The position numbers and the translations under genes are program-made. The notes beneath the pieces were generated by a model. That model was not told where the DNA came from, searched no databases, and saw nothing but the letters and a program-made list of their open reading frames with translations. From assembly GCA_026770705.1 (NCBI GenBank), contig JANJGN010000121.1, positions 1,426,001 to 1,490,000 on the forward strand: DNA of 64,000 nt, given 5' to 3'. How positions within the stretch are numbered: the stretch's first letter is position 1; the number at the start of each line of letters is the position of its first letter. This stretch comes from Isurus oxyrinchus (lineage: Eukaryota). Positions 1 through 64,000 of this stretch are shown piece after piece.

Positions 1-29
1 AGATTTTGAATCTCATGCGCTTGCTCATA

Positions 30-532
30 TTTAATTCATTCACAGGATGCAGGCGTTGCTGATCTCGGCAACATTTAGTGCCCGTCCCTAATTACCCATT
101 GAGCCGTTGTCTTGAACGGCTGCAGACCATGTGCTGTAGGTACACAGACACTGCTTTTAGGGAGGGAGTTCCAGGATTTTGACACAGCAACAGTGAAGGA
201 ATGGCAATAGATTTCCAAGTCAGGATGGTGAGTGACTTGGAGTGGATCTTGCAGGTGGCGTTGCTCCCTTCTTATTGCTGTCCTTGTCCTTCTAGATGTT
301 AGGGTTTAGAAGGTGCTGTTCAAGGAGCCTTGGTGAGCTGTTGCAGTGCATCTTGTAGATGGTACACACTGCTGCCACTGTGCACTCACAGTGGAGGGAG
401 TGAATGTTGAAGATGATGGGTGGGATGCCGCTCAAGTGGGCTGCTTTGTCCTGGATGGTGTTGAGCTTCTTGAGTGTTGTTGGAGCTGCACTCATCCAGG
501 CAAATGAAGAGTATTCCATCACACTCCTGACG
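30..532 (-). mobile_element. L2/CR1-clade LINE 3' fragment (repeated upstream of every array exon)
   Basis: Minus-strand ORF MMEYS..AWMSAAPTTLKKL.TIQDKAA matches the C-terminal part of the RT-bearing LINE fragment at 56440-57470 and shares its 3' tail. Confidence 0.8.
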
Positions 533-572
533 AGCTCAGTGATTAATGTGTTGATAATTTTGTATTTGAAAG

Positions 573-830
573 ATTCTCCTCACAACACGTCTGTCAGGAT
601 GACACTGGAAAAAGGAAAGGTGATATCTCTAAGTTGTTCCAGTGACGGGAATCCTGCAGTCCACAATTTCACCTGGTTTAAAATCTCCCAAGGAAAGGTG
701 ATGAATCTGGCGCTCGCTGGTCAAACTATTACAGTTCCTTATGGATTCGAAGAGGAAATCTCCTACTACTGTGAAGCAACAAGTATCCTTGGCAGTTCCC
801 AATCTCTGCCCATTAGAATTCCCACAGGAT
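573..830 (+). CDS. Siglec-like gene 1, C2-set Ig exon, repeat unit 1
   Basis: Acceptor ttgaaag at 571-572 and donor GTGAGT at 831; 258 bp, phase 1-1. Encodes (Y)SPHNTSVRMTLEKGKVISLSCSSDGNPAVHNFTWFK...SYYCEATSILGSSQS...PTG, with the C..W..YxC Ig signature and a CD22-like C-x-S-x-x-N-P motif. Confidence 0.9.
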
Positions 831-844
831 GTGAGTATATTTTT

Positions 845-1115
845 TATTCTTCATGGGATGGAGATGACACTGGCTAGACCAACATTTATTGACCATTCCA
901 AATTACCCTTGAACTGAATGGCTTACTGGCCATTTCAGAGGGTATTCATGAGTCAACCACGTTGCTGTGAGTCTGGAGTCACATGTAGGCCAGACCAGGT
1001 AAGAACGGCAGATTTCCCTCCCTAAAGGACATTAGTGACCCAGACGGGGTTTTAATGACAATCGGTAATGTTTTCATGGTCTTCGTTAGACTTTCAATTC
1101 CAGATTCTCATTGAA
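845..1115 (-). mobile_element. SINE fragment sharing the LINE 3' tail (repeated after array exons 1-8)
   Basis: Reverse complement of the SINE seen on + at about 14820-15090, 32900-33180 and 49400-49860 (ggaaatctgccgtccttacc...gtgactccagacccacagc). Confidence 0.75.
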
Positions 1116-2270
1116 TTGGTTGGCAAGTGGACATTTGACACTTGGGCCACAATTTGTCCACAATTATCTGCTTGCCAGCCAATCAGCACACTCTTCTCAT
1201 GCAGTATAAATTGTTGTTCCTTTTGAGATTTGGTATTCTTGCAATTCTGTCCTGATGAGTGAAAGATGAAAACCTTTTACAGAATGTATCCTTTCTCACC
1301 AACTTTCAAGTTTAGTACTGCCAAGTGACTATAAATATATTCTTCTGTAAATCAGAATCTTGAATGCTCTCCCAATTGACCAACAATCATTCCTGGTACA
1401 TGAATCATAGAAAGTTAGTATGCAGGTGCAGCAAGGTGTTAGGAAGGCAAATGGAACGTTGGTGTTTATTGCAAGGGACCTCGAGTGTAAAAATAGGGAC
1501 ACATGTTACAACTGTACAGACTCTTGGTGAGACTGCATCAGCAGTACTGTGTGCAGTCTTGGCTTCTGACATAGAAAAGATGGGCCGAATGCGCAGTTGT
1601 AGATTAGCTGTAATTCTGTGTAACATTATCTGCAGGTGAGGAATACAGTGCAGTTTGTATGTGTGCTAGTGTTGGAGCTGTATCCAGTCCAGATTATATA
1701 AAAAAAACAATCAAATTTAGATTTTAAACCTCATAAGTTTCCCCAAATTTAATTCATTTGATGATATGGGCAACATTTATTGCCCCTCCCTAATTACCCC
1801 TTGAGCCGTTGTCTTCAACTGCAGCAGTCCGTGTGCTGTAGGTAAACCCACAGCACGGTTAGGCAGGGAGTCCAGGATTTTGTCCCAGCGACAGTGTAGG
1901 AATGGCAATAGATTTCCAAGTCAGGATGGTGAGTAATTTGGAGGGGAACTAGCAGGTGGTGGTGTTCCCATGAGTCTTCTGTCCTTGTCCTTCTAGATGT
2001 TAGAGGTCACAGGCTTGGAAGGTTCTATTAAAGGAGCCTTGGTGAACAAGTGCATCTTGTGGAGGGTGATGCCACTGAGTGTCAGCGCTGGAGGGAGTGA
2101 ATGTTGAAGATGGTGGGTGGATGCTGTTCAAGTGGGCTGCTTTGCCCTGGTTGGTGTTGAGCCTCTTGAGTGTTGTTGGAGCTGCACTCTTCCAGGCAAG
2201 TGGAGAGTGTTCCATCACACTCCTGACTTCAGCTCAGTGTTTAATGTGTTGATAATTTTGTATTTCAAAG

Positions 2271-2528
2271 ATTCTCCTCGCAATACATCTATCAGGATGA
2301 CACTGGAAAAAGGAAAGATGATTTCTCTAAGTTGTTCCAGTGATGGCAATCCAGCAGTCCACAATTTCACCTGGTTTAAGATCTCCCAAGGCAAGGTGAC
2401 GAATCTGGCACTCACTGGTCAAACTATTACAGTTCCTTATGGATTTGATGAAGAAATCTCCTACTACTGTGAAGCAACAAGTATCCTGGGCAGTTCCCAA
2501 TCTCTGCCCATTAGAATTCACACTGAAT
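2271..2528 (+). CDS. Siglec-like gene 1, C2-set Ig exon, repeat unit 2
   Basis: tttcaaag acceptor, GTGAGT donor, 258 bp, open frame, both Cys and the Trp retained. Confidence 0.9.
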
Positions 2529-3969
2529 GTGAGTAATTTTTTTATTCGTTCATGGGATGAAGGTCTCACTGGCTGGACCAACATTTATTGCTCATCCCAA
2601 ATTACCCTGGCACACAGTGGTTTGCTGGGCCATTTCAGAGGGTATTGAAGAGTCAACCACTTTGCTGTGGGTCTGGAGTCACATGTAGGCTAGACCAGGG
2701 AAGGACAGCAGATTTCCCTCCCTAAAGGACATTAGTGACCCAGACGGGGTTTTAATGACAATCGGCAATGTTTTCATGGTCATCGTTAGACTTTCAATTC
2801 CAGATTCTAATTGTTTGGCAAGTCGACATTTGACATTAGGGCTACAATTTTCCACAATTATCTGTTGCCAGCTAATCAGCACCCTCTTCTCATGCAGTAT
2901 AAATTGTTGTTCTTTTTGAGATTTGGCATTCTTGCAATTCTGTCCTGAGGAGTGAAAGATGAAAAGCTTTGACAGATTGTCTCCTTTCTCACCAACGCTC
3001 AAGCTTTGTGGTGTCAAGCAGCTGTAAATATCATCTTCTGTAAATCAGAGTCCTGAATACCTTCTGAAATGACTAACACGTCAATCCTGGTACATGAATA
3101 ATAGAAAGTTAGTATGCAGGTGCAGCAAGTGATTAGGAAGACAAGTGGAATGTTGGTGTTTATTGCAATGGAGCTTCAGTGTAAAAGCTGGGACACATGT
3201 AACAACTGTACAGGCTGTTGGTGAGACTGCATCAGGAGTACTGTGTACAGTCTTGCCTTCTGACATAGAAAAGATCGGCGAATGCGCAGCTGTAGACTAC
3301 CTGTAATTCTATGTAACATTATCTGCAAGTGAGGAATACAGTGCAGTTTGTATGTGTGCTAGTGTTGGAGCTGCATCCAGTCCATGATTATATAAAGAGA
3401 CTATTCAAATCTAGATCTTAAACCTCGTGAGTTTGCCCACATTTAATTCATTTTCTGATATTGGCAACATTTAGTGCCCATCCCTAATTACCCCTTGAGC
3501 CTGAACTGTTGCAGCTCATGTGCTGTAGGTATACCCACAATGCTGTTAGGGAGGGATTTCCAGGATTTTGACTCACAACACTGAAGGAATGGTGATAGAT
3601 TTTCAAATCAGGATGGTAACTGGCTTGGAGGGTAACTTGCAGGTGGAGGTGTTCCATTTATCTGCTGCCCTTGTCCTTCTAGATGTTAGAGGTCATGGGT
3701 TTGGAAGGTGCTGTCTTAGGAGCCTTGGTGAGTTGTTGCAGTGCATCTTGTAGACGGTACACACTGCTGCCAATGTGCATTCATGGTGGAGGGAGTGAAT
3801 GTTGAAGATGGTGGGTGGGATGCCGATCAATCCGGCTGCTTTGTCCTGGATGGTGTCGAGCTTCCTGAGTGTTGTTGGAGCTGCACTCATCTCAGCAACT
3901 AGTGAGAATTCCATCACACTCCTGACTTTAGCTCAGTGGTTAATGTGTTGATAATTTTGGATTTGAAAG

Positions 3970-4227
3970 ATTATCCTCACAACATGTCTGTCAGGATGAC
4001 ACTGGAAAAAGGAAAGATGATTTCTCTAAGTTGTTCCAGTGACGGGAATCCAGCAGTCCACAATTTCACCTGGTTTAAGATCTCCCAAGGCAAGGTGACG
4101 AATCTGGCACTCGCTGGTCAAACTATTATGGTTCCTTATGGATTTGAAGAGGAAATCTCCTACTACTGTGAAGCAACAAGTATCATGGGCAGTTCCCAGT
4201 CTCTGCCCATTAGAATTCCCACAGAAT
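3970..4227 (+). CDS. Siglec-like gene 1, C2-set Ig exon, repeat unit 3
   Basis: ttgaaag acceptor, GTGAGC donor, 258 bp open frame (YPHNMSV...). Confidence 0.9.
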
Positions 4228-5671
4228 GTGAGCAATTTTTTTTATTTGTTGATGGGATGGTGGTCTCACTGGCTAGACCAACATTTATTGCCCATCCCAA
4301 ATTACCCTTGAACTGAGTGGCTAACTGGGCCAATTCGGAGGGAATTGAAGTGTCAGCCACATCACTCTGGGTCTGGAGTCACATGTTGGCTAGACCCGGT
4401 AAGGACGGCAGATTTCCCTCCCTGAAGGACATTAGTGAACCAAATGGGTTTTTAACGACAATTGGCAATGTTTTCATGGTCATTGTTTGAAGTTTAATTC
4501 AAGATTCTAACTGAATTGTTTGACAAGTGGACATTTGACAATTTGGCCACAATTTGTCCACAATTATCTGCTTAACAGCCAATCAGCAAACTCTTCTCAT
4601 GCATATAAATTGTTGTTCCTTTTGAGATTTGGTATTCTTGCTTTTCTGTCCTGATGAGTGAAAGATGAAAAGCTTTGACAGAATGTCTCCTGTCTCACCA
4701 ATGCTTAAGTTTAGTACTGCCAAGTGACTATAAATATCTTCTTCTGTAAACCGGAATCCTGAGTGCTTTCCCAATTGACTAACACATCATTCCTGGTACA
4801 TGAATCATAGGAAGTTAGTATGCAGGTGCAGCAAGTGGTTAGGAAGGCAAATGGGACATAGGTGTTTATTGCAAGGGAGCTCGAGTGTAAAAGTAGGGAC
4901 ACATGTAACAACTGTACAGGCTCTTGGCGAGACTGCAGCAGGAGTACTGTGTGCAGTCTTGGCTTACGACATAGAAAAGATGGGTCGAATGTGCAGTTGT
5001 AGATTACCTGTAATTCTGTGTAACATTATCTGCAGGTGAGGAATACAGTGCAGTTTCTACGTGTGCTAGTGTTGGAGCTGTATCCAGTCCACGATTATAT
5101 GAAGAAATCTAGATTTTAAACCTCATGAGTTTCCCCATATTTAAAACATTTGATGATATGGGCAACATTTATGGCCCATCCCTAATTACCGCTTGAGCCG
5201 TTGTCTTCAACTGCTGCAGTCCATGTGCAGTAGGTACACCCACTATTAGAGTGTGAGGTCCAAGATTTTGACCCAGTGATAGTGTAGGAATGGCAATAGA
5301 TTTCCAAGTCGGGATAATGAATGACTTGGAGAGGAACTTACAGTTGGTGGTGTTCCCATGAGTATTCTTTCCTTGTCCTTCTAGATGTTAGAGGTCACAA
5401 GCTTGGAAGGTGCTGTTAAAGGAGCCTTGGTGAGCAGTTGCAGTGCATCTTGTAGAGGGTACACACTGATGCCACTGTGCGTTCATGGTGGAGGGAGTGA
5501 ATGATGAAGTTGATGGGTGGGATGCCAGTCAAGTGGGCTGCTTTGTCCTGGATGGTGTCGAGCTTCCTGAGTGTTGTTGGAGCTGCACTTTTCCAGGCAA
5601 GTGGAGAGTATTCCATCACAATCCTGACTTTAGCTCAGTGAATAATTTGTTGTTAATTTTGTATTTGAAAG

Positions 5672-5929
5672 ATTCTCCTCACAATACGTCTGTCAGGATG
5701 ACACTGGAAAAAGGAAAGATGATTTCTCTAAGTTGTTTCAGTGACGGGGATCCAGCAGTCCACAATTTCACCTGGTTTAAGATCTCCCAAGGAAAGATGA
5801 TGAATTTGGCACTCGCTGGTCAAACTATTACAGTTCCTTATGGATTCGATGAGGAAATCTCCTACTACTGTGAAGCAACAAGTATTCTGGGCAGTTCCCA
5901 GTCTCTGCCCATTAGAATTCCCACTGAAT
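5672..5929 (+). CDS. Siglec-like gene 1, C2-set Ig exon, repeat unit 4
   Basis: AG acceptor and GTGAGT donor, 258 bp open frame (SCFSDGDP variant). Confidence 0.9.
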
Positions 5930-7373
5930 GTGAGTAATTTTTTTATTCATTCATGGGATGGAGGTGCCACTGGCTAGACCAACATTTATAGCCCATCCCA
6001 AATTACCCTGGAACAGAATGGCTTGCTGGCCATTTCAGAGGGTATTGATAAGTTAACCACATAGCTGTGGGTCTGGAGTCATATGTAGGCCAGACCAGGT
6101 AAGGACAGCAGATTTCCCTCCCTAAAGGACATTAGTGACCCAGATGGGGTTTTAACGACAATCGGCAATGTTTCCATGGTCATCGTTAGACTTTCAATTC
6201 CAGATTCTCATTGAATTGGTTGGCAAGTGGACATTTGACCACTTTGGCCACAATTTGTCCACAATTATCTGCTTGCCAGCTAATCAGCACATTCTCCTCA
6301 TGCAGTATAAATTGTTGTTCCCTTTGAGATTTGGTATTCTTGCAATTCTGTCCTGATGAGTGAAAGATGAAAAGCTTTGATAGAATGTCTCCTTTCTCAC
6401 CAATGCTAAGGTTCTGTGCTGCCAAGTGACTGTAAACATCGTCTTCTGTAAATCAGAATGCTGAATACTCTCTCAAATGACTAACAAATTATTCCTGGTA
6501 CATGAATCATACAAAGTTAGTATGCGGTTTGGAAAGCAAATGGAACGTTGGTGTTATGGCAAACAAACTTGAGTGTAAAAGTAGAGACATATACTATACT
6601 ACAACTGTACAGGGTCTTGGTGAGACTGCATCAGGAATACTGTGTACAGTCTTGTCTTCTGACATAGAAAAGATGGGCCAAAAGTGCAGCTGAAGGCTAG
6701 CTGTAATTCTGTATAACATTATCTGCAGGTGAGGAATACAGTGCAGTTTGTATGTGTGCTAGTGTTGGAGCTGTATCCAGTCCATGATTACATAAAGAGA
6801 CTATTCAAATCTAGAGTTTAAACCTCATGAGTTTGCTCATTTTTGATTCATTCACAGGATGTGAGACCTGCTGATATGGGTAATATTTATTGCCCATCCC
6901 TAATTACCCCTTGTCCTGAACTGCTGCAGTCCATGTGCTGTACGTATACCCACAGTGCTGTTAGGGAGGGAGTTCCAGGATTTTGACCCAGCGATAGTGA
7001 AGGAAAGGCCGATACCTTTCCAATTCAGGATGGTGAGAGGCTTGGTGGGCAACTTGCAGGTGGTGTTGTTCCCATTTTTCTGCTGCCCTTGTTCTTCTTA
7101 GGGTTTGGAAGGTGCTGTTCAAGGAGCCTTGGTGAGCTTTTGTAGTGCATCTTGTAGATGGTACACAATGCTGCCCATGTGCGATCATGGTGGAGGGAGT
7201 GAATGTTGAAGATGGTGGGTGGGATGCCATTCAAGTGGGCTGATTTGCCCTGGATTGTGTTGAGCTTCTTGAGTGTTGTTGGAGCTGCACTTTTCCAGGC
7301 AAATGGAAAGTATTCCATCACACTCCTGACTTTAGCTCAGTGGTTAAAGTGTTGATAATTTTGTATTTGAAAG

Positions 7374-7631
7374 ATTCTCCTCACAACACGTCTGTCAGGA
7401 TGACACTGGAAAAAGGAAAGATGATTTCTCTAAGTTGTTTCAGTGATGGGAATCCAGAAGTCCACAATTTCACCTGGTTTAAGATCTCCCAAGGCAAGGT
7501 GACGAATCTAGCGCTCGCTGGTCAAACTATTACGGTTCCTTATGGATTTGAAGAGGAAATCTCCTACTACTGTGAAGCAACAAGTATCCTGGGCAGTTCC
7601 CAGTCTCTGCCCATTAGAATTCCCACAGGAT
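7374..7631 (+). CDS. Siglec-like gene 1, C2-set Ig exon, repeat unit 5
   Basis: AG acceptor and GTAAGT donor, 258 bp open frame (SCFSDGNPEV...PTG). Confidence 0.9.
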
Positions 7632-8040
7632 GTAAGTAATTTTTTTATTCTTCAGGGGATGGAGATGTCACTGGCTAGACCAACATTTATTGCCCATCCC
7701 AAATTACACTTGAACTGAATGGCTTGCTGGGCACTTCAGAGGGTATTCATGAGTGAACCTCATTGCTGTGGGTCTGGAGTCACATGTAGGCCAGACCAGG
7801 TAAGGACGGCAGATTTCCCTCCCTAAAGGACATTAGTGACCCAGATGGGGTTTTAACGACAATCGGCAATGTTTTCATGGTCTTCGTTAGACTTTCAATT
7901 CCAGATTCTCATTGAATTGGTTGGCAAGTCGACATTTGACATTTTATCCACAATTGGTCCACAATTATCTGTTGCCAGCTAATCAGCACCCTCTCCTCAT
8001 GCAGTATAAATTGTTCCCTTTGAGATTTGGTATTCTTGTA

Positions 8041-8082
8041 ATTCTGTCCTGATGAGTGAAAGATGAAAAGCTTTGACAGAAT
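8041..8082 (+). ncRNA. Minimal type I hammerhead-ribozyme-like motif (best-preserved array copy)
   Basis: ATTCTGTC-CTGATGA-GTGAAAGAT-GAAA-AGCTT-T-GACAGAAT: an 8-bp stem I, the CUGAUGA and GAAA core, and a palindromic AAGCUU stem III. Homologous cores start at 1252, 2945, 4651, 6353, 9864, 11579 and 13295. Confidence 0.65.
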
Positions 8083-9187
8083 GTCTCCTTTCTCATCAAT
8101 AGCTCAGGTTCTGCGCTGCCAAGTGACTGTAAACATCGTCTTCTGTAAATCAGAGTCCTGAATACTCTCTCAAATGACTAACACATCATTCCTGGTACAT
8201 GAATCGTAGAAAGTTAGTATGCAGGTGCAGCAAGGTGTTAGGAAGGCAAACCTGGAATGTTGGTGTTTATTGCAGAGCTTGAGTGTAAAAGTAGGGACGT
8301 ATCATATTCTACAACCGTACAGGCTCTTGGTGAGATTGCATCAAAAATACTGTGTTAGGAAGGCAAATGGAACGTTGGTGTTTATTGTAAGCAAGCTTGA
8401 GTGTAAAAGTAGGGACGCATGTTACAACTCTATAGGCTCTTGGTGAGACTGCATCAGGAGTACTGTGTACAGTCTTGTTTTCTGACATAGAAAAGATGGG
8501 GCTGAATATGCAGCTGTATACTACCTGTAATTCTGTGTAACATTATCTGCAAGTGAGGAATACAGTGCAGTCTGTACATGTGCTAGTGTTGGAGCTGCAT
8601 CCAGTCCATGATTATATAAAGAGAGTATTCAAATCTAGATCTTAAACCTCATGAGTTTGCCCACATTTAATTCATTTTCTGATATTGGCAACATTTAGTG
8701 CCCATCCCTAATTACCCCTTGAGCCTGAACTGTTTCAGCTCATGTGTTGTAGGTGTACCCACAATGCTGTTAGGGAGGGATTTCCAGGATTCTGACTCAG
8801 CGACGCTGAAGGACTGGTTTTAGATTTCCAAATCAGAATGGTGACTGGCTTGGAGGGTAACTTGCAAGTGGAGGTGTTCCCATTTATCTGCTGCCCTTGT
8901 CCTTCTAGATGTTAGAGGTCAAGGGTTTAGAAGGTGCTGTTCAAGGTGCCTTGGTGAGTTGTTGCAGTGCATCTTGTACATGGTACACAGTGCTGCCACT
9001 GTGCATTCATGGTGGAGGGAGTGAATGTTGAAGATGGGATGCCACTCAAGTCAGCTGCTCAGCCTGGATGGTGTTGAACTTCCTGAGTGTTATTGGAGCT
9101 GTACTCATCCAGGCAACTGGAGAGAATTCCATCACACTCCTGACTTTAGCTCAGTGGTTAATGTGTTGATAATTTTGGATTTGAAAG

Positions 9188-9445
9188 ATTCTCCTCACAA
9201 CACGTCTGTCAGGCTGACACGGGAAAAAGGAAAGGTGATTTCTCTAAGTTGTTCCAGTGACGGCAATCCAGCAGTCCACAATTTCACCTGGTTTAAGATC
9301 TCCCAAGGCAAGGTGACGAATCTGGCACTCGCTGTTCAAAATATTACAGTTCCTTATGGATTTGAAGAGGAAATCTCCTACTACTGTGAAGCAACAAGTA
9401 TCCTGGGCAGTTCCCAGTCTCTGCCCATTAGAATTCCCACTGAAT
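9188..9445 (+). CDS. Siglec-like gene 1, C2-set Ig exon, repeat unit 6
   Basis: AG acceptor and GTGAGT donor, 258 bp open frame with an extra NIT sequon. Confidence 0.9.
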
Positions 9446-10897
9446 GTGAGTACTTTTTTTTATTTGTTGATGGGATGGAGGTCTCACTGGCTAGACCAAC
9501 ATTTATTGCCCATCCCAAATTACCCTTTAACTGAGTGGCTTGCTGTGCAATTTCGGAGGGTATTGAAGTGTCAACCACATCACTCTGGGTCTGGAGTCAC
9601 ATGTTGGCTAGACCCGGTAAGGACGGCAGATTTCCCTCCCTGAAGGACATTAGTGGACCAAATGTATTTTAACAACAATCGGCAATGTTTTCGTGGTCAG
9701 TTAGTATTTTAATTGCAGATTCTAATTGAATTATTTGACAAGTGGACACTTGACACTTTGGCCACCATTTGTCCACAATTATCTGCTTGCCAGCCAATTA
9801 GCACACACTATTCATGCAGTATCAATTGTTCCTTTTGAGATTTGGTATTCTTGCAATTCTGTTCTGATGAGTGAAAGATGAAAAGCTTTTACAGAACATC
9901 TCCTTTTACACCAATGCTCAAGTTCAGTACTGCCAAGTGACTATAAATATCTTCTTCTGTAAATCAGAATCCTGAATACTCTCTCAAATGACCAACACAT
10001 CATTCCTGGTACATGAATCATAGAAAGTTAGTATGCAGGTGCAGCAAGTGGTTAGGAAGGCAAATGGAACGCTGGTGTTTATTGCAAGGGAGCTTGAATG
10101 TAAAAGTAGGGACGTATGTAACAACTGTACAGGCTCTTGGTGAGACTGCATCAGGTGTACTGTGTACAGTCTTGGCTTCTGACATAGAAAAGATGGGTCT
10201 GAATGTGCAGCTGTAGACTACCTGTAATTCTGTGTAACATTATCTGCAGGTGAGGAATACAGTGCAGTTTGTACATGTTATATTGTTGGAGCTGTATCCA
10301 GTCCATGATTATATAAAGAGACTATTCAAATCTAGATTTTAAACCTTATGAGTTTCCCCATATTTAAAACATTTGATGATATGGGCAACATTTATGGCCC
10401 ATCTCTAATTACCCCTTGAGCCGTTGTCTTCAACTGCTGCAGTCTATGTGCAGTAGGTACACCCACAGTGCAGTTAGGCAGTGAAATCCAGGATTTTGGC
10501 CCAGTGACAGTGTAGGAATGGCAATAGATTTCCAAGTCAGGATGGTGATGATTTGGAGGGGAACTTGCAGGTGGTGGTGTTCCCATGAGTCTTCTGTCCT
10601 TGTCCTTCTAGATGTTAGAGGTCACAGATTTGGAAAGTGCTGTTAAAGGAGCCTTGGTGAGCAGTTGCAGTGCATCTTGTAGATGGTACACACTGCTGCC
10701 ACTGTGCATCGGCGGTGGAGAGAGTGAATGTTGAAGATGGTGGGTGGATGCCGTTCACGTGGGATGCTTTGTCCTGGATGGTGTCGAGCCTCTTGAGTTT
10801 TGTTGGAGTTGCACTCATCCAGGCAAGTGGAGAGTGTTCCATCACACTCCTGACTTTAGCTCAGTGTTTAATGTGTTGATAATTTTGTATTTCAAAG

Positions 10898-11155
10898 ATT
10901 CTCCTCGCAATACATCTATCAAGATGACACTGGAAAAAGGAAAGATGATTTCTCTAAGTTGTTCCAGTGACGGGAATCCAGCAGTCCACAATTTCACCTG
11001 GTTTAAGATCTTCCAAGGCAAGGTGACGACTCTGGTGCTCACTGGTCAAACTATTACAGTTCCTTATGGATTTGATGAGGAAATCTCCTACTACTGTGAA
11101 GCAACAAGTATCCTGGGCAGTTCCCAGTCTCTGCCCATTAGAATTCCCACTGAAT
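10898..11155 (+). CDS. Siglec-like gene 1, C2-set Ig exon, repeat unit 7
   Basis: tttcaaag acceptor, GTGAGT donor, 258 bp open frame. Confidence 0.9.
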
Positions 11156-12615
11156 GTGAGTAATATTTTTATTCGTTCATGGGATGGAGGTGTCACTGAC
11201 TAGACCAACATTTATTGCCCATCCCAAATTACCCTGGAACAGAATGGCTTGCTGGGCCATTTCAGAGGGTATTGAAGAGACAACCACATTGCTGTGAGTC
11301 TGGAGCCACATGTAGGCCAGACCAGGTAAGGACAGCAGATTTCCCTCCCTAAAGGACATTAGTGACCCAGATGGGGTTTTAACAACAATCGGCAATGTTT
11401 TCATGGTCATCGTTAGACTTTCAATTCCAGATTCTAATTGAATTGGTTTGCAAGTGGACATGTGACACTTTGGCAAAAATTTGTCCACAATTATCTGCTT
11501 CCAAGGCAATCAGCACACTCTACTCATGCAGTATCAATTGTTATTCCTTTTGAGATTTGGTATTCTTGCAATTCTGTTCTGATGAGTGAAAGATGAAAAG
11601 CTTTTAGAGAATGTCTCCTTTTACACCAATGCTTAAGTTTAGCACTGCCAAGTGACTATAAATATCTTCTTCTGTAAATCAGAATCTTGAATACTCTCTC
11701 AAATGACTAACACATCATTCCTGGTACATGAATCAGAGAAAGTTAGTATGCAGCTGCAGCAAGTGGTTAGGAAGGCAAATGGAACGTTGGTGTTTATTGC
11801 AAGCAAGCTTGAGTGTAAAAGTAGGGACACATGTAACAACTGTACAGGCTCTTGGTGAGACTGCATCAGGAGTACTGTGTACAGTCTTGGCTTCTGACAT
11901 AGAAAAGATGGGGCTGAATATGCAGCTGTAGACTACCTGTAATTCTGTGTAACATTATCTGCAGGTGATGAATACAGTGCAGTTTGTACTTGTTCTAGTG
12001 TTGGAGCTGTATCCAGTCCATGATTATATAAAGAGACTATTCAAATCTAGATTTTAAACCTCATGGGTTTGCCCATATTTAACTCATTTGCTGATATGGG
12101 CAACATTTATTGCCCATCCCTAATTTCCCCTTGAGCCATTGTCTTGAACTGCTGCAGTTCATGTGCAGTAGATACAACCACAGTGCAGTTAGGCAGTGAG
12201 TTCCAGGATTTTGGCCCAGTGACAGTGTAAGAATGGCAATAGATTTCCAAGTCAGGACGGTGAATGACTTGGAGGGGAACTTGCAGGTGGTGGTGTTTCC
12301 ATGAGTCTTCTGTCCTTGTCCTTCTAGATGTTAGAGGTCACAGGCTTGGAAGCTGCTGTTAAAGGAGCCTTGGTGAGCAGTTGCAATGCATCTTGTAGAT
12401 GGTACACACACTGCTGCCACTGTGCATCGGCGGTGGAGAGAGTGAATGATGAAGATGGTGGGTGGATGCTGTTCAAGTGGGCTGCTTTGTCCTGGATGGT
12501 ATCGAGCCTCTTGATTTTTGTTGGAGCCGCACTCATCCAGGCAAGTGGAGAGTGTTCCATCACACTCCTGACTTTAGCTCAGTGGTTAATGTGTTGATAA
12601 TTTTGTATTTGAAAG

Positions 12616-12873
12616 ATTCTCCTCGCAATACATCTGTCAGGATGACACTAGGAAAAGGAAAGATGATTTCTCTAAGTTGTTCCAGTGACGGCAATCCAGC
12701 AGTCCACAATTTCACCTGGTTTAAGATCTCCCAAGGCAAGGTGACGAATCTGGCACTCGCTGGTCAAACTATTACAGTGCCTTATGGATTTGATGAGGAA
12801 ATCTCCTACTTCTGTGAAGCAACAAGTATCCTGGGCAGTTCCCAATCTCTGCCCATTAGAATTCACACTGAAT
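12616..12873 (+). CDS. Siglec-like gene 1, C2-set Ig exon, repeat unit 8
   Basis: AG acceptor and GTGAGT donor, 258 bp open frame (SYFC variant). Confidence 0.9.
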
Positions 12874-14321
12874 GTGAGTAATTTTTTTTTTTCGTTCTTG
12901 GGATGAAGGTCTCACTTGCTAGACCAACATTTATTGCCCATCCCAAATTACCCTGGAACAGAGTGGTTTGCTGGGCCATTTCAGAGTGTATTGAAGAGTC
13001 AACCACATTGCTGTGGGTCTGGAGCCACATGTAGGCCAGACCAGGTAAGCACAGCAGATTTCCCTCCCTAAAGGACATTAGTGAACCAGATGGGTTTTTA
13101 ACAACAATCGGAAATGTTTTGGTCATTGTTAGAATTTTAATTCCAGATTCTAATTGAATTGCTTGGCAAGTGGACATTTGACACTTTGGCAACAATTTGT
13201 CCACAATTATCTGCTTCCAAGGCAATCATCACACTCTACTCATGCAGTATCAATTGTTGTTCCTTTTGAGATTTGGTATTCTTGCAATTCTGATCTGATG
13301 AGTGAAAGATAAAAAGCTTTTACAGAATATCTCATTTCACACCATGCTCAAGTTTAGTACTGCCAAGTGACTATAAATATCTTCTTCTGTAAATCAGAAT
13401 CCTGAATACTCTCTCAAATGACTAACACATCATTCCTGGTACATGAATCATAGAAAGTTAGTATGCAGGTGCAGCAAGTGGTTAGGAAGGCAAATGGAAC
13501 GTAGGTGTTTATTGTAAGGGAGCTCGAGTGTAAAAGTAGGGACGCATGTTACAATTTTACAGGCTCTTGGTGAGACTGCATCAGGAGTACTGTGTACAGT
13601 CTTGGCTTCGGACATAGAAAAGATCCGGCTGAATATGCAGCTGTAGACTACCTGTAATTCTGTGTAACATTATCTGCAGGTGAGGAATACAGTGCAGTTT
13701 GTACTTGTGCTAGTGTTGGAGCTGTATCCAGTCCATGATTACATAAAGAGACTATTCAAATCTAGATTTTAAACCTCATGAGTTTGCCCATATTTAATTC
13801 ATTTGCTGATATGGGCAACATCCCTAATTACCGCTTGAGCCATTGTCTTGAACTGCTGCAGTCCATGTGCATTAGGTACAACCACAGCAATGTTAGGCAG
13901 TGAGTTCCAGGATTTTGACCCAGTGACAGTGTAAGAATGGCAATAGATTTCCAAGTCAGGATGGTGAATGACTTGGAGGGGAACTTACAGGTGGTGGTGT
14001 TTCCATGAGTCTTCTGTCCTTGTCCTTCTAGATGTTAGAGGTCACAGATTTGGAAAGTGCTGTTAAAGGAGCCTTGGTGAGCAGTTGCAGTGCATCTTGT
14101 AGATGGTACACACACTGCTGCCACTGTGCATCGACGGTGGAGAGAGTGAATGTTGAAGATGATGAGTGGTATGCCACTCAAGTGGGCTACTTTGTCCTGG
14201 ATGGTATCAAGCTTCTTGAGTGTTGTGGGAGCTGCACTCATCCAGGCAAGTGGAGAGTATTCTATTCACACCCCTGACTTCAGCTCAGTGTTTAATGTGT
14301 TGATAATTTTGTATTTGAAAG

Positions 14322-14579
14322 ATTCTCCTCACAACACGTCTGTCAGGATGACACTGGAAAAAGGAAAGATGATTTCTCTGAGTTGTTCCAGTGACGGGAA
14401 TCCAGCAGTCCACAATTTCACCTGGTTTAAGATCTCCCAAGGCAAGGTGACGAATCTCGCGCTCGCTGGTCAAACTATTGCAGTTTCTTATGGATTCGAT
14501 GAGGAAATCTCCTACTACTGTGAAGCAACAAGTATCCTGGGCAGTTCCCAGTCTCTGCCCATTAGAATTCCCACTGAAT
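14322..14579 (+). CDS. Siglec-like gene 1, C2-set Ig exon, repeat unit 9 (last)
   Basis: AG acceptor and GTGAGT donor, 258 bp open frame. The downstream intron no longer matches the repeat unit. Confidence 0.9.
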
Positions 14580-15169
14580 GTGAGTAATTTCAATCCTGAC
14601 TTTTAAACAATTCCACATCTTGTCCAAACTCCGAGGTGAACCAAATCTCCCCTTGGGTGTTGCTGAAAACATGCTGTCGAAGGTTTCAATCCTCGTCAGG
14701 ACAGAGTCACGAGAAAACCCAATCTCAAAGGGAACAGCCATTTCTGATGCGGGGGAAGAGGGCGTGCTGATTGGCTGGCAAGTCGACATTTCTCCACAGT
14801 TTGTTCACAATTCTCAGTGATGGTGACCGTGAAACTGCCAGATTGCTGTAAAAACCCATCTGGTGCACAAATCTCCTTTAGGGAGGGAATTCTGCCATCC
14901 TTACCCGGTCTGGCCTACATGTGACTCCTGACCCACAGCGATGTGGGTGAATCTTAACTGCCCCTCTGAATGGGCCGGGCATGCCACTCAGTTGTATTCG
15001 AGCGGGCGGCTCACCACCGCCTTCTCAAGGGGCAACTAGGGATGGGCAATAAACGCTGGCCCTGCCAGTGATGCCCACATTACTGAATGAATTCCAATAG
15101 AAGAGGAATCCTCCCATTCTAGAGATTGGCGATCCATACACTGGGCTGACATTCCCAGTCATTCAATAA

Positions 15170-15810
15170 TCAGCCTGTTCCCCCATTCAATCAGATCACG
15201 GCTGGTCTGTATATTAACCCCATCCACCCACCTCGGTTCCTTAAACCTTAAACACCCCCCGACCCAACAAAAATCTCTCAATCTCGGTTTTGAAATTTAC
15301 GATTGACCCCTCCCAGCCTCGACAGCTTTTTCTGGGGGAGAGAGTTCCAGATTTCCACCCCCGCTTTGTGTGAAGAAGTGCTTCCTGACATCACCCCCTG
15401 AACGGCCTGGCTCCAATTTTAAGGTTCTGCCCCCTTGTTCTGGACCCCCCCCCACCTCAACCCCACCACCAGGGGAAATAGTTTCTCTCTGTCAACCCCA
15501 TCGAATCCTTTAATCATCTTAAACCCCTCGATTAGATCACCCCTTAATCTTCGAGACTCGAGGGAACACAAGCCTGGTCTGTGCAACCTGTCCTCGGGAT
15601 TTAACCCTTTCAGCCCCGGGATCGTTCTGGTGACTCTGGGCTGCAGCCCCTCCAAGGACAATATATCCTCCCTGAGGGGCGGGACCCACAACTGAAGCCA
15701 TTAACTGCAGGTGGGCTCTGAGCAGAGATTTATAACCTGACGCATCACTCCGACCCTCTTTGTATCCCCGCTTCCTTGGGGTAAAGGCCCCTATTCCATC
15801 GGAATTCTCT
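15170..15810 (-). mobile_element. CR1-type LINE 3' fragment
   Basis: Minus-strand ORF ...LGLCSLESRRLRGDLIE.FK.IKGFD.VD.EKLFPL is typical CR1 ORF2 C-terminus. Confidence 0.75.
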
Positions 15811-15876
15811 ATTGCGACGGTGTGACTGACACGGGATATATTAACGGGAGGTTTTCCTCTGAACTGTATCTCACAG

Positions 15877-16182
15877 ATGGTGCGGTCATACTGCCAGAGT
15901 CCAGGTGTACACAGTATCTGACCAACCTCACCTGCCTCTGTCTGGTCCGTGCAAACTCCTCAGTCCACATCACGTGGGCTCTGCCGGGAAGGACGCTCAG
16001 ACAGACAGGATCGGACGGGATCTACAAGACGGTGTCGGCCAGGGTCGGTCCCTTGGTAACCAACACGCTGACCATCAGTGGGAGCAACATGGCCGTTCAG
16101 ACGGTGAACTGCTCTGTGGTGAATGATCGAGGGGACAGATACTTACAGAGGCGATTGGAAATCCAGGCTGTGGGGGAACAAG
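15877..16182 (+). CDS. Siglec-like gene 1, membrane-proximal Ig exon (MAG domain-5-like)
   Basis: tcacag acceptor, G|GTCAGT donor, 306 bp, phase 1-1. YGAVILPESRCTQYLTNLTCLCLVRAN resembles the MAG/Siglec membrane-proximal pattern 'P.lL.ES.C...V.CLCVV.sN'. Confidence 0.85.
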
Positions 16183-16364
16183 GTCAGTCCCTGCCCAAGG
16201 TCATTAAAGAGTAAATGACCATTGGATAGTGGACACACGGGGGATTCAGAAACCTGTCCCTATTCAGGACAAAACAAGGTCACGTTATTATAGTGCGGGA
16301 CCAAGACACATCCCGAAAGACATTCCCATCGTATCCACGTCAGACGTTGAAGGCTGTGGCAGAG

Positions 16365-17052
16365 TGTGGCGCTGTCGGAGGGTCAGTACTGAGGGAGTGC
16401 TGCACTGTCGGAGGGTCAGTACTGAGGGAGTGCTGCACTGTCGGAGGGTCAGTACTGAGGGAGTGCTGCACTGTCGGAGGGTCAGTACTGAGGGAGTGCT
16501 GCACAGTCGGAGGGTCAGTACTGAGGGAGTGCTGCACAGTCGGAGGGTCAGTACTGAGGGAGTGCTGCACTGTCGGAGGGTCAGTACTGAGGGAGTGCCG
16601 CACTGTCTGAGGGTCACTACTGAAGGAGTGCTGCACTGTCGGAGGGTCAGTACTGAGGGAGTGCTGTACTGTCGGAGGGTCAGTACTGAGGGAGTGCTGC
16701 ACTGTCTGAGGGTCTCTACTGAAGGAGTGCTGCACTGTCAGAGGGTCAGTACTGAGGGAGTGCTGCACTGTCAGAGGGTCAGTACTGAGGGTGTGCTGCA
16801 CTGTCAAAGGGTCAGTACTGAGGGAGTGCTGCACTGTCGGAGGGTCAGTAATGAGAGAGTGCTACACTGTCAGAGGGACAGTACTGAGGCAGTGCTGCAC
16901 TGTCAGAGGGTCAGTACTGAGGGTGTGCTGCACTGTCAGAGGGTCAGTACTGAGGGAATGCCGCACTGTCTGAGGGTCACTACTGAAGGAGTGCTGCACT
17001 GTCAGAGGGTCAGTACTGAGGGTGTGCTGCACTGTCAGAGAGTCAGTACTAA
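16365..17052 (+). repeat. 33-bp minisatellite (GAGGGTCAGTACTGAGGGAGTGCTGCACTGTCG)n
   Basis: About 20 tandem copies; source of the spurious CRRVSTEGVLH ORFs. Confidence 0.95.
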
Positions 17053-17054
17053 AG

Positions 17055-17495
17055 GAGGTTACAATTCTCAGGAAAGACTGAACAAGCTGGGATTCTTTTC
17101 TCTAGAAAAGAGAAGGCTGAACGGTGACTTGATTGAGGTCTTTAAAATGATGAAAGCGTTTCAATAGGGTAGACGTAGAGATGATGTTTCCACTTATGGA
17201 TGAGAACAGAACTAGGGGCCATCGATATAAGACCATCATTAATAAATCCAATGGGAAATTCAGGAGAAACTTCTTTACCCAGAGAGTGGGGAGAATGTGG
17301 GACTCGCTCCCACAGGGAGTGATCGAGGTGAATAGTGTTGATGTATTTAAGGGGGAAGCTGGATAAACACCTGAGTGAGAAAGGGGTAGAAGGACGTGGT
17401 GATGGGGTGAGATAGGGGGTGGGGGGAGGCTCGTGTGGAGTAGAAACACCACCACAGAGCAGATGGGCTGAACGGTCTTTTGCTGTGCTGGAAGT
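17055..17495 (+). mobile_element. CR1 LINE 3' end fragment
   Basis: ERLNKLGFFSLEKRRLNGDLIEVFK ... RTRGHRYK ... RRNFFTQRV..W.SLP. Confidence 0.8.
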
Positions 17496-17910
17496 GAACT
17501 CTATCCTGTGATAATTCTAGGTCTCCTGCATTTATTCAACGCGCTGAGAACCTGAGGACACCCCAAGGAGCGTTCCAGCCTTTGCTTGGAGTGTGGTCAC
17601 AGCCCTACTTCTGCACAGCAAGATCCCACAAATGTCAATGGCCAAATAATCAGTTGATAATTATTTTATGTTAACTGTTGTGCTTTCAGGGCTGAGAGAA
17701 CTCCCCCTGCACCCATCGTCTTTGCTCTTCTTGAGCGGACCAGGCTCATTATCTGTGATGCCTCCCACAGTAGGATAGCCAGCTGAGTAGGCTGCCACTT
17801 GACGATAATTGTGTGACGCTTGGTGATTTATGGGAAGTGATCTTTACAGGGTGCGCGTGAGAATTTAAGGGATTTCTCACCTGATCATTTCTCATTCTTC
17901 TCCTCCTTAG

Positions 17911-18031
17911 CTGGAACAACGTCTGGCCTGATGTGGAAAATTGGATTAGGTTCTGTGGGAGGGGCTGTCCTGCTCATCACTACGACAATCGCGATTTACC
18001 TCATTACAAAGACATTCAGGAGAACGGACAA
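17911..18031 (+). CDS. Siglec-like gene 1, transmembrane exon
   Basis: Strong pyrimidine tract plus ttag, donor AA|GTGAGT. In phase it encodes AGTTSGLMWKIGLGSVGGAVLLITTTIAIYLITKTFRRTD: a hydrophobic stretch followed by a basic stop-transfer. Confidence 0.85.
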
Positions 18032-18057
18032 GTGAGTGTGGGCACAACTGGGAAATC

Positions 18058-20650
18058 AACCCTCCCTTTCTCTGTAACCTACTCCAATCCTTACACACCT
18101 CCCTATTTCTGTAACCTCCTCCAGTCCCTACAACCCTCCCTATTTCTGTAACCTCCTCCAGCTGCGACAATCTTCCCTCTCTCTGTAACCACCTCCAGCC
18201 CCTACAACCCTCCCTATCTCTGTAACCTCCTCCAGTCCCTACAACCCTCCCTATCTCTGTAACCTCCTCCAGTCCCTACAACCCTCCCTATCTCTGTAAC
18301 CTCCTCCTGCCCCTACAACCCTCCTTATCTCTGTAACCTCCTCCAGCCTCTACAACCCTCCCTATCTCTGTAACCTCCTCCAGCACCTACAACCCTCCCT
18401 TTCTGTAACCTCCTCCAGTCCCTACAACCCTCCCTATTTCTGTAACCTCCTCCAGTCCCTACAACCCTCCCTATTTCTGTAACCTCCTCCAGTCCCTACA
18501 ACCCTCCCTATTTCTGTAACCTCCTCCAGTCCCTACAACCCTCCCTATCTCTGTAACCTCCTCCAGCTGCGACAATCTTCCCTCTCTCTGTAACCTCCTC
18601 CAGCCCCTACAACCCTCCCTATCTCTGTAACCTCCTACAGCCTCTACAACCCTCCCTATCTCTGTAACCTCCTCCAGCACCTACAACCCTCCCTTTCTGT
18701 AACCTCCTCCAGTCCCTACAACCCTCCCCATCTCAGTGACCCACATCAGACCCTACAACCCTCCCTATCTCTGTAACCTCCTCCAGCCCCTACAACCCTC
18801 CCTATCTCTGTAACCTCCTCCAGCCCCTACAACCCTCCCTATCTCTGTAACCTCCTCCAGCCCCGACAACCCTCCCTTTCTGTAACCTCCTCCAGCCCCT
18901 ACAACCCTCCCTATCGCTGTAACCTCCTCCAGCCCCGACAACCCTATCTCTGTAACCTCCTCCAGCCCCTACAACCCTCCCTATCTCTGTAACCTCCTCC
19001 AGCCCCTACAACCCTCCTTATCTCTGTACCCTCCTCCAGCACCTACAACCCTCCCTTTCTGTAACCTCCTCCAGTCCCTACAACCCTCCCCATCTCAGTG
19101 ACCCACATCAGACCCTACAACCCTCCCTATCTCTGTAACCTCCTCCAGCCCCTACAACCCTCCCTATCTCTGTAACCTCCTCCAGCCCCTACAACCCTCC
19201 CTATCTCTGCAACCTCCTCCAGCCCCGACAACCCTCCCTATCTCTGTAACCTCCTCCAGCCCCTACAACCCTCCCTATCTCTGTAACCTCCTCCAGCCCC
19301 TACAACCCTCCCTATCTCTGTAACCTCCTCCAGCCCCTACAATCCTCCCTTTCTGTAACCTCCTCCAGCTCCTACAACCCTCCCTATCTCTGTAAACTCC
19401 TCCAGCCCCTACAACCCTCCCTATCTCTGTAACCTCCTCCAGCCCCGACAACTCTCCCTATCTCTGTAACCTCCTCCAGCCCCTACAACCCTCCCTATCT
19501 CTGTAACCTCCTCCAGTCCCTACAACCCTCCCCATCTCAGTGACCCACATCAGACCCTACAACCCTCCCTATCTCTGTAACCTCCTCCAGCCCCGACAAC
19601 CCTCCCTTTCTGCAACCTCCTCCAGCCCCTACAACCCTCCCTATCTCTGTAACCTCCTCCAGCCCCGACAACCCTCCCTATCTCTGTAACCTCCTCCAGT
19701 CCCTACAACCCTCCCCATCTCAGTGACCCACATCAGACCCTACAATCCTCCCTATCTCTGTAACCTCCTCCAGCCCCTACAACCCTCCCTATCTCTGTAA
19801 CCTCCTCCAGCCCCAACAACACTCCCTATCTCTGTAACCTCCTCCAGCCCCTACAACCCTCCCAATCTCTGTAACCTCCTCCAGCCCCAACAACCCTCCC
19901 TATCTCTGGAACCTCCTCCAGCCCCGACAACCCTCCCTATCTCTGTAACCTCCTCCAGCCCCTACAACCCTCCCAATCTCTGTAACCTCCTCCAGCCCCA
20001 ACAACCCTCCCTATCTCTGGAACCTCCTCCAGCCCCGACAACCCTCCCTATCTCTGTAACCTCCTCCAGCCCCGACAACCCTCCCTATCTATATAGCCTC
20101 CTGCATCCTGCCAGAATCAGGAAAAGAACCGGAGGGGGAGATGAGGGGAATTTTTTTTTGACACAGCGAATTGTTGTGATCTGGAAGGCGTTGCCTGAAA
20201 GGGCGGTGGAAGCAGATTCAATAGCAACTTTCACAAGGGGGAATTGTATAAATACTCAAAGGGGAAAATTTTGCAGGTCTATGAGGGAAAGAGTGGGGTC
20301 ACGGACATTCGGGACTAATTGGACAGATCTTTCAAAGAGCCAGCACAGGCACGATGGGCTGAATGGTTTGTTTTGTCTCCTTATTCCTCCTCCCTATCTC
20401 TGTAACCCCTCCAGCCCCTACAACCCTCCCTATCTCTGTAACCCCTTCCAGCACCTACAACTCTCCCTATCTCTGTAACCTCCTCCAGCCCCTACAACCC
20501 TCCCTATCTCTGTAACCTCCTCCAGCCCCTACAACCCTCCCTATCTCTGTAACCTCCTCCAATCCCTACAACCCTCCCTATCTCTGTAACCTCCTCCAGC
20601 CCCTACAACCCTCCCTATCTCTGTAACCTCCTCCATCCCCTACAACCCTC
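18058..20650 (+). repeat. 37-bp minisatellite (CTCTGTAACCTCCTCCAGCCCCTACAACCCTCCCTAT)n
   Basis: Tens of tandem copies, interrupted at about 20100-20390 by a CR1 tail copy and running into an L2-like 3' tail at about 20650-20900. Confidence 0.95.
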
Positions 20651-21784
20651 GAGATCTCAGCGCTCCTCCAATTCAGGCATCTCGATCATACCGATACCCA
20701 TCGCTCCACCATTGGCGGATGTGCAAACAGCTGCCTGGGGCCCTAAGCTCGACAATTCCCTCTCTAAACCTCTACACCTCTCTCTCTCCTCCTTAAAAAT
20801 ATATCATTGATCGAGTTTTTTGCTACTCGTGCTTTCACAACTTAATGTCAAATTTTGTGCAATAATTGCTTCTCGGATGTTTTATCTCATTAACAGTGCT
20901 ATAGATAAACATAAGTTGGTGTTGTGGTTGAAGTCCTATTAATCTGGGGGGTTATATCCAATTCTGGGCGTGTTGCACTTTGGGAAGGATGTCAGGGCCT
21001 TGGAGAGGGTGCGGAAGAGATTTACCAGGATGTTTCCAGGAATGAGGGACTTCAGATCATGTGGAGAGACTGGGAGAAGCTGGGATTGTTCTCCTTCGAG
21101 CAGAGAAGGTTAAGGGGGAGATTGAATTGAAGCGTTCAAAATCATAAGGGGTTTGGATAGAGTAAATAAGGAGAAACTGTTTCCAGTGGCAGGATGGTCG
21201 GTAAACAGAAGGACATAGATTGATGAGAATTGGTAAAAGAACCAGATGGGGAGATAAGAATTTTTTTTTTACACAGCAAGTTGTTGTGATCTGGAAGGCG
21301 CTGCCTGAAAGGGCGGTGGAAGCAGATTCAGTAGCAACTTTCACAAGGGGGAATTGGATAAATACTCAAAGGAGGAAAATTTTGCAGGTCTATGAGGGAA
21401 AGAGTGGGGTCACGGACATTCGGGACTAATTGGACAGATCTTTCAAAGAGCCAGCACAGGCACGATGGGCTGAATGGTTTGTTTTGTCTCCTTATTCCTC
21501 CTCCTGAAATATATCACCTCTGAATTCTCTGAATTAAATGTCATCTCTCTGTCCAAACTCCCAATTAGTCCCTGTCCTCCTGAAGTCACTGACCCATCCT
21601 TTTCCCAGTTTGTCATGTTCCTGAACTCAACACCAATCCGGAGTCGGGAAAATTTCAGACAGTGAACCAACCACAAGAATTAAAATTCAGTCACAATATT
21701 ATAATCTGGTTGCAACCTCCAGCATTACAATGGGAATCTTATCATTTCCCTGGCTTGTAATTTTATCTTAACCTACGTCCTCAG

Positions 21785-21917
21785 ACCAGGAGGAATTGGA
21801 ATAAAACAGACAGGAAAGGCGATCCCAGAGGAGCAGCCTGAAATGATGTCCGTGAGACAGAAACCAAACAGAATGAAATGTGTTGAAATATTCTCTCCCC
21901 TTCCCAAAATGGGCCAG
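21785..21917 (+). CDS. Siglec-like gene 1, cytoplasmic exon 1
   Basis: cctcag acceptor, CAG|GTAATA donor, 133 bp, phase 2-0. It links the TM and final exons in frame: KPGGIGIKQTGKAIPEEQPEMMSVRQKPNRMKCVEIFSPLPKMGQ. Confidence 0.7.
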
Positions 21918-22169
21918 GTAATAACTTTCCCCATGACTGATGCATGTGGTGCAATTACTCCTTCACCTCATAGATGGAGTACCAGATGCTAAGGTTAAGG
22001 ACAGACATCCATTTATACGGCACATTCCCCTTCTCTCTCGATAAGGCTTCAGTTATTACATGTTAAACAGGAGCCATGGAGCACAGTGCGCTGAGGAGTG
22101 ACAATAGTTAACAGGGCTCCCATTAACATAACTCACCTTCACCCTATTAGGCTGACAAGTCCCTAGGTT

Positions 22170-23580
22170 CTCATGAGCTGCATCTTCACACCTTAAATGT
22201 GGCTGCAGAGAAAGTAGATGTGTTGCTTGTAATTTTCCAAAACTCCCTAGATTCTGGAAAAGTCCCAGCAGATTGAAAAAAATCTCAAATGTAACATTTC
22301 TATTCAAGAAAGGAGGGAGACAGAAACAGGAAAGTACAGGCCACTTAGTCCAACACCTGTGATAGGGAAAATACTAGAATCTATTAATAAGGAGGTTAGA
22401 GAGAACATTTAGCAAATCTAAATGCAATCAGGCAGAGTCACCATGGTTTTGCATTCTTTAACAAAGTATCAAGCAACTGTGGATAAAGGAGATGTGGTAT
22501 ACTTGGATTTACATAAGGCATTCAACACGGTGTCACTTCAAAGGTTACAAGTCAAAATATGAGCTCCTGGTGTCAGGGGTAACATATTAGCGTGCAGAGA
22601 GGATTGGTTCAGGAACAGGAGCATAGAATAGGGATAAGCAGGTTATTTTCGGGTTAGCAGGGTTTAATGAGTGCAATGCAATAGGGATCAGTGCTGGAGC
22701 CTCAACTATTTACAACTTACGTCAATGACTTAGATGAAGGGACCGAATGTATTGTTGCTAACGTTGCTGATGACACAAAGAAAGGCAGGAGAGTGAGTTG
22801 TGAAGAGGACATAAGGAGTCTGCAAAGGGATATAGATAGGCTAAGTGAATGGGTACAAAATTGGCAGATGGAGCATAAGGTGGGAAAATATGAACTTGTC
22901 CACTTGGGCAGGAGAAGAGAAAAGCAGCAAATGATCTAAATGGAGAGAGATTGCAGAACTTTAAGATACTGAGGGATCTGGGTGTCCTGGTACATGAATC
23001 ACAATAAGTTAGTAAGCAGATGCAGCAAGTGATTAGGAAGGCAAATGGAATGTTGCCATTTATTGCGAGGGGACTGGAATATAAAAGTAGGGATGTTTTT
23101 TCTACAGTTGCACAGGGCATTGGTGAGACCACATCTGGAGAACTGTGCACAGTTTTGGTCCCATTTTAGAAAGGACATTATTGCATTAGTCGCAGTTCAG
23201 AGAAGGTTCGCTCGACTGGTTCCTGGAACGTGGGGGTTATCTTACGAGGAAAGGTTGGACAGGCTGGGCCTGAAGCCATTGGAGGCAACACAGTTTCAAA
23301 ATAAGGAGCCTTCCATTTAAAATGGTGATGAGGAGGGATTATTTCCCCTCAGGGATTCTTCAGTATTTGGAATTCTCCTACCCTGGCAGCAGTGGATGCT
23401 GGATCATTGAACGTGTTTAAGGCTGAGTTAGTTGGATTCCTGACTGACAAGACAGCCAAGGGTATAGGAGGTAAACGGGAAAGTAGTGTTAAGGCCACAG
23501 TCAGATTAACCATGATCATATAAAATGGTGGAACAGGCTCGAGGGGCCAAAAGGTCTGTGTCTGTCCCTAATTCATATGT
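22170..23580 (+). mobile_element. Degenerate CR1 LINE ORF2 (RT region to 3' end)
   Basis: QGSVLEPQLFT.YVNDLDEG.EC..A..ADDTK, LVRPHLE.CAQFWS and YEERL..LGL motifs, with stops and frameshifts. Confidence 0.85.
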
Positions 23581-23769
23581 GCGTGTGTCCCAGAGCATTT
23601 CACAGCCAATGAAGTAATTTTGAAGAGTAGTCATATGTTGTAACGTAGGATACGAGGCAGCCAATTCTTACACAGCAAGATCCAACAAACAGCAATGTGA
23701 TAATGACCCAGGTCACCTGTGTGGATCTGCTGATCGAGGAAAACTCAACCGCACATCTTTAGAAGTAAA

Positions 23770-24335
23770 AGTATCAATAATCAAACCCCATTCAGTATCA
23801 ACAATAAAACCCCGTTCAGCATCAATAATCAAACCCCGTTCAGCATCAATAATCAAACCCCGTTCAGTAGCAATAATCAAACCTTCGTACAGTATCAATA
23901 ATCAAACCTTCGTACAGTATCAATAATCAAACCCCGTTCACGATCAATAATCAAACCGTTTCAGTATCAATAATCAAACCCCGTTCAGTATCAATAATCA
24001 AACCCCGTTCAGAATCAATAATCAAACCCCGTTCAGAATTAATAATCAAACCCCTTTCACTATCAATAATCAATCACCGTCCAGTGTCAATAATCAACCC
24101 CGTTCAGAATCAATAATTAAATCCCGTTCAGTATCAATAATCAAATCCCGTTCAGTATCAATAATCAAACCCTGTTCAGTATCAATAATCAAATCCCGTT
24201 CAGTATCAATAATCAAACCCCGTTCAGTATCAATAATCAAATCCCGTTCAGTATCAATAATCAAACCCCGTTCAGTATCAATAATCAAATCCCGTTCAGT
24301 ATCAATAATCAAACACTGTTCAGTGTCAATAATTA
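23770..24335 (+). repeat. 24-bp minisatellite (TCAGTATCAATAATCAAACCCCGT)n
   Basis: About 23 tandem copies just upstream of the terminal exon acceptor. Confidence 0.9.
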
Positions 24336-24431
24336 ATGTATGTATTGTGGGTGGAATTTTCGATTTGGATCAATAATTCTAAACACTGATCACTCTGATT
24401 GTCACTCTGATCATTTCTGTTTCTATTACAG

Positions 24432-24548
24432 AAGAAAGATGAGAAGGTTCTGGAAATGAAATCTAACCGCGGAGTCAATCCTGATACAGATGATGATCTT
24501 TACGCAAACTGTGAATTTGCTGAGGATTCTGTTTATGGGAATTTATAA
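24432..24548 (+). CDS. Siglec-like gene 1, terminal cytoplasmic exon with tyrosine motifs
   Basis: tttctgtttctattacag acceptor; encodes KKDEKVLEMKSNRGVNPDTDDDLYANCEFAEDSVYGNL*. SVYGNL fits the ITIM consensus S/I/V/LxYxxL/V. Confidence 0.8.
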   Translation, partial: KKDEKVLEMKSNRGVNPDTDDDLYANCEFAEDSVYGNL

Positions 24549-25287
24549 ACTGAGCAAGAATGAGACACACACAGTGTGGGGAGAATACAGAATGGGAGAA
24601 TCATTCAAAACTCCAATTTACCTTCCTAATATCCACAGGAACTCACTCACAGGAAATAGATTTAAACCTCTTGTTACAATCTGATGGAATTTCTTTGGAA
24701 TGATCTATCCAGGATGGTTGTCTGTGGGTTTCAATTCGAACATCCTCCTTCAGAATTGTCCCTCCCTGTTGGAAACATCCTTCTCTCCATTCTGATTGTA
24801 AATGTCTTTAGATATCGTTCGATGATGTACCAGGACAGAACGGACAAATTCAATCCCGTGTCCGTGATTAAGAGTTAATTTTCATTCTGTTATTCACCTT
24901 CCTGTCTGTCAGTGTTTACAGAATATTCATCAGCCAGTGTAGATTTCAGGAAATGCAGGATAATTGGAGCAGAGAAGATAGGAATAATTTACTCAGCATT
25001 TTACAGTCAAACTTATTTTCAGATATTTGGATTTTATATTTCATTATTAAATAGCGAAACTAACAACAATCTGGGAAACAGGGAAACAGAGTTGCTTGTA
25101 GAATTGGGAAATTCTCTCCAACACAAAGGAAAACCGAAGACCTAGAGTGCCACCACTGGTGGGAGGACATCAGTACAGCGTGACGTGTTTACATTGTAAT
25201 TGTGGACAGAGGAAATTATGCTGTACGTTTTTCAATACATCATAGATGGATGAAACACAATGTGATTACAGAACAAGCTAAAGCTAC

Positions 25288-25293
25288 AATAAA
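25288..25293 (+). terminator. Candidate polyadenylation signal of Siglec-like gene 1
   Basis: AATAAA about 740 bp after the stop in AT-rich unique sequence; ATTAAA at 25046 is an alternative. Confidence 0.4.
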
Positions 25294-25594
25294 CAACCAT
25301 TTTAGTCTCTCAGTCTCTGAAAGTGCATTTAGCATTCATCCTGATGGCTGAGTGGTTGGGTGGACTGTGCTGTGTGTTACAGATTACAGAGACCAACATC
25401 CTAGATCCAGGTTCAGCTCTGTGTTTGATTAAAAGATCCCAACCAAATTTGTAGAACAAAGATTGGGAAAATAAGTAATTCACCAGCATTAATCTGTAAT
25501 TGATTAATCTCCCTCTGTTAATCATTTGAGGACAGGATTGGGTTTGAGGGTGTTACCCTCCAGAATCATACACATCCATTGATTGCCCATTGAA

Positions 25595-26365
25595 TAGGAA
25601 CAGGAGGCCATTTAGCCCCCTTGAGTCTGTTACACAGGAACAGCAGTAGGTCCATTCAGCCCCTTTGATGCTGTTACAAAGTTACAGGAGGAGGCCATTC
25701 AGCCCCCTCGAGTCTGTTAAACAGTAACAGGAAGAGGCCTTTTCAGTCCCCTTGAACCTGTTACAAAGGTACAGGGGGAGGCCCATTCAGCCCCCTCAAG
25801 TCTGTTACACAGGAACAGTAGGAGGCCCATTCAGCCCCCTCGAGCCTGTTACACTTGAACAGGAGGAGGCCCATTCAGCCCCCTCGAGTCTGTTACACAG
25901 TAACAGGAGGAGGCCCATTCAGCCCCCTCGAGTCTGTTACACAGTAACAGGAGGAGGCCCATTCAGCCCCCTCGAGTCTGTTACACAGTAACAGGAGGAG
26001 GCCTTTTCAGTCCCCTTGAACCTGTTACAAAGGTACAGGAGGAGGCCCATTCAGCCCCCTCAAGTCTGTTACACAGGAACAGGAGGAGGCCCATTCAGCC
26101 CCCTCGAGTCTGTTACACAGTAACAGGAGGAGGCCCATCAGCCCCCTCGAGCCTATTACACAGTAACAGGAAGAGGTCATTCAGTCCCCTCGAGGCTGTT
26201 ATACAGGAACAGGACGAGGCCCATTCAGTCACCCAGGTGCCTGTTACACAGGAACAGGAAGTGGCCCATTCAACCACCTAGCTGCCTGTTACACCGGTAC
26301 AGGAAGAGGCCCATTCAGCCCCCTTGAATCTGTTACACAGGAACAGGAGAAGGCCATTCAACCAC
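25595..26365 (+). repeat. ~44-bp minisatellite (GAGCCTGTTACACAGGAACAGGAGGAGGCCCATTCAGCCCCCTC)n
   Basis: Tandem copies; same family as 54795-55770. Confidence 0.9.
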
Positions 26366-27025
26366 AGCCTTGGCACCAAAGGGGTTACCAGTTTGCTTAT
26401 GGTGCAAGACAAAGTGTTGGTTTCTCACATTCACACCAACCACCTCACATTTTGATTCACAGTGACACATCAACCCTTTCTAATTAAATACACAGAGGGA
26501 GCAGCACAGGAAGAGGTCATTCAGCCCAAGCAGAGCGTGTGGGCAGTTCCTCCACAGGCGAGCAGTCGGTCCTGGGTAAGTAACAGAACGATTGGAATTC
26601 ACTTCCACAACCAACACCGTCCTTTGTTGATGTTGTGACTTTATAAAGTCAGATTCCAATGCTTGATGGCTTTGAAAGATTTCTACTGATTATTGAGATC
26701 TGGGTGTGAGGCTCAAGTTTGTTGTACAGAACATCTTTCTAGCTCAAGGGATGAGGTAAGTGCAGAGACACGAGCTTTGGGACATCCTGAGGTGGTGAAA
26801 GGCGCAATGGAAATGCAAGTCCTTCATTGTTTTTCTTTCTTAAAGCCTTGTGAAACTCTGCAGAGCACCTATCATCCCACAGAGAATCAAATTAGTCTGT
26901 GAAGACATTGTCTAAAAGCAGTTCCGATCTCTCGACAGCTGTCGGACAAGAGGTGAGGTCTCATTAACTCCTTTCTCTTTCACAGCTTGAGAGTGAGAAG
27001 TGGATGGAATATCTGGGAGTGGACA

Positions 27026-27065
27026 ATGATCGGGAAATCTTACTTCCTCCTGTCACTTCTCCAAG
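27026..27065 (+). CDS. Siglec-like gene 2, leader (signal peptide) exon
   Basis: acaATG ATC GGG AAA TCT TAC TTC CTC CTG TCA CTT CTC CAA G|GTAAT, with an upstream acceptor ctttcacag at 26985. Joins either V exon in phase 1 to give MIGKSYFLLSLLQVGLSQ|EW. Confidence 0.75.
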
Positions 27066-27903
27066 GTAATATCACCATCAGCTCAGACAGATTTATGGTT
27101 AATAGTCTTTGTAAAAGATCATTCTTATTGAGCTGTGATTGGGAACCGATTCAGCAGTGACCCAGTGTACAGACTCACAACAAGTCCCATTCACCCATCA
27201 CCCCTGTGCTCACTGATATACACTGACTCCCTGTCTGGCAGCAGAATTGGAGGAGAGCAGAGATCTCAGAGGGCTGCAGGGGCTGGAGGAGGTTACAGAG
27301 ATAGGGAGGGTAGAGGGGGTTTAAGGGATTGGAATTGAGGATGAGGATCTTAAAATCGAGGTGTTGCTTGACTGGGAGCCTATGTAGGTCAGCGTGAATG
27401 GGGGTGGGTGGTAAAAGGTTGAGTAGAAAATCAGGAATAAAAACTGGGGATGAAGTCTATCCCGATGCTAGGAATCCGATAGCCATATACTGAAATTTGT
27501 GTCTTTTGCTGATTTTAGTCAGAATTTCTCATGAAGACAACACAGCAGCTCCTAGAATAGACAGGCTGTTCAGTGTCACAATTCCTGTCCATTCTCACCA
27601 TGATAGCAACTTCGATAAGGGAGCAAGATAACTGAAAGAGAGAAGGAAGGTAAAGCTGTCCGTGTGTAAAGGTGTCAATATTCAGTTTGCATATTTGTCT
27701 TTCTCTCGACACATGCAGAGCTCAGGCTAGAGGCGCTTTGTTAGTGTGTTTCACAGTGTCTGCTGGAGTAGGGTCAGTGCTGAGCTTGGGGACAAGTCAG
27801 TCTACAATGCTGCATCGGAATCAACAATACAACAATATGGGGTTTGGATCAGAAATAATCCCTTAGACAATGAGGATCCAAAGAGATTCCATAGACAATG
27901 AGG

Positions 27904-29414
27904 TTCCAATCTCCACCCCTCCATCATTTTCACGTGGTCCATCTCTGACACTTCCCTTCCCTTCCTTGACCTCTCTGTCTCAATCTCTGGTGATAGACTG
28001 TCCACCAATATCCATTACAAACCCACCGACTCCCACAGCTACCTCGACTACAGCTCCTCACACCCCGCTTCCTGTAAAGACTCCATCCCATTCTCCCAGT
28101 TCCTTCGCCTTCGTCGCATCTGTTCCGATGATGCTACCTTCAAAAACGGTTCCTCTGACATGTCCTCCTTCTTCCTTAACCGAGGTTTTCCACCCACGGT
28201 CATTGACAGGGCCCTCAACCGTGTCCGGCCCATCTCCCACACATCCGCCCTCACGCCTTCTCCTCCCTCCCAGACACATGATAGGGTCCCCCTTATCCTC
28301 ACTTATCACCCCACCAGCCTCCGCATTCAAAGGATCATCTCCGCCATTTCCGCCAACTCCAGCATGATGCCACCACCAAACACATCTTCCCTTCACCCCA
28401 CTTATCGGCATTCCGTAGGGATCGCTCCCTCTGGGACACCCTGGTCCACTCCTCCATCACCCCCTACTCCTCAACCCCCTCCTATGGCACCACCCCATGC
28501 CCACGCAAAAGATGTAACACCTGCCCCTTCACTTCCTCTCTCCTCACCGTCCAAGGGCCCAAACACTCCTTTCAAGTGAAGCAGCATTTCACTTGCATTT
28601 CCCCCAACTTAGTCTACTGCATTCATTGCTCCCAATGTGGTCTCCTCTACATTGGAGAGACCAAACGTAAACTGGGCGACCACTTTGCAGAACACCTGCG
28701 GTCTGTCCGCAAGAATGACCCAAACCTCCCTGTCGCTTGCCATTTTAACACTCCACCCTGCTCTCTTGCCCACATGTCTGTCCTTGGCTTGCTGCATTGT
28801 TCCAGTGAAGCCCAGCGCAAACTGGAGGAACAACACCTCGTCTTCCGACAAGGCACCTTACAGCCTTCCGGACTGAATATTGAATTCAACAACTTTAGGT
28901 CGTGAGCTCCCTCCCCCATCCCCACCCCATTTCTGTTTCCCCCTTTCTTTTTTTTCCAATAAATTATATAGATTTTTCTTTTCCCACCTATTTCCATTAT
29001 TTTTAAATATTTTAAAATCTTTTATGCTCTCCCCACCCCCATTAGAGCTATACCTTGAGTGCCCTACCATCCATTCTTAATTAGCACATTCGTTTAGATA
29101 ATATCACCAACTTTAACTTTAACACCTATGTGTTCTATTGTACCATTGTCGTTGACATCTTTTGATGATCTGCTTCTATCACTGTTTGTTTGTCCATATA
29201 ACCACACCCCCAACCACCCCCCCAACCACCCCCCCAGCAACCTCTCTCTCTCCACCCACCACACACACACCTTAAACCAGCTTATATTTCAACTTTTTCT
29301 TGGACTCGAACTCAAGTTCTGTCGAAGGGTCATGAGGACTCGAAACGTCAACTCTTTTCTTCTCCGCCGATGCTGCCAGACCTGTTGAGTTTTTCCAGGT
29401 AATTCTGTTTTTGT
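27904..29414 (+). mobile_element. 5'-truncated Penelope-like retroelement (RT C-terminus plus GIY-YIG endonuclease)
   Basis: FTCISPNLVYCIHCSQCGLLYIGETKRKLGDHFAEH...GLN is the PLE GIY-YIG domain; one frameshift near 28340. A hammerhead-like motif lies at 29315-29353, and the element is flanked by the direct repeat TGAGG(ATCCAAAGAGATTC). Confidence 0.85.
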
Positions 29415-29881
29415 TGAGGATCCAAAGAGATTCTTTAGAGAATGAAGATTACAAAATGCACTAATTATATTGAATCAGATTAGCCAATCAGCTGTGCTGA
29501 AGAGCAGACAGGAATGTTAGGCTAATTAGTGATTCATGACGGTGATAATGGGGGGAGTTCTGAGGGCTCCTAATCCATTGTCCTGTCTTGTAAATCAGCA
29601 CTGAATGGATCTCAATTGGTGCATCTTGTAGACACTGTGTTGGGTGGAAGACTGGCTTCACTAAACTGGGTCCTGAGGACCATGAGCCAATGTAGAATGA
29701 ACTTGTCCACTCCTGTGTCCAGGATTCACTTCCATCCATTCTGAAACCTTGGGGAGTTCCTTGTGTGTCCTGCAGATGGTCCACACTGCAGCCACTGTGC
29801 CCCAGTGATGGAGGGAGTGGATATCGAGTGTAGTGGATCGAAAAAACATCCACAGTTAAATATTGAGATTTCTCTCCCCAG

Positions 29882-30250
29882 TTGGACTGTCACAAGAGTG
29901 GAAGGGTGACACGCCACAAGAGGTGATAGCGCAGGAAGGTTCGTGTGTACAGATTCCATGTCATTACAGTTATCTATCAGAGTTGGAAAACCAACTGCGA
30001 GCTAGAGTCTGGTTTAATAATGAGAAACAGATTCCCTGGGCTCCCATAGCCTTTCACTCCAAGGATCACAGTCACGAGTTACCACGGTTCCGGCATCAGC
30101 CCCGGCTGTCTGGAGACCTGAAAGATGGCGACTGTTCCCTGATTATAACCAACATCAGACGGGAAGATGCAGGACCTTATTTTTTCAGAATAGAATTTGA
30201 CATCAGGAACAGTTACAGCTACTATCCTGTAACCCAGCTTCACGTTTCTG
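29882..30250 (+). CDS. Siglec-like gene 2, V-set exon V1
   Basis: ctctccccag acceptor, GTAAGT donor, 369 bp, phase 1-1. Siglec V-set hallmarks: GSCVQIPC, GDL..GDCSL.I.NI..EDAG.YFFR (essential Arg), Phe instead of the F-strand Cys, and G-strand aromatic YSY. Confidence 0.92.
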
Positions 30251-31051
30251 GTAAGTGCTGCGTTATAATTACTACTCCAACGCACTCCTGGCTGGTCTCG
30301 CACATTCTACCCTCTGTAAACTTGGGGTCATCTTAAACTCTGCAGCCCCTGTCTTAACCAGCAGTAACTCCCATTCCCTTATCCCCCCTGTACTCTCTGA
30401 CCTTGAATGGCTCCTGGTCAAGGAGCCAATGATTTCATGATTTTAAAATGCTTGTCCTTGCTTCCTCTCTATCTCTGTAATCTCTTCCTGTGCGACAGCC
30501 TTCCCAGATTTCTGCACTCCTCTACCTCTGGACTCTTCAGCATCCCTGATTTCCATCGCTCCAGCATGGACGGCCAAGCCTTCAGTAGCCTGGGTCCTGA
30601 GACTTAAATCCTTTCATCTTTCTATCTCCTCCTTTAAGGTGCTCCTTAAAACCCACCTCTTCAACCAAGATTCTGATCACCAGACCTAATATCTCCTTAT
30701 ATGGTGTGGGACGATACTTTGTATTATAATGCTCCTGTGTAGCACCTTGTGATGTTTTATTACAATATAATCTATTGTTCTATGCTCCTCTAGACCATTT
30801 ATATTCTTAATTTCAAGGTATTATGCAACCTCCTTATTTTCCTGACCAAAATATAATACCTCACATGTATTAATGTTGAAATTAATTTGTCAATTAACTG
30901 CCCATTCTGCAAGTTTATTAATATCTTCCTGCAAATTTGTTGCAGTCCTCCCTATTATTGACCATCCCCCCAATTCAGCCACATCTGTAAATATCGGGTT
31001 CAGTGGATCTACAAACCATCCAGAGTTAAATATTGATATTTCTCTCCCCAG

Positions 31052-31420
31052 TTGGACTGTCACAAGAGTGGAAAGGTGACACTCCACGAGAGGTGACAGC
31101 GCAGGAAGGTTCGTGTGTACAGATTCCATGTCATTACAGTTATCCATCGTGTCTGGAAAACCAACCGCGAGGTGGAGTCTGGTTTAATAATGAGAAACAG
31201 ATTCCCTGGGCTCCCATTGCCTTTCACTCGAAGGATCACAGTCACGAGTTACCACGGTTCCGCCATCGGACCCGGCTGTCTGGAGACCTGAAAGATGGCG
31301 ACTGTTCCCTGATTATAAACAACATCAGACGGGAAGATGCAGGACCTTATTTTTTCAGAATAGAATTTGACAATGGTTCGAGCTATAACTATTATCCTGT
31401 AACCCAGCTTCACTTTTCTG
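31052..31420 (+). CDS. Siglec-like gene 2, duplicated V-set exon V2
   Basis: Same acceptor, GTACGT donor, 369 bp, intact. 15 of 123 residues differ from V1 and YFFR is retained. Confidence 0.92.
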
Positions 31421-32122
31421 GTACGTGCTGTGTTATAATTACTCAACAATTCACATTCAACACTCAATGGGAAATAACACAAACTGTGACGTTTACATAT
31501 TAACACAAAACACAGTTTATTATAACACACTGTCTGATTCTCAATAACCTGGTGATAGCTTCCAGTTCAGTCCTAAAGCAACCTCTAATACTCACTTAAA
31601 TATCAATGATTAAATGTACTGACTGTGTCCATCAATGTTATCAACTCCCATCGATCTCTCTAATCCTCTTTTAAACGAAAGACTTGCATTTCTATAGCGC
31701 CGTTCACCACCTCAACACGTCTCTTGCATGTTCACAGCCAATGAAATATTTCCTGAGTTGTCGTTATCGTTGTCATGTCAGAAACACAGCTGACAATTAA
31801 TGCACAGAAAGATCCCACAGACTGCAATAACATAAATAACCCAGATCACTGAGACAATGGCCAGAGGGTGCACTCCAAACTCTGGTCTGCTCCACCACCC
31901 TCACCCACTATTATCAGTTCAAGTTTCTCGGAGTGAACATGTATTAAGCTGAGAGACAGAAACACCAAAGTCTCAAAGCAGGAAATTCTCTCCTGATCAT
32001 TGTAATCTCTCAGTTCTGATATCATCCTTGTAAAAGTGCTTTCTCTTGTGGGACTGTGATTTCTATTTGAACTGATGCTTCACGTTATATTTCTCTAAAA
32101 GGATCCATTCTCTGTCTGTTAG

Positions 32123-32478
32123 ATTTCACAGATAAACCCACGATATTCCCTGCTGAAATTATTGCAGGAAAGCATGTGGATGTAAGCTGCACCTTCAACA
32201 CAACGTGCAATGGAACAGCAGCACCTGTCTTAACCTGGGACACTCCCACTGACGTACCTGGATCAGTCTCAAACACTGTAACTCAGCATGGTGTCACTCT
32301 GACCTATACTTCTGTTCTGACCCTGATCCCATCACTCAAACACCACGGACACACTCTCAGCTGCAGAGTTAGATATCCATCTGTTTCATCGGAGCGGACC
32401 CTCGTACTAACTGTGCAACAGAAGTACAGACATCCTTCATTCTACATCAGCGACAGTCCGGTACTCCCCCGGTACTGA
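32123..32478 (+). CDS. Siglec-like gene 2, C2-set domain-2 exon reading through to a stop
   Basis: tctgttag acceptor. DFTDKPTIFPAEIIAGKHVDVSCTFNTTCNGTAAPVLTW resembles MAG domain 2 (P.EVVAG..V.VSC.....C...P.L.W). The expected donor after LTVQ reads AGAAGT (32420-32425), and the frame runs on to TGA at 32476-32478. Confidence 0.8.
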
Positions 32479-32885
32479 TCTCTAACAATGCAGCACTCCC
32501 TCAGTACTGATCTCCAACAATGCAGCGCTCCCCAGATACCGATCTCCAACAGTGCAGCACTCCCTCAGTACTGATCTCCGACAGTGCAGCACTCCCTCAG
32601 TACTGACCCTCCAACAGTGCAGCACTCCCTCAGTACTGATCTCCGACAGTGCAGCACTCCCTCAGTACTGACCCTCTGACAGTGCAGCACTCCCTCAGTA
32701 CTGATCTCCGACAGTGCAGCACTCCCTCAGTACTGACCCTCTGACAGTGCAGCACTCCCCCAGTACTGATCTCCGACAGTGCAGCACTCCCTCAGTACTG
32801 ACCCTCCAACAGTGCAGCACTCCCCCAGTACTGAGCCTCTGACAGTGCAGCACTCCCTCAGTCATAATCCTCCGACAGTGCAGAG
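32470..32885 (-). repeat. 32/33-bp minisatellite (same family as 16365-17052, inverted)
   Basis: (CAGTGCAGCACTCCCTCAGTACTGACCCTCCGA)n. Confidence 0.9.
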
Positions 32886-32899
32886 TTCCTTCTGGGAAA

Positions 32900-34000
32900 G
32901 GCAGTGGTGTAGTCGCTGGATGAGTAATCCAGAGTCCTGGGGTAATCTGCTGGGGACCTTGGTTCAAATCCCATCACGGCAAATGGTGAAATTTGAATTC
33001 AATAAAAAAAAACCTGCTGATAACTACTGTCCTAAAAACCTCTCTAGTTTCACTAATGCCCTTTAAAGAAGGAAATCTGCTGTCCTTACCTGGTTTGGCC
33101 TGCATGCGACACCGGGCCCACAGCGATGTGGTTGACACTGAACTCGCCCTCCGAAATGGCTGAGCAAGCCGCTCAGTTGTGTTACAAAGGAATGAAACCA
33201 GATGGACCACCCAATGTCAACCAAGGCACTGGAAACGAAAACGGCAATCTCAACCCTGTCGACCCTGCAAAGCCCTCCTTACTAGTCCTCCTCACTAACT
33301 TCGATGGGAGAGCTAGTCAAGCAACAGCCTGACATAGTCATCCTTACAGGTAATGTCCCAGGCACCACCATCACCATCCCTGGGTATGTCTTGTCCCACT
33401 GCCCAGCAGAGGTGGCAGCAGAGGGAGTTGCCCTGGGAGCCCTCCTCATCAACTCCAGATCCCAGGAAGTCTCATGCCATCAGGTTACACATGGGCAAGG
33501 AAACCTCCTGCTGATTACCACGTACCGGCCTCCCTCAGCTCATGAACCCGTGCTCCTCCATGTTGATCAGCGTTTGGAGGAAGCACTGAGGGTGGTAAAG
33601 GTGCAGAATCTACTTTAGGTGGGGGGATTCAATGCCCATCACCAAGAGTGGCTCCTTGGCGCCTCTGAGGATCCAGAGATTCCTTAGACAATGGGGATCC
33701 AACAGCATCTTCCTAAATCGCGACCTCTACCACCTAGAAGGACAAGGGCAGCAGACACATGGGAACACCACCACCTGGAAGTTTCCCTTCAAGTCACTCA
33801 CCATCCTGACTTGGAAATATATCACCGTTCCTTCACTGTCGCTGAGTCAAAATCCTGGAACTCCCTCCCTAACAGCACTGTGGGTGTACCTACACTACAG
33901 GGACTGCAGCGGGTCAAGAAGGCAGCTCACCACCCCCTTCTCAAGGGCAATTATGGAACAATAAATGCTGGCCCAGCAAGCGACACCCTCATCAAGAGCT
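32900..34000 (+). mobile_element. SINE plus internally deleted L2/CR1-clade LINE (endonuclease fragment and 3' tail)
   Basis: LVKQQPDIVILT...ITIPGY...LLITTYRPP...GDFN-like APE endonuclease motifs, followed by the same 3' tail as 57180-57470. Confidence 0.7.
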
Positions 34001-34224
34001 TGACGAAAAAATGGTTCTTGATCCTCATTTCCTCTACTTCAATGCAAGTGGCTAGTCATCTCACTCAGTTTCTTATTGTCAGGAATATCAGTTCTGCTTG
34101 TGTTGTACAGATCCGCTGATGCTTTATTGCTTCGCAAATATCTATCATCTTTCAGTAACAAATTAAGGAACCAATGATCATGCAAGAGAAACTATGAGGG
34201 AGCTGACATCAGTATGAGAGTAGC

Positions 34225-36585
34225 CCTCCTTCAGTACTGCCCCTCCGACAGTGCAGCACTCCCTCAGTACTGACCCTCCGACAGTGCAGCACTCCCTCAG
34301 TATTGACCCGCCGACAGTGCAGCACTCCCTCAGTACTGACCCTCCGACAGTGCAGCACTCCCTCAGTACTAACCCTCCGACAGTGCAGCACTCCCTCAGT
34401 ATTGACCCTCCGACAGTGCAGCACTCCCTCAGTACTGACCCTCCCGACAGGGCAGCACTCTCTCATTACTGACCCTCCGACAGTGCAGCACTCCCTCAGT
34501 ACTGACCCTCCGACAGTGCATCACTCCCTCAGTACTGACCCTCCGGACAGTGCAGCAATCCCTCAGTAGTGACCCTCCGACAGTGCAGCACTCCCTCAGT
34601 ACTGACCCTCCCGACAGTGCAGCACTCTCTCATTACTGACCCTCCAACAGTGCAGCACTCCCTCAGTACTGACTCTCCGACAGTGCATCACTACCTCAGT
34701 ACTGACCCTCCGGACAGTGCAGCAATCCCTCTGTACTGATCCTCTGACAGTGCAGCACTCCCTCAGTACTGACCCTCCCGATAGTGCAGCACTCCCTCAG
34801 TACTGACCTTACGACAGTGCAGCACTCCCTCAGTACTGACCCTCCGACAGTGCATCACTCCCTCAGTACTGACCCTCCGGACAGTGCAGCAATCCCTCTG
34901 TACTGATCCTCTGACAGTGCATCACTACCTCAGTACTGACCCTCCGGACAGTGCAGCAATCCCTCTGTACTGATCCTCTGACAGTGCAGCACTCCCTCAG
35001 TACTGACCCTCCCGATAGTGCAGCACTCCCTCAGTACTGACCTTACGACAGTGCAGCACTCCCTCAGTACTGACCCTCCGACAGTGCATCACTCCCTCAG
35101 TACTGACCCTCCGGACAGTGCAGCAATCCCTCTGTACTGATCCTCTGACAGTGCAGCACTCCCTCAGTACTGACCCTCCTGATAGTGCAGCACTCCCTCA
35201 GTATTGACCTTCCGACAGTGCAGCACTCCCTCAGTACTGACCGACAGTGCAGCTCACCCTCAGTACTGTCCCTCCGACAGTGCAGCACTCCCTCAGTACT
35301 GACCCTCCGACAGTGCAGCTCTCCCTCAGTACTGATCCTCCGACAGTGCAGCACTCCCTCAGTACTGACCTTCTGACAGTGCAGCTCTCCCTCAGTACTG
35401 ACCCTCCGACAGTGCAGCACTCCCTCAGTACTGACCCTCCAACAGTGCAGCACTCCTTCAGCACTGACCCTCTGACAGTGCAGCACTCCTTCAGCACTGA
35501 CCCTCCGACAGTGCAGCACTCCCTCAGAACTGACCCTCGACAGTGCAGAGCTCCCTCAGTACTGACCTTCTGACAGTGCAGCACTCCCTCAGTACTGACC
35601 CTCCGACAGTGCAGCACACTCTCATTACTCACCCTCTGACAGTGCAGCACTCCCTCAGTACTGACCTTCTGACAGTGCAGCACTCCCTCAGTACTGACCT
35701 TCTGACAGTACAGCACTTCCTCAGTACTGACCCTCTGATAGTGCAGCACTCCCTCAGTACTGACCCTCTGACAGTGCAGCACTCCCTCAGTACTGACCTT
35801 CTGACAGTGCAGCACTCCCTCAGTACTGACCCTCCGACAGTGCAGCACTCCCTCAGTACTGACCCTCTGACAGTGCAGCACTCCCTCCGTACTGACCTTC
35901 TGACAGTGCAGCACACTCTCATTACTCACCCTCTGACAGTGCAGCACTCCCTCAGTACTGACCTTCTGACAGTGCAGCACTCCCTCAGTACTGACCTTCT
36001 GACAGTACAGCACTTCCTCAGTACTGACCCTCTGATAGTGCAGCACTCCCTCAGTACTGACCTTCTGACAGTGCAGCTCTCCCTCAGTACTGACCCTCCG
36101 ACAGTGCAGCACTCCCTCAGTACTGACCCTCCAACAGTGCAGCACTCCTTCAGCACTGACCCTCCGACAGTGCAGCACTCCCTCAGAACTGACCCTCGAC
36201 AGTGCAGAGCTCCCTCAGTACTGACCTTCTGACAGTGCAGCACTCCCTCAGTACTGACCCTCTGACAGTGCAGCACTCCCTCAGTACTGACCTTCTGACA
36301 GTGCAGCACCCCCTCAGTACTGACCCTCCGAAAGTGCAGCACTCCCTCAGTACTGACCCTCTGACAGTGCAGCACTCCCTCAGTACTGACCCTCTGACAG
36401 TGCAGCACTCCCTCAGTACTGACCCTCTGACAGTGCAGCACTCCCTCAGTACTGACCTTCTGACAGTGCAGCACTCCCTCAGTACTGACCCTCCGACAGT
36501 GCAGCTCTCCCTCAGTACTGACCCTCCGACAGTGCAGCTCTCCCTCAGTACTGACCTTCTGACAGTGCAGCACTCCCTCAGTACG
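34225..36585 (-). repeat. ~2.4-kb 33-bp minisatellite
   Basis: (ACAGTGCAGCACTCCCTCAGTACTGACCCTCCG)n, about 70 copies. Confidence 0.95.
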
Positions 36586-37074
36586 GATCATTTTTCAGCT
36601 AACAGGAACTGAGTAGGGCCTTGAGGGGCCTGGCCAGGTTAAAAATCGCACCATCACAGAAAACGAACGTCATCATCGTGATGCAGGACAACAACAGCTA
36701 GCAAATTTATTTAGACTTCTATTCATGTGATGCTGTGTCTTTTACTGCCAATTAATAAATTGAAACTGCTTAACGAACATTGCAAGGCAATTTTAAATTA
36801 TATCAGAGGATGTCACCTCACTTTGCAACAAGTTGGTTGTTTAAAAAAAATTCTCCTCATCTCCCCCTCTGGCTCTTTTCCCGATTCTCTTCAATCTGAG
36901 TCCCTCTGGTTACCGACCCTCCTGCCACTGGAAACACTTTCTCCTTATTGACTCTACCGAGACCTCTTCACGATTCTGAACGGCTTGATTCAATCTCCTG
37001 TTAGTCCTTACTGCCCAAATAGAATTAACGTCTTGCAGCCCTCAGGGCTTGTGTACCTCAAATTCCTGCATCCC

Positions 37075-38590
37075 ACAATCTCTGTAACCTCCTCCAGCCC
37101 CTACAACCCTTTCTGTAACCTCCTCCAGCCACTACAACCCTTTCTGTAACCTCCTCCAACCACTACAACCCTCATATCTGTAACCTCCACCAGCCCCTAC
37201 AATCCCCCCTATCTCTGTAACCTCCTCCAGCCACTACAACCCTCCCTATCTCTGTAACCTCCTCCAGCCCCTATAACCCTCCCTATCTCTGTAACCTCCT
37301 CCAGCCACTACAACCCTCCCTATCTCTGTAACCTCCTCCAGCCCCTACAATCCTCCCTATCTCTGTAACCTCCTCCAGCCACTACAACCCTCCCTATCTC
37401 TGTAACCTCCTCCAGCCACTACAACCCTCCCTATCTCTGTAACCTCCGCCAGCCACTACAACCCTCCCTATCTCTGTAACCTCCTCCAGCCCCTACAATC
37501 CTCCCTATCTCTGTAACCTCCTCCAGCCCCTACAACCCTCCCTATCTCTGTAACCTCCTCCAGCCCCTACAACCCTCCCTATCTCTGTAACCTCCTCCAG
37601 CCCCTAAAACCCTCCCTATCTCTGTAACCTCCTCCCGCTCCTACAATCCTCTCTGCAACCTCCTCCAGCCCCTACAACCCTCCCTATCTCTGTAATCTCT
37701 TCCAGCCCCTACAACCCTCACTATCTCCGTAACCCCCTCCAAATCCTACAACCCTCCCTATCTCTGAAACCTTCTCCAGCTCTTACATGCCTTCCTACCT
37801 TTGTAACCTCCTCCAGCCCCTAAACCCTTTCCTATCTCCATAAGCTCCTCCAGCTCCTACAACCCTCTCTGCAACCTCCTCCAGCCCCTACAACCCTCCC
37901 TATCTCTGTAACGTCCTCCAGCCCCTGCAACCCTATCTCTGTAAACACCTCCAGCCCCGACACCCCTCACTATCTCTGTAACCTCCTCCAGCGCCTACAA
38001 CCCTCCCTATCTCTGTAACCTCCTCCAGCTCCTACAACCCTCTCTGCAACCTCCTCCAGCCCCTACAACCCTATCTCTGTAACGTCCTCCAGCCCCTGCA
38101 ACCCTCCCTATCTCTGTAACCTCCTCCAGCTCCTACAACCCTCTGCAACCTCCTCCAGCCCCTACAACCCTCCCTATCTCTGTAACGTCCTCCAGCCCCT
38201 GCAACCCTCCCTATCTCTGTAACCTCCTCCAGCCCCTAAAACCCTCCCTATCTCTGTAGCCTCCTCCATCTCCTACAACCCTCCGAGATCTCTGTGCTGC
38301 TCCAATTCCTGCTTCTTGAGCATCGCCTGATTCCCATCGCTCCACCACTGGAGAAGCCTTCAGCTGCCTGGGGCCTAAGCTCTGGAATTCCCTCCCTCAA
38401 TCCCATTGCGCCTCTTTCTCTCTCTCTCTCCTTCTTTAAGACGCCCCTTAAAACCAACCAATCTGACGGGGCTTTGGGTTGCCTGCCCCAATATCTCCCT
38501 ACGTGGCTCGGGATCAAACTGAGTTGGGTAATCACTCCTGCTAAGTGCCTCAGGGCAGTTAACCCTATTAAACGCGCGATATAAGCGCCA
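37075..38590 (+). repeat. 37-bp minisatellite ending in an L2-like LINE 3' tail
   Basis: Same unit as 18058-20650, continuing into ccctccgagatctctg...ctggaattccctccct...aaacc. Confidence 0.9.
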
Positions 38591-38685
38591 GTCGCTATTG
38601 TCGATAACGAAATCCCTTAGTGAGCCGTGGTGAAACACAAATAGGTCTGGATGAGGGGGCGGCTGAAGGAAACATTCGTACCATC

Positions 38686-38691
38686 TTTATT
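38686..38691 (-). terminator. PPP2R1A: Candidate polyadenylation signal of PPP2R1A
   Basis: AATAAA on the minus strand, about 415 bp downstream of the stop codon. Confidence 0.6.
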
Positions 38692-39104
38692 AGGCAACAA
38701 TCTGCAACTTGCTCTGCATCAACCAACAGGGCAGTAAACAAAAAGAGAACCAACCTTTCAAAACACAACGTTGCAACCGGAGAGGTAAAGAACGAGGGAG
38801 TGCGAGCGAGGGAGGGAGAGGAACAAGTAGGACCTAAGGGGTGGGGGGGGTTGGGTGGGGGCGGGGAAAGGAGAACGAGGCAGCGGTTTCGGTGAAGTGG
38901 GAAAAGGCCGTCACCAGGCGGCTGCAGACGTCCAGCTTCGGGCCGAGGGGTCGAGTCGCTCCGGCCGTTCGTTTACTCCTCGGGACGTGCACATCAGCAT
39001 TGGGGGGGGGGGGGGGTGGGAGGAGTCGCTGCCGTTCACGTGGGGCGTTCTGTTGCCCACGGTCGGGACCTGCGACGTCTCACTCAGCATGGCTCCGCTC
39101 TGTC

Positions 39105-39121
39105 TTAATTCAGGCACAGCA
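39105..39121 (-). CDS. PPP2R1A: PP2A scaffold subunit A, final coding exon (VLCLN*)
   Basis: (TC)n-TAG acceptor; phase-1 (G)TG CTG TGC CTG AAT TAA parallels the mammalian C-terminus VLSLA*. Confidence 0.8.
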
Positions 39122-40516
39122 CTAGAGAGAGAGAGAGAGAGAGAGAGAGGGAAGCGGGTGAGGGAAAGGACAGATTAAAGATCGGGAGAGCAGGCATTGC
39201 CCCCCCCGTGGAGGAAACCTGCTCGGCGCAGGGGTACAAAGCATCAAAGGCAGTGGGGCAGGCTATTCAGCCCATCAGGTCCATGCCGGCGTTCATTCCC
39301 CACTCGAACATCGCCCCATTCAACTCTAACAGCCTAGGCCTGGGTTCCTTTCTACCCCGTGTGTTTATCCAGCTTCCCCCTTTAATGTATCTGTTCTCTT
39401 CCATGCACCCACCCACCATGGTCCCTCATGCCAGCCATCACCCCTGCCACCCCATTCAAGTTAAGGCACCTTCCTACCCATTCACCCACCGTGCACTGTG
39501 CATAGAACCAATGCAACCTATAGTGACAGTAGGATGTGTAAAAAAAAAAAAAGGCTTTTATAAAAATCGTTCGTTGATAACATTTCACTTGCTACAAAAA
39601 AACTCATTTTTCCTACAGGACAATAAAAGTGCCAATCATCAAGACCCTTCAAAGTATCAATAGCTGAAACAGCAAGCACTTGAAACCTCTTAACCTTGTG
39701 CAAATAAACATTGCGAAATTGACAACAGGGGTCAGAGATCCAGAGCTGTCACCATCAAACAATGTTTTTCCTGGGGTTTAGGTACGTCAGTGCTCTAATG
39801 GATCTGTGGGCTCCAAACCAAGCCTCATTACGTACCCTTGGCTGAGAGTCGGGCAATCCAATAGAGTTCTTTCTCCCTCCCCACTCTCTGGGTAACAAGG
39901 TTTCTCCTGATTTCCCCATTGGATTTATTAGCGACTATCTGATATTGAGGGCCCTTGGTTCTGGTCTCGTCCTCACAAGTGGAAACATTTTCTATCACAT
40001 CTGCCATACCGAAATCTCTCTATAGGTTTTGACGACCTGGATCAGGTTGTAGCTCTGTACCATTTCGGTGGTAGCTTCTTTCTGTTTACTCAGTCCCCAT
40101 TCTCGGCTTCTCAAGTTCCTGGAACCTAGCTGGCTCCTTCTGAAGGTGATGGGTGGCAAGTTCTGGACAGGGGAGGGAGGGGGGGTGGGGGGGTGGTGCG
40201 GAAGGAGCATCAGTCGTGTGGGAGTTGATCACACTGACTCCCGGCCCATGCCTCAACCCAGCGACCCGGCGCGATACGTTGGTCGAGAGAGCGGGTGATG
40301 TCGGGCGTTTCTAAGCACGAACGCAGGAAGGAAGGGGACTGGGTCTGGGTCACCCCTCGAGTAACGTGCGCACCCACTCCCAGGGAGGGAAAGCGAGAGG
40401 ACATCCGATTGCTTCCCCAACCCTCCCCCCCACCCCCCTCCCCCTCCCGGGACCGCCACTGATACCCCCTGTCACCGTTTCCACCGTCTGGGAAATCTGA
40501 ACCGCTCGCCACTCAC

Positions 40517-40608
40517 CAATTAAAGCTTCCTGGGCAAAGTATTTGACGTCCATGTCTTGGTCCCGGCTCAGTTTGTCGAGTACGGGCTTAATCTCGTTAT
40601 TCAAGGGG
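40517..40608 (-). CDS. PPP2R1A: PP2A scaffold subunit A exon
   Basis: [31 protein letters not shown]; CAG acceptor, GTGAGT donor; 92 bp. Confidence 0.93.
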
Positions 40609-40929
40609 CTGCAGGGAAACAGGAAGCGAGGGAGGAAACAATTAATCAGACTGAAAACAGGGAAACACCCCAGGCTCTCGCTGACACTGTTCGTTGTCAC
40701 AATCTGCACGACCCCGCAAACCGACTGTTCCCTCAGAGGTCACACGGGAGCTGGTGTGTCTAACCCAGCAAACGCCAGCAGGATTCTAATGAAGAGTCCT
40801 GCCGGAGCCGGGACACTAACTCTGATCCCCTCCCCACAGACGCTGCCCGGCCTGCTGAGTCTTTCCAGCGTCTTCTGCGTTTATTTCAGATGTTCCAGCG
40901 TCCGCGGTGTTCTGCCGCCGCTAAACGCG

Positions 40930-41765
40930 GGATTGCGTTTCTGCAGCGCCTTTTCCGCACCTCAGGGCGTTCCAAAGCGTTCCACAGCCAATGAAGATTT
41001 TCGTTTTTGGGAGTGCGGTCACTGTGGTCATGTAGGCCACCCAGCAGTCAATTTGCGCGCCGCAAGATCCCACAAACAGCAATGTAATAATGACCCTATC
41101 ATCTACTTTTTTAGTGATGTTGGTTGAGGGGTAAATATTGGCCCCAGCACACTGCGGAGACCTTCCCCCATTCTTCTTCCAAATAGTGGCTTTCGGATTG
41201 TTTACACCCATCTGAGAGGGCAGATGGGGGCCTCAGTTTAATGTCTCATTTGAAAGGCGGGGTCATCAGCAGTGTAGCGCTCCCTCAGCACTGACCATCC
41301 GACACTGCAGCACTCCCTCAGCACTGACCCTCCGACAGGGCAGCACTCCCTCAGCACTGACCCTCCGACAGTGCGGCACTCCCTCAGCACTGACCCTCCG
41401 ACAGGGCAGCACTCCCTCAGTACTGACCCTCTGACAGTGCAGCACTCCCTCAGCACTGACTCTCCAACAGTGCGGCACTCCCTCAGTACTGACTCTCCAA
41501 CAGTGCAGCACTCCCTCAGCACTGACCCTCCGACAGGGCAGCACTCCCTCAGCAGTGACTCTCCAACAGTGCAGCACTCCCTCAGCACTGACCCTCCGAC
41601 AGGGCAGCACTCCCTCAGCAGTGACTCTCCAACAGTGCAGCACTCCCTCAGCACTGACCCTCCGACAGGGCAGCACTCCCTCAGCACTGACTCTCCAACA
41701 GTGCAGCACTCCCTCAGCACTGACCCTCCGACAGGGCAGCACTCCCTCAGCAGTGACCCTTCGAC
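40930..41765 (-). mobile_element. DeuSINE-like SINE whose internal segment is amplified into the 33-bp minisatellite
   Basis: SINE body (gcagtcaatttgcgcgccgcaagatcccacaaacagcaatg...gggcctcagtttaatgtctcat) runs straight into about 15 copies of the 33-bp unit at 41275-41765. The family name is recalled, not searched. Confidence 0.65.
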
Positions 41766-43214
41766 ATGCAACGTGGGGGTTGGTGCTGTTAAGCATCTCA
41801 GGCTCCTCCCAGCTGAGATGATAGTGACCTTGCTCTGTATTATCAGGGAGCAGAGCTGAGGAAGCTTCATGATGGTGGGGGGGGGGAAATTGGAGCTGGT
41901 GCGAGCTCAGGCATGGGGGGGCAGCAAAGATTGGGACCTGCTGAGGTGGAAGAAGAGCAGAAGACAGGTGGCCGGTGGGGGGGGGGGAGATAGTGGGTGG
42001 GGGGCGGCTGTTTTGGGATTTAAATCCAAGTTATAAATCTGGAATGGAGGGCGAGTCTCAGTGGGGGTGACCGTGACAACCACGGCCGACGGTCGTGAAA
42101 ACCCAGCTGGTTCACACCCACGTCCCCTTTAGGGAGGGGAAGCCTGCCGTCCGTACCCTGGGCCTGGCCGACACGTGGCTCCCGGCCGACAGCAGCGTGG
42201 CTGACTCTTAGCTGCCCCTCTGGATGGGCTGAGCAGGCCATCGCCCAGTCCGAGGGCCAGTCAGGGACGGGGCAACAAGCCCCGGCCTCGCCAGCTGCGC
42301 CCGCATCCCGCGGAGTAACGAAACGAGCGAAAGGAAAAACGCCAGGAGATCGGGGGAGCCGGTGTCAATTTTTCCTGATTGATTTGTTCTGTCAGGGGGA
42401 CGTGGGGCGCCGTCGCCCATCCCCAACTGCCCTCAGACTGGCCACTTCGGAGGGGTCTGAAGTCGCCCGTCGGGCAGATTTCCCTCCCCGGAGGGAGGTC
42501 AGTGGTGACCCAGGCGGGTTTCCATGGCAAGCGGCGGGCAATGGTTTCGGGGGTCTCAATTCCAGACTTACCAGCCGAATTTAAATTCCACCAGCCGCCG
42601 CGGTGGGATTTTAACCCATTTCAGCCTGATTCGCCCGGGTTACTCACCCAGCGACGCTCCCACTACACCACCATCTCCCCCCTCCCATCCCCCCACCGCC
42701 TCCGCCCCCCCCACCCCCCCCACCCCACCCCCCACTACAGCTACCCCTTATTTATCGTTCCTAACATGTCGCCGAGAAACAGCGTGCTTAATGAAGGGGG
42801 AGAGTTGGGGGGGGGGGGGGGGGGGGGTGGTCGCTCAAAAGGAGGAATTCAATAGGAAGGAGCTGTCAATTCATGGCAGCCTCGAGACTCTAAGACCCTC
42901 CTTTTCAACTCGTCCTGTTATCTGAAGCAGTCCCGGGATTGCTTATTGACAACCCCTTCACCAGCCGCTCAACAAAACTCTTGCCGGGTTTCAAGGGGCC
43001 TTTTGGTTTTTTCTTTTTAAAAACCAGAAAGGAAAAATTTGCCCTTGCCTGCCCCCTTGGCCAGATTTGAACGGTTGGAGTTGAGGGAGATCGGTCTCTG
43101 GTCCTGAAATCACTCCGGTTTTCACTTCGGTAAACTGATGTGAAGTCGCCCCTCTTCAACTTGAGGAGGAGCCCAGCAACCGAAGAGGAAGACACCGAGT
43201 CATTGGCTGGTGCG

Positions 43215-43412
43215 TCCTCCATGGCAACGCGTCTGCCAATCAGAGGCCACCTGCCAATCAATCGGCACTCTCTTCTCAGGCGGTGTAAATTGTTCGCTTT
43301 GAGGTTGGGTATTCTCGCGGTTCTGCCCTGATGATGTTCAAGACGAAAAGCTTTGACGGAATGTCCCCTCTCGTCAACAATACTGGAGTCTCGTACCACC
43401 CAAATGACTACT
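43215..43412 (+). mobile_element. Dispersed copy of the CCAAT/TATA/hammerhead cassette (probable Penelope pseudo-LTR)
   Basis: ccaatcaatcggcactctcttctc...TTCTGCC-CTGATGA-TGTTCAAGAC-GAAA-AGCTTT-GACGGAA, homologous to the array cassette. Confidence 0.6.
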
Positions 43413-43877
43413 TGTACGCTAAATGGTAACGTGGATTCGGCTCCGGTGTCCAGGCTTGTGGACGAGCGACTCTTTTTCACGCGGCGCCTGTTTGGGATCT
43501 GGAACGCACTGCCTCAGGGTTGTGGGGGAGGCAGATTCAATGGTGGCTTTCGGAGAGGGAATTGGGTCATTGTACCCAAAATGGAAAAGCGTTGGGGGAG
43601 GGGCTACGGGGGGGAAGAAGTGGAAGGGCGGATTGCTGAGTTGCTCCTTCAGAGGGCCAGCACAGGCACGCGGCCCAAATGGCCTCCGCCTGTTCTGCCA
43701 ACCGTACAATGATTCTATGCCTGTGACTGAACACGTGTAGTCACCAACACAGTAACCGCACTAAAGTGATAACGGAGGGTGGCTTTACCCGGTGAACACG
43801 TTATCGGGGGGTGGGGAGGGGGGGGGAGGAGAAGCGGGAATGTCTGTCCCGGTGCCGGTTAGCAGCAGCCCACTTGC

Positions 43878-44020
43878 CTGTAGTCCAGGACAGGCCCGAT
43901 CCTCTGCAGCGTCTTGGCCACGTTGAAACGCACGTTCGCCACCGGGTCACTCCCCATCCGCAGGACGGTGGGCAGCATGATTTTGGTGGTGATGTCCTTT
44001 CCACACACGTCGTACAGAAC
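43878..44020 (-). CDS. PPP2R1A: PP2A scaffold subunit A exon (GC donor)
   Basis: [47 protein letters not shown]; 143 bp; donor AG|GCAAGT. Confidence 0.92.
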
Positions 44021-44029
44021 CTGGAGGGA

Positions 44030-45900
44030 GGGAGGAGGATGAAGGTGGTGGGGGTGGGGGTGGGAAAGGGGAGGGGAGGGGGGGGGAGGGGTGGTGGTGT
44101 GGCGGGGGGGATGGGAGGGGTGGGAAGGTGTGGGGGAGGGAGAGGGATGGGGTGTGGGGGGAGGGGAGGGGTGGGGTGTGGGGGTGGGGGAGAGGAGGGA
44201 TGGGGAGGGGAGGGGTGGGAAGGTGTGGGGGAGGGGAGGTGTGGGGGAGGGGGTGGGTGGGGTGAGGGTGAGGGTGAGGGTGTGGGGGTGGGTGGGGTGA
44301 GGGTGTGGGGGTGGGGGAGGGGTGAGGGTGTGGGGGGTGAGCGGGAGGGGATGGGTGAGGGTGAGGGGGTGAGTGGGTGGGGGAGGGGTGAGGGTGTGGG
44401 GGTGAGTGGGTGGGGGAGGAGTGAGGGGGTGGGGGCAGGGTGAGGGTGAGGGTGTGGGGGGTGGAGGTGGGTGGGGTGAGGGTGTGGGGGTGGGGATGGG
44501 TGGGGTGAGGGGATGGGGTGTGGGTGGGGGAGGAGTGAGGGTGTGGGGGTGAGTGGGAGGGGATGGGTGAGGGTGAGGGTGAGGGTGAGGGTATGGGGGT
44601 GGGTGGCGGTAGGGTGAGGGTGAGGGTGTGGGGGTGGGGGTGGGTGGGGTGAGGGTGTGGGGGTGGGGATGGGTGGGGTGAGGGGATGGGGTGTGGGTGG
44701 GGGAGGGGTGAGGGTGTGGGGGTGAGTGGGTGGGGGAGGGGTGAGGGTGTGGGGGTGAGTGGGAGGGGATGGGTGAGGGTGAGGGTGAGGGTGAGGGTAT
44801 GGGGGTGGGTGGCGGTAGGGTGAGGGTGAGGGTGTGGGGGTGGGGGTGGGTGGGGTGAGGGTGTGGGGGTGGGGATGGGTGGGGTGAGGGGATGGGGTGT
44901 GGGTGGGGGAGGGGTGAGGGTGTGGGGGTGAGTGGGTGGGGGAGGGGTGAGGGTGTGGGGGTGAGTGGGTGGGGGTGGGGTGAGGGTGAGGGTGTGGGGG
45001 TGGAGGTGGGTGGGGTGAGGGTGTGGGGGTGGGGATGGGTGGGGTGAGGGGATGGGGTGTGGGTGGGGGAGGAGTGAGGGTGTGGGGGTGAGTGGGTGGG
45101 GGAGGGGTGAGGGTGAGTGGGTGGAGGAGGGGTGAGGGTATGGGGGCAGGGTGAGGGTGAGGGTGTGGGGGTGAGTGGGTGGGGGAGGGGTGAGGGTATG
45201 GGGGCAGGGTGAGGGTGTGGGGGTGAGTGGGTGGGGGAGGGGGGAGGGTGTGGGGGTGAGTGGGTGGGGGAGGGGTGAGGGGGGTGGGGTGTGGGTGGGG
45301 GAGGGGTGAGGGTGTGGGGGCAGGGTGAGTGTGAGGGTGTGGGTGGGGGAGGAGTGAGGGTGTGGGGGTGAGTGGGTGGGGGAGGGGTGAGGGTGAGTGG
45401 GTGGAGGAGGGGTGAGGGTATGGGGGCAGGGTGAGGGTGAGGGTGTGGGGGTGAGTGGGGTGGGGGCGGGGTGAGGGTGTGGGGGTGGAGGTGGGTGGGG
45501 TGAGGGTGAGGGTGTGGGGGGTGGGGGAGGGGTGAGGGTATGGGGGGCAGGGTGAGGGTGAGGGTGTGGGGGTGGGTGGGGGTGGGTGGGGGCAGGGTGA
45601 GGGTAAGGGTGTGGGGGTGGGTGGGGGTGGGTGGGGGCGGGGTGAGGGTGTGGGGGTGGAGGTGGGTGGGGTGAGGGTGAGGGTGTGGGGGTGGAGGTGG
45701 GGGGAGGGTATGGAGGCAGGGTGAGGGTGTGGGGGTGAGTGGGTGGGGGAGGGGTGAGGGTGTGGGGGTGAGTGGGTGGGGGAGGGGTGAGGGTGTGGGG
45801 GTGGGTGGGGTGAGGGTGTGGGGGGTGGGTGGGGGCGGGGTGAGGGTGTGGGGGTGAGTGGGTGGGGGAGGGGGGGAAGGGTGGCGTGGGGGTGCGGACA
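44030..45900 (+). repeat. G-rich simple repeat (GGGTGA/GGGGT/GGGTGT runs)
   Basis: About 1.9 kb almost entirely of G-tracts separated by T, TGA or TGT. Confidence 0.95.
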
Positions 45901-46504
45901 GGGGGAGGGAGGAGAATTAGAGCTACACAGGAAAGAGATCCCGCGCTGGTTCGGGACATTGTCGAGCAGCTTCCTCCAGCTGTGACCTCAGAAACACGGC
46001 CCAGCCAGATCCCAGAAACAGCAGCGGATTTCCACTGACACCCCTGTTCCCTCACAATAACCCTCCCTGCTGGGAGGCGAGGGGTCTTTAACCCCGCCAG
46101 CCCTGGGTGGTGGGGGTGCGGCGGAACACAGAATTAATTACCTCTGAAAGACGGCACCTCTGCTCTTAGGAATTGGCGACAAAATAAAAAAAATCCGAGG
46201 GTAAATCTCAAATGGAGGTGAAGGATCCCGCAGCCACGATTTGGAACAAGAACATTGTGCGGAGTTTGGGCGGAGGGGTTTTGCTCAGAATCCTGGGACC
46301 AATATTTATGCCTCAAACTACGTCGCTGTAAAGATCCGGTTCATTGTCAGGTTGCCGTTTCTGGGATCTTGCTGTGCGCAATTCGGCTGCCGCGTTTCCG
46401 ATATGACAACAGTGACCTCGCTTCAAGGCACCGGCAGCATTTTGGGACAACGAGAGGATGTTTACTCTGCATTGCCGGCCTGGATCGCCGGGTCACAGCT
46501 TGAG

Positions 46505-48225
46505 GGGAGGAGAGAAAAGACAAAGACACAGAGAGAGAGAGAGAGAGAGACATGGAGAGGGACAGGAAGAGACAAAGAATCAGAGAGAGAGAGACAGACG
46601 GAGAAACAGAGGGGGAGACAGTGGTGGGGAGATAGAGAGAGAGAGGCAGAGAGATAGAGAGAGTGAGAGAGAGTGAGAGGCGGGGAGGGGGAGATGGGCA
46701 GGAGGAGAGGGGCAGAGGGAGGGGGGGGTAGGGAGAGAGGGGGAGGGAATGAGGGGGAGGGAGTGAGGGGGAGGGAGTGAGGAGGAGGGAGAGAGGGGNN
46801 NNNNNNNNNNNNNNNNNNNNNNNNNNNNNNNNNNNNNNNNNNNNNNNNNNNNNNNNNNNNNNNNNNNNNNNNNNNNNNNNNNNNNNNNNNNNNNNNNNNN
46901 NNNNNNNNNNNNNNNNNNNNNNNNNNNNNNNNNNNNNNNNNNNNNNNNNNNNNNNNNNNNNNNNNNNNNNNNNNNNNNNNNNNNNNNNNNNNNNNNNNNN
47001 NNNNNNNNGACAGCGAGAGAGAGGGACAGCGAGAGAGAGAGACAGAGAGAGAGAGAGAGACAGCGAGAGGGACAGCGAGAGAGAGAGAGAGAGACAGCGA
47101 GAGGGACAGCGAGAGAGAGGGACAGCGAGAGAGAGGGACAGCGAGAGAGAGAGAGAGACAGAGAGAGAGAGAGACAGCGAGAGAGAGACAGCGAGAGAGA
47201 GAGAGACAGCGAGAGAGAGAGACAGCGAGAGAGAGAGACAGCGAGAGAGAGGGACAGCGAGAGAGAGGGACAGCGAGAGAGAGAGAGAGACAGAGAGAGA
47301 GAGAGAGAAACAGCGAGAGGGACAGCGAGAGAGAGAGAGAGGGACAGCGAGAGAGAGGGACAGCGAGAGAGAGGGACAGCGAGAAAGAGAGAGAGAGAGA
47401 CAGAGAGACAGAGAGAGAGAGACAGCGAGAGAGAGAGAGAGACAGCGAGAGTGAGAGAGAGAGCAAGAGTGCGAGTGAGTGTGAGAGAGATGGAGAGAGA
47501 GCGGGCAGAGACAGAGGGACAAGGAGAGAGAGAGAGAGGGACAGGGAGAGAGAGAGAGACAGGGAGAGAGAGGGACTGAGAGAGAGAGACAGGGAGAGAG
47601 AGAGTGGGAGACAGAGGGAGACGGAGNNNNNNNNNNNNNNNNNNNNNNNNNNNNNNNNNNNNNNNNNNNNNNNNNNNNNNNNNNNNNNNNNNNNNNNNNN
47701 NNNNNNNNNNNNNNNNNNNNNNNNNNNNNNNNNNNNNNNNNNNNNNNNNNNNNNNNNNNNNNGGATAAGCAGAGAGAGAGATACAGAGGCAGAGAGAGAG
47801 ATAGAGACAAAGGGAGATACAAGAGCAGACAGGCAGAGGCAGAGAGAGGGAGATATAGAGACAGACAGAGAGAGAGAGAGAGAAAGATAGGGACAGAGAG
47901 GCAGGCAGTGAAAGACAGAGAGCAATAGAGGCAGAGAGAGAGGTACAGGGACAGAGACAGACAGTGGGAGAGACAAGAGAATGGGAGAGAAAAGGGAGTG
48001 AGAAAGGGAGACAGAGACAGAGATGGACAGAGAGAGAGAGACACAGAAAAAGACAAAGAAACAGAGAGNNNNNNNNNNNNNNNNNNNNNNNNNNNNNNNN
48101 NNNNNNNNNNNNNNNNNNNNNNNNNNNNNNNNNNNNNNNNNNNNNNNNNNNNNNNNNNNNNNNNNNNNNNNNNNNNNNNNNNNNNNNNNNNNNNNNNNNN
48201 NNNNNNNNNNNNNNNNNNNNNNNNN
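46505..48225 (+). repeat. GA-rich simple repeats with assembly gaps
   Basis: (GA)n and GACAGCGAGAGA arrays; N runs at 46799-47008, 47627-47762 and 48069-48225. Confidence 0.95.
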
Positions 48226-48289
48226 GAGACAGTGTTAAACCATTAAACCATGGCTCCCTCTAGTGGTTGCAAGTAGGATGCTGGACTTT

Positions 48290-48970
48290 TTAAAATTCAT
48301 TCACAAGATGAGTGTCTTTGGCAAGGCCAACAGTTGTTGCCCATCCCTAATTGCCCTTGAGAAGGTGCTGATGAGCTGCCTCCTTCAACTGCTGTACCCC
48401 ATGTGGTGTAGGTACACCCACAGTGCTGTTAGAGAGGGAGTTCCAGGATTCTGACCCAGCGACAGTGAAGGAACGGTGATATATTTCCAAGTCAGGATGG
48501 TGAGTGACTTGGAGGGGAACTTCCAGGTTGTGGTGTTCCCATGTGTCTGCTGCCCTTGTCCTTCTAGATGGTAGAGGTCGTGGGTTTGGACGGTGCTGTC
48601 GAAGGATCCTTGGTGAGTTGCTGCAGTGCATCTTGTAGATGGTACACACACTGCTGCTGCTGTGCGTCGGTGGGGGAGAGGCTGAATGTTTGTGGATGGG
48701 GTGCCAATCAAGCGGGGCTGCTTTGTCCTGGTTGGTTTCAAGCCTCTTGAGTGTTGTGGGAGCTGCACTCATCCAGGCAAGTGGAGAGTATTCCATCACA
48801 CTCCTGACCTCTGCCTTGTAGATAGTGGACAGACATTGGGGGTGGGGAAGTCAGGAGATGAGTTCCTCTGTGCAGGGTTCTTGGACTCTGACCTGCTCTT
48901 GCAGCCACAGTAATGCAAAGGCTAGTTCAGTCCAGCTTCTGGTCAACGGTGAGCCACCAGGACGTTGACG
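48290..48970 (-). mobile_element. L2/CR1-clade LINE 3' fragment
   Basis: Minus-strand MMEYSPLAWMSAAPTTLKRL...RRTRAADTWEHH ORF plus the 3' tail; same family as the array LINE fragment. Confidence 0.8.
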
Positions 48971-50037
48971 GTTTTGGAAGGATATATTTGCAGTGACAGG
49001 CCGTTTCTTTCACTTCCTGCCTAGTACCCACAAGGTTCTGGAACGCTCCCAGCAGATTGGGGGGTTAGAAAATGTAACCGCGCTGTTCAAGAGTGGAAGG
49101 AGAGATAAAACAGTGTGGCCTAACATCAGCTGCTGTGAAAAAAATAAGGCTGGGATCTGTTACTGAGGATGTGGTGAGAGGTCACAGAGATTCAGAACAC
49201 GATTAGACAGAGTCAACTTGGTTTCTGAAAGGAAGCTGTGGTTGAGAAATCGGTTTGAGGATTTTGGAGAGTTATCTTTAACCAAGTCAATGAAAGGGTG
49301 AACTGGCGGATGTGGTCTCTCGATTTTCAGAAGTCATTCGAGCAGGTGCTACAGAGAAGTTTAAATGGGGCTCAGGGGATCGGGAGGACAGTGGGAGCAC
49401 GGCAATGTCACTGGGCTAATGCTCTGGGGGGGGGGGGGGGGGGCCATGGGTTCGAATCCCGCCAGGGCAGCTGGTGGGATTTAAACTCACCGAATAAAAT
49501 CGGGAATTGAAACCCGGTCTCAGTGACGGTGACCGCGAAACTGTCGTCGACTGCTGAAAAAAAAAACCCATCTGGGTCACTCATGTCTCCTTTAGGGGAG
49601 GGGAAAATCTGCCTCCCTTACCCGGTCTGGCCTACAACGTGGCTTCCCAGACCCACGGCGATGTGGTCGACTCCTATCCGCCCCTCTGCAATGGCCGAGC
49701 GAGGACCCCTCCTTTGTGCCGCACCATTATCGGGGGGGGGGGGGGGGGGGGGGGGTGCGTGGGTCACAGTGGTTGACCACCACCTTCTCAAGCCGCAATT
49801 AGGAACGGGACAATGAAAGTGCTGGCCCAGCCAGCGAGGCCCGGGTCCCGTAAACGAATGAGAGAAGATAAAGAAAAATGGCAGCGAGGCTTCCTTCATC
49901 TTGTGCTCTTTGTGGGAGAGGTGTGGGGTGGGCTGTGGGTGGAGGGGGGGTCGGGGGGGGGTTAATGGAGCCCGCGGACGAGGGGTGGTGGGAGATGAGG
50001 GGGGGGGGCAACAGTCCAGCCTGTAGCAGAGACTTAC

Positions 50038-50192
50038 GTTGACACAGAAGAGAGTGGTCATCCTGTGCAGGTAGTTGGGGTTGCTGGACATGGCTAGAAC
50101 CTTGGGAATGATGGTGTTCTGGGCCCAAACCTTGCCGAACTTCTGGGTGAGCTTCTTCAGGTTGTTAGTGGCGGCCTCGCGAATGGCATAGA
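50038..50192 (-). CDS. PPP2R1A: PP2A scaffold subunit A exon
   Basis: [52 protein letters not shown]; CAG acceptor, GTAAGT donor; 155 bp. Confidence 0.95.
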
Positions 50193-51069
50193 CTGAAGGT
50201 GGAGCGGGGTTGGGGGGGTGGGGTGGGGGGAGAGGGGGTGGAGAGGTCGGGGGGAGAAAAGGAAAGAGTCACAAACCAAACTGGAAAAATCTCCACCCAG
50301 CACCCATTGCCTGGCAGCCCTGTACCACTCTCGTCAGCACAGCCCCTCACCTAGCGACAGCCCTTCATAATATTCCTTAGTGACACCAGGCAAGGTAACT
50401 GAGTTCTAACGTTGCACTTAATCTCTAACACATCGGGTCCACAGCACAGAAACAGGCCATTCGGCCCATCTGCTCCGTGCTGGTGTTTCTGCTCCACACG
50501 AGCCTCCTCCCACCTCCTCTTCATCTCACCCCATCCCCATATCCCTTCTATTCCTCTCTCCCTCATGTGTTTATCCAGCTTTCCCCCTTAAATACATCCA
50601 TACTATTCAACTCCACCACTCCCTGTGGGAGCGAGTTCCACATTCTCCCCACTCTCTGGGTAAAGAGGTTTCTCCTGAATTCCCCCATTGGATTTATTAG
50701 TGACGATCTTATATCGATGGCCCCTGGTTCAGGCCTTCCGCCCCCTCAAATGGAAACACCTTCCCTACGTCCAGCCTATCAAAACGACCGCCCCCACCCT
50801 CCCCCTCCCCCCTCCCCTCCCCACCGGCCACTTCCTCACTTTGATCAAGGAAGCGTTACGAGTGCAACTGGAAATACTTCCCCTCAGCTGCAGGGAGCTG
50901 GGGAGAGGTGAAGATCAGGCAGCTTAGACAGGGTCGCAGTCTAAAAAGGTAAAGGGACAGCAAAAGACTGAACACAGGAGCATGTTGCGGCTTCTGCTAA
51001 AACGGTACAACACAGCGATTGGAGCAATTACTCTGCCAGGGACTGCAGTGCAATAAAATGCCGCGTGGA

Positions 51070-54000
51070 ACACCTGGGTGCAGTTTTGGTCTCCTTACTT
51101 AAGCAAGGATATACTCGTACTGGAGGCGGCACAGTGGAGGCTCACTAAAATTGGTTCCTGGGGATAAGGGGGTTGTCCTGTGATGAGGGGCTGAGTAAAT
51201 CGGGGTCTATACACTCTGGAGTTTAGAAGAACCTACAATATTCTGAAGGGGCTCGAGAGGGTGGATGCGGAGAGATTGTTTCCGCTGGTCGGGGGGCTCA
51301 AACACACTTGGCGAGGCAGGGGGGGCACAGTCTCAGGATAAGGGGCCGATCATTTAGGTCTGAGATGAGGAGGAATTTCTTCCCTCAAAGGGTGGTGAAT
51401 CTTTGGAATTCTCTGCCCCCCCCCACCCCCACCACCCCACCACAACCGAGGGTTGTGGATGCTCCTTCGTTGAACACGTTTAAGGCTGCGACAGGCAGAA
51501 TTTCGGTCTCTGGGGGAATTAAGGGATATGGGGAGCGGGCGGGAAACTGGGGTTAAAGCCCAGGATCAACCATGATCGCACTGAATAGCGGAGCAGGCTT
51601 GACGGGTCCTATCCCTTGCGCTCTGGTATTTTGTGTCACATGCCATCGGCTCGGTGACGGGGATGCGATGAGAGGAGCTGGAATCAGTCCGTCCTCAGGA
51701 ACCAGCCCGAGGACCTGGGGCAGCTATTACTGCTGGCCAGTCGTTGCCCCTCTGAGATCAGGCAAAACCCCGAGAAGCACTGAGAACCACCAGAAGGAGT
51801 GTGTAGAGCTTCAAGAGGACGTAGACAGGTTGGTGGAATGGGCGGACAGGTGGCAGGTGAAATTTAATGCAGAGGAGTGTGGACTGATTTATTTTGGTTG
51901 GAAGAACATTGGAGAGGCAGTATAAAATAAGGGTGCAACTCTAAAGGGGGTGCAGGAGTGGAGGGACCTGGGTGTATAGGTCACTGAAGGTGGCAGGACA
52001 GGTTGAGAGCGTAGTTAATAAAGCATACAGTATCCTGGGCTTTATTATTAGTGGCACAGAGTACAAGAGCAGGGAGGTTATGTTAAACGTGTACAAAACG
52101 CTGGTTCATCCTCAAGTGAAGTACTGCGTCCGGTTCTGAGCACCACACTTTAGAGGGATAATGAGAAGGCCTTAGAGAGAGAGAGAGTGCAGGAAAGATT
52201 CACGAGAATGATTCCAGGGATGAGGGACTTAGGTTGAGAGACTGGAGAAGTTGGGACTGTTCTCCTTGCAGGTTCCAGCCCTTCAGATGCAGATCCCGGT
52301 ACCTACCAAATGTGTTGAGCACTTCACCCTCAGTCACCAATTCGGCCATCAATCCAGATGCCCACCGCCCTCTCTCGGGGTGAAGAAGGTTTTTTTTCCC
52401 ATGTCCCCTCCAATCCTTCTACCAATCACCAAATCTATGCCCCCCTGGGAACTGACCTCTCAACGAGGGGAAGCAAGTCTTTCCTGTCTAACGTATCTAG
52501 GCCCCTCATAATTCTGTACTCCTCAATTAGGTCACTCCTCAGCCTCCTCTGTTCTAAGGAAAATATCCCCAGCCCAGCCAATCTTTACTCATAGTTGCAA
52601 TTTTCAAGCCCCGGTAAATCTTGTAAATCTCCTCTGTACTCTCTACAGAGTAATGATGTCCTTCCTGTAATGTGGTGATCAGAACTGGACACAAAATTTC
52701 AGCTGTGTCCTAACCAGCGTTTTAAACAGTTCTAGCGTTACACCCCTGCTTTTGTATTCTATACTTTGCCCAATGAAGGAATTAGCTATGCTTATTGTAT
52801 TTAATATTTCACACTCCTCCTCTTTAACTAGAATGTCTGCATCCTTACTGAAGACAGAGACAAAGTACTCATTGAGAGCCCTGCCCACATCTTCTACATC
52901 AACCCACAAGTTATCATGTACATTTGATAGGGCCTACCCTTTCCTTAGCTATTTTCTTGCGCTTAATGTGCAAGTGTTTTGTGACTGTTATAAGCTTTCT
53001 TTTTATGCTTTACTCACCCTGTATGCATCTGGATAACCAGGGGGCTCTAGATTTAGCAGCACCACCCTTTTACTTTGTGGGGAAATGTTTACACTGTGCC
53101 CGTAGAATCTCACTTTTGAGTGCCTGAGAGTGTGGTGGAAGCAGACTCAATCAAGGATTTCAAAAAGGAATTGGAGCATTATCTGAAGAGGCAAAATTTA
53201 CAGGGTTACAGGGAGAAGGTGGGGGAGTGAGACTAGCTGAGAGCCAGCAGACACAAACGGGCCGACTGGTCTCTTTCTGTGCTGTGACCATGGCCTCGTT
53301 CAGTGCTGTAAGGTATGAGCGTACATAAAGCATATAAAATAGGAGCAGAAGTAGGCCATTCGGCCCCTTGAGCCTGCTCTGCCATTCAATAAGATTATGG
53401 CTGATCTGTTTGCGTTTCGAATTCCCACATTCCTATTCACACCCAATAACAGCCCTACCTGGAAGTTCCCCCACAAGCCACTCACCATCCTGACTTGGAA
53501 ATATATCACCGTTCCTTCACTGTCGCTGGGTCAAAATCCTGCAGCTCCCTCCCTAACAGGGACCTACACCAAATGGACTGCAGTGGTTCAAGAAGGCAGC
53601 TCACCCCCACCTTCTCAAGGGCAATTAGGGATGGGCAATAAATGCTGACCCAGCCAGCGATGCACACATCGGGTAAATGATTTTTTTTAAAAAAATTCCC
53701 TTGCCTAACAAAAATCTATCTACTCCGCCTTAAACATATTCAGTGGCCCCCGCCTCCACCGCCTTCTGAGACAGAGAGTTCCAAAGTCGGACAACCCTCT
53801 GAGAGGAAAATATTCTCCTCAACTGTGTCCCATAAGGGCGACCCCTAATTTTAAACCGGTGCCCCCCTAGTTCTGGACTCACACACAAGAGGAAACATCT
53901 TTTCCACATCCACCTTGTCAAGGCCGTTCAGGATCTCGTACACTTCAATCAGATCCCCCCCTCACTCATCTAAACTCTAGTGGAAACAAGCCCAGCCTGT

Positions 54001-54330
54001 CTAACCTACCCTCATTAGACAACCCGCTCGTTCCAGGTGTCAATCTAGAAAACCTCCTCTGAACTGCTCCCAACGCATCTACATCCTTCCTTAAAAAAGG
54101 AGACCAAAACCGCGCACCGTATTCGAGGCGCAGCCTCACCAATGTCCTGTATAACTGAAGCATAACATCCTTACTTTTATGTTCAATCCCTCTCGGAATA
54201 AAGGATGGGATTCCATTCGCCTTCCTGGTGACACGCTGAACCTGCAGACTAACTTTGCGTGACTCATGCACGAGAGCACCCAGATCCCTCTGCAGCTCGG
54301 AGTTGCGCAGCCATTCTCCGTTTAAGTAAC
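51070..54330. mobile_element. Cluster of CR1 LINE fragments in both orientations
   Basis: CR1 motifs RGHSLRIRG...RRNFF.QRVVNLWNSLP (+, 51310-51560), LQEDVDRLVEWADRWQVKFNAE.C (+, 51790-52270) and LYRTLVR..LEY...FWSP (-, 52560-52770 and 53690-54330). Confidence 0.75.
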
Positions 54331-54513
54331 ACTCTGCTTTTACATTTTATGAACCATCGCCTCCTTCTGTGCTGTAACCATTCTATGATGTCAGGAGCCT
54401 GAGGCAAAAGCTCCCTCACAAGGTGGCTGCCTCTTAAATTAAACTGTACAACACTTATAGAAACGATGGTGACAATGGTATAGTAAGTGGATGACGCTGG
54501 TTCCCGTCCTTAC

Positions 54514-54574
54514 CGTGATCTACCAGCCAGGCCATGCAGATCGCGTTTAACTTCTCATTGAAGAACTCAACACC
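54514..54574 (-). CDS. PPP2R1A: PP2A scaffold subunit A exon
   Basis: GVEFFNEKLNAICMAWLVDH; CAG acceptor, GTAAGG donor; 61 bp. Confidence 0.93.
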
Positions 54575-54794
54575 CTGTGGAGGTAAAGGGACAGTTAAAG
54601 AGATGTCTAAAGTTGACACTTGTTCACTTCATGCAGCACACAGGTTAAATATCACACTGGCCACGTGTCACTAGCCTCCCAATCACACTGCCAGTCTCTA
54701 GCGGCCAAGAGATCCGAAGCCAAGGCACAGAAGCAGCTCCCTATGTTGCCGCAACAGCTATCCAAATGTCTTTATATATCCATCGGAATTCGAG

Positions 54795-55770
54795 GAGACC
54801 CATTCAGCCCATCAAGCCTGTTACACAGGAACAGGAGGAGGCCCATTCAGCCCATCAAGCCTGTTACACAGGAACAGGAGGAGGCCCATTCAGCCCATCA
54901 AGCCTGTTACACAGGAACAGGAGGAGGCCCATTCAGCTCCCTCGAGCCTGTTACACAGGAACAGGAGGAGGCCCATTCAGCTCCCTCGAGCCTGTTACAC
55001 AGGAACAGGAGGAGGCCCATTCAGCCCCCTCAAGTCTGTTACACTGGAACAGGAGGAGGCCCATTCAGCCCCCTCAAGCCTGTTACACAGGAACAGGAGG
55101 AGGCCAATCAGCCCCCTTGAGCCCATTACACAGGAACAGGAGGAGGCCCATTCAGCCCAATCAAGCCTGTTACACCGGAATAGGAGGAGGCTCAATCAGC
55201 CCCCTCGAGCCTGTTACACAGGAACAGGAGGAGGCCATTCAGCCCCTTGAGCCTGTTACACAGGAACAGGAGGAGGCCATTCAGCCCCCTTGAGCCTGTT
55301 ACACAGGAACAGGAGGAGGCCATTCAGCCCCCTCGAGCCTGTTACACAGGAACAGGAGGAGGCCATTCAGCCCCTTGAGCCTGTTACACAGGAACAGGAG
55401 GAGGCCATTCAGCCCCCTCGAGCCTGTTATACAGGAACAGGAGGAGGCCATTCAGCCCCCTTGAGCCTCTAACACAGGAACAGGAGGAGGCTCAATCAGC
55501 CCCCTCGAGCCTGTTACACAGGAACAGGAGGAGGCCATTCAGCCCCTGGAGCCTGTTACAAAGGAACAGGAGGAGGCCATTCAGCCCCTTGAGCCTGTTA
55601 CACAGGAACAGGAGGAGGCCTATTCAGCCCAATCGAGCCTGTTACACAGGAACAGGAGGAGACCCATTCAGCTCCCTTGAGCCTGTTACACAGGAACAGG
55701 AGGAGGCCCATTCAGCCCAATCGAGCCTGTTAAAGAAAAACAAGAGGAGGCCCATTCAGCCCCTTGAGTC
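54795..55770 (+). repeat. ~43-44-bp minisatellite fused to an antisense CR1 3' end
   Basis: (GAGCCTGTTACACAGGAACAGGAGGAGGCCATTCAGCCCCCTC)n, then ...cccattcaatgtgatcatggctgat (CR1 tail, antisense) to about 56120. Confidence 0.9.
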
Positions 55771-56374
55771 TGTTCCCCCATTCAATGTGATCATGGCTGA
55801 TGTGCGACCTATCTCCATGCAGCCACCTTTTACTCCTTATCCCTTAATACCTTTGCCTAACAAAAATCTATCAATCTCCCCAATATAATATGAACAATTT
55901 GATCTGAGCATCAAATGCCATTTGGGGAAGAGAGTTCCAAACTTCTCCCAGCCTTTGTGTGTAGAAATGTTTCCTAATTTCACTTCCGAAAGGTCAGCCT
56001 CTTATTTTTAGACTGCCCCCTTGTCCCAGACTCCCCACAAACAACGGAAATAGTTTCTATCAACCTTTGTTCTCATTAATATCTTGGTTCAAATCACCCG
56101 TTAATCTTCTAAACTCAGAGGAGAACAACTTCCCTTTGAATTCCACTCACTGTTGTAATGTTGGGTAACACAGCAGCCAAATTAAAAAACGGAACTAACT
56201 GAGATAACGGCGAGCTTTCTTCACTTGTGTTTTGGATGAGACATTGAACCAAGGCCCCCGTCTGCCCTCTCGGGCGGGTGTGAAAGATCCCACGGCCACT
56301 ATTTGGAGGAAGAGCAGGGGGTGTTCTCCCCGGTGTCCTGGGGCCAATATTTAATCCCTCAAACAACATCACTG

Positions 56375-57485
56375 GGCACTGGTTAGCCCAAGCAGCTGGT
56401 TGGAGTCACACCTAGCATAAAGGAAGACGGCTGGGGTTGTTGCGGGTCAATCATCTCAGTTCCAGGACATCACTGCAGGAGTTCCTCAGGGTAGTGTCCT
56501 TGGCCCAACCATCTTCAGCTGCTTCATCAATGTCCTTCCTTCCATCATAAGGTCAGAAGTAGGGATGTTCGCTGATGATTGCACAATGTTCAGCACCATT
56601 TGCAACTCTTTAGATACTGAAGCAGACCATGTCCAAATGCAGCAAGACCTGGACAATATCCAGGCTTGGGCTAACAAGTGGCAAGTAACATTCATGCCAC
56701 ACTTGTACCAGACAATGACCTTCTTAAACTAGAGAGAATCCAACCATCTCCCCTTGACATTCAATGGCATTACCATCGCTGAATCCCCCACTATCAACAT
56801 CCTGGGGACCACCATTGACCAGAAACTGAACTGCATCAGCCACATAAATACTGTAGCTACAAGAGCAGGTCAGAGGCTGGGAATCCTGCAGCGAGTAACT
56901 CACCTCCTGACTCCCCAAAGCCTGTCCACCATCTACAAGGCACAAGTCAGGAGTGTGATGGAATACTCCCCACTTGCCTGGATGAGTGCAGCTCCCACAA
57001 CACTCAAGAAGCTCGACATCATCCAGGACAAAGCAGCCCCGCTTGATTGGCACCCCATCCGCAAACACTCACTCCCTCCACTACCGACGCACAGTGGCAG
57101 CAGTGTGTGTACCATCTACAAGATGCACCGCAGCAACTCACCAAGGCTCCTTCGACAGCAACTTCAAAAACTGCAACCTCTACCATCTAGAAGGACAAGG
57201 GGAGCACACACATGGGAGCACGATCGCCTGTAAGTTCCCCTCCAAGACATTCACCATCCTGACTTGGAAAATATTGGCCGCTCCTGCACTGTGACTGGGT
57301 CAAAATCCTGGAACTCCCTCCCTAACAGCGCTGTGGGTGTACCTACAAAACATGGACTGCAGAGGTTCAAGAAGGCAGCTCACCACCACCTTCTCAAGGG
57401 GCAATTAGGGATGGGCAATAAATGCTGGGCCCAGCCAGCGAAGCCCACATCCCCCGAACAAATCAATAGAAACAAAAAAAAAAAA
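56375..57485 (+). mobile_element. L2/CR1-clade LINE RT-to-3' fragment nested inside a DeuSINE-like SINE
   Basis: GVPQGSVLGPTIFSCFIN.LP...GMFADDCT RT motifs and an A-rich tail at about 57470. The two SINE halves at 56230-56372 and 57487-57670 join across the insertion. Confidence 0.8.
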
Positions 57486-57688
57486 TCAGATGATCTGGGT
57501 CATAATCCCCTTGCTATTTTTGGGATCTTGCTGTGCACAAATTGGCTGCCATGTTTCTTACATTACAAAAGTGACCACATTTCATAACAAGTCCTTCATT
57601 GGCTGTGAAACACTTTGGGACGTCCAGAGGTGGGGAAAGGAGCTAGAGAAATGCAAGCCTGTCTTTCTCACTTGACTAAATCAGGTCA

Positions 57689-60430
<2,742 letters not shown>

Positions 60431-60988
60431 GCAGGATAACGAGAAAGAGATGTTATACAGAAGGCACGGAGAGGGAAACAGACAGGGAGAGAAAGATGGG
60501 CAAAGAGGATATAATAAGCACGGAAGAGAATGTCAAACAATCTGACACAACGTGTTGTGAGGACACTGAGAGCTGATTTTTCATGCAGCGGGTTGTGATC
60601 TGGAACCGCCTGAAGGGGCGGTGGATGTAGATTTAATCGCAACTTTCAGATGCACAGAGGGGAATGGGAGCAGGGGCAGAGTCAGGTTACTGGGTAGGGC
60701 CGGGGGAAATTGTGGAACGAGAGATGTTTCATTTCCCATCCAGGCCAGGGAATCCGAGGGGTCTGTGTCCGTACCCAAGCAATCAAAGAGCTGAGCAAAC
60801 TCAGCAGAGCCCACACACGCGAGATGTATCCTCCCTCTCAGTCCGCTTCGGTCTGAGAAAGGTTACTCTGACCCTGCTCCAAAGTGGGAAAGTGATGGCG
60901 AACCAGAGCATTAGGATTTCACATGTCAGCAAGTATCAGGTGCACGGGCCCCGGTACCAGAGAGACGACTGGAGCCCAGAGAACCAAC

Positions 60989-61123
60989 CTCATCTTTCAG
61001 CTGTGCCAGGAACATGGGCAGGAGGTGTTCCACAGTGCCGTCCTTCCCCAGCATTGGAGACAAACCCATGATGACTGAGGCCAGAGCGGACTTCACATGC
61101 TCATTTGCATCCGATACGAGCTC
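60989..61123 (-). CDS. PPP2R1A: PP2A scaffold subunit A exon
   Basis: [45 protein letters not shown]; 135 bp. The residues DAN, GLSP and GKD favour A-alpha over A-beta. Confidence 0.95.
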
Positions 61124-61174
61124 CTGTTTGAAGCAGAACACAGCTCGGTGAGCACTCATCTGACGTTTTACACT

Positions 61175-62235
61175 GCAGGTACAGCACGGGGTTAGATACA
61201 GAGTAAAGCTCCCTCTACACCGTCCCCATCAAACACTCCCAGGACAGGTACAGCATGGGGTTAGATACGGAATAAAGCTCCCTCTACACCGTCCCCATCA
61301 AACACTCCCAGGACAGGTACAGCACGGGGTTAGATACAGAGTAAAGCTCCCTCTACACTGTCCCCATCAAACACTCCCAGGACAGGTACAGCACAGGGTT
61401 AGATACAGAGTAAAGCTCCCTCTACACTGTCCCCATCAAACACTCCCAGGACAGGTATAGCACGGGGTTAGATACAGTGTAAAGCTCCCTCTACACTATC
61501 CCCATCAAACACTCCCAGGACAGGTACAGCACGGGGTAAGATACAGAGTAAAGCTCCCTCTACACTGTCCCCATCAAACACTCCCAGGACAGGTACAACA
61601 CGGGGTAAGATACAGAGTAAAGCTCCCTCTACACTGTCCCCATCAAACACTCCCAGGACAGGTGCAGAACAAGGTTAGATGCAGAGCAAAGCTCCCTCTA
61701 CACTGTCCCCATCAAACACTCCCAGGACAGGTACAGCACGGGGTAAGATACAGAGTAAAGCTCCCTCTACACCGTCCCCATCAAACACTCCCAGCACAGG
61801 TACAATACGAGGTTAGATACAGAGTAAATCTCCCTCTACACCGTCCCCATCAAACACTCCCAGGACAGGTACAGCACTGGGTTAGATACAGAGTAAAGCT
61901 CCCTCTACACCGTCCCCATCAAACACTCCCAGGACAGGTACAGTACGGGGTTAGATACAGAGTAAATCTCCCTCTACACCGTCCCCATCAAACACTCCCA
62001 GGACAGGTACAGCACGGGGTTAGATACAGTGTAAAGCTCCCTCTACACCGTCCCCATCAAACACTCCCAGGACAGGTACAGCACGGGGTTAGATACAGAG
62101 TAAAGCTGCCTCTACAGTGTCCCCATCAAACACTCCCAGGACAGGTACAGTACGGGGTTAGATACAAAGTAAATCTCCCTCTACACCATCCCCATCAAAC
62201 ACTCCCAGGACAGGTACAGCATGGGGTTGGATACA
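61175..62235 (+). repeat. 69-bp minisatellite (CAGGTACAGCACGGGGTTAGATACAGAGTAAAGCTCCCTCTACACTGTCCCCATCAAACACTCCCAGGA)n
   Basis: About 15 copies fill most of a PPP2R1A intron; about 2 more copies at 63005-63140. Confidence 0.95.
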
Positions 62236-62334
62236 TCTTGAGTGTTGTACAAGGGAAAGATGGATATGGCTGTGGGAAAAGGGCAGAGGTTTGGTCAGGG
62301 GAAGTGAGGGCTGGGTTCGGTTGGGAGAGCTCAC

Positions 62335-62405
62335 CTTAATGGAGGGTAGGATTTGCGTCAGGATGATCTGCTGCCGCCCGTCAGTGGGCAGGTTCTCACA
62401 GAAAT
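62335..62405 (-). CDS. PPP2R1A: PP2A scaffold subunit A exon (most 5' exon in the window)
   Basis: (D)FCENLPTDGRQQIILTQILPSIK; CAG acceptor, GTGAG donor; 71 bp. Upstream exons lie beyond the window. Confidence 0.9.
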
Positions 62406-62479
62406 CTGAAAGAAACAAAGATTCACTGAAGAACTCACAATTCTTATCCCAATATCCTTGAACATTTCAGGGTGCACTC

Positions 62480-64000
62480 ACATTACAACGAAAACTAACT
62501 GAATGGATTGCGAGAAAACACAGACAGATTTGACGATAGACAGGCAATGGCTGGTATTTAAAGGAATATAATAACGGTCTACAACAGATATACATTCCTC
62601 TAAGACCCAAGCAGCCAAAGGGAAAGGTAAATCCATCGTGGTTAACAAAAGGAGTTAAAAACTGCATTAAATCAGAGGAAATGGTTGGTAAGATTGACAG
62701 AAAAGGTAGTGAGACTGAGGATTGGGAGCAATTTAGAACGCAGCAAAGGAGGACCAAGGAACTGATAGAGACAGGGAAAAGGGAATATGAATATAAACTA
62801 GTGAGGAAGATGGCGATGGCCCAGTGGTATTGTCACTGGACTAGTGATCCTGAGACTCAGGGTAATGCTCTGGGGGCCTGGGTTCAAATCGCAGATGGTG
62901 AAATTTGAATTCAATAAACATCTGGAATTGCTGATTGTCATAAAGACTCATCTAGTTCACTAATGCCCTTTAAGGAAGGAAATCTGCTGTCCTTACACAC
63001 AAAGCAAAGCTCCCTCTGCACCGTCCCCATCAAACACTCCCTGGACAGGTACAGCACGGGGTTAGATACAGAGTAAAGCTCCCTCTACACTGTCCCCATC
63101 AAACACTCCCAGGACAGGTACAGCACGGGGTTAGATATAGCAATATGGTTGACTTCTTTTAAATGGCCTAGGAAGCCATTCAGTTAGGGATGGGCAATAA
63201 ATGCTGAGCCAGCGATGCACAGGTCCCCTGAAGGAAATTAAAAAAATAAAGGCAGACTGTAAAAGCTTCTTTAGGTAGGTGAGAAGGAAAAGGTTAGCGG
63301 GAACAAGTGTGGGTCCATTACAGGTGGAGACAGGAGAATTTTAATGGAGAACAGGGAAATGGCGGAGAAGCTAAAAAATTACTTTGCATCTGTCTTCCCG
63401 GAGGAAGATACAGGGAAACTCCCAGGAATATTATGTGACCGAGGGACTTGTGAAACTGAGGAACTAGAAGAAATGGGTATTAGTGCAGAGGTAGTGCTTG
63501 AAAAATTAACTGGACTGAAGATTTGTCAAATCCCCTGTATCTGACGAGCTTCATCCCAGAGTGATGGAGGAGGTGGCTGGAGAGATGGTGGATACATCGG
63601 TGGTTATCGTTCAAAATTCAGAACGTTCTGGAAAGATTCCTGCAGACTGGAAAGTAGCAAATGTAACCCCACTATTTCAGGAGGGAGGGAGAGGGAGAAT
63701 GGAGAACAACAGACCTGTTAGTCTGACGTCAGTAGCAGGGAAAATGTTGGAATCTATTATTAAGGTCATTTAGAAAAGAATGGTAAAATTGGGCAGAGTC
63801 AACATGGATTTCCGAAAGGGAAATTATGTTTGACAAACTTCTTGGAGTTTTCTGAGGATGTCACTTGCGGCATGGGTAAGGAGAACCAGTGGATGTGGTG
63901 TATTTGGATTTTCAGGAAGTTTTTCATAAAAGGTCCCACACAGGAGGTTAGCGAACAAAATTAGAGCACATGGGATTGGGGGTAATACCAAGGCTCCTTT
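62480..64000 (+). mobile_element. Degenerate CR1 LINE ORF2 (linker to RT N-terminus) interrupted by a SINE
   Basis: MAEKL.NYFASVF, P.DWKVANVTPLF..G.R....N.RPVSLTSV.GK.LESIIK, SQHGF..GK.CLTNLLEF and YLDF motifs; SINE inserted at about 62810-63245. Confidence 0.85.

Follow-up and report, generated by a model that had tools for sequence, protein, structure and literature searches.

In this stretch of DNA, Ig-domain exons of a Siglec-like gene are repeated in tandem, and the intron after each of the first eight exons in the window (the whole 64,000-nt stretch analysed here) carries a hammerhead-like motif next to CCAAT-TATA sequences. The arrangement raises the question of whether these introns contain a functional promoter-ribozyme cassette, perhaps one that multiplied the exon, or a remnant that was copied along with it. 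Our analysis indicates that each intron very probably contains a 165-nt 3′ end of a Penelope-like element (PLE), derived from a single, likely already inactive insertion that was probably carried along passively when the Ig exon was duplicated in tandem at the DNA level. The features are as follows.

573..14579, + strand: tandem exon array with a unit of about 1.7 kb, extending upstream of the window
573..830, + strand: Ig-domain exon 1 of the nine in the window (258 nt, AG..GT)
2271, 3970, 5672, 7374, 9188, 10898, 12616, and 14322, + strand: starts of Ig-domain exons 2–9
1172..1338, + strand: copy 1 of the PLE 3′ end (pseudo-LTR remnant with tail); hammerhead 1244–1285, predicted cut after 1277, stem I junction pair and palindrome lost
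2865..3031, + strand: PLE remnant copy 2; hammerhead 2937–2978, predicted cut after 2970, intact core, stem I of 6 bp
4572..4737, + strand: PLE remnant copy 3; hammerhead 4643–4684, predicted cut after 4676, intact core, stem I of 7 bp
6273..6439, + strand: PLE remnant copy 4; hammerhead 6345–6386, predicted cut after 6378, intact core, stem I of 8 bp including one wobble
7972..8136, + strand: PLE remnant copy 5 (reference copy); TATAAA at 8005, hammerhead 8041–8082, core 8049–8074, predicted cut after 8074
9787..9950, + strand: PLE remnant copy 6; hammerhead 9856–9897, 1.1-2.1 junction pair gone (the same lesion in copies 7 and 8)
11499..11665, + strand: PLE remnant copy 7; hammerhead 11571–11612, broken stem I
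13215..13380, + strand: PLE remnant copy 8; hammerhead 13287–13328, G12 lost, broken stem I
14620..14790, − strand: antisense PLE remnant 3′ of exon 9; wrecked hammerhead with its core at 14699
7915..7966, − strand: short piece of the PLE upstream end in inverted orientation, with a locus-specific spacer; found in each unit (coordinates for copy 5)
7640..7912, presumably − strand: abundant repeat adjoining the PLE, found in each unit (coordinates for copy 5)

The array begins before the window, with further exons at −2844 and −1123 relative to it, and in the Siglec-like host gene the V-set exon is about 6.3 kb and the C2-set exon about 4.1 kb ahead of the window. Including this upstream part, the array extends across two Siglec-like genes and totals 16 Ig exons and 15 hammerheads, with seven of the hammerheads upstream of the window and eight inside it. 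A further downstream exon, known from one contig, did not turn up in the window or the next 10 kb.

The initial annotation had placed a hammerhead-like motif in all eight introns, and every core was recovered at its position. Seven of the eight cores contained strict CTGANGA..GAAA, the exception being the core at 13295, in which G12 was replaced by A, the loss already noted for copy 8. Stem I (ATTCTGTC/GACAGAAT), the 2-bp stem II (G-U and U-A), the AAGCTT palindrome, and U17 were as described, and the minimal type I hammerhead architecture that had been assigned is supported. Copies 2–5 were indeed the best preserved in the window. The stem lesions reported for copies 1, 6, and 7 left no contiguous stem I pairs at the junction, copy 8 had the same defect, and copy 1 had additionally lost the palindrome. 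Across the 15 array copies, the core was intact in 13, and the core, the palindrome, and a stem I of at least 6 bp were retained together in nine; stem I reached 8 bp in the array compared to about 5 bp in the family. A search of window positions 1–20000 gave no Rfam match to a hammerhead family, even at E ≤ 5. For the best array copies, the hammerhead conformer had a folding energy of +0.8 kcal/mol compared to −7.7 kcal/mol for the MFE structure; six dispersed copies with intact CpGs folded no better, and folding is thus non-discriminating.

The Penelope pseudo-LTR origin proposed for the intron motifs is supported by family matches and by GIY-YIG remnants upstream: the motifs are the 3′ end (CCAAT, TATA, minimal type I hammerhead, and tail) of an old, decayed, genome-wide retroelement, probably of the Penelope/Poseidon type. 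The 26-nt core pattern had 2,054 exact genomic matches (1016 + 1038) compared to none (0 + 0) in the reversed control, and it is therefore not a chance motif. GIY-YIG and RT remnants were located upstream of family motif copies. The core sat about 190 nt downstream of the GIY-YIG remnants; 23 of 31 rows (two rows were duplicates) placed the hammerhead 176–209 nt past the endonuclease match, and a hammerhead region was found downstream in 56 of 66 loci chosen by endonuclease protein. The best ESM Atlas clusters scored 0.96 and contained HTH_animal and GIY-YIG. The GIY-YIG motif, which has two Cys between GIY and YIG (CCHH), was of the VVYEFQCQCDARYVG type, recurred across loci, and was followed by KQH and GQHL. 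Pfam searches with the PLE fragments gave no GIY-YIG match and yielded solely RVT_1 at E = 0.13 plus a spurious UL141 match, and a PDB sequence search with the RT fragment returned 0 matches. What we take to be RT motifs were recognised by eye in broken frames of loci L061 and L062; at the loci examined, no intact ORF combining a PLE-type RT and endonuclease was found. Stem I pair 5 covaried among subfamilies (T-A in 14, G-T in 5, and C-G in 4; n = 30).

The CX2-5CxxC zinc finger of the RT-EN linker, the lack of which tells Penelope/Poseidon apart from Neptune/Nematis (PMC8557442), was seen in 0 of 26 translated rows, some of them duplicate or out of frame. An inverted upstream copy, as previously described for PLE insertions (PMC8557442), was present in 21 of 60 loci picked by the motif. 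The 3′ ends of the dispersed copies were bimodal, at +50–59 (29/90) and +80–89 (21/90), resembling the optional 30–40 nt tail of PLEs. The closest known system is the EN+ PLEs of the Penelope/Poseidon clade (PMC4209133, PMC11167929, PMC8557442), from which the present family differs in that stem II has just 2 bp, the family is decayed with best endonuclease matches of 69–81% amino-acid identity, and one remnant became 15 copies through the host exon array, not through PLE tandem formation. We found no literature report of this family, which may already be catalogued, e.g. in Repbase/Dfam.

The suspicion that the G10.1-U11.1 pair and U17 reflect CpG decay is supported. Both C11.1 and C17 were retained in 87 genomic family copies, and T occupied both positions in 15/15 array copies. 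Because these lesions are common to all 15 copies, the array motifs descend from one insertion, and the eight copies in the window are duplicates of it, not independent occurrences. The founder matched the majority sequence of the family or subfamily at 89–90% identity and had decayed by about 10% before amplification. Among dispersed copies, the core decayed at the base-matched rate (104 non-CpG mismatches observed, 100.5 expected), and the 11-nt core was intact in 18 of 56, which marks the family as dead. G10.1-C11.1 is a conserved pair in functional minimal type I hammerheads (PMC4209133) and is G-U in every array copy; U17 falls within the NUH cleavage rule (PMC2238771), and the literature searched listed no cleavage rate measured on UUU combined with a G-U pair at 10.1-11.1. 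Even when intact, minimal PLE hammerheads of metazoans are inefficient as dimers (PMC4209133) or depend on the PLE protein (PMC11167929). The history of the locus would then run as follows: a PLE inserted by target-primed reverse transcription, leaving a 5′-truncated end and a short inverted piece; CpG deamination converted G10.1-C11.1 to G-U and C17 to U; and unequal crossing-over multiplied the exon and intron together. The motif would be transcribed within the pre-mRNA, cleavage would be rare or absent, and intron removal would discard it.

The CCAAT-TATA part had been annotated as a cassette present in each intron. The CCAAT at 1179 and the TATAAA at 1205 and 8005 were confirmed, but exact boxes were not present in every copy: in the window, CCAAT was exact in 3/8, TATAAA in 5/8, and both in 2/8. 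If this part were an active internal promoter, each intron would give rise to truncated transcripts or to short ones headed by the hammerhead. PLE transcription has been attributed to a pLTR promoter (PMC11167929), and the boxes do belong to the family pseudo-LTR, with CCAAT in 55/90 and TATAAA in 44/90 dispersed copies. However, both boxes were intact in just 3 of the 15 array copies, and the promoter region changed about as fast as the intron (0.78 changes per site compared to 0.79). An active promoter cassette was accordingly not borne out, and we regard this explanation as highly improbable.

It had also been suggested that the layout is retrozyme-like and that the hammerhead helped drive the amplification. 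In that scheme, double self-cleavage would release ~1.7-kb one-exon monomers or circles, and their re-integration would have built the array. The presence of one hammerhead per head-to-tail unit does match non-LTR retrozymes (PMC7229834; bioRxiv 10.64898/2026.07.22.740005), which likewise have a PLE-derived type I motif and a dimer-type architecture. The array edges, however, lay at unit positions ~1020 and 269/739 and missed the cut site at 701, with a distance of ~320 nt or more on the 5′ side, and a role of the hammerhead in amplification is thus unsupported. The 1.7-kb unit includes a spliced, coding 258-nt Ig exon and other repeat debris, compared to non-coding consensus lengths of 51–972 bp for retrozymes (bioRxiv 10.64898/2026.07.22.740005), 6/15 motifs are broken, and the unit is restricted to a single gene cluster, with C121, C150, and C557 accounting for all 40 scored matches. 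The founder had, moreover, decayed prior to amplification. Two contigs, presumed to derive from RNA, run unbroken across the predicted cut site (X1 record 4 and X2 record 9). The retrozyme-like layout was therefore not borne out; as the origin of the array, this mechanism is largely refuted and would be very surprising.

RNA-like contigs joined exon end to exon start in 3 of 4 runs from 2 studies, with no run recorded as RNA. Repeat-derived contigs dominated those matching 500–15000, and no contig joint in this interval fell at the cut site among the 15 of 331 listed, which is no evidence of absence.

Single-exon paralogues provide a further comparison. The sense hammerhead was absent in 10/10 of those fetched, and the intron type with the antisense PLE, as found after exon 9, also follows their exon. 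Compared for orthology, the sense PLE of the array and this antisense PLE share 3 derived states of 11–13, a number no greater than that held in common with several dispersed copies.

Whether the motif decays at the neutral intron rate within the array received a divided answer: neutral decay was found for the promoter part and the dispersed copies, and the core within the array was ambiguous. The 26-nt core had 6 parsimony changes compared to a median of 20 for windows of the array intron; stretches as low made up 0.8–0.9% of sliding windows and 1 of 53 non-overlapping tiles. The context-matched expectation was 13.1–17.1 changes (p 0.009–0.049), and allele or variable-column counts gave p 0.03–0.09, so that weak constraint has some room (p ~0.01–0.09 overall, with several motif definitions tried and neighbouring columns correlated, the tile variance being 54.7 vs 33.3 under independence). 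The seven upstream copies, unseen in the initial annotation, showed the same trend: the 36-nt motif gave p 0.015–0.05, and the 30 critical positions were identical to the founder in 5/7 copies vs 0.97 expected (p 0.007). Change was low at the 30 critical positions (p 0.04–0.10) and neutral at the 6 tolerant positions. This is a faint sign that the core is better preserved than its surroundings and leaves a small chance that the motif may still be doing something.

Such a pattern would be expected if the passenger had been partly domesticated, with adjacent intronic hammerheads pairing via AAGCUU and cleaving slowly. Cleavage would then modulate how fast the pre-mRNA turns over, how lariats are processed, or how many Ig exons are included, and weak selection would keep the core. 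The low change in the core, unlike in dispersed copies, the sense orientation in a transcribed, spliced gene, the extension of stem I to 8 bp, and the intermolecular pairing of the palindromes on cofolding of copies 4 and 5 are consistent with this reading, and conserved intronic hammerheads are known in amniotes (RECK; PMC6155905). However, the deficit was not significant for the 11 catalytic positions alone (p 0.05–0.31), three unrelated 26-nt repeat windows of the array intron were equally conserved, the lesion breaking stem I had spread across three adjacent copies, the six broken hammerheads included none with a compensated change and no compensatory change was seen in any of the 15 copies, G-U at 10.1-11.1 and U17 were fixed throughout, and the paralogues manage without a sense hammerhead. 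We consider partial domestication unlikely, and marginally less likely still its specific form, the co-option of a fossil Penelope hammerhead by a shark-like Siglec gene, in which neighbours 1.7 kb apart would dimerise and slowly cut the pre-mRNA, with weak selection keeping the core. If true, co-option would release one-exon RNAs or tune the number of Ig domains in the receptor, and the ribozyme would have been switched on through host exon duplication. The amniote hammerheads of RECK, CTCL, and DTNB (PMC6155905) are also sense, retroelement-related type I motifs in host-gene introns; those are conserved across species, whereas the array motif is minimal, CpG-decayed, without a sense copy in paralogues, and at best weakly constrained. 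Our literature search found no report of a hammerhead within an exon-duplication array.

Under the preferred reading of a passively copied remnant, the motif itself has little importance; the case illustrates that a retrozyme layout can be imitated by duplicating an exon, and the remnants mark the history of the Siglec-like gene cluster. Fifteen natural variants of one minimal hammerhead, spaced along one pre-mRNA, nevertheless form a ready-made test set for asking if dimers of minimal PLE hammerheads are able to cut in vivo when the PLE protein is absent (PMC4209133, PMC11167929). If the weak conservation of the core reflects real selection, the array would represent a recent instance of a ribozyme being domesticated within an intron.

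The repeat adjoining the PLE in every unit (7640..7912 in copy 5), the repetitiveness of which was evident, is presumably SINE-like. A mobile composite family of the SINE and the PLE end was considered and rejected, since the intervening spacer had 41 of its 42 genomic matches inside the host gene family.

The eight hammerhead cores that the initial annotation had reported in the introns of the Siglec-like gene, which is built of tandem ~1.7-kb units of Ig exon plus intron, were all recovered by pattern match at the reported coordinates.

Hammerhead cores in the window
1252, sense (+) strand, hammerhead core, copy 1
2945, sense (+) strand, hammerhead core, copy 2
4651, sense (+) strand, hammerhead core, copy 3
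6353, sense (+) strand, hammerhead core, copy 4
8049, sense (+) strand, hammerhead core, copy 5
9864, sense (+) strand, hammerhead core, copy 6
11579, sense (+) strand, hammerhead core, copy 7
13295, sense (+) strand, hammerhead core, copy 8

Seven of the eight contained the strict CTGANGA...GAAA pattern, the core at 13295 lacking G12, and per-copy inspection confirmed the stems, palindrome, cleavage triplet and lesions described for each. CCAAT and TATA boxes, described in exact or variant form as part of every cassette, do occur, with exact CCAAT in only 3/8 window copies and exact TATAAA in 5/8. Rfam (E<=5, window 1-20000) reported no hammerhead family. Unit 5 is lengthened by an internal 113-bp tandem duplication at 8235-8468, and a further solo end of the Penelope-like family described below, its stem II interrupted by an insertion, lies on the + strand at 43150-43420.

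Genome-wide, the 26-nt core pattern had 2,054 exact matches and its reversed control none; both CpG cytosines were retained in 87 copies. All 30 sampled loci aligned with array copy 5, the shared sequence ending ~50-90 nt past the core and extending 5′ to a variable degree, up to 1.37 kb. The sequence upstream of the core codes for a GIY-YIG-type domain, with two cysteines within the motif and broken RT motifs before the domain, and the hammerhead lay 176-209 nt 3′ of the endonuclease match in 23/31 rows. In the element fragments, Pfam gave a weak RVT_1 match (E=0.13) and no GIY-YIG match, and the ESM Atlas score for HTH_animal/GIY-YIG clusters was 0.96. The endonuclease-fragment search returned 37,036 first-look candidates, of which 150, query aside, were scored at 69-81% identity, many with stops. 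An inverted upstream copy was found at 21 of 60 loci and a tandem copy at one, and a Neptune-type linker zinc finger was seen in none of 26 translated rows. By the criteria of PMC8557442, we assign the parent family to the endonuclease-bearing Penelope-like elements (PLEs), probably of the Penelope/Poseidon clade; the array motif belongs with the hammerheads of PLE pseudo-LTRs. CCAAT was present in 55/90 dispersed copies and TATA in 44/90, so both boxes are family features. Stem I pair 5 covaries between subfamilies, and the ribozyme fold was therefore probably selected in active masters. Among dispersed loci L069-L155, the cleavage position has two subfamily states, C17 (decayed to T) and A17 (19/56), with differing stem I sequences. 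By eye, the PLE end near the core of locus L012 and that at window 7905-7925 apparently lie at the same AT-rich site of a SINE-like repeat, for which the element possibly has an insertion preference.

With upstream DNA included, 16 Ig exons and 15 hammerheads extend over two adjacent genes of 5 and 11 exons. In all 15 copies positions 11.1 and 17 are T, and the loop cytosine is gone, replaced by A in 14 and by G in one. The founder shares 89.7% identity with the family majority and 89.1% with the subfamily closest to it; its copies in the array are 89-96% identical to it. These data indicate a single insertion that decayed by ~10% and was then duplicated together with the exon. Arrays start at unit position ~1020 in both genes and end at 269 or ~739, against a cut site at 701; no link between amplification and cleavage emerged, and the proposal that the ribozyme may have helped drive amplification was not supported. 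A later exchange with a paralogue probably produced the end at 269. Exon 9 and its following intron (14322-15470) are 97.4-97.5% identical over 1150 nt to single-exon paralogues, whereas array units are only ~85-90% alike, and the gene therefore looks chimeric through recent exchange. Array introns (7640-8136) show the order SINE-like(-), locus-specific spacer, PLE(+), and the intron after exon 9 (14580-15100) and the paralogues show PLE(-), the same spacer, SINE-like(+). The flanks look inverted around the shared spacer, and the sense orientation may therefore derive from a local inversion. None of the 10 fetched single-exon paralogues, whose intron is the one after exon 9, carried a sense hammerhead.

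Whether the motif is maintained was judged from substitutions. In the 15 array copies, the promoter part had 0.78 changes/site versus 0.79 for the whole intron, so the CCAAT-TATA part decays at the intron rate; that the boxes serve as an internal promoter is highly improbable. In the dispersed family, loci were picked by endonuclease protein rather than by motif, and the hammerhead region was present in 56/66; their core had 104 non-CpG mismatches versus 100.5 expected at base-matched rates, the 11-nt catalytic core was intact in 18/56, and CpG decay affected positions 11.1, 12 and 17. The family is decayed. Decay at the neutral rate, taken beforehand as the mark of a passenger relic, therefore holds for the promoter part and the dispersed core, and the array core is mixed. 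This 26-nt core showed 6 parsimony changes versus a median of 20, or versus an expected 13.1-17.1 once its base, CpG or trinucleotide setting was matched (p 0.009-0.049), with p 0.03-0.09 on allele or variable-column counts; these values are optimistic because columns are positively correlated, and several definitions were tried. The seven upstream copies leaned likewise (36-nt motif, p 0.015-0.05), constraint on the 11 catalytic positions alone was not significant (p 0.05-0.31), and three other repeat-derived windows were as conserved as the core. Arguing against function, six of 15 hammerheads are disrupted by changes to A9, G12, the palindrome or the junction pair or by a 5-nt deletion, one lesion has spread across copies 6-8, and no compensatory changes were seen among the 15. 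G10.1-U11.1 is fixed in the array; G10.1-C11.1 is highly conserved among PLE hammerheads (PMC4209133). The core constraint is a weak hint, and domestication, even a weak one, appears unlikely. In the hammerhead at -2162, upstream of the window on contig C121, catalytic A9 is T but is intact in the counterpart on contig C150; the lesion may be recent or polymorphic, or may stem from a sequencing error.

Very likely, the motif would be transcribed in each intron, would cut rarely or never, and would then be removed along with the intron. Folding was uninformative, and at copies 2 and 5 two contigs read through the predicted cut, as uncut molecules would, though this rules nothing out. UUU is a poor cleavage triplet. 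A joint of exon end to exon start occurred in contigs from 3/4 runs of two studies, in libraries presumed to be RNA, with any array gene as possible source and linear and back-splicing indistinguishable; in run X2, exon depth was much above that of the flanking intron. The best NUH triplet is GUC (PMC2238771). Minimal hammerheads of metazoans show no activity as monomers and only weak activity as dimers (PMC4209133), and the Anolis Poseidon hammerhead depends on its own protein for cleavage, is not needed for insertion in vitro and leaves no ends at its site in RNA-seq data (PMC11167929). The array motif works differently from non-LTR retrozymes (PMC7229834; preprint 10.64898/2026.07.22.740005) and falls outside that group. 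The suggested retrozyme-like layout was not upheld, and a retrozyme origin is most improbable. The motif is also far removed from the amniote hammerheads that are conserved within introns (PMC6155905). It is real, explained and ordinary, with a small testable residue.

The array exon is a 258-nt Ig exon, repeated 5 or 11 times per array, and a V-set and then a C2-set exon precede the repeats in each of the two adjacent genes. Its 63 matches (42 in arrays, 21 single and outside them) belong to a large and young Siglec-like cluster on contigs C121 (that of the window), C150, C557, C52, C71, C189, C385, C646, C838 and C1130. C150 and C557 carry near-identical array copies (99.3-100%), and C150 has three array genes versus two on C121, which suggests copy-number variation or haplotypes. 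The best PDB matches of the V-set were MAG, sialoadhesin and other Siglecs. The arginine of the MAG/Siglec V-set is essential for sialic-acid binding. In the host V-set (L063:3380-3733 on C121, ~6.6-6.3 kb upstream of the window), YYFYVD stands where MAG has YYFRGD, and this arginine appears to be replaced by tyrosine.

What the first reader, a model, noticed from the sequence alone, without database searches (positions are those of the whole stretch)
27026..32478. One leader, two V-set exons: alternative or tandem sialic-acid-binding domains in a single Siglec gene
Seen: V1 (29882-30250) and V2 (31052-31420) are both intact phase 1-1 exons that start with the signal-peptide tail VGLSQ. The duplicated block covers only about 60 bp of upstream and 23 bp of downstream intron, and I see no second leader between them. 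Both keep YFFR. Nine of the 15 amino-acid differences fall in two patches: the B-C region (YLSELENQLRAR versus YPSCLENQPRGG) and the F-G loop/G strand (FDIRNSYSY versus FDNGSSYNY). Known: the F-strand Arg and G strand form the sialic-acid site, and tandem V-V Siglecs are rare (Siglec-12). Inference: either mutually exclusive splicing switches ligand specificity, or a V-V-C2 protein is made.
Basis: partly seen in the sequence, partly recalled or inferred. Interest (0 to 1): 0.7.

Follow-up and report, generated by a model that had tools for sequence, protein, structure and literature searches.

The report
Stacked-domain shark Siglec, truncated copy
This shark immune-receptor gene has two sugar-binding-type domains behind one signal peptide, as many of its hundreds of relatives do (up to ten), and an extra cysteine in the second domain suggests the two are likely made in tandem and locked together rather than swapped by splicing; this copy has lost the splice site towards its membrane anchor, so it would be secreted or is decaying.

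Summary
The two V exons are real, but not rare. The assembly holds 334 exact V-exon starts and 307 leaders. Of 40 sampled stretches, 21 show 2-4 V exons in a row; one gene has ten. Among 116 shark and ray protein models, 31 have adjacent V domains. V exons behind another V carry an extra BC-loop cysteine (78 of 79); those behind a leader mostly lack it (8 of 46, 7 of them in broken genes). V2 has it, V1 does not. Leader-V1-V2-C2 then has 10 pairable cysteines, leader-V2-C2 an odd 7. A disulfide-stapled tandem V-V-C2 chain is therefore the likely design; mutually exclusive splicing is unlikely. No V-to-V RNA junction was seen or excluded. V1 and V2 are not a local duplicate pair and share the CC' region. 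This scan noted the cysteine staple before on another contig of this genome; I found no paper on it.

The parts
26488..26575 (+). Putative 5' untranslated exon, homologous to a cytoplasmic-tail exon of the family; ends at a GT donor
   Evidence: tblastn of family proteins; same block upstream of the leader in most paralogs; use as an exon is inferred
27026..27065 (+). Coding part of the leader exon (13 codons + 1 nt), GT donor
   Evidence: leader-to-V joint in contigs of 3 of 4 runs, family level; 307 exact copies in the assembly
27910..29414 (.). About 1.5 kb repeat insertion in intron 1, absent from several paralogs
   Evidence: paralogs L020, L023, L027, L029 match 27707-27909 and then 29415-29664; no Pfam hit for its two ORFs
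27242..27309 (.). One arm of an inverted repeat pair (other arm 30464-30530) that flanks V1; both arms are copies of a common repeat
   Evidence: 68 nt, 75% complementary; duplex -115 kcal/mol against -69 +/- 5 for 100 shuffles of one arm, region chosen after the fact
29882..30250 (+). V1 exon, first-position type: keeps the domain-linking Cys (29944-29946) and the F-strand Arg (30187-30189), lacks the BC-loop Cys; 11 private letters
30251..31051 (+). V1-V2 intron, 801 nt, GT..AG, no leader copy
31052..31420 (+). V2 exon, inner type, F-strand Arg kept
   Evidence: 6-9 nt from inner V exons of other genes
31150..31152 (+). Extra BC-loop Cys codon of V2, predicted partner of the V1 linking Cys
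   Evidence: the bond itself is inferred
32123..32419 (+). C2-set exon with the Siglec linking Cys
   Evidence: Pfam C2-set_2; V-to-C2 joint in contigs of 4 of 4 runs, family level; Cys aligns with those of CD33 and MAG
32419..32421 (+). Destroyed C2 splice donor
   Evidence: GT present in 51 of 53 paralog rows, absent here; this form occurs only here and in the C150 copy
32420..32478 (+). Read-through tail ending at TGA 32476-32478
   Evidence: last 18 residues identical in Carcharodon model XP_041037187
33001..33006 (+). First AATAAA after the stop, possible intronic poly(A) signal
   Evidence: use untested

Best explanation
This is a two-V member of a very large shark Siglec-like gene cluster in which V2 carries an extra BC-loop cysteine, so V1 and V2 are likely spliced in tandem and predicted to be joined by a disulfide; this copy lacks its C2 splice donor and any membrane exon nearby, so it would give a secreted 377-residue V-V-C2 protein or is decaying. 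In ordinary Siglecs a Cys of the V domain bonds to a Cys in the next (C2) domain. Inner V domains of this family have gained a Cys at the matching loop position, so each V can accept the bond from the V before it and pass its own Cys on to the next domain. That lets genes stack 1 to 10 V domains. Shown: exon structure, family size, the position rule, the cysteine count, the lost donor. Inferred: tandem splicing, the bond, secretion. Untested: expression of this copy and sialic-acid binding. Some skipping of V1 or V2 may occur on top.
For: Position rule in the genome: Cys in 78 of 79 V exons behind another V, 8 of 46 behind a leader, 0 of 31 with nothing upstream in view; of those 8, five have stops in V, one has a stop in C2 and one a frame break in the membrane exon. 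In regions picked afterwards on the Cys motif, 49 of 53 new Cys-type exons lay behind another V. In NCBI models from sharks and rays: 38 of 49 scorable V domains behind a V, 1 of 104 first domains, 0 of 6 behind a C2. All 73 intact V exons followed by another V keep the linking Cys. Cys count: V1-V2-C2 10, V1-C2 6, V2-C2 7. The shark C2 linking Cys aligns with those of CD33 and MAG, where the bond is known (C36-C169, PMC6669322; C37-C165, PMC5150538). First V domains of multi-V genes are diverse (mean identity 0.76, n=39), inner ones uniform (0.90, n=59), as expected for head and stalk. Lost donor and no downstream exon.
Against: No V-to-V joint was among the 15 joints shown of 112, so tandem splicing is not shown in RNA. 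The multi-V proteins are computed gene models, and none of the 120 listed hits came from transcript contigs. Two Carcharodon models join the leader straight to a Cys-type V: isoform XP_041037230, which skips V1, and XP_041037187, which has the same read-through tail as this gene. One leader-V(Cys)-C2 gene in this genome looks intact (C52:1127943), and 11 of 49 inner domains in the models lack the Cys, 4 of them in two ray proteins and 3 in one long Cetorhinus model. Paralogs are related, so the counts are not independent. The predicted model gave no Cys-Cys distance. V1 differs from its nearest paralogs about as much at replacement as at silent sites (pN 0.06-0.07, pS 0.05-0.12), which fits decay.
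Confidence: 0.72

Rival explanations
1. This copy is a decaying or silent pseudogene; V1 is drifting and, if anything is made, it is a leader-V2-C2 fragment that skips V1.
For: Donor destroyed and no later exon to the end of either contig. V1 has 11 letters absent from 50 distinct paralog exons (8 replacement, 3 silent; family median 1), including a Gly to Arg next to the C-strand Trp. An inverted repeat pair flanks V1. The Carcharodon look-alike has one V, 6 residues from V2 and 16 from V1, and a 12-residue gap in C2. Broken copies are common in the cluster.
Against: All four exons are open in both assembled copies. V2 and C2 are 98-99% like paralogs while their flanking introns are 90-95%, though gene conversion could do that. 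A terminal read-through exon would escape junction-based decay (established knowledge). This rival is compatible with the tandem design of the family.
Confidence: 0.35
2. V1 and V2 are mutually exclusive cassettes that switch ligand specificity.
For: Equal length and phase, both start like an N-terminal domain, both keep the Arg. V1-skipping isoforms exist among NCBI models. G-strand and BC-loop differences lie in loops that distinguish human Siglecs (PMC6669322).
Against: Nothing blocks double inclusion: 369 nt is a multiple of 3 and the intron is 801 nt. V2 alone leaves an odd Cys. First and inner exons differ systematically. Residues 43-70 are identical. The only notable complementary pair is repeat-derived.
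Confidence: 0.07
3. V2 has its own hidden leader or promoter inside the V1-V2 intron, so these are two overlapping transcription units.
For: An ATG at 30437 opens 13 mostly hydrophobic codons that end at a GT in the right phase.
Against: It lies in a repeat copy, has a poor donor context and no likeness to the family leader; no leader copy lay between V exons in any multi-V run of the 0.89 Mb sample.
Confidence: 0.03

Closest known systems
Primate Siglec-12 / Siglec-XII
   Same: [quoted passage not shown]
   Different: That paper calls it the only Siglec with two V-set domains; here multi-V genes are about half of the sample and reach ten. Both Args are kept here, lost in humans. Orthology not tested; an independent origin is inferred. 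Whether Siglec-12 has the BC-loop Cys was not tested here.
CD33 / Siglec-5 / MAG V-C2 unit
   Same: F-strand Arg, B-E disulfide pair and V-to-C2 linking cysteines align; the V2-C2 part of a homolog model matches MAG, CD33 and Siglec-10 at Z 18.
   Different: One V only; membrane-anchored. Here the linking bond is predicted to be repeated between V domains, and this copy has no anchor.
Shark NAR-TcR (two V domains on TcR delta)
   Same: Outer V has a leader and a Cys in the a-b loop; the supporting V has no leader and a conserved Cys in CDR1, a putative inter-domain bond (PMC1845163, passages). Same staple geometry.
   Different: Rearranging antigen receptor, unrelated family; works alike, not a member.
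Dscam-type mutually exclusive exon arrays (recalled, no paper read)
   Same: Homologous exons of equal phase in a row between constant exons.
   Different: No barrier to double inclusion; exons are position-specialised.

Membership tests
Siglec | N-terminal V-set domain followed by C2-set domain | tested here: met
   Pfam V-set, Ig_CD22, C2-set_2; PDB hits Siglec-5, -7, -8, MAG, CD33
Siglec | Conserved F-strand arginine | tested here: met
   YFFR aligns with Siglec-5 and -7 in V2; same motif in V1
Siglec | B-E intradomain Cys pair and V-to-next-domain linking Cys pair | tested here: met
   By sequence; bonds not measured
Siglec | Membrane anchor with ITIM tail or charged residue | tested here: not met
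   Not found for this copy to the end of both contigs, about 47 kb; present in paralogs
Siglec | Binds sialic acid | not testable with these tools
   No assay
CD33-related Siglec subgroup | Orthology to mammalian CD33-related genes rather than MAG | not tested
   No tree with mammalian Siglecs; CD33 and MAG score alike
Mutually exclusive exon cluster | Homologous exons of equal phase between constant exons | tested here: met
Mutually exclusive exon cluster | Barrier to double inclusion (very short intron, frame shift, incompatible sites) | tested here: not met
   801 nt GT..AG intron, 369 nt exons; joined frame open
Mutually exclusive exon cluster | Docking/selector pairing between introns | tested here: inconclusive
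   23 short inverted pairs; the best is repeat-derived and flanks V1 only; conservation not tested
Mutually exclusive exon cluster | Exons interchangeable at one protein position | tested here: not met
   First and inner V exons differ in the BC-loop Cys and in diversity
Mutually exclusive exon cluster | Transcripts hold exactly one of the exons | tested here: inconclusive
   Only family-level leader-V and V-C2 joints seen; 15 of 112 joints shown

The most novel reading that the evidence does not exclude
Sharks and rays build Siglec-like receptors as stacks of up to ten sialic-acid-binding V domains, chained by a repeating disulfide staple, with a variable head and Arg-keeping inner domains (70 of 72) that act as a multivalent glycan ruler; this anchor-less copy, whose read-through tail is shared with a great white shark model, is a secreted two-V decoy from a cluster of more than a hundred genes.
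Probability: 0.3. Interest if true: 0.72.

Novelty: new variant of a known kind. Interest (0 to 1): 0.48.

Why it matters
Reviews treat one V-set domain per Siglec as the rule, with Siglec-12 the lone exception. Here multi-V genes are routine in a cluster of hundreds of V exons, and one added cysteine offers a simple way to stack them. That is a testable route to avidity or reach in glycan sensing in the oldest jawed-vertebrate immune system, and it parallels the staple proposed for shark NAR-TcR. The locus in this window is a poor representative: it is truncated and may be decaying.

Tried and rejected
Local tandem duplication of one V exon: rejected; V1-V2 differ by 31 nt while the median paralog pair differs by 21, and V2's nearest exons are in other genes (rough tree). 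Assembly artefact: unlikely; a second contig, C150, holds the same arrangement at 97-98.5%. RNA: contigs of four runs guessed to be RNA hold at most 0.34 of the stretch's words, so they come from relatives or paralogs; the leader joint was laid on V2 because V2 is nearest the family norm, which says nothing on V1 skipping. V-to-V splicing remains unexamined in reads. Structure: a model of the Cetorhinus V-V-C2 homolog P0011 (pLDDT 74.6, pTM 0.55) matched Siglecs only over V2-C2 in the listed rows and gives no distances, so it neither supports nor weakens the bond. Search for transcript-derived V-V proteins: none among 120 listed of 207; the three Logan proteins seen have one V. Hydrophobicity scan of 32480-64000: two stretches, neither like the family's anchors. 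Paper searches that found no description of shark multi-V Siglecs or of the cluster: (listings only; the library lacks most subscription papers, so evolution reviews of Siglecs may have been missed; no supplements were read).
Full report
Observation. Leader 27026-27065, V1 29882-30250 and V2 31052-31420 have proper AG/GT ends; the V exons are 369 nt, open and phase 1-1, with 31 nt differences, 15 amino-acid changes and 10 silent codon changes. Nine changes fall at residues 31-41 and 107-112. The shared block runs 61 nt upstream and 23 nt downstream. The domains are Siglec-type by Pfam and PDB sequence search. The nearest named proteins are models from Carcharodon and Cetorhinus at 92-96%.

The gene is one of hundreds. 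A DNA search gave 840 candidates. Exact patterns gave 334 V-exon starts, 307 leaders and 227 V exons of the V2 type. These are lower bounds per pattern, but may count two haplotypes: contig C150 repeats this locus at 97-98.5% over more than 25 kb and ends about as far downstream as C121 does.

Two or more V exons behind one leader are routine. Of the first 40 stretches fetched around V starts on C52, 21 show 2-4 V exons in a row (genes with more exons are more easily picked). In the full 0.89 Mb sample, 39 units were seen whole from leader to C2: 18 with one V, 16 with two, 1 with three, 2 with four, 1 with five, 1 with ten (half of the regions were chosen on inner-type exons, so this is not a frequency). 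One of the ten exons in the longest gene has a stop. Among 116 shark and ray protein models, 34 have two or more V domains, 31 of them adjacent. For mammals the literature names Siglec-XII as the only two-V Siglec (PMC7876704 and PMC6829431, passages).

V1 and V2 are not a local duplicate pair. V2 is 6-9 nt from inner exons of other genes; V1 is at least 24 nt from all 66 exons compared, the C150 copy aside; the median paralog pair differs by 21 nt. The short shared flanks are the limits of family homology.

Tandem or alternative? Siglecs link a Cys of the V domain to a Cys of the next domain: CD33 C36-C169, where the unpaired C36 cross-links isolated domains (PMC6669322, passages); MAG C37-C165 (PMC5150538, passages); Siglec-6 C46-C172 (PMC10122656, passages). 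The shark C2 has this Cys six residues after its B-strand Cys, aligned with CD33 and MAG. V2 has an extra Cys seven residues after its B-strand Cys; V1 does not. The rule is general. In the first sample, intact exons behind a V had it in 28 of 30 cases, those behind a leader in 0 of 23. In regions then chosen on the Cys motif, 49 of 53 new Cys-type exons lay behind another V. Over all 157 exons: 78 of 79 behind a V, 8 of 46 behind a leader, 0 of 31 with nothing upstream in view, 0 of 1 behind a C2. Five of the 8 have stops; of the other three genes one has a stop in C2, one a frame break in the membrane exon, and one looks intact. In the models from other species: 38 of 49 scorable domains behind a V (2 not scorable), 1 of 104 first domains (12 not scorable; the one is a model that begins at an inner-type V), 0 of 6 behind a C2. 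All 73 intact exons followed by a V keep the linking Cys. For this gene V1-V2-C2 has 10 cysteines, V1-C2 six and V2-C2 seven. Only a chain in which V2 follows V1 explains the extra residue. Related genes are not independent samples, but the pattern spans bamboo, cat, hound and mackerel sharks and in part rays. Shark NAR-TcR shows the same layout: an outer V with an a-b loop Cys and a leaderless supporting V with a CDR1 Cys (PMC1845163, passages). I derived this rule before looking at earlier notes; note e1-9575185 had reached it on another contig, which is not independent support.

Mutual exclusion has no visible barrier: the frame survives double inclusion and the intron is 801 nt. First V domains of multi-V genes are diverse (mean identity 0.76), inner ones uniform (0.90), and the Arg is kept in 70 of 72 inner but only 31 of 36 leader-proximal exons. 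V1 and V2 share residues 43-70, and the binding site includes the CC' loop in MAG and Siglec-10. Against a strict tandem reading: NCBI lists a V1-skipping isoform of a two-V Carcharodon gene, and a one-V model with this gene's tail; an inverted repeat pair flanks V1 and could loop it out. RNA contigs show leader-V joints in 3 of 4 runs and V-C2 joints in 4 of 4, at family level; no V-V joint is among the 15 shown of 112. Tandem splicing is therefore inferred, not shown.

This copy is truncated. The GT after C2 is present in 51 of 53 paralog rows (one partial row dropped; three loci appear twice) and absent here. The altered site occurs only here and on C150. The frame reads on to TGA at 32476-32478, and an AATAAA lies at 33001. 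None of 158 family proteins finds a later exon in 32421-64000, the rest of C121 or 20 kb of C150; four proteins find none in the last 25 kb of C150; in the paralogs listed, later exons follow within a few kb. The predicted product is 377 residues without an anchor. Carcharodon model XP_041037187 ends in the same 18 residues but has one V and a 12-residue gap in C2, so the truncation may be old while the copies drift apart. V1 has 11 letters seen in none of 50 distinct paralog exons, 8 of them replacements; V2 has 3; the family median is 1. Decay and diversifying selection cannot be told apart with these numbers.

Verdict. The family-level architecture, V stacks with a predicted disulfide staple, is a new variant of a known kind; I found no paper on it (searches listed under Tried and rejected), though automated gene models already show multi-V proteins and this scan noted the cysteine before. 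The splicing switch proposed for this locus is unlikely, and the locus itself is a truncated copy of uncertain use.

Noticed in passing
window 1-14590: Nine tandem units of about 1.7 kb, each with an open Ig-domain exon (weak Pfam Ig_3/Ig_2 hit on the first, below cut-off), followed by another Ig-like exon near 15897: a gene growing its stalk by exon-unit duplication.
   Followed up: partly
G000:C52:2278000-2307700 and C52:1871000-1890800: Genes with ten and seven V exons before one C2; the ten-V gene goes on to a membrane exon and tyrosine-motif tail exons.
   Followed up: partly
window 24429-24545 and 26488-26575: Copies of two cytoplasmic-tail exons of the family lie upstream of the leader; the second sits before the leader in most paralogs and may serve as a 5' untranslated exon.
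   Followed up: partly
C52 sample, first-position V exons: The F-strand Arg is replaced (Ser, Thr, Gly, Lys) in 5 of 36 leader-proximal and 13 of 27 scorable exons with nothing upstream in view, but in only 2 of 72 inner exons.
   Followed up: partly
L037, L038, L039, L041, L048 and others: Two kinds of membrane exon occur in the cluster: one with a short tail and an Arg in the hydrophobic stretch, one followed by tyrosine-motif exons, as in paired receptors.
   Followed up: no
window 27910-29414: The intron 1 insertion reads, in one frame, like a GIY-YIG nuclease motif of Penelope-type retroelements (recalled; Pfam found nothing).
   Followed up: no
window 16230-20108, 32452-36589, 43800-48260, 54792-55774, 59587-63209: Long minisatellite arrays with 33, 37, 44 and 69 nt units and purine-rich simple repeats.
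   Followed up: no
P0015, P0011 (Cetorhinus models): Models of paralogs also end by reading through the C2 donor, so anchor-less isoforms may be wider spread in the family.
   Followed up: no
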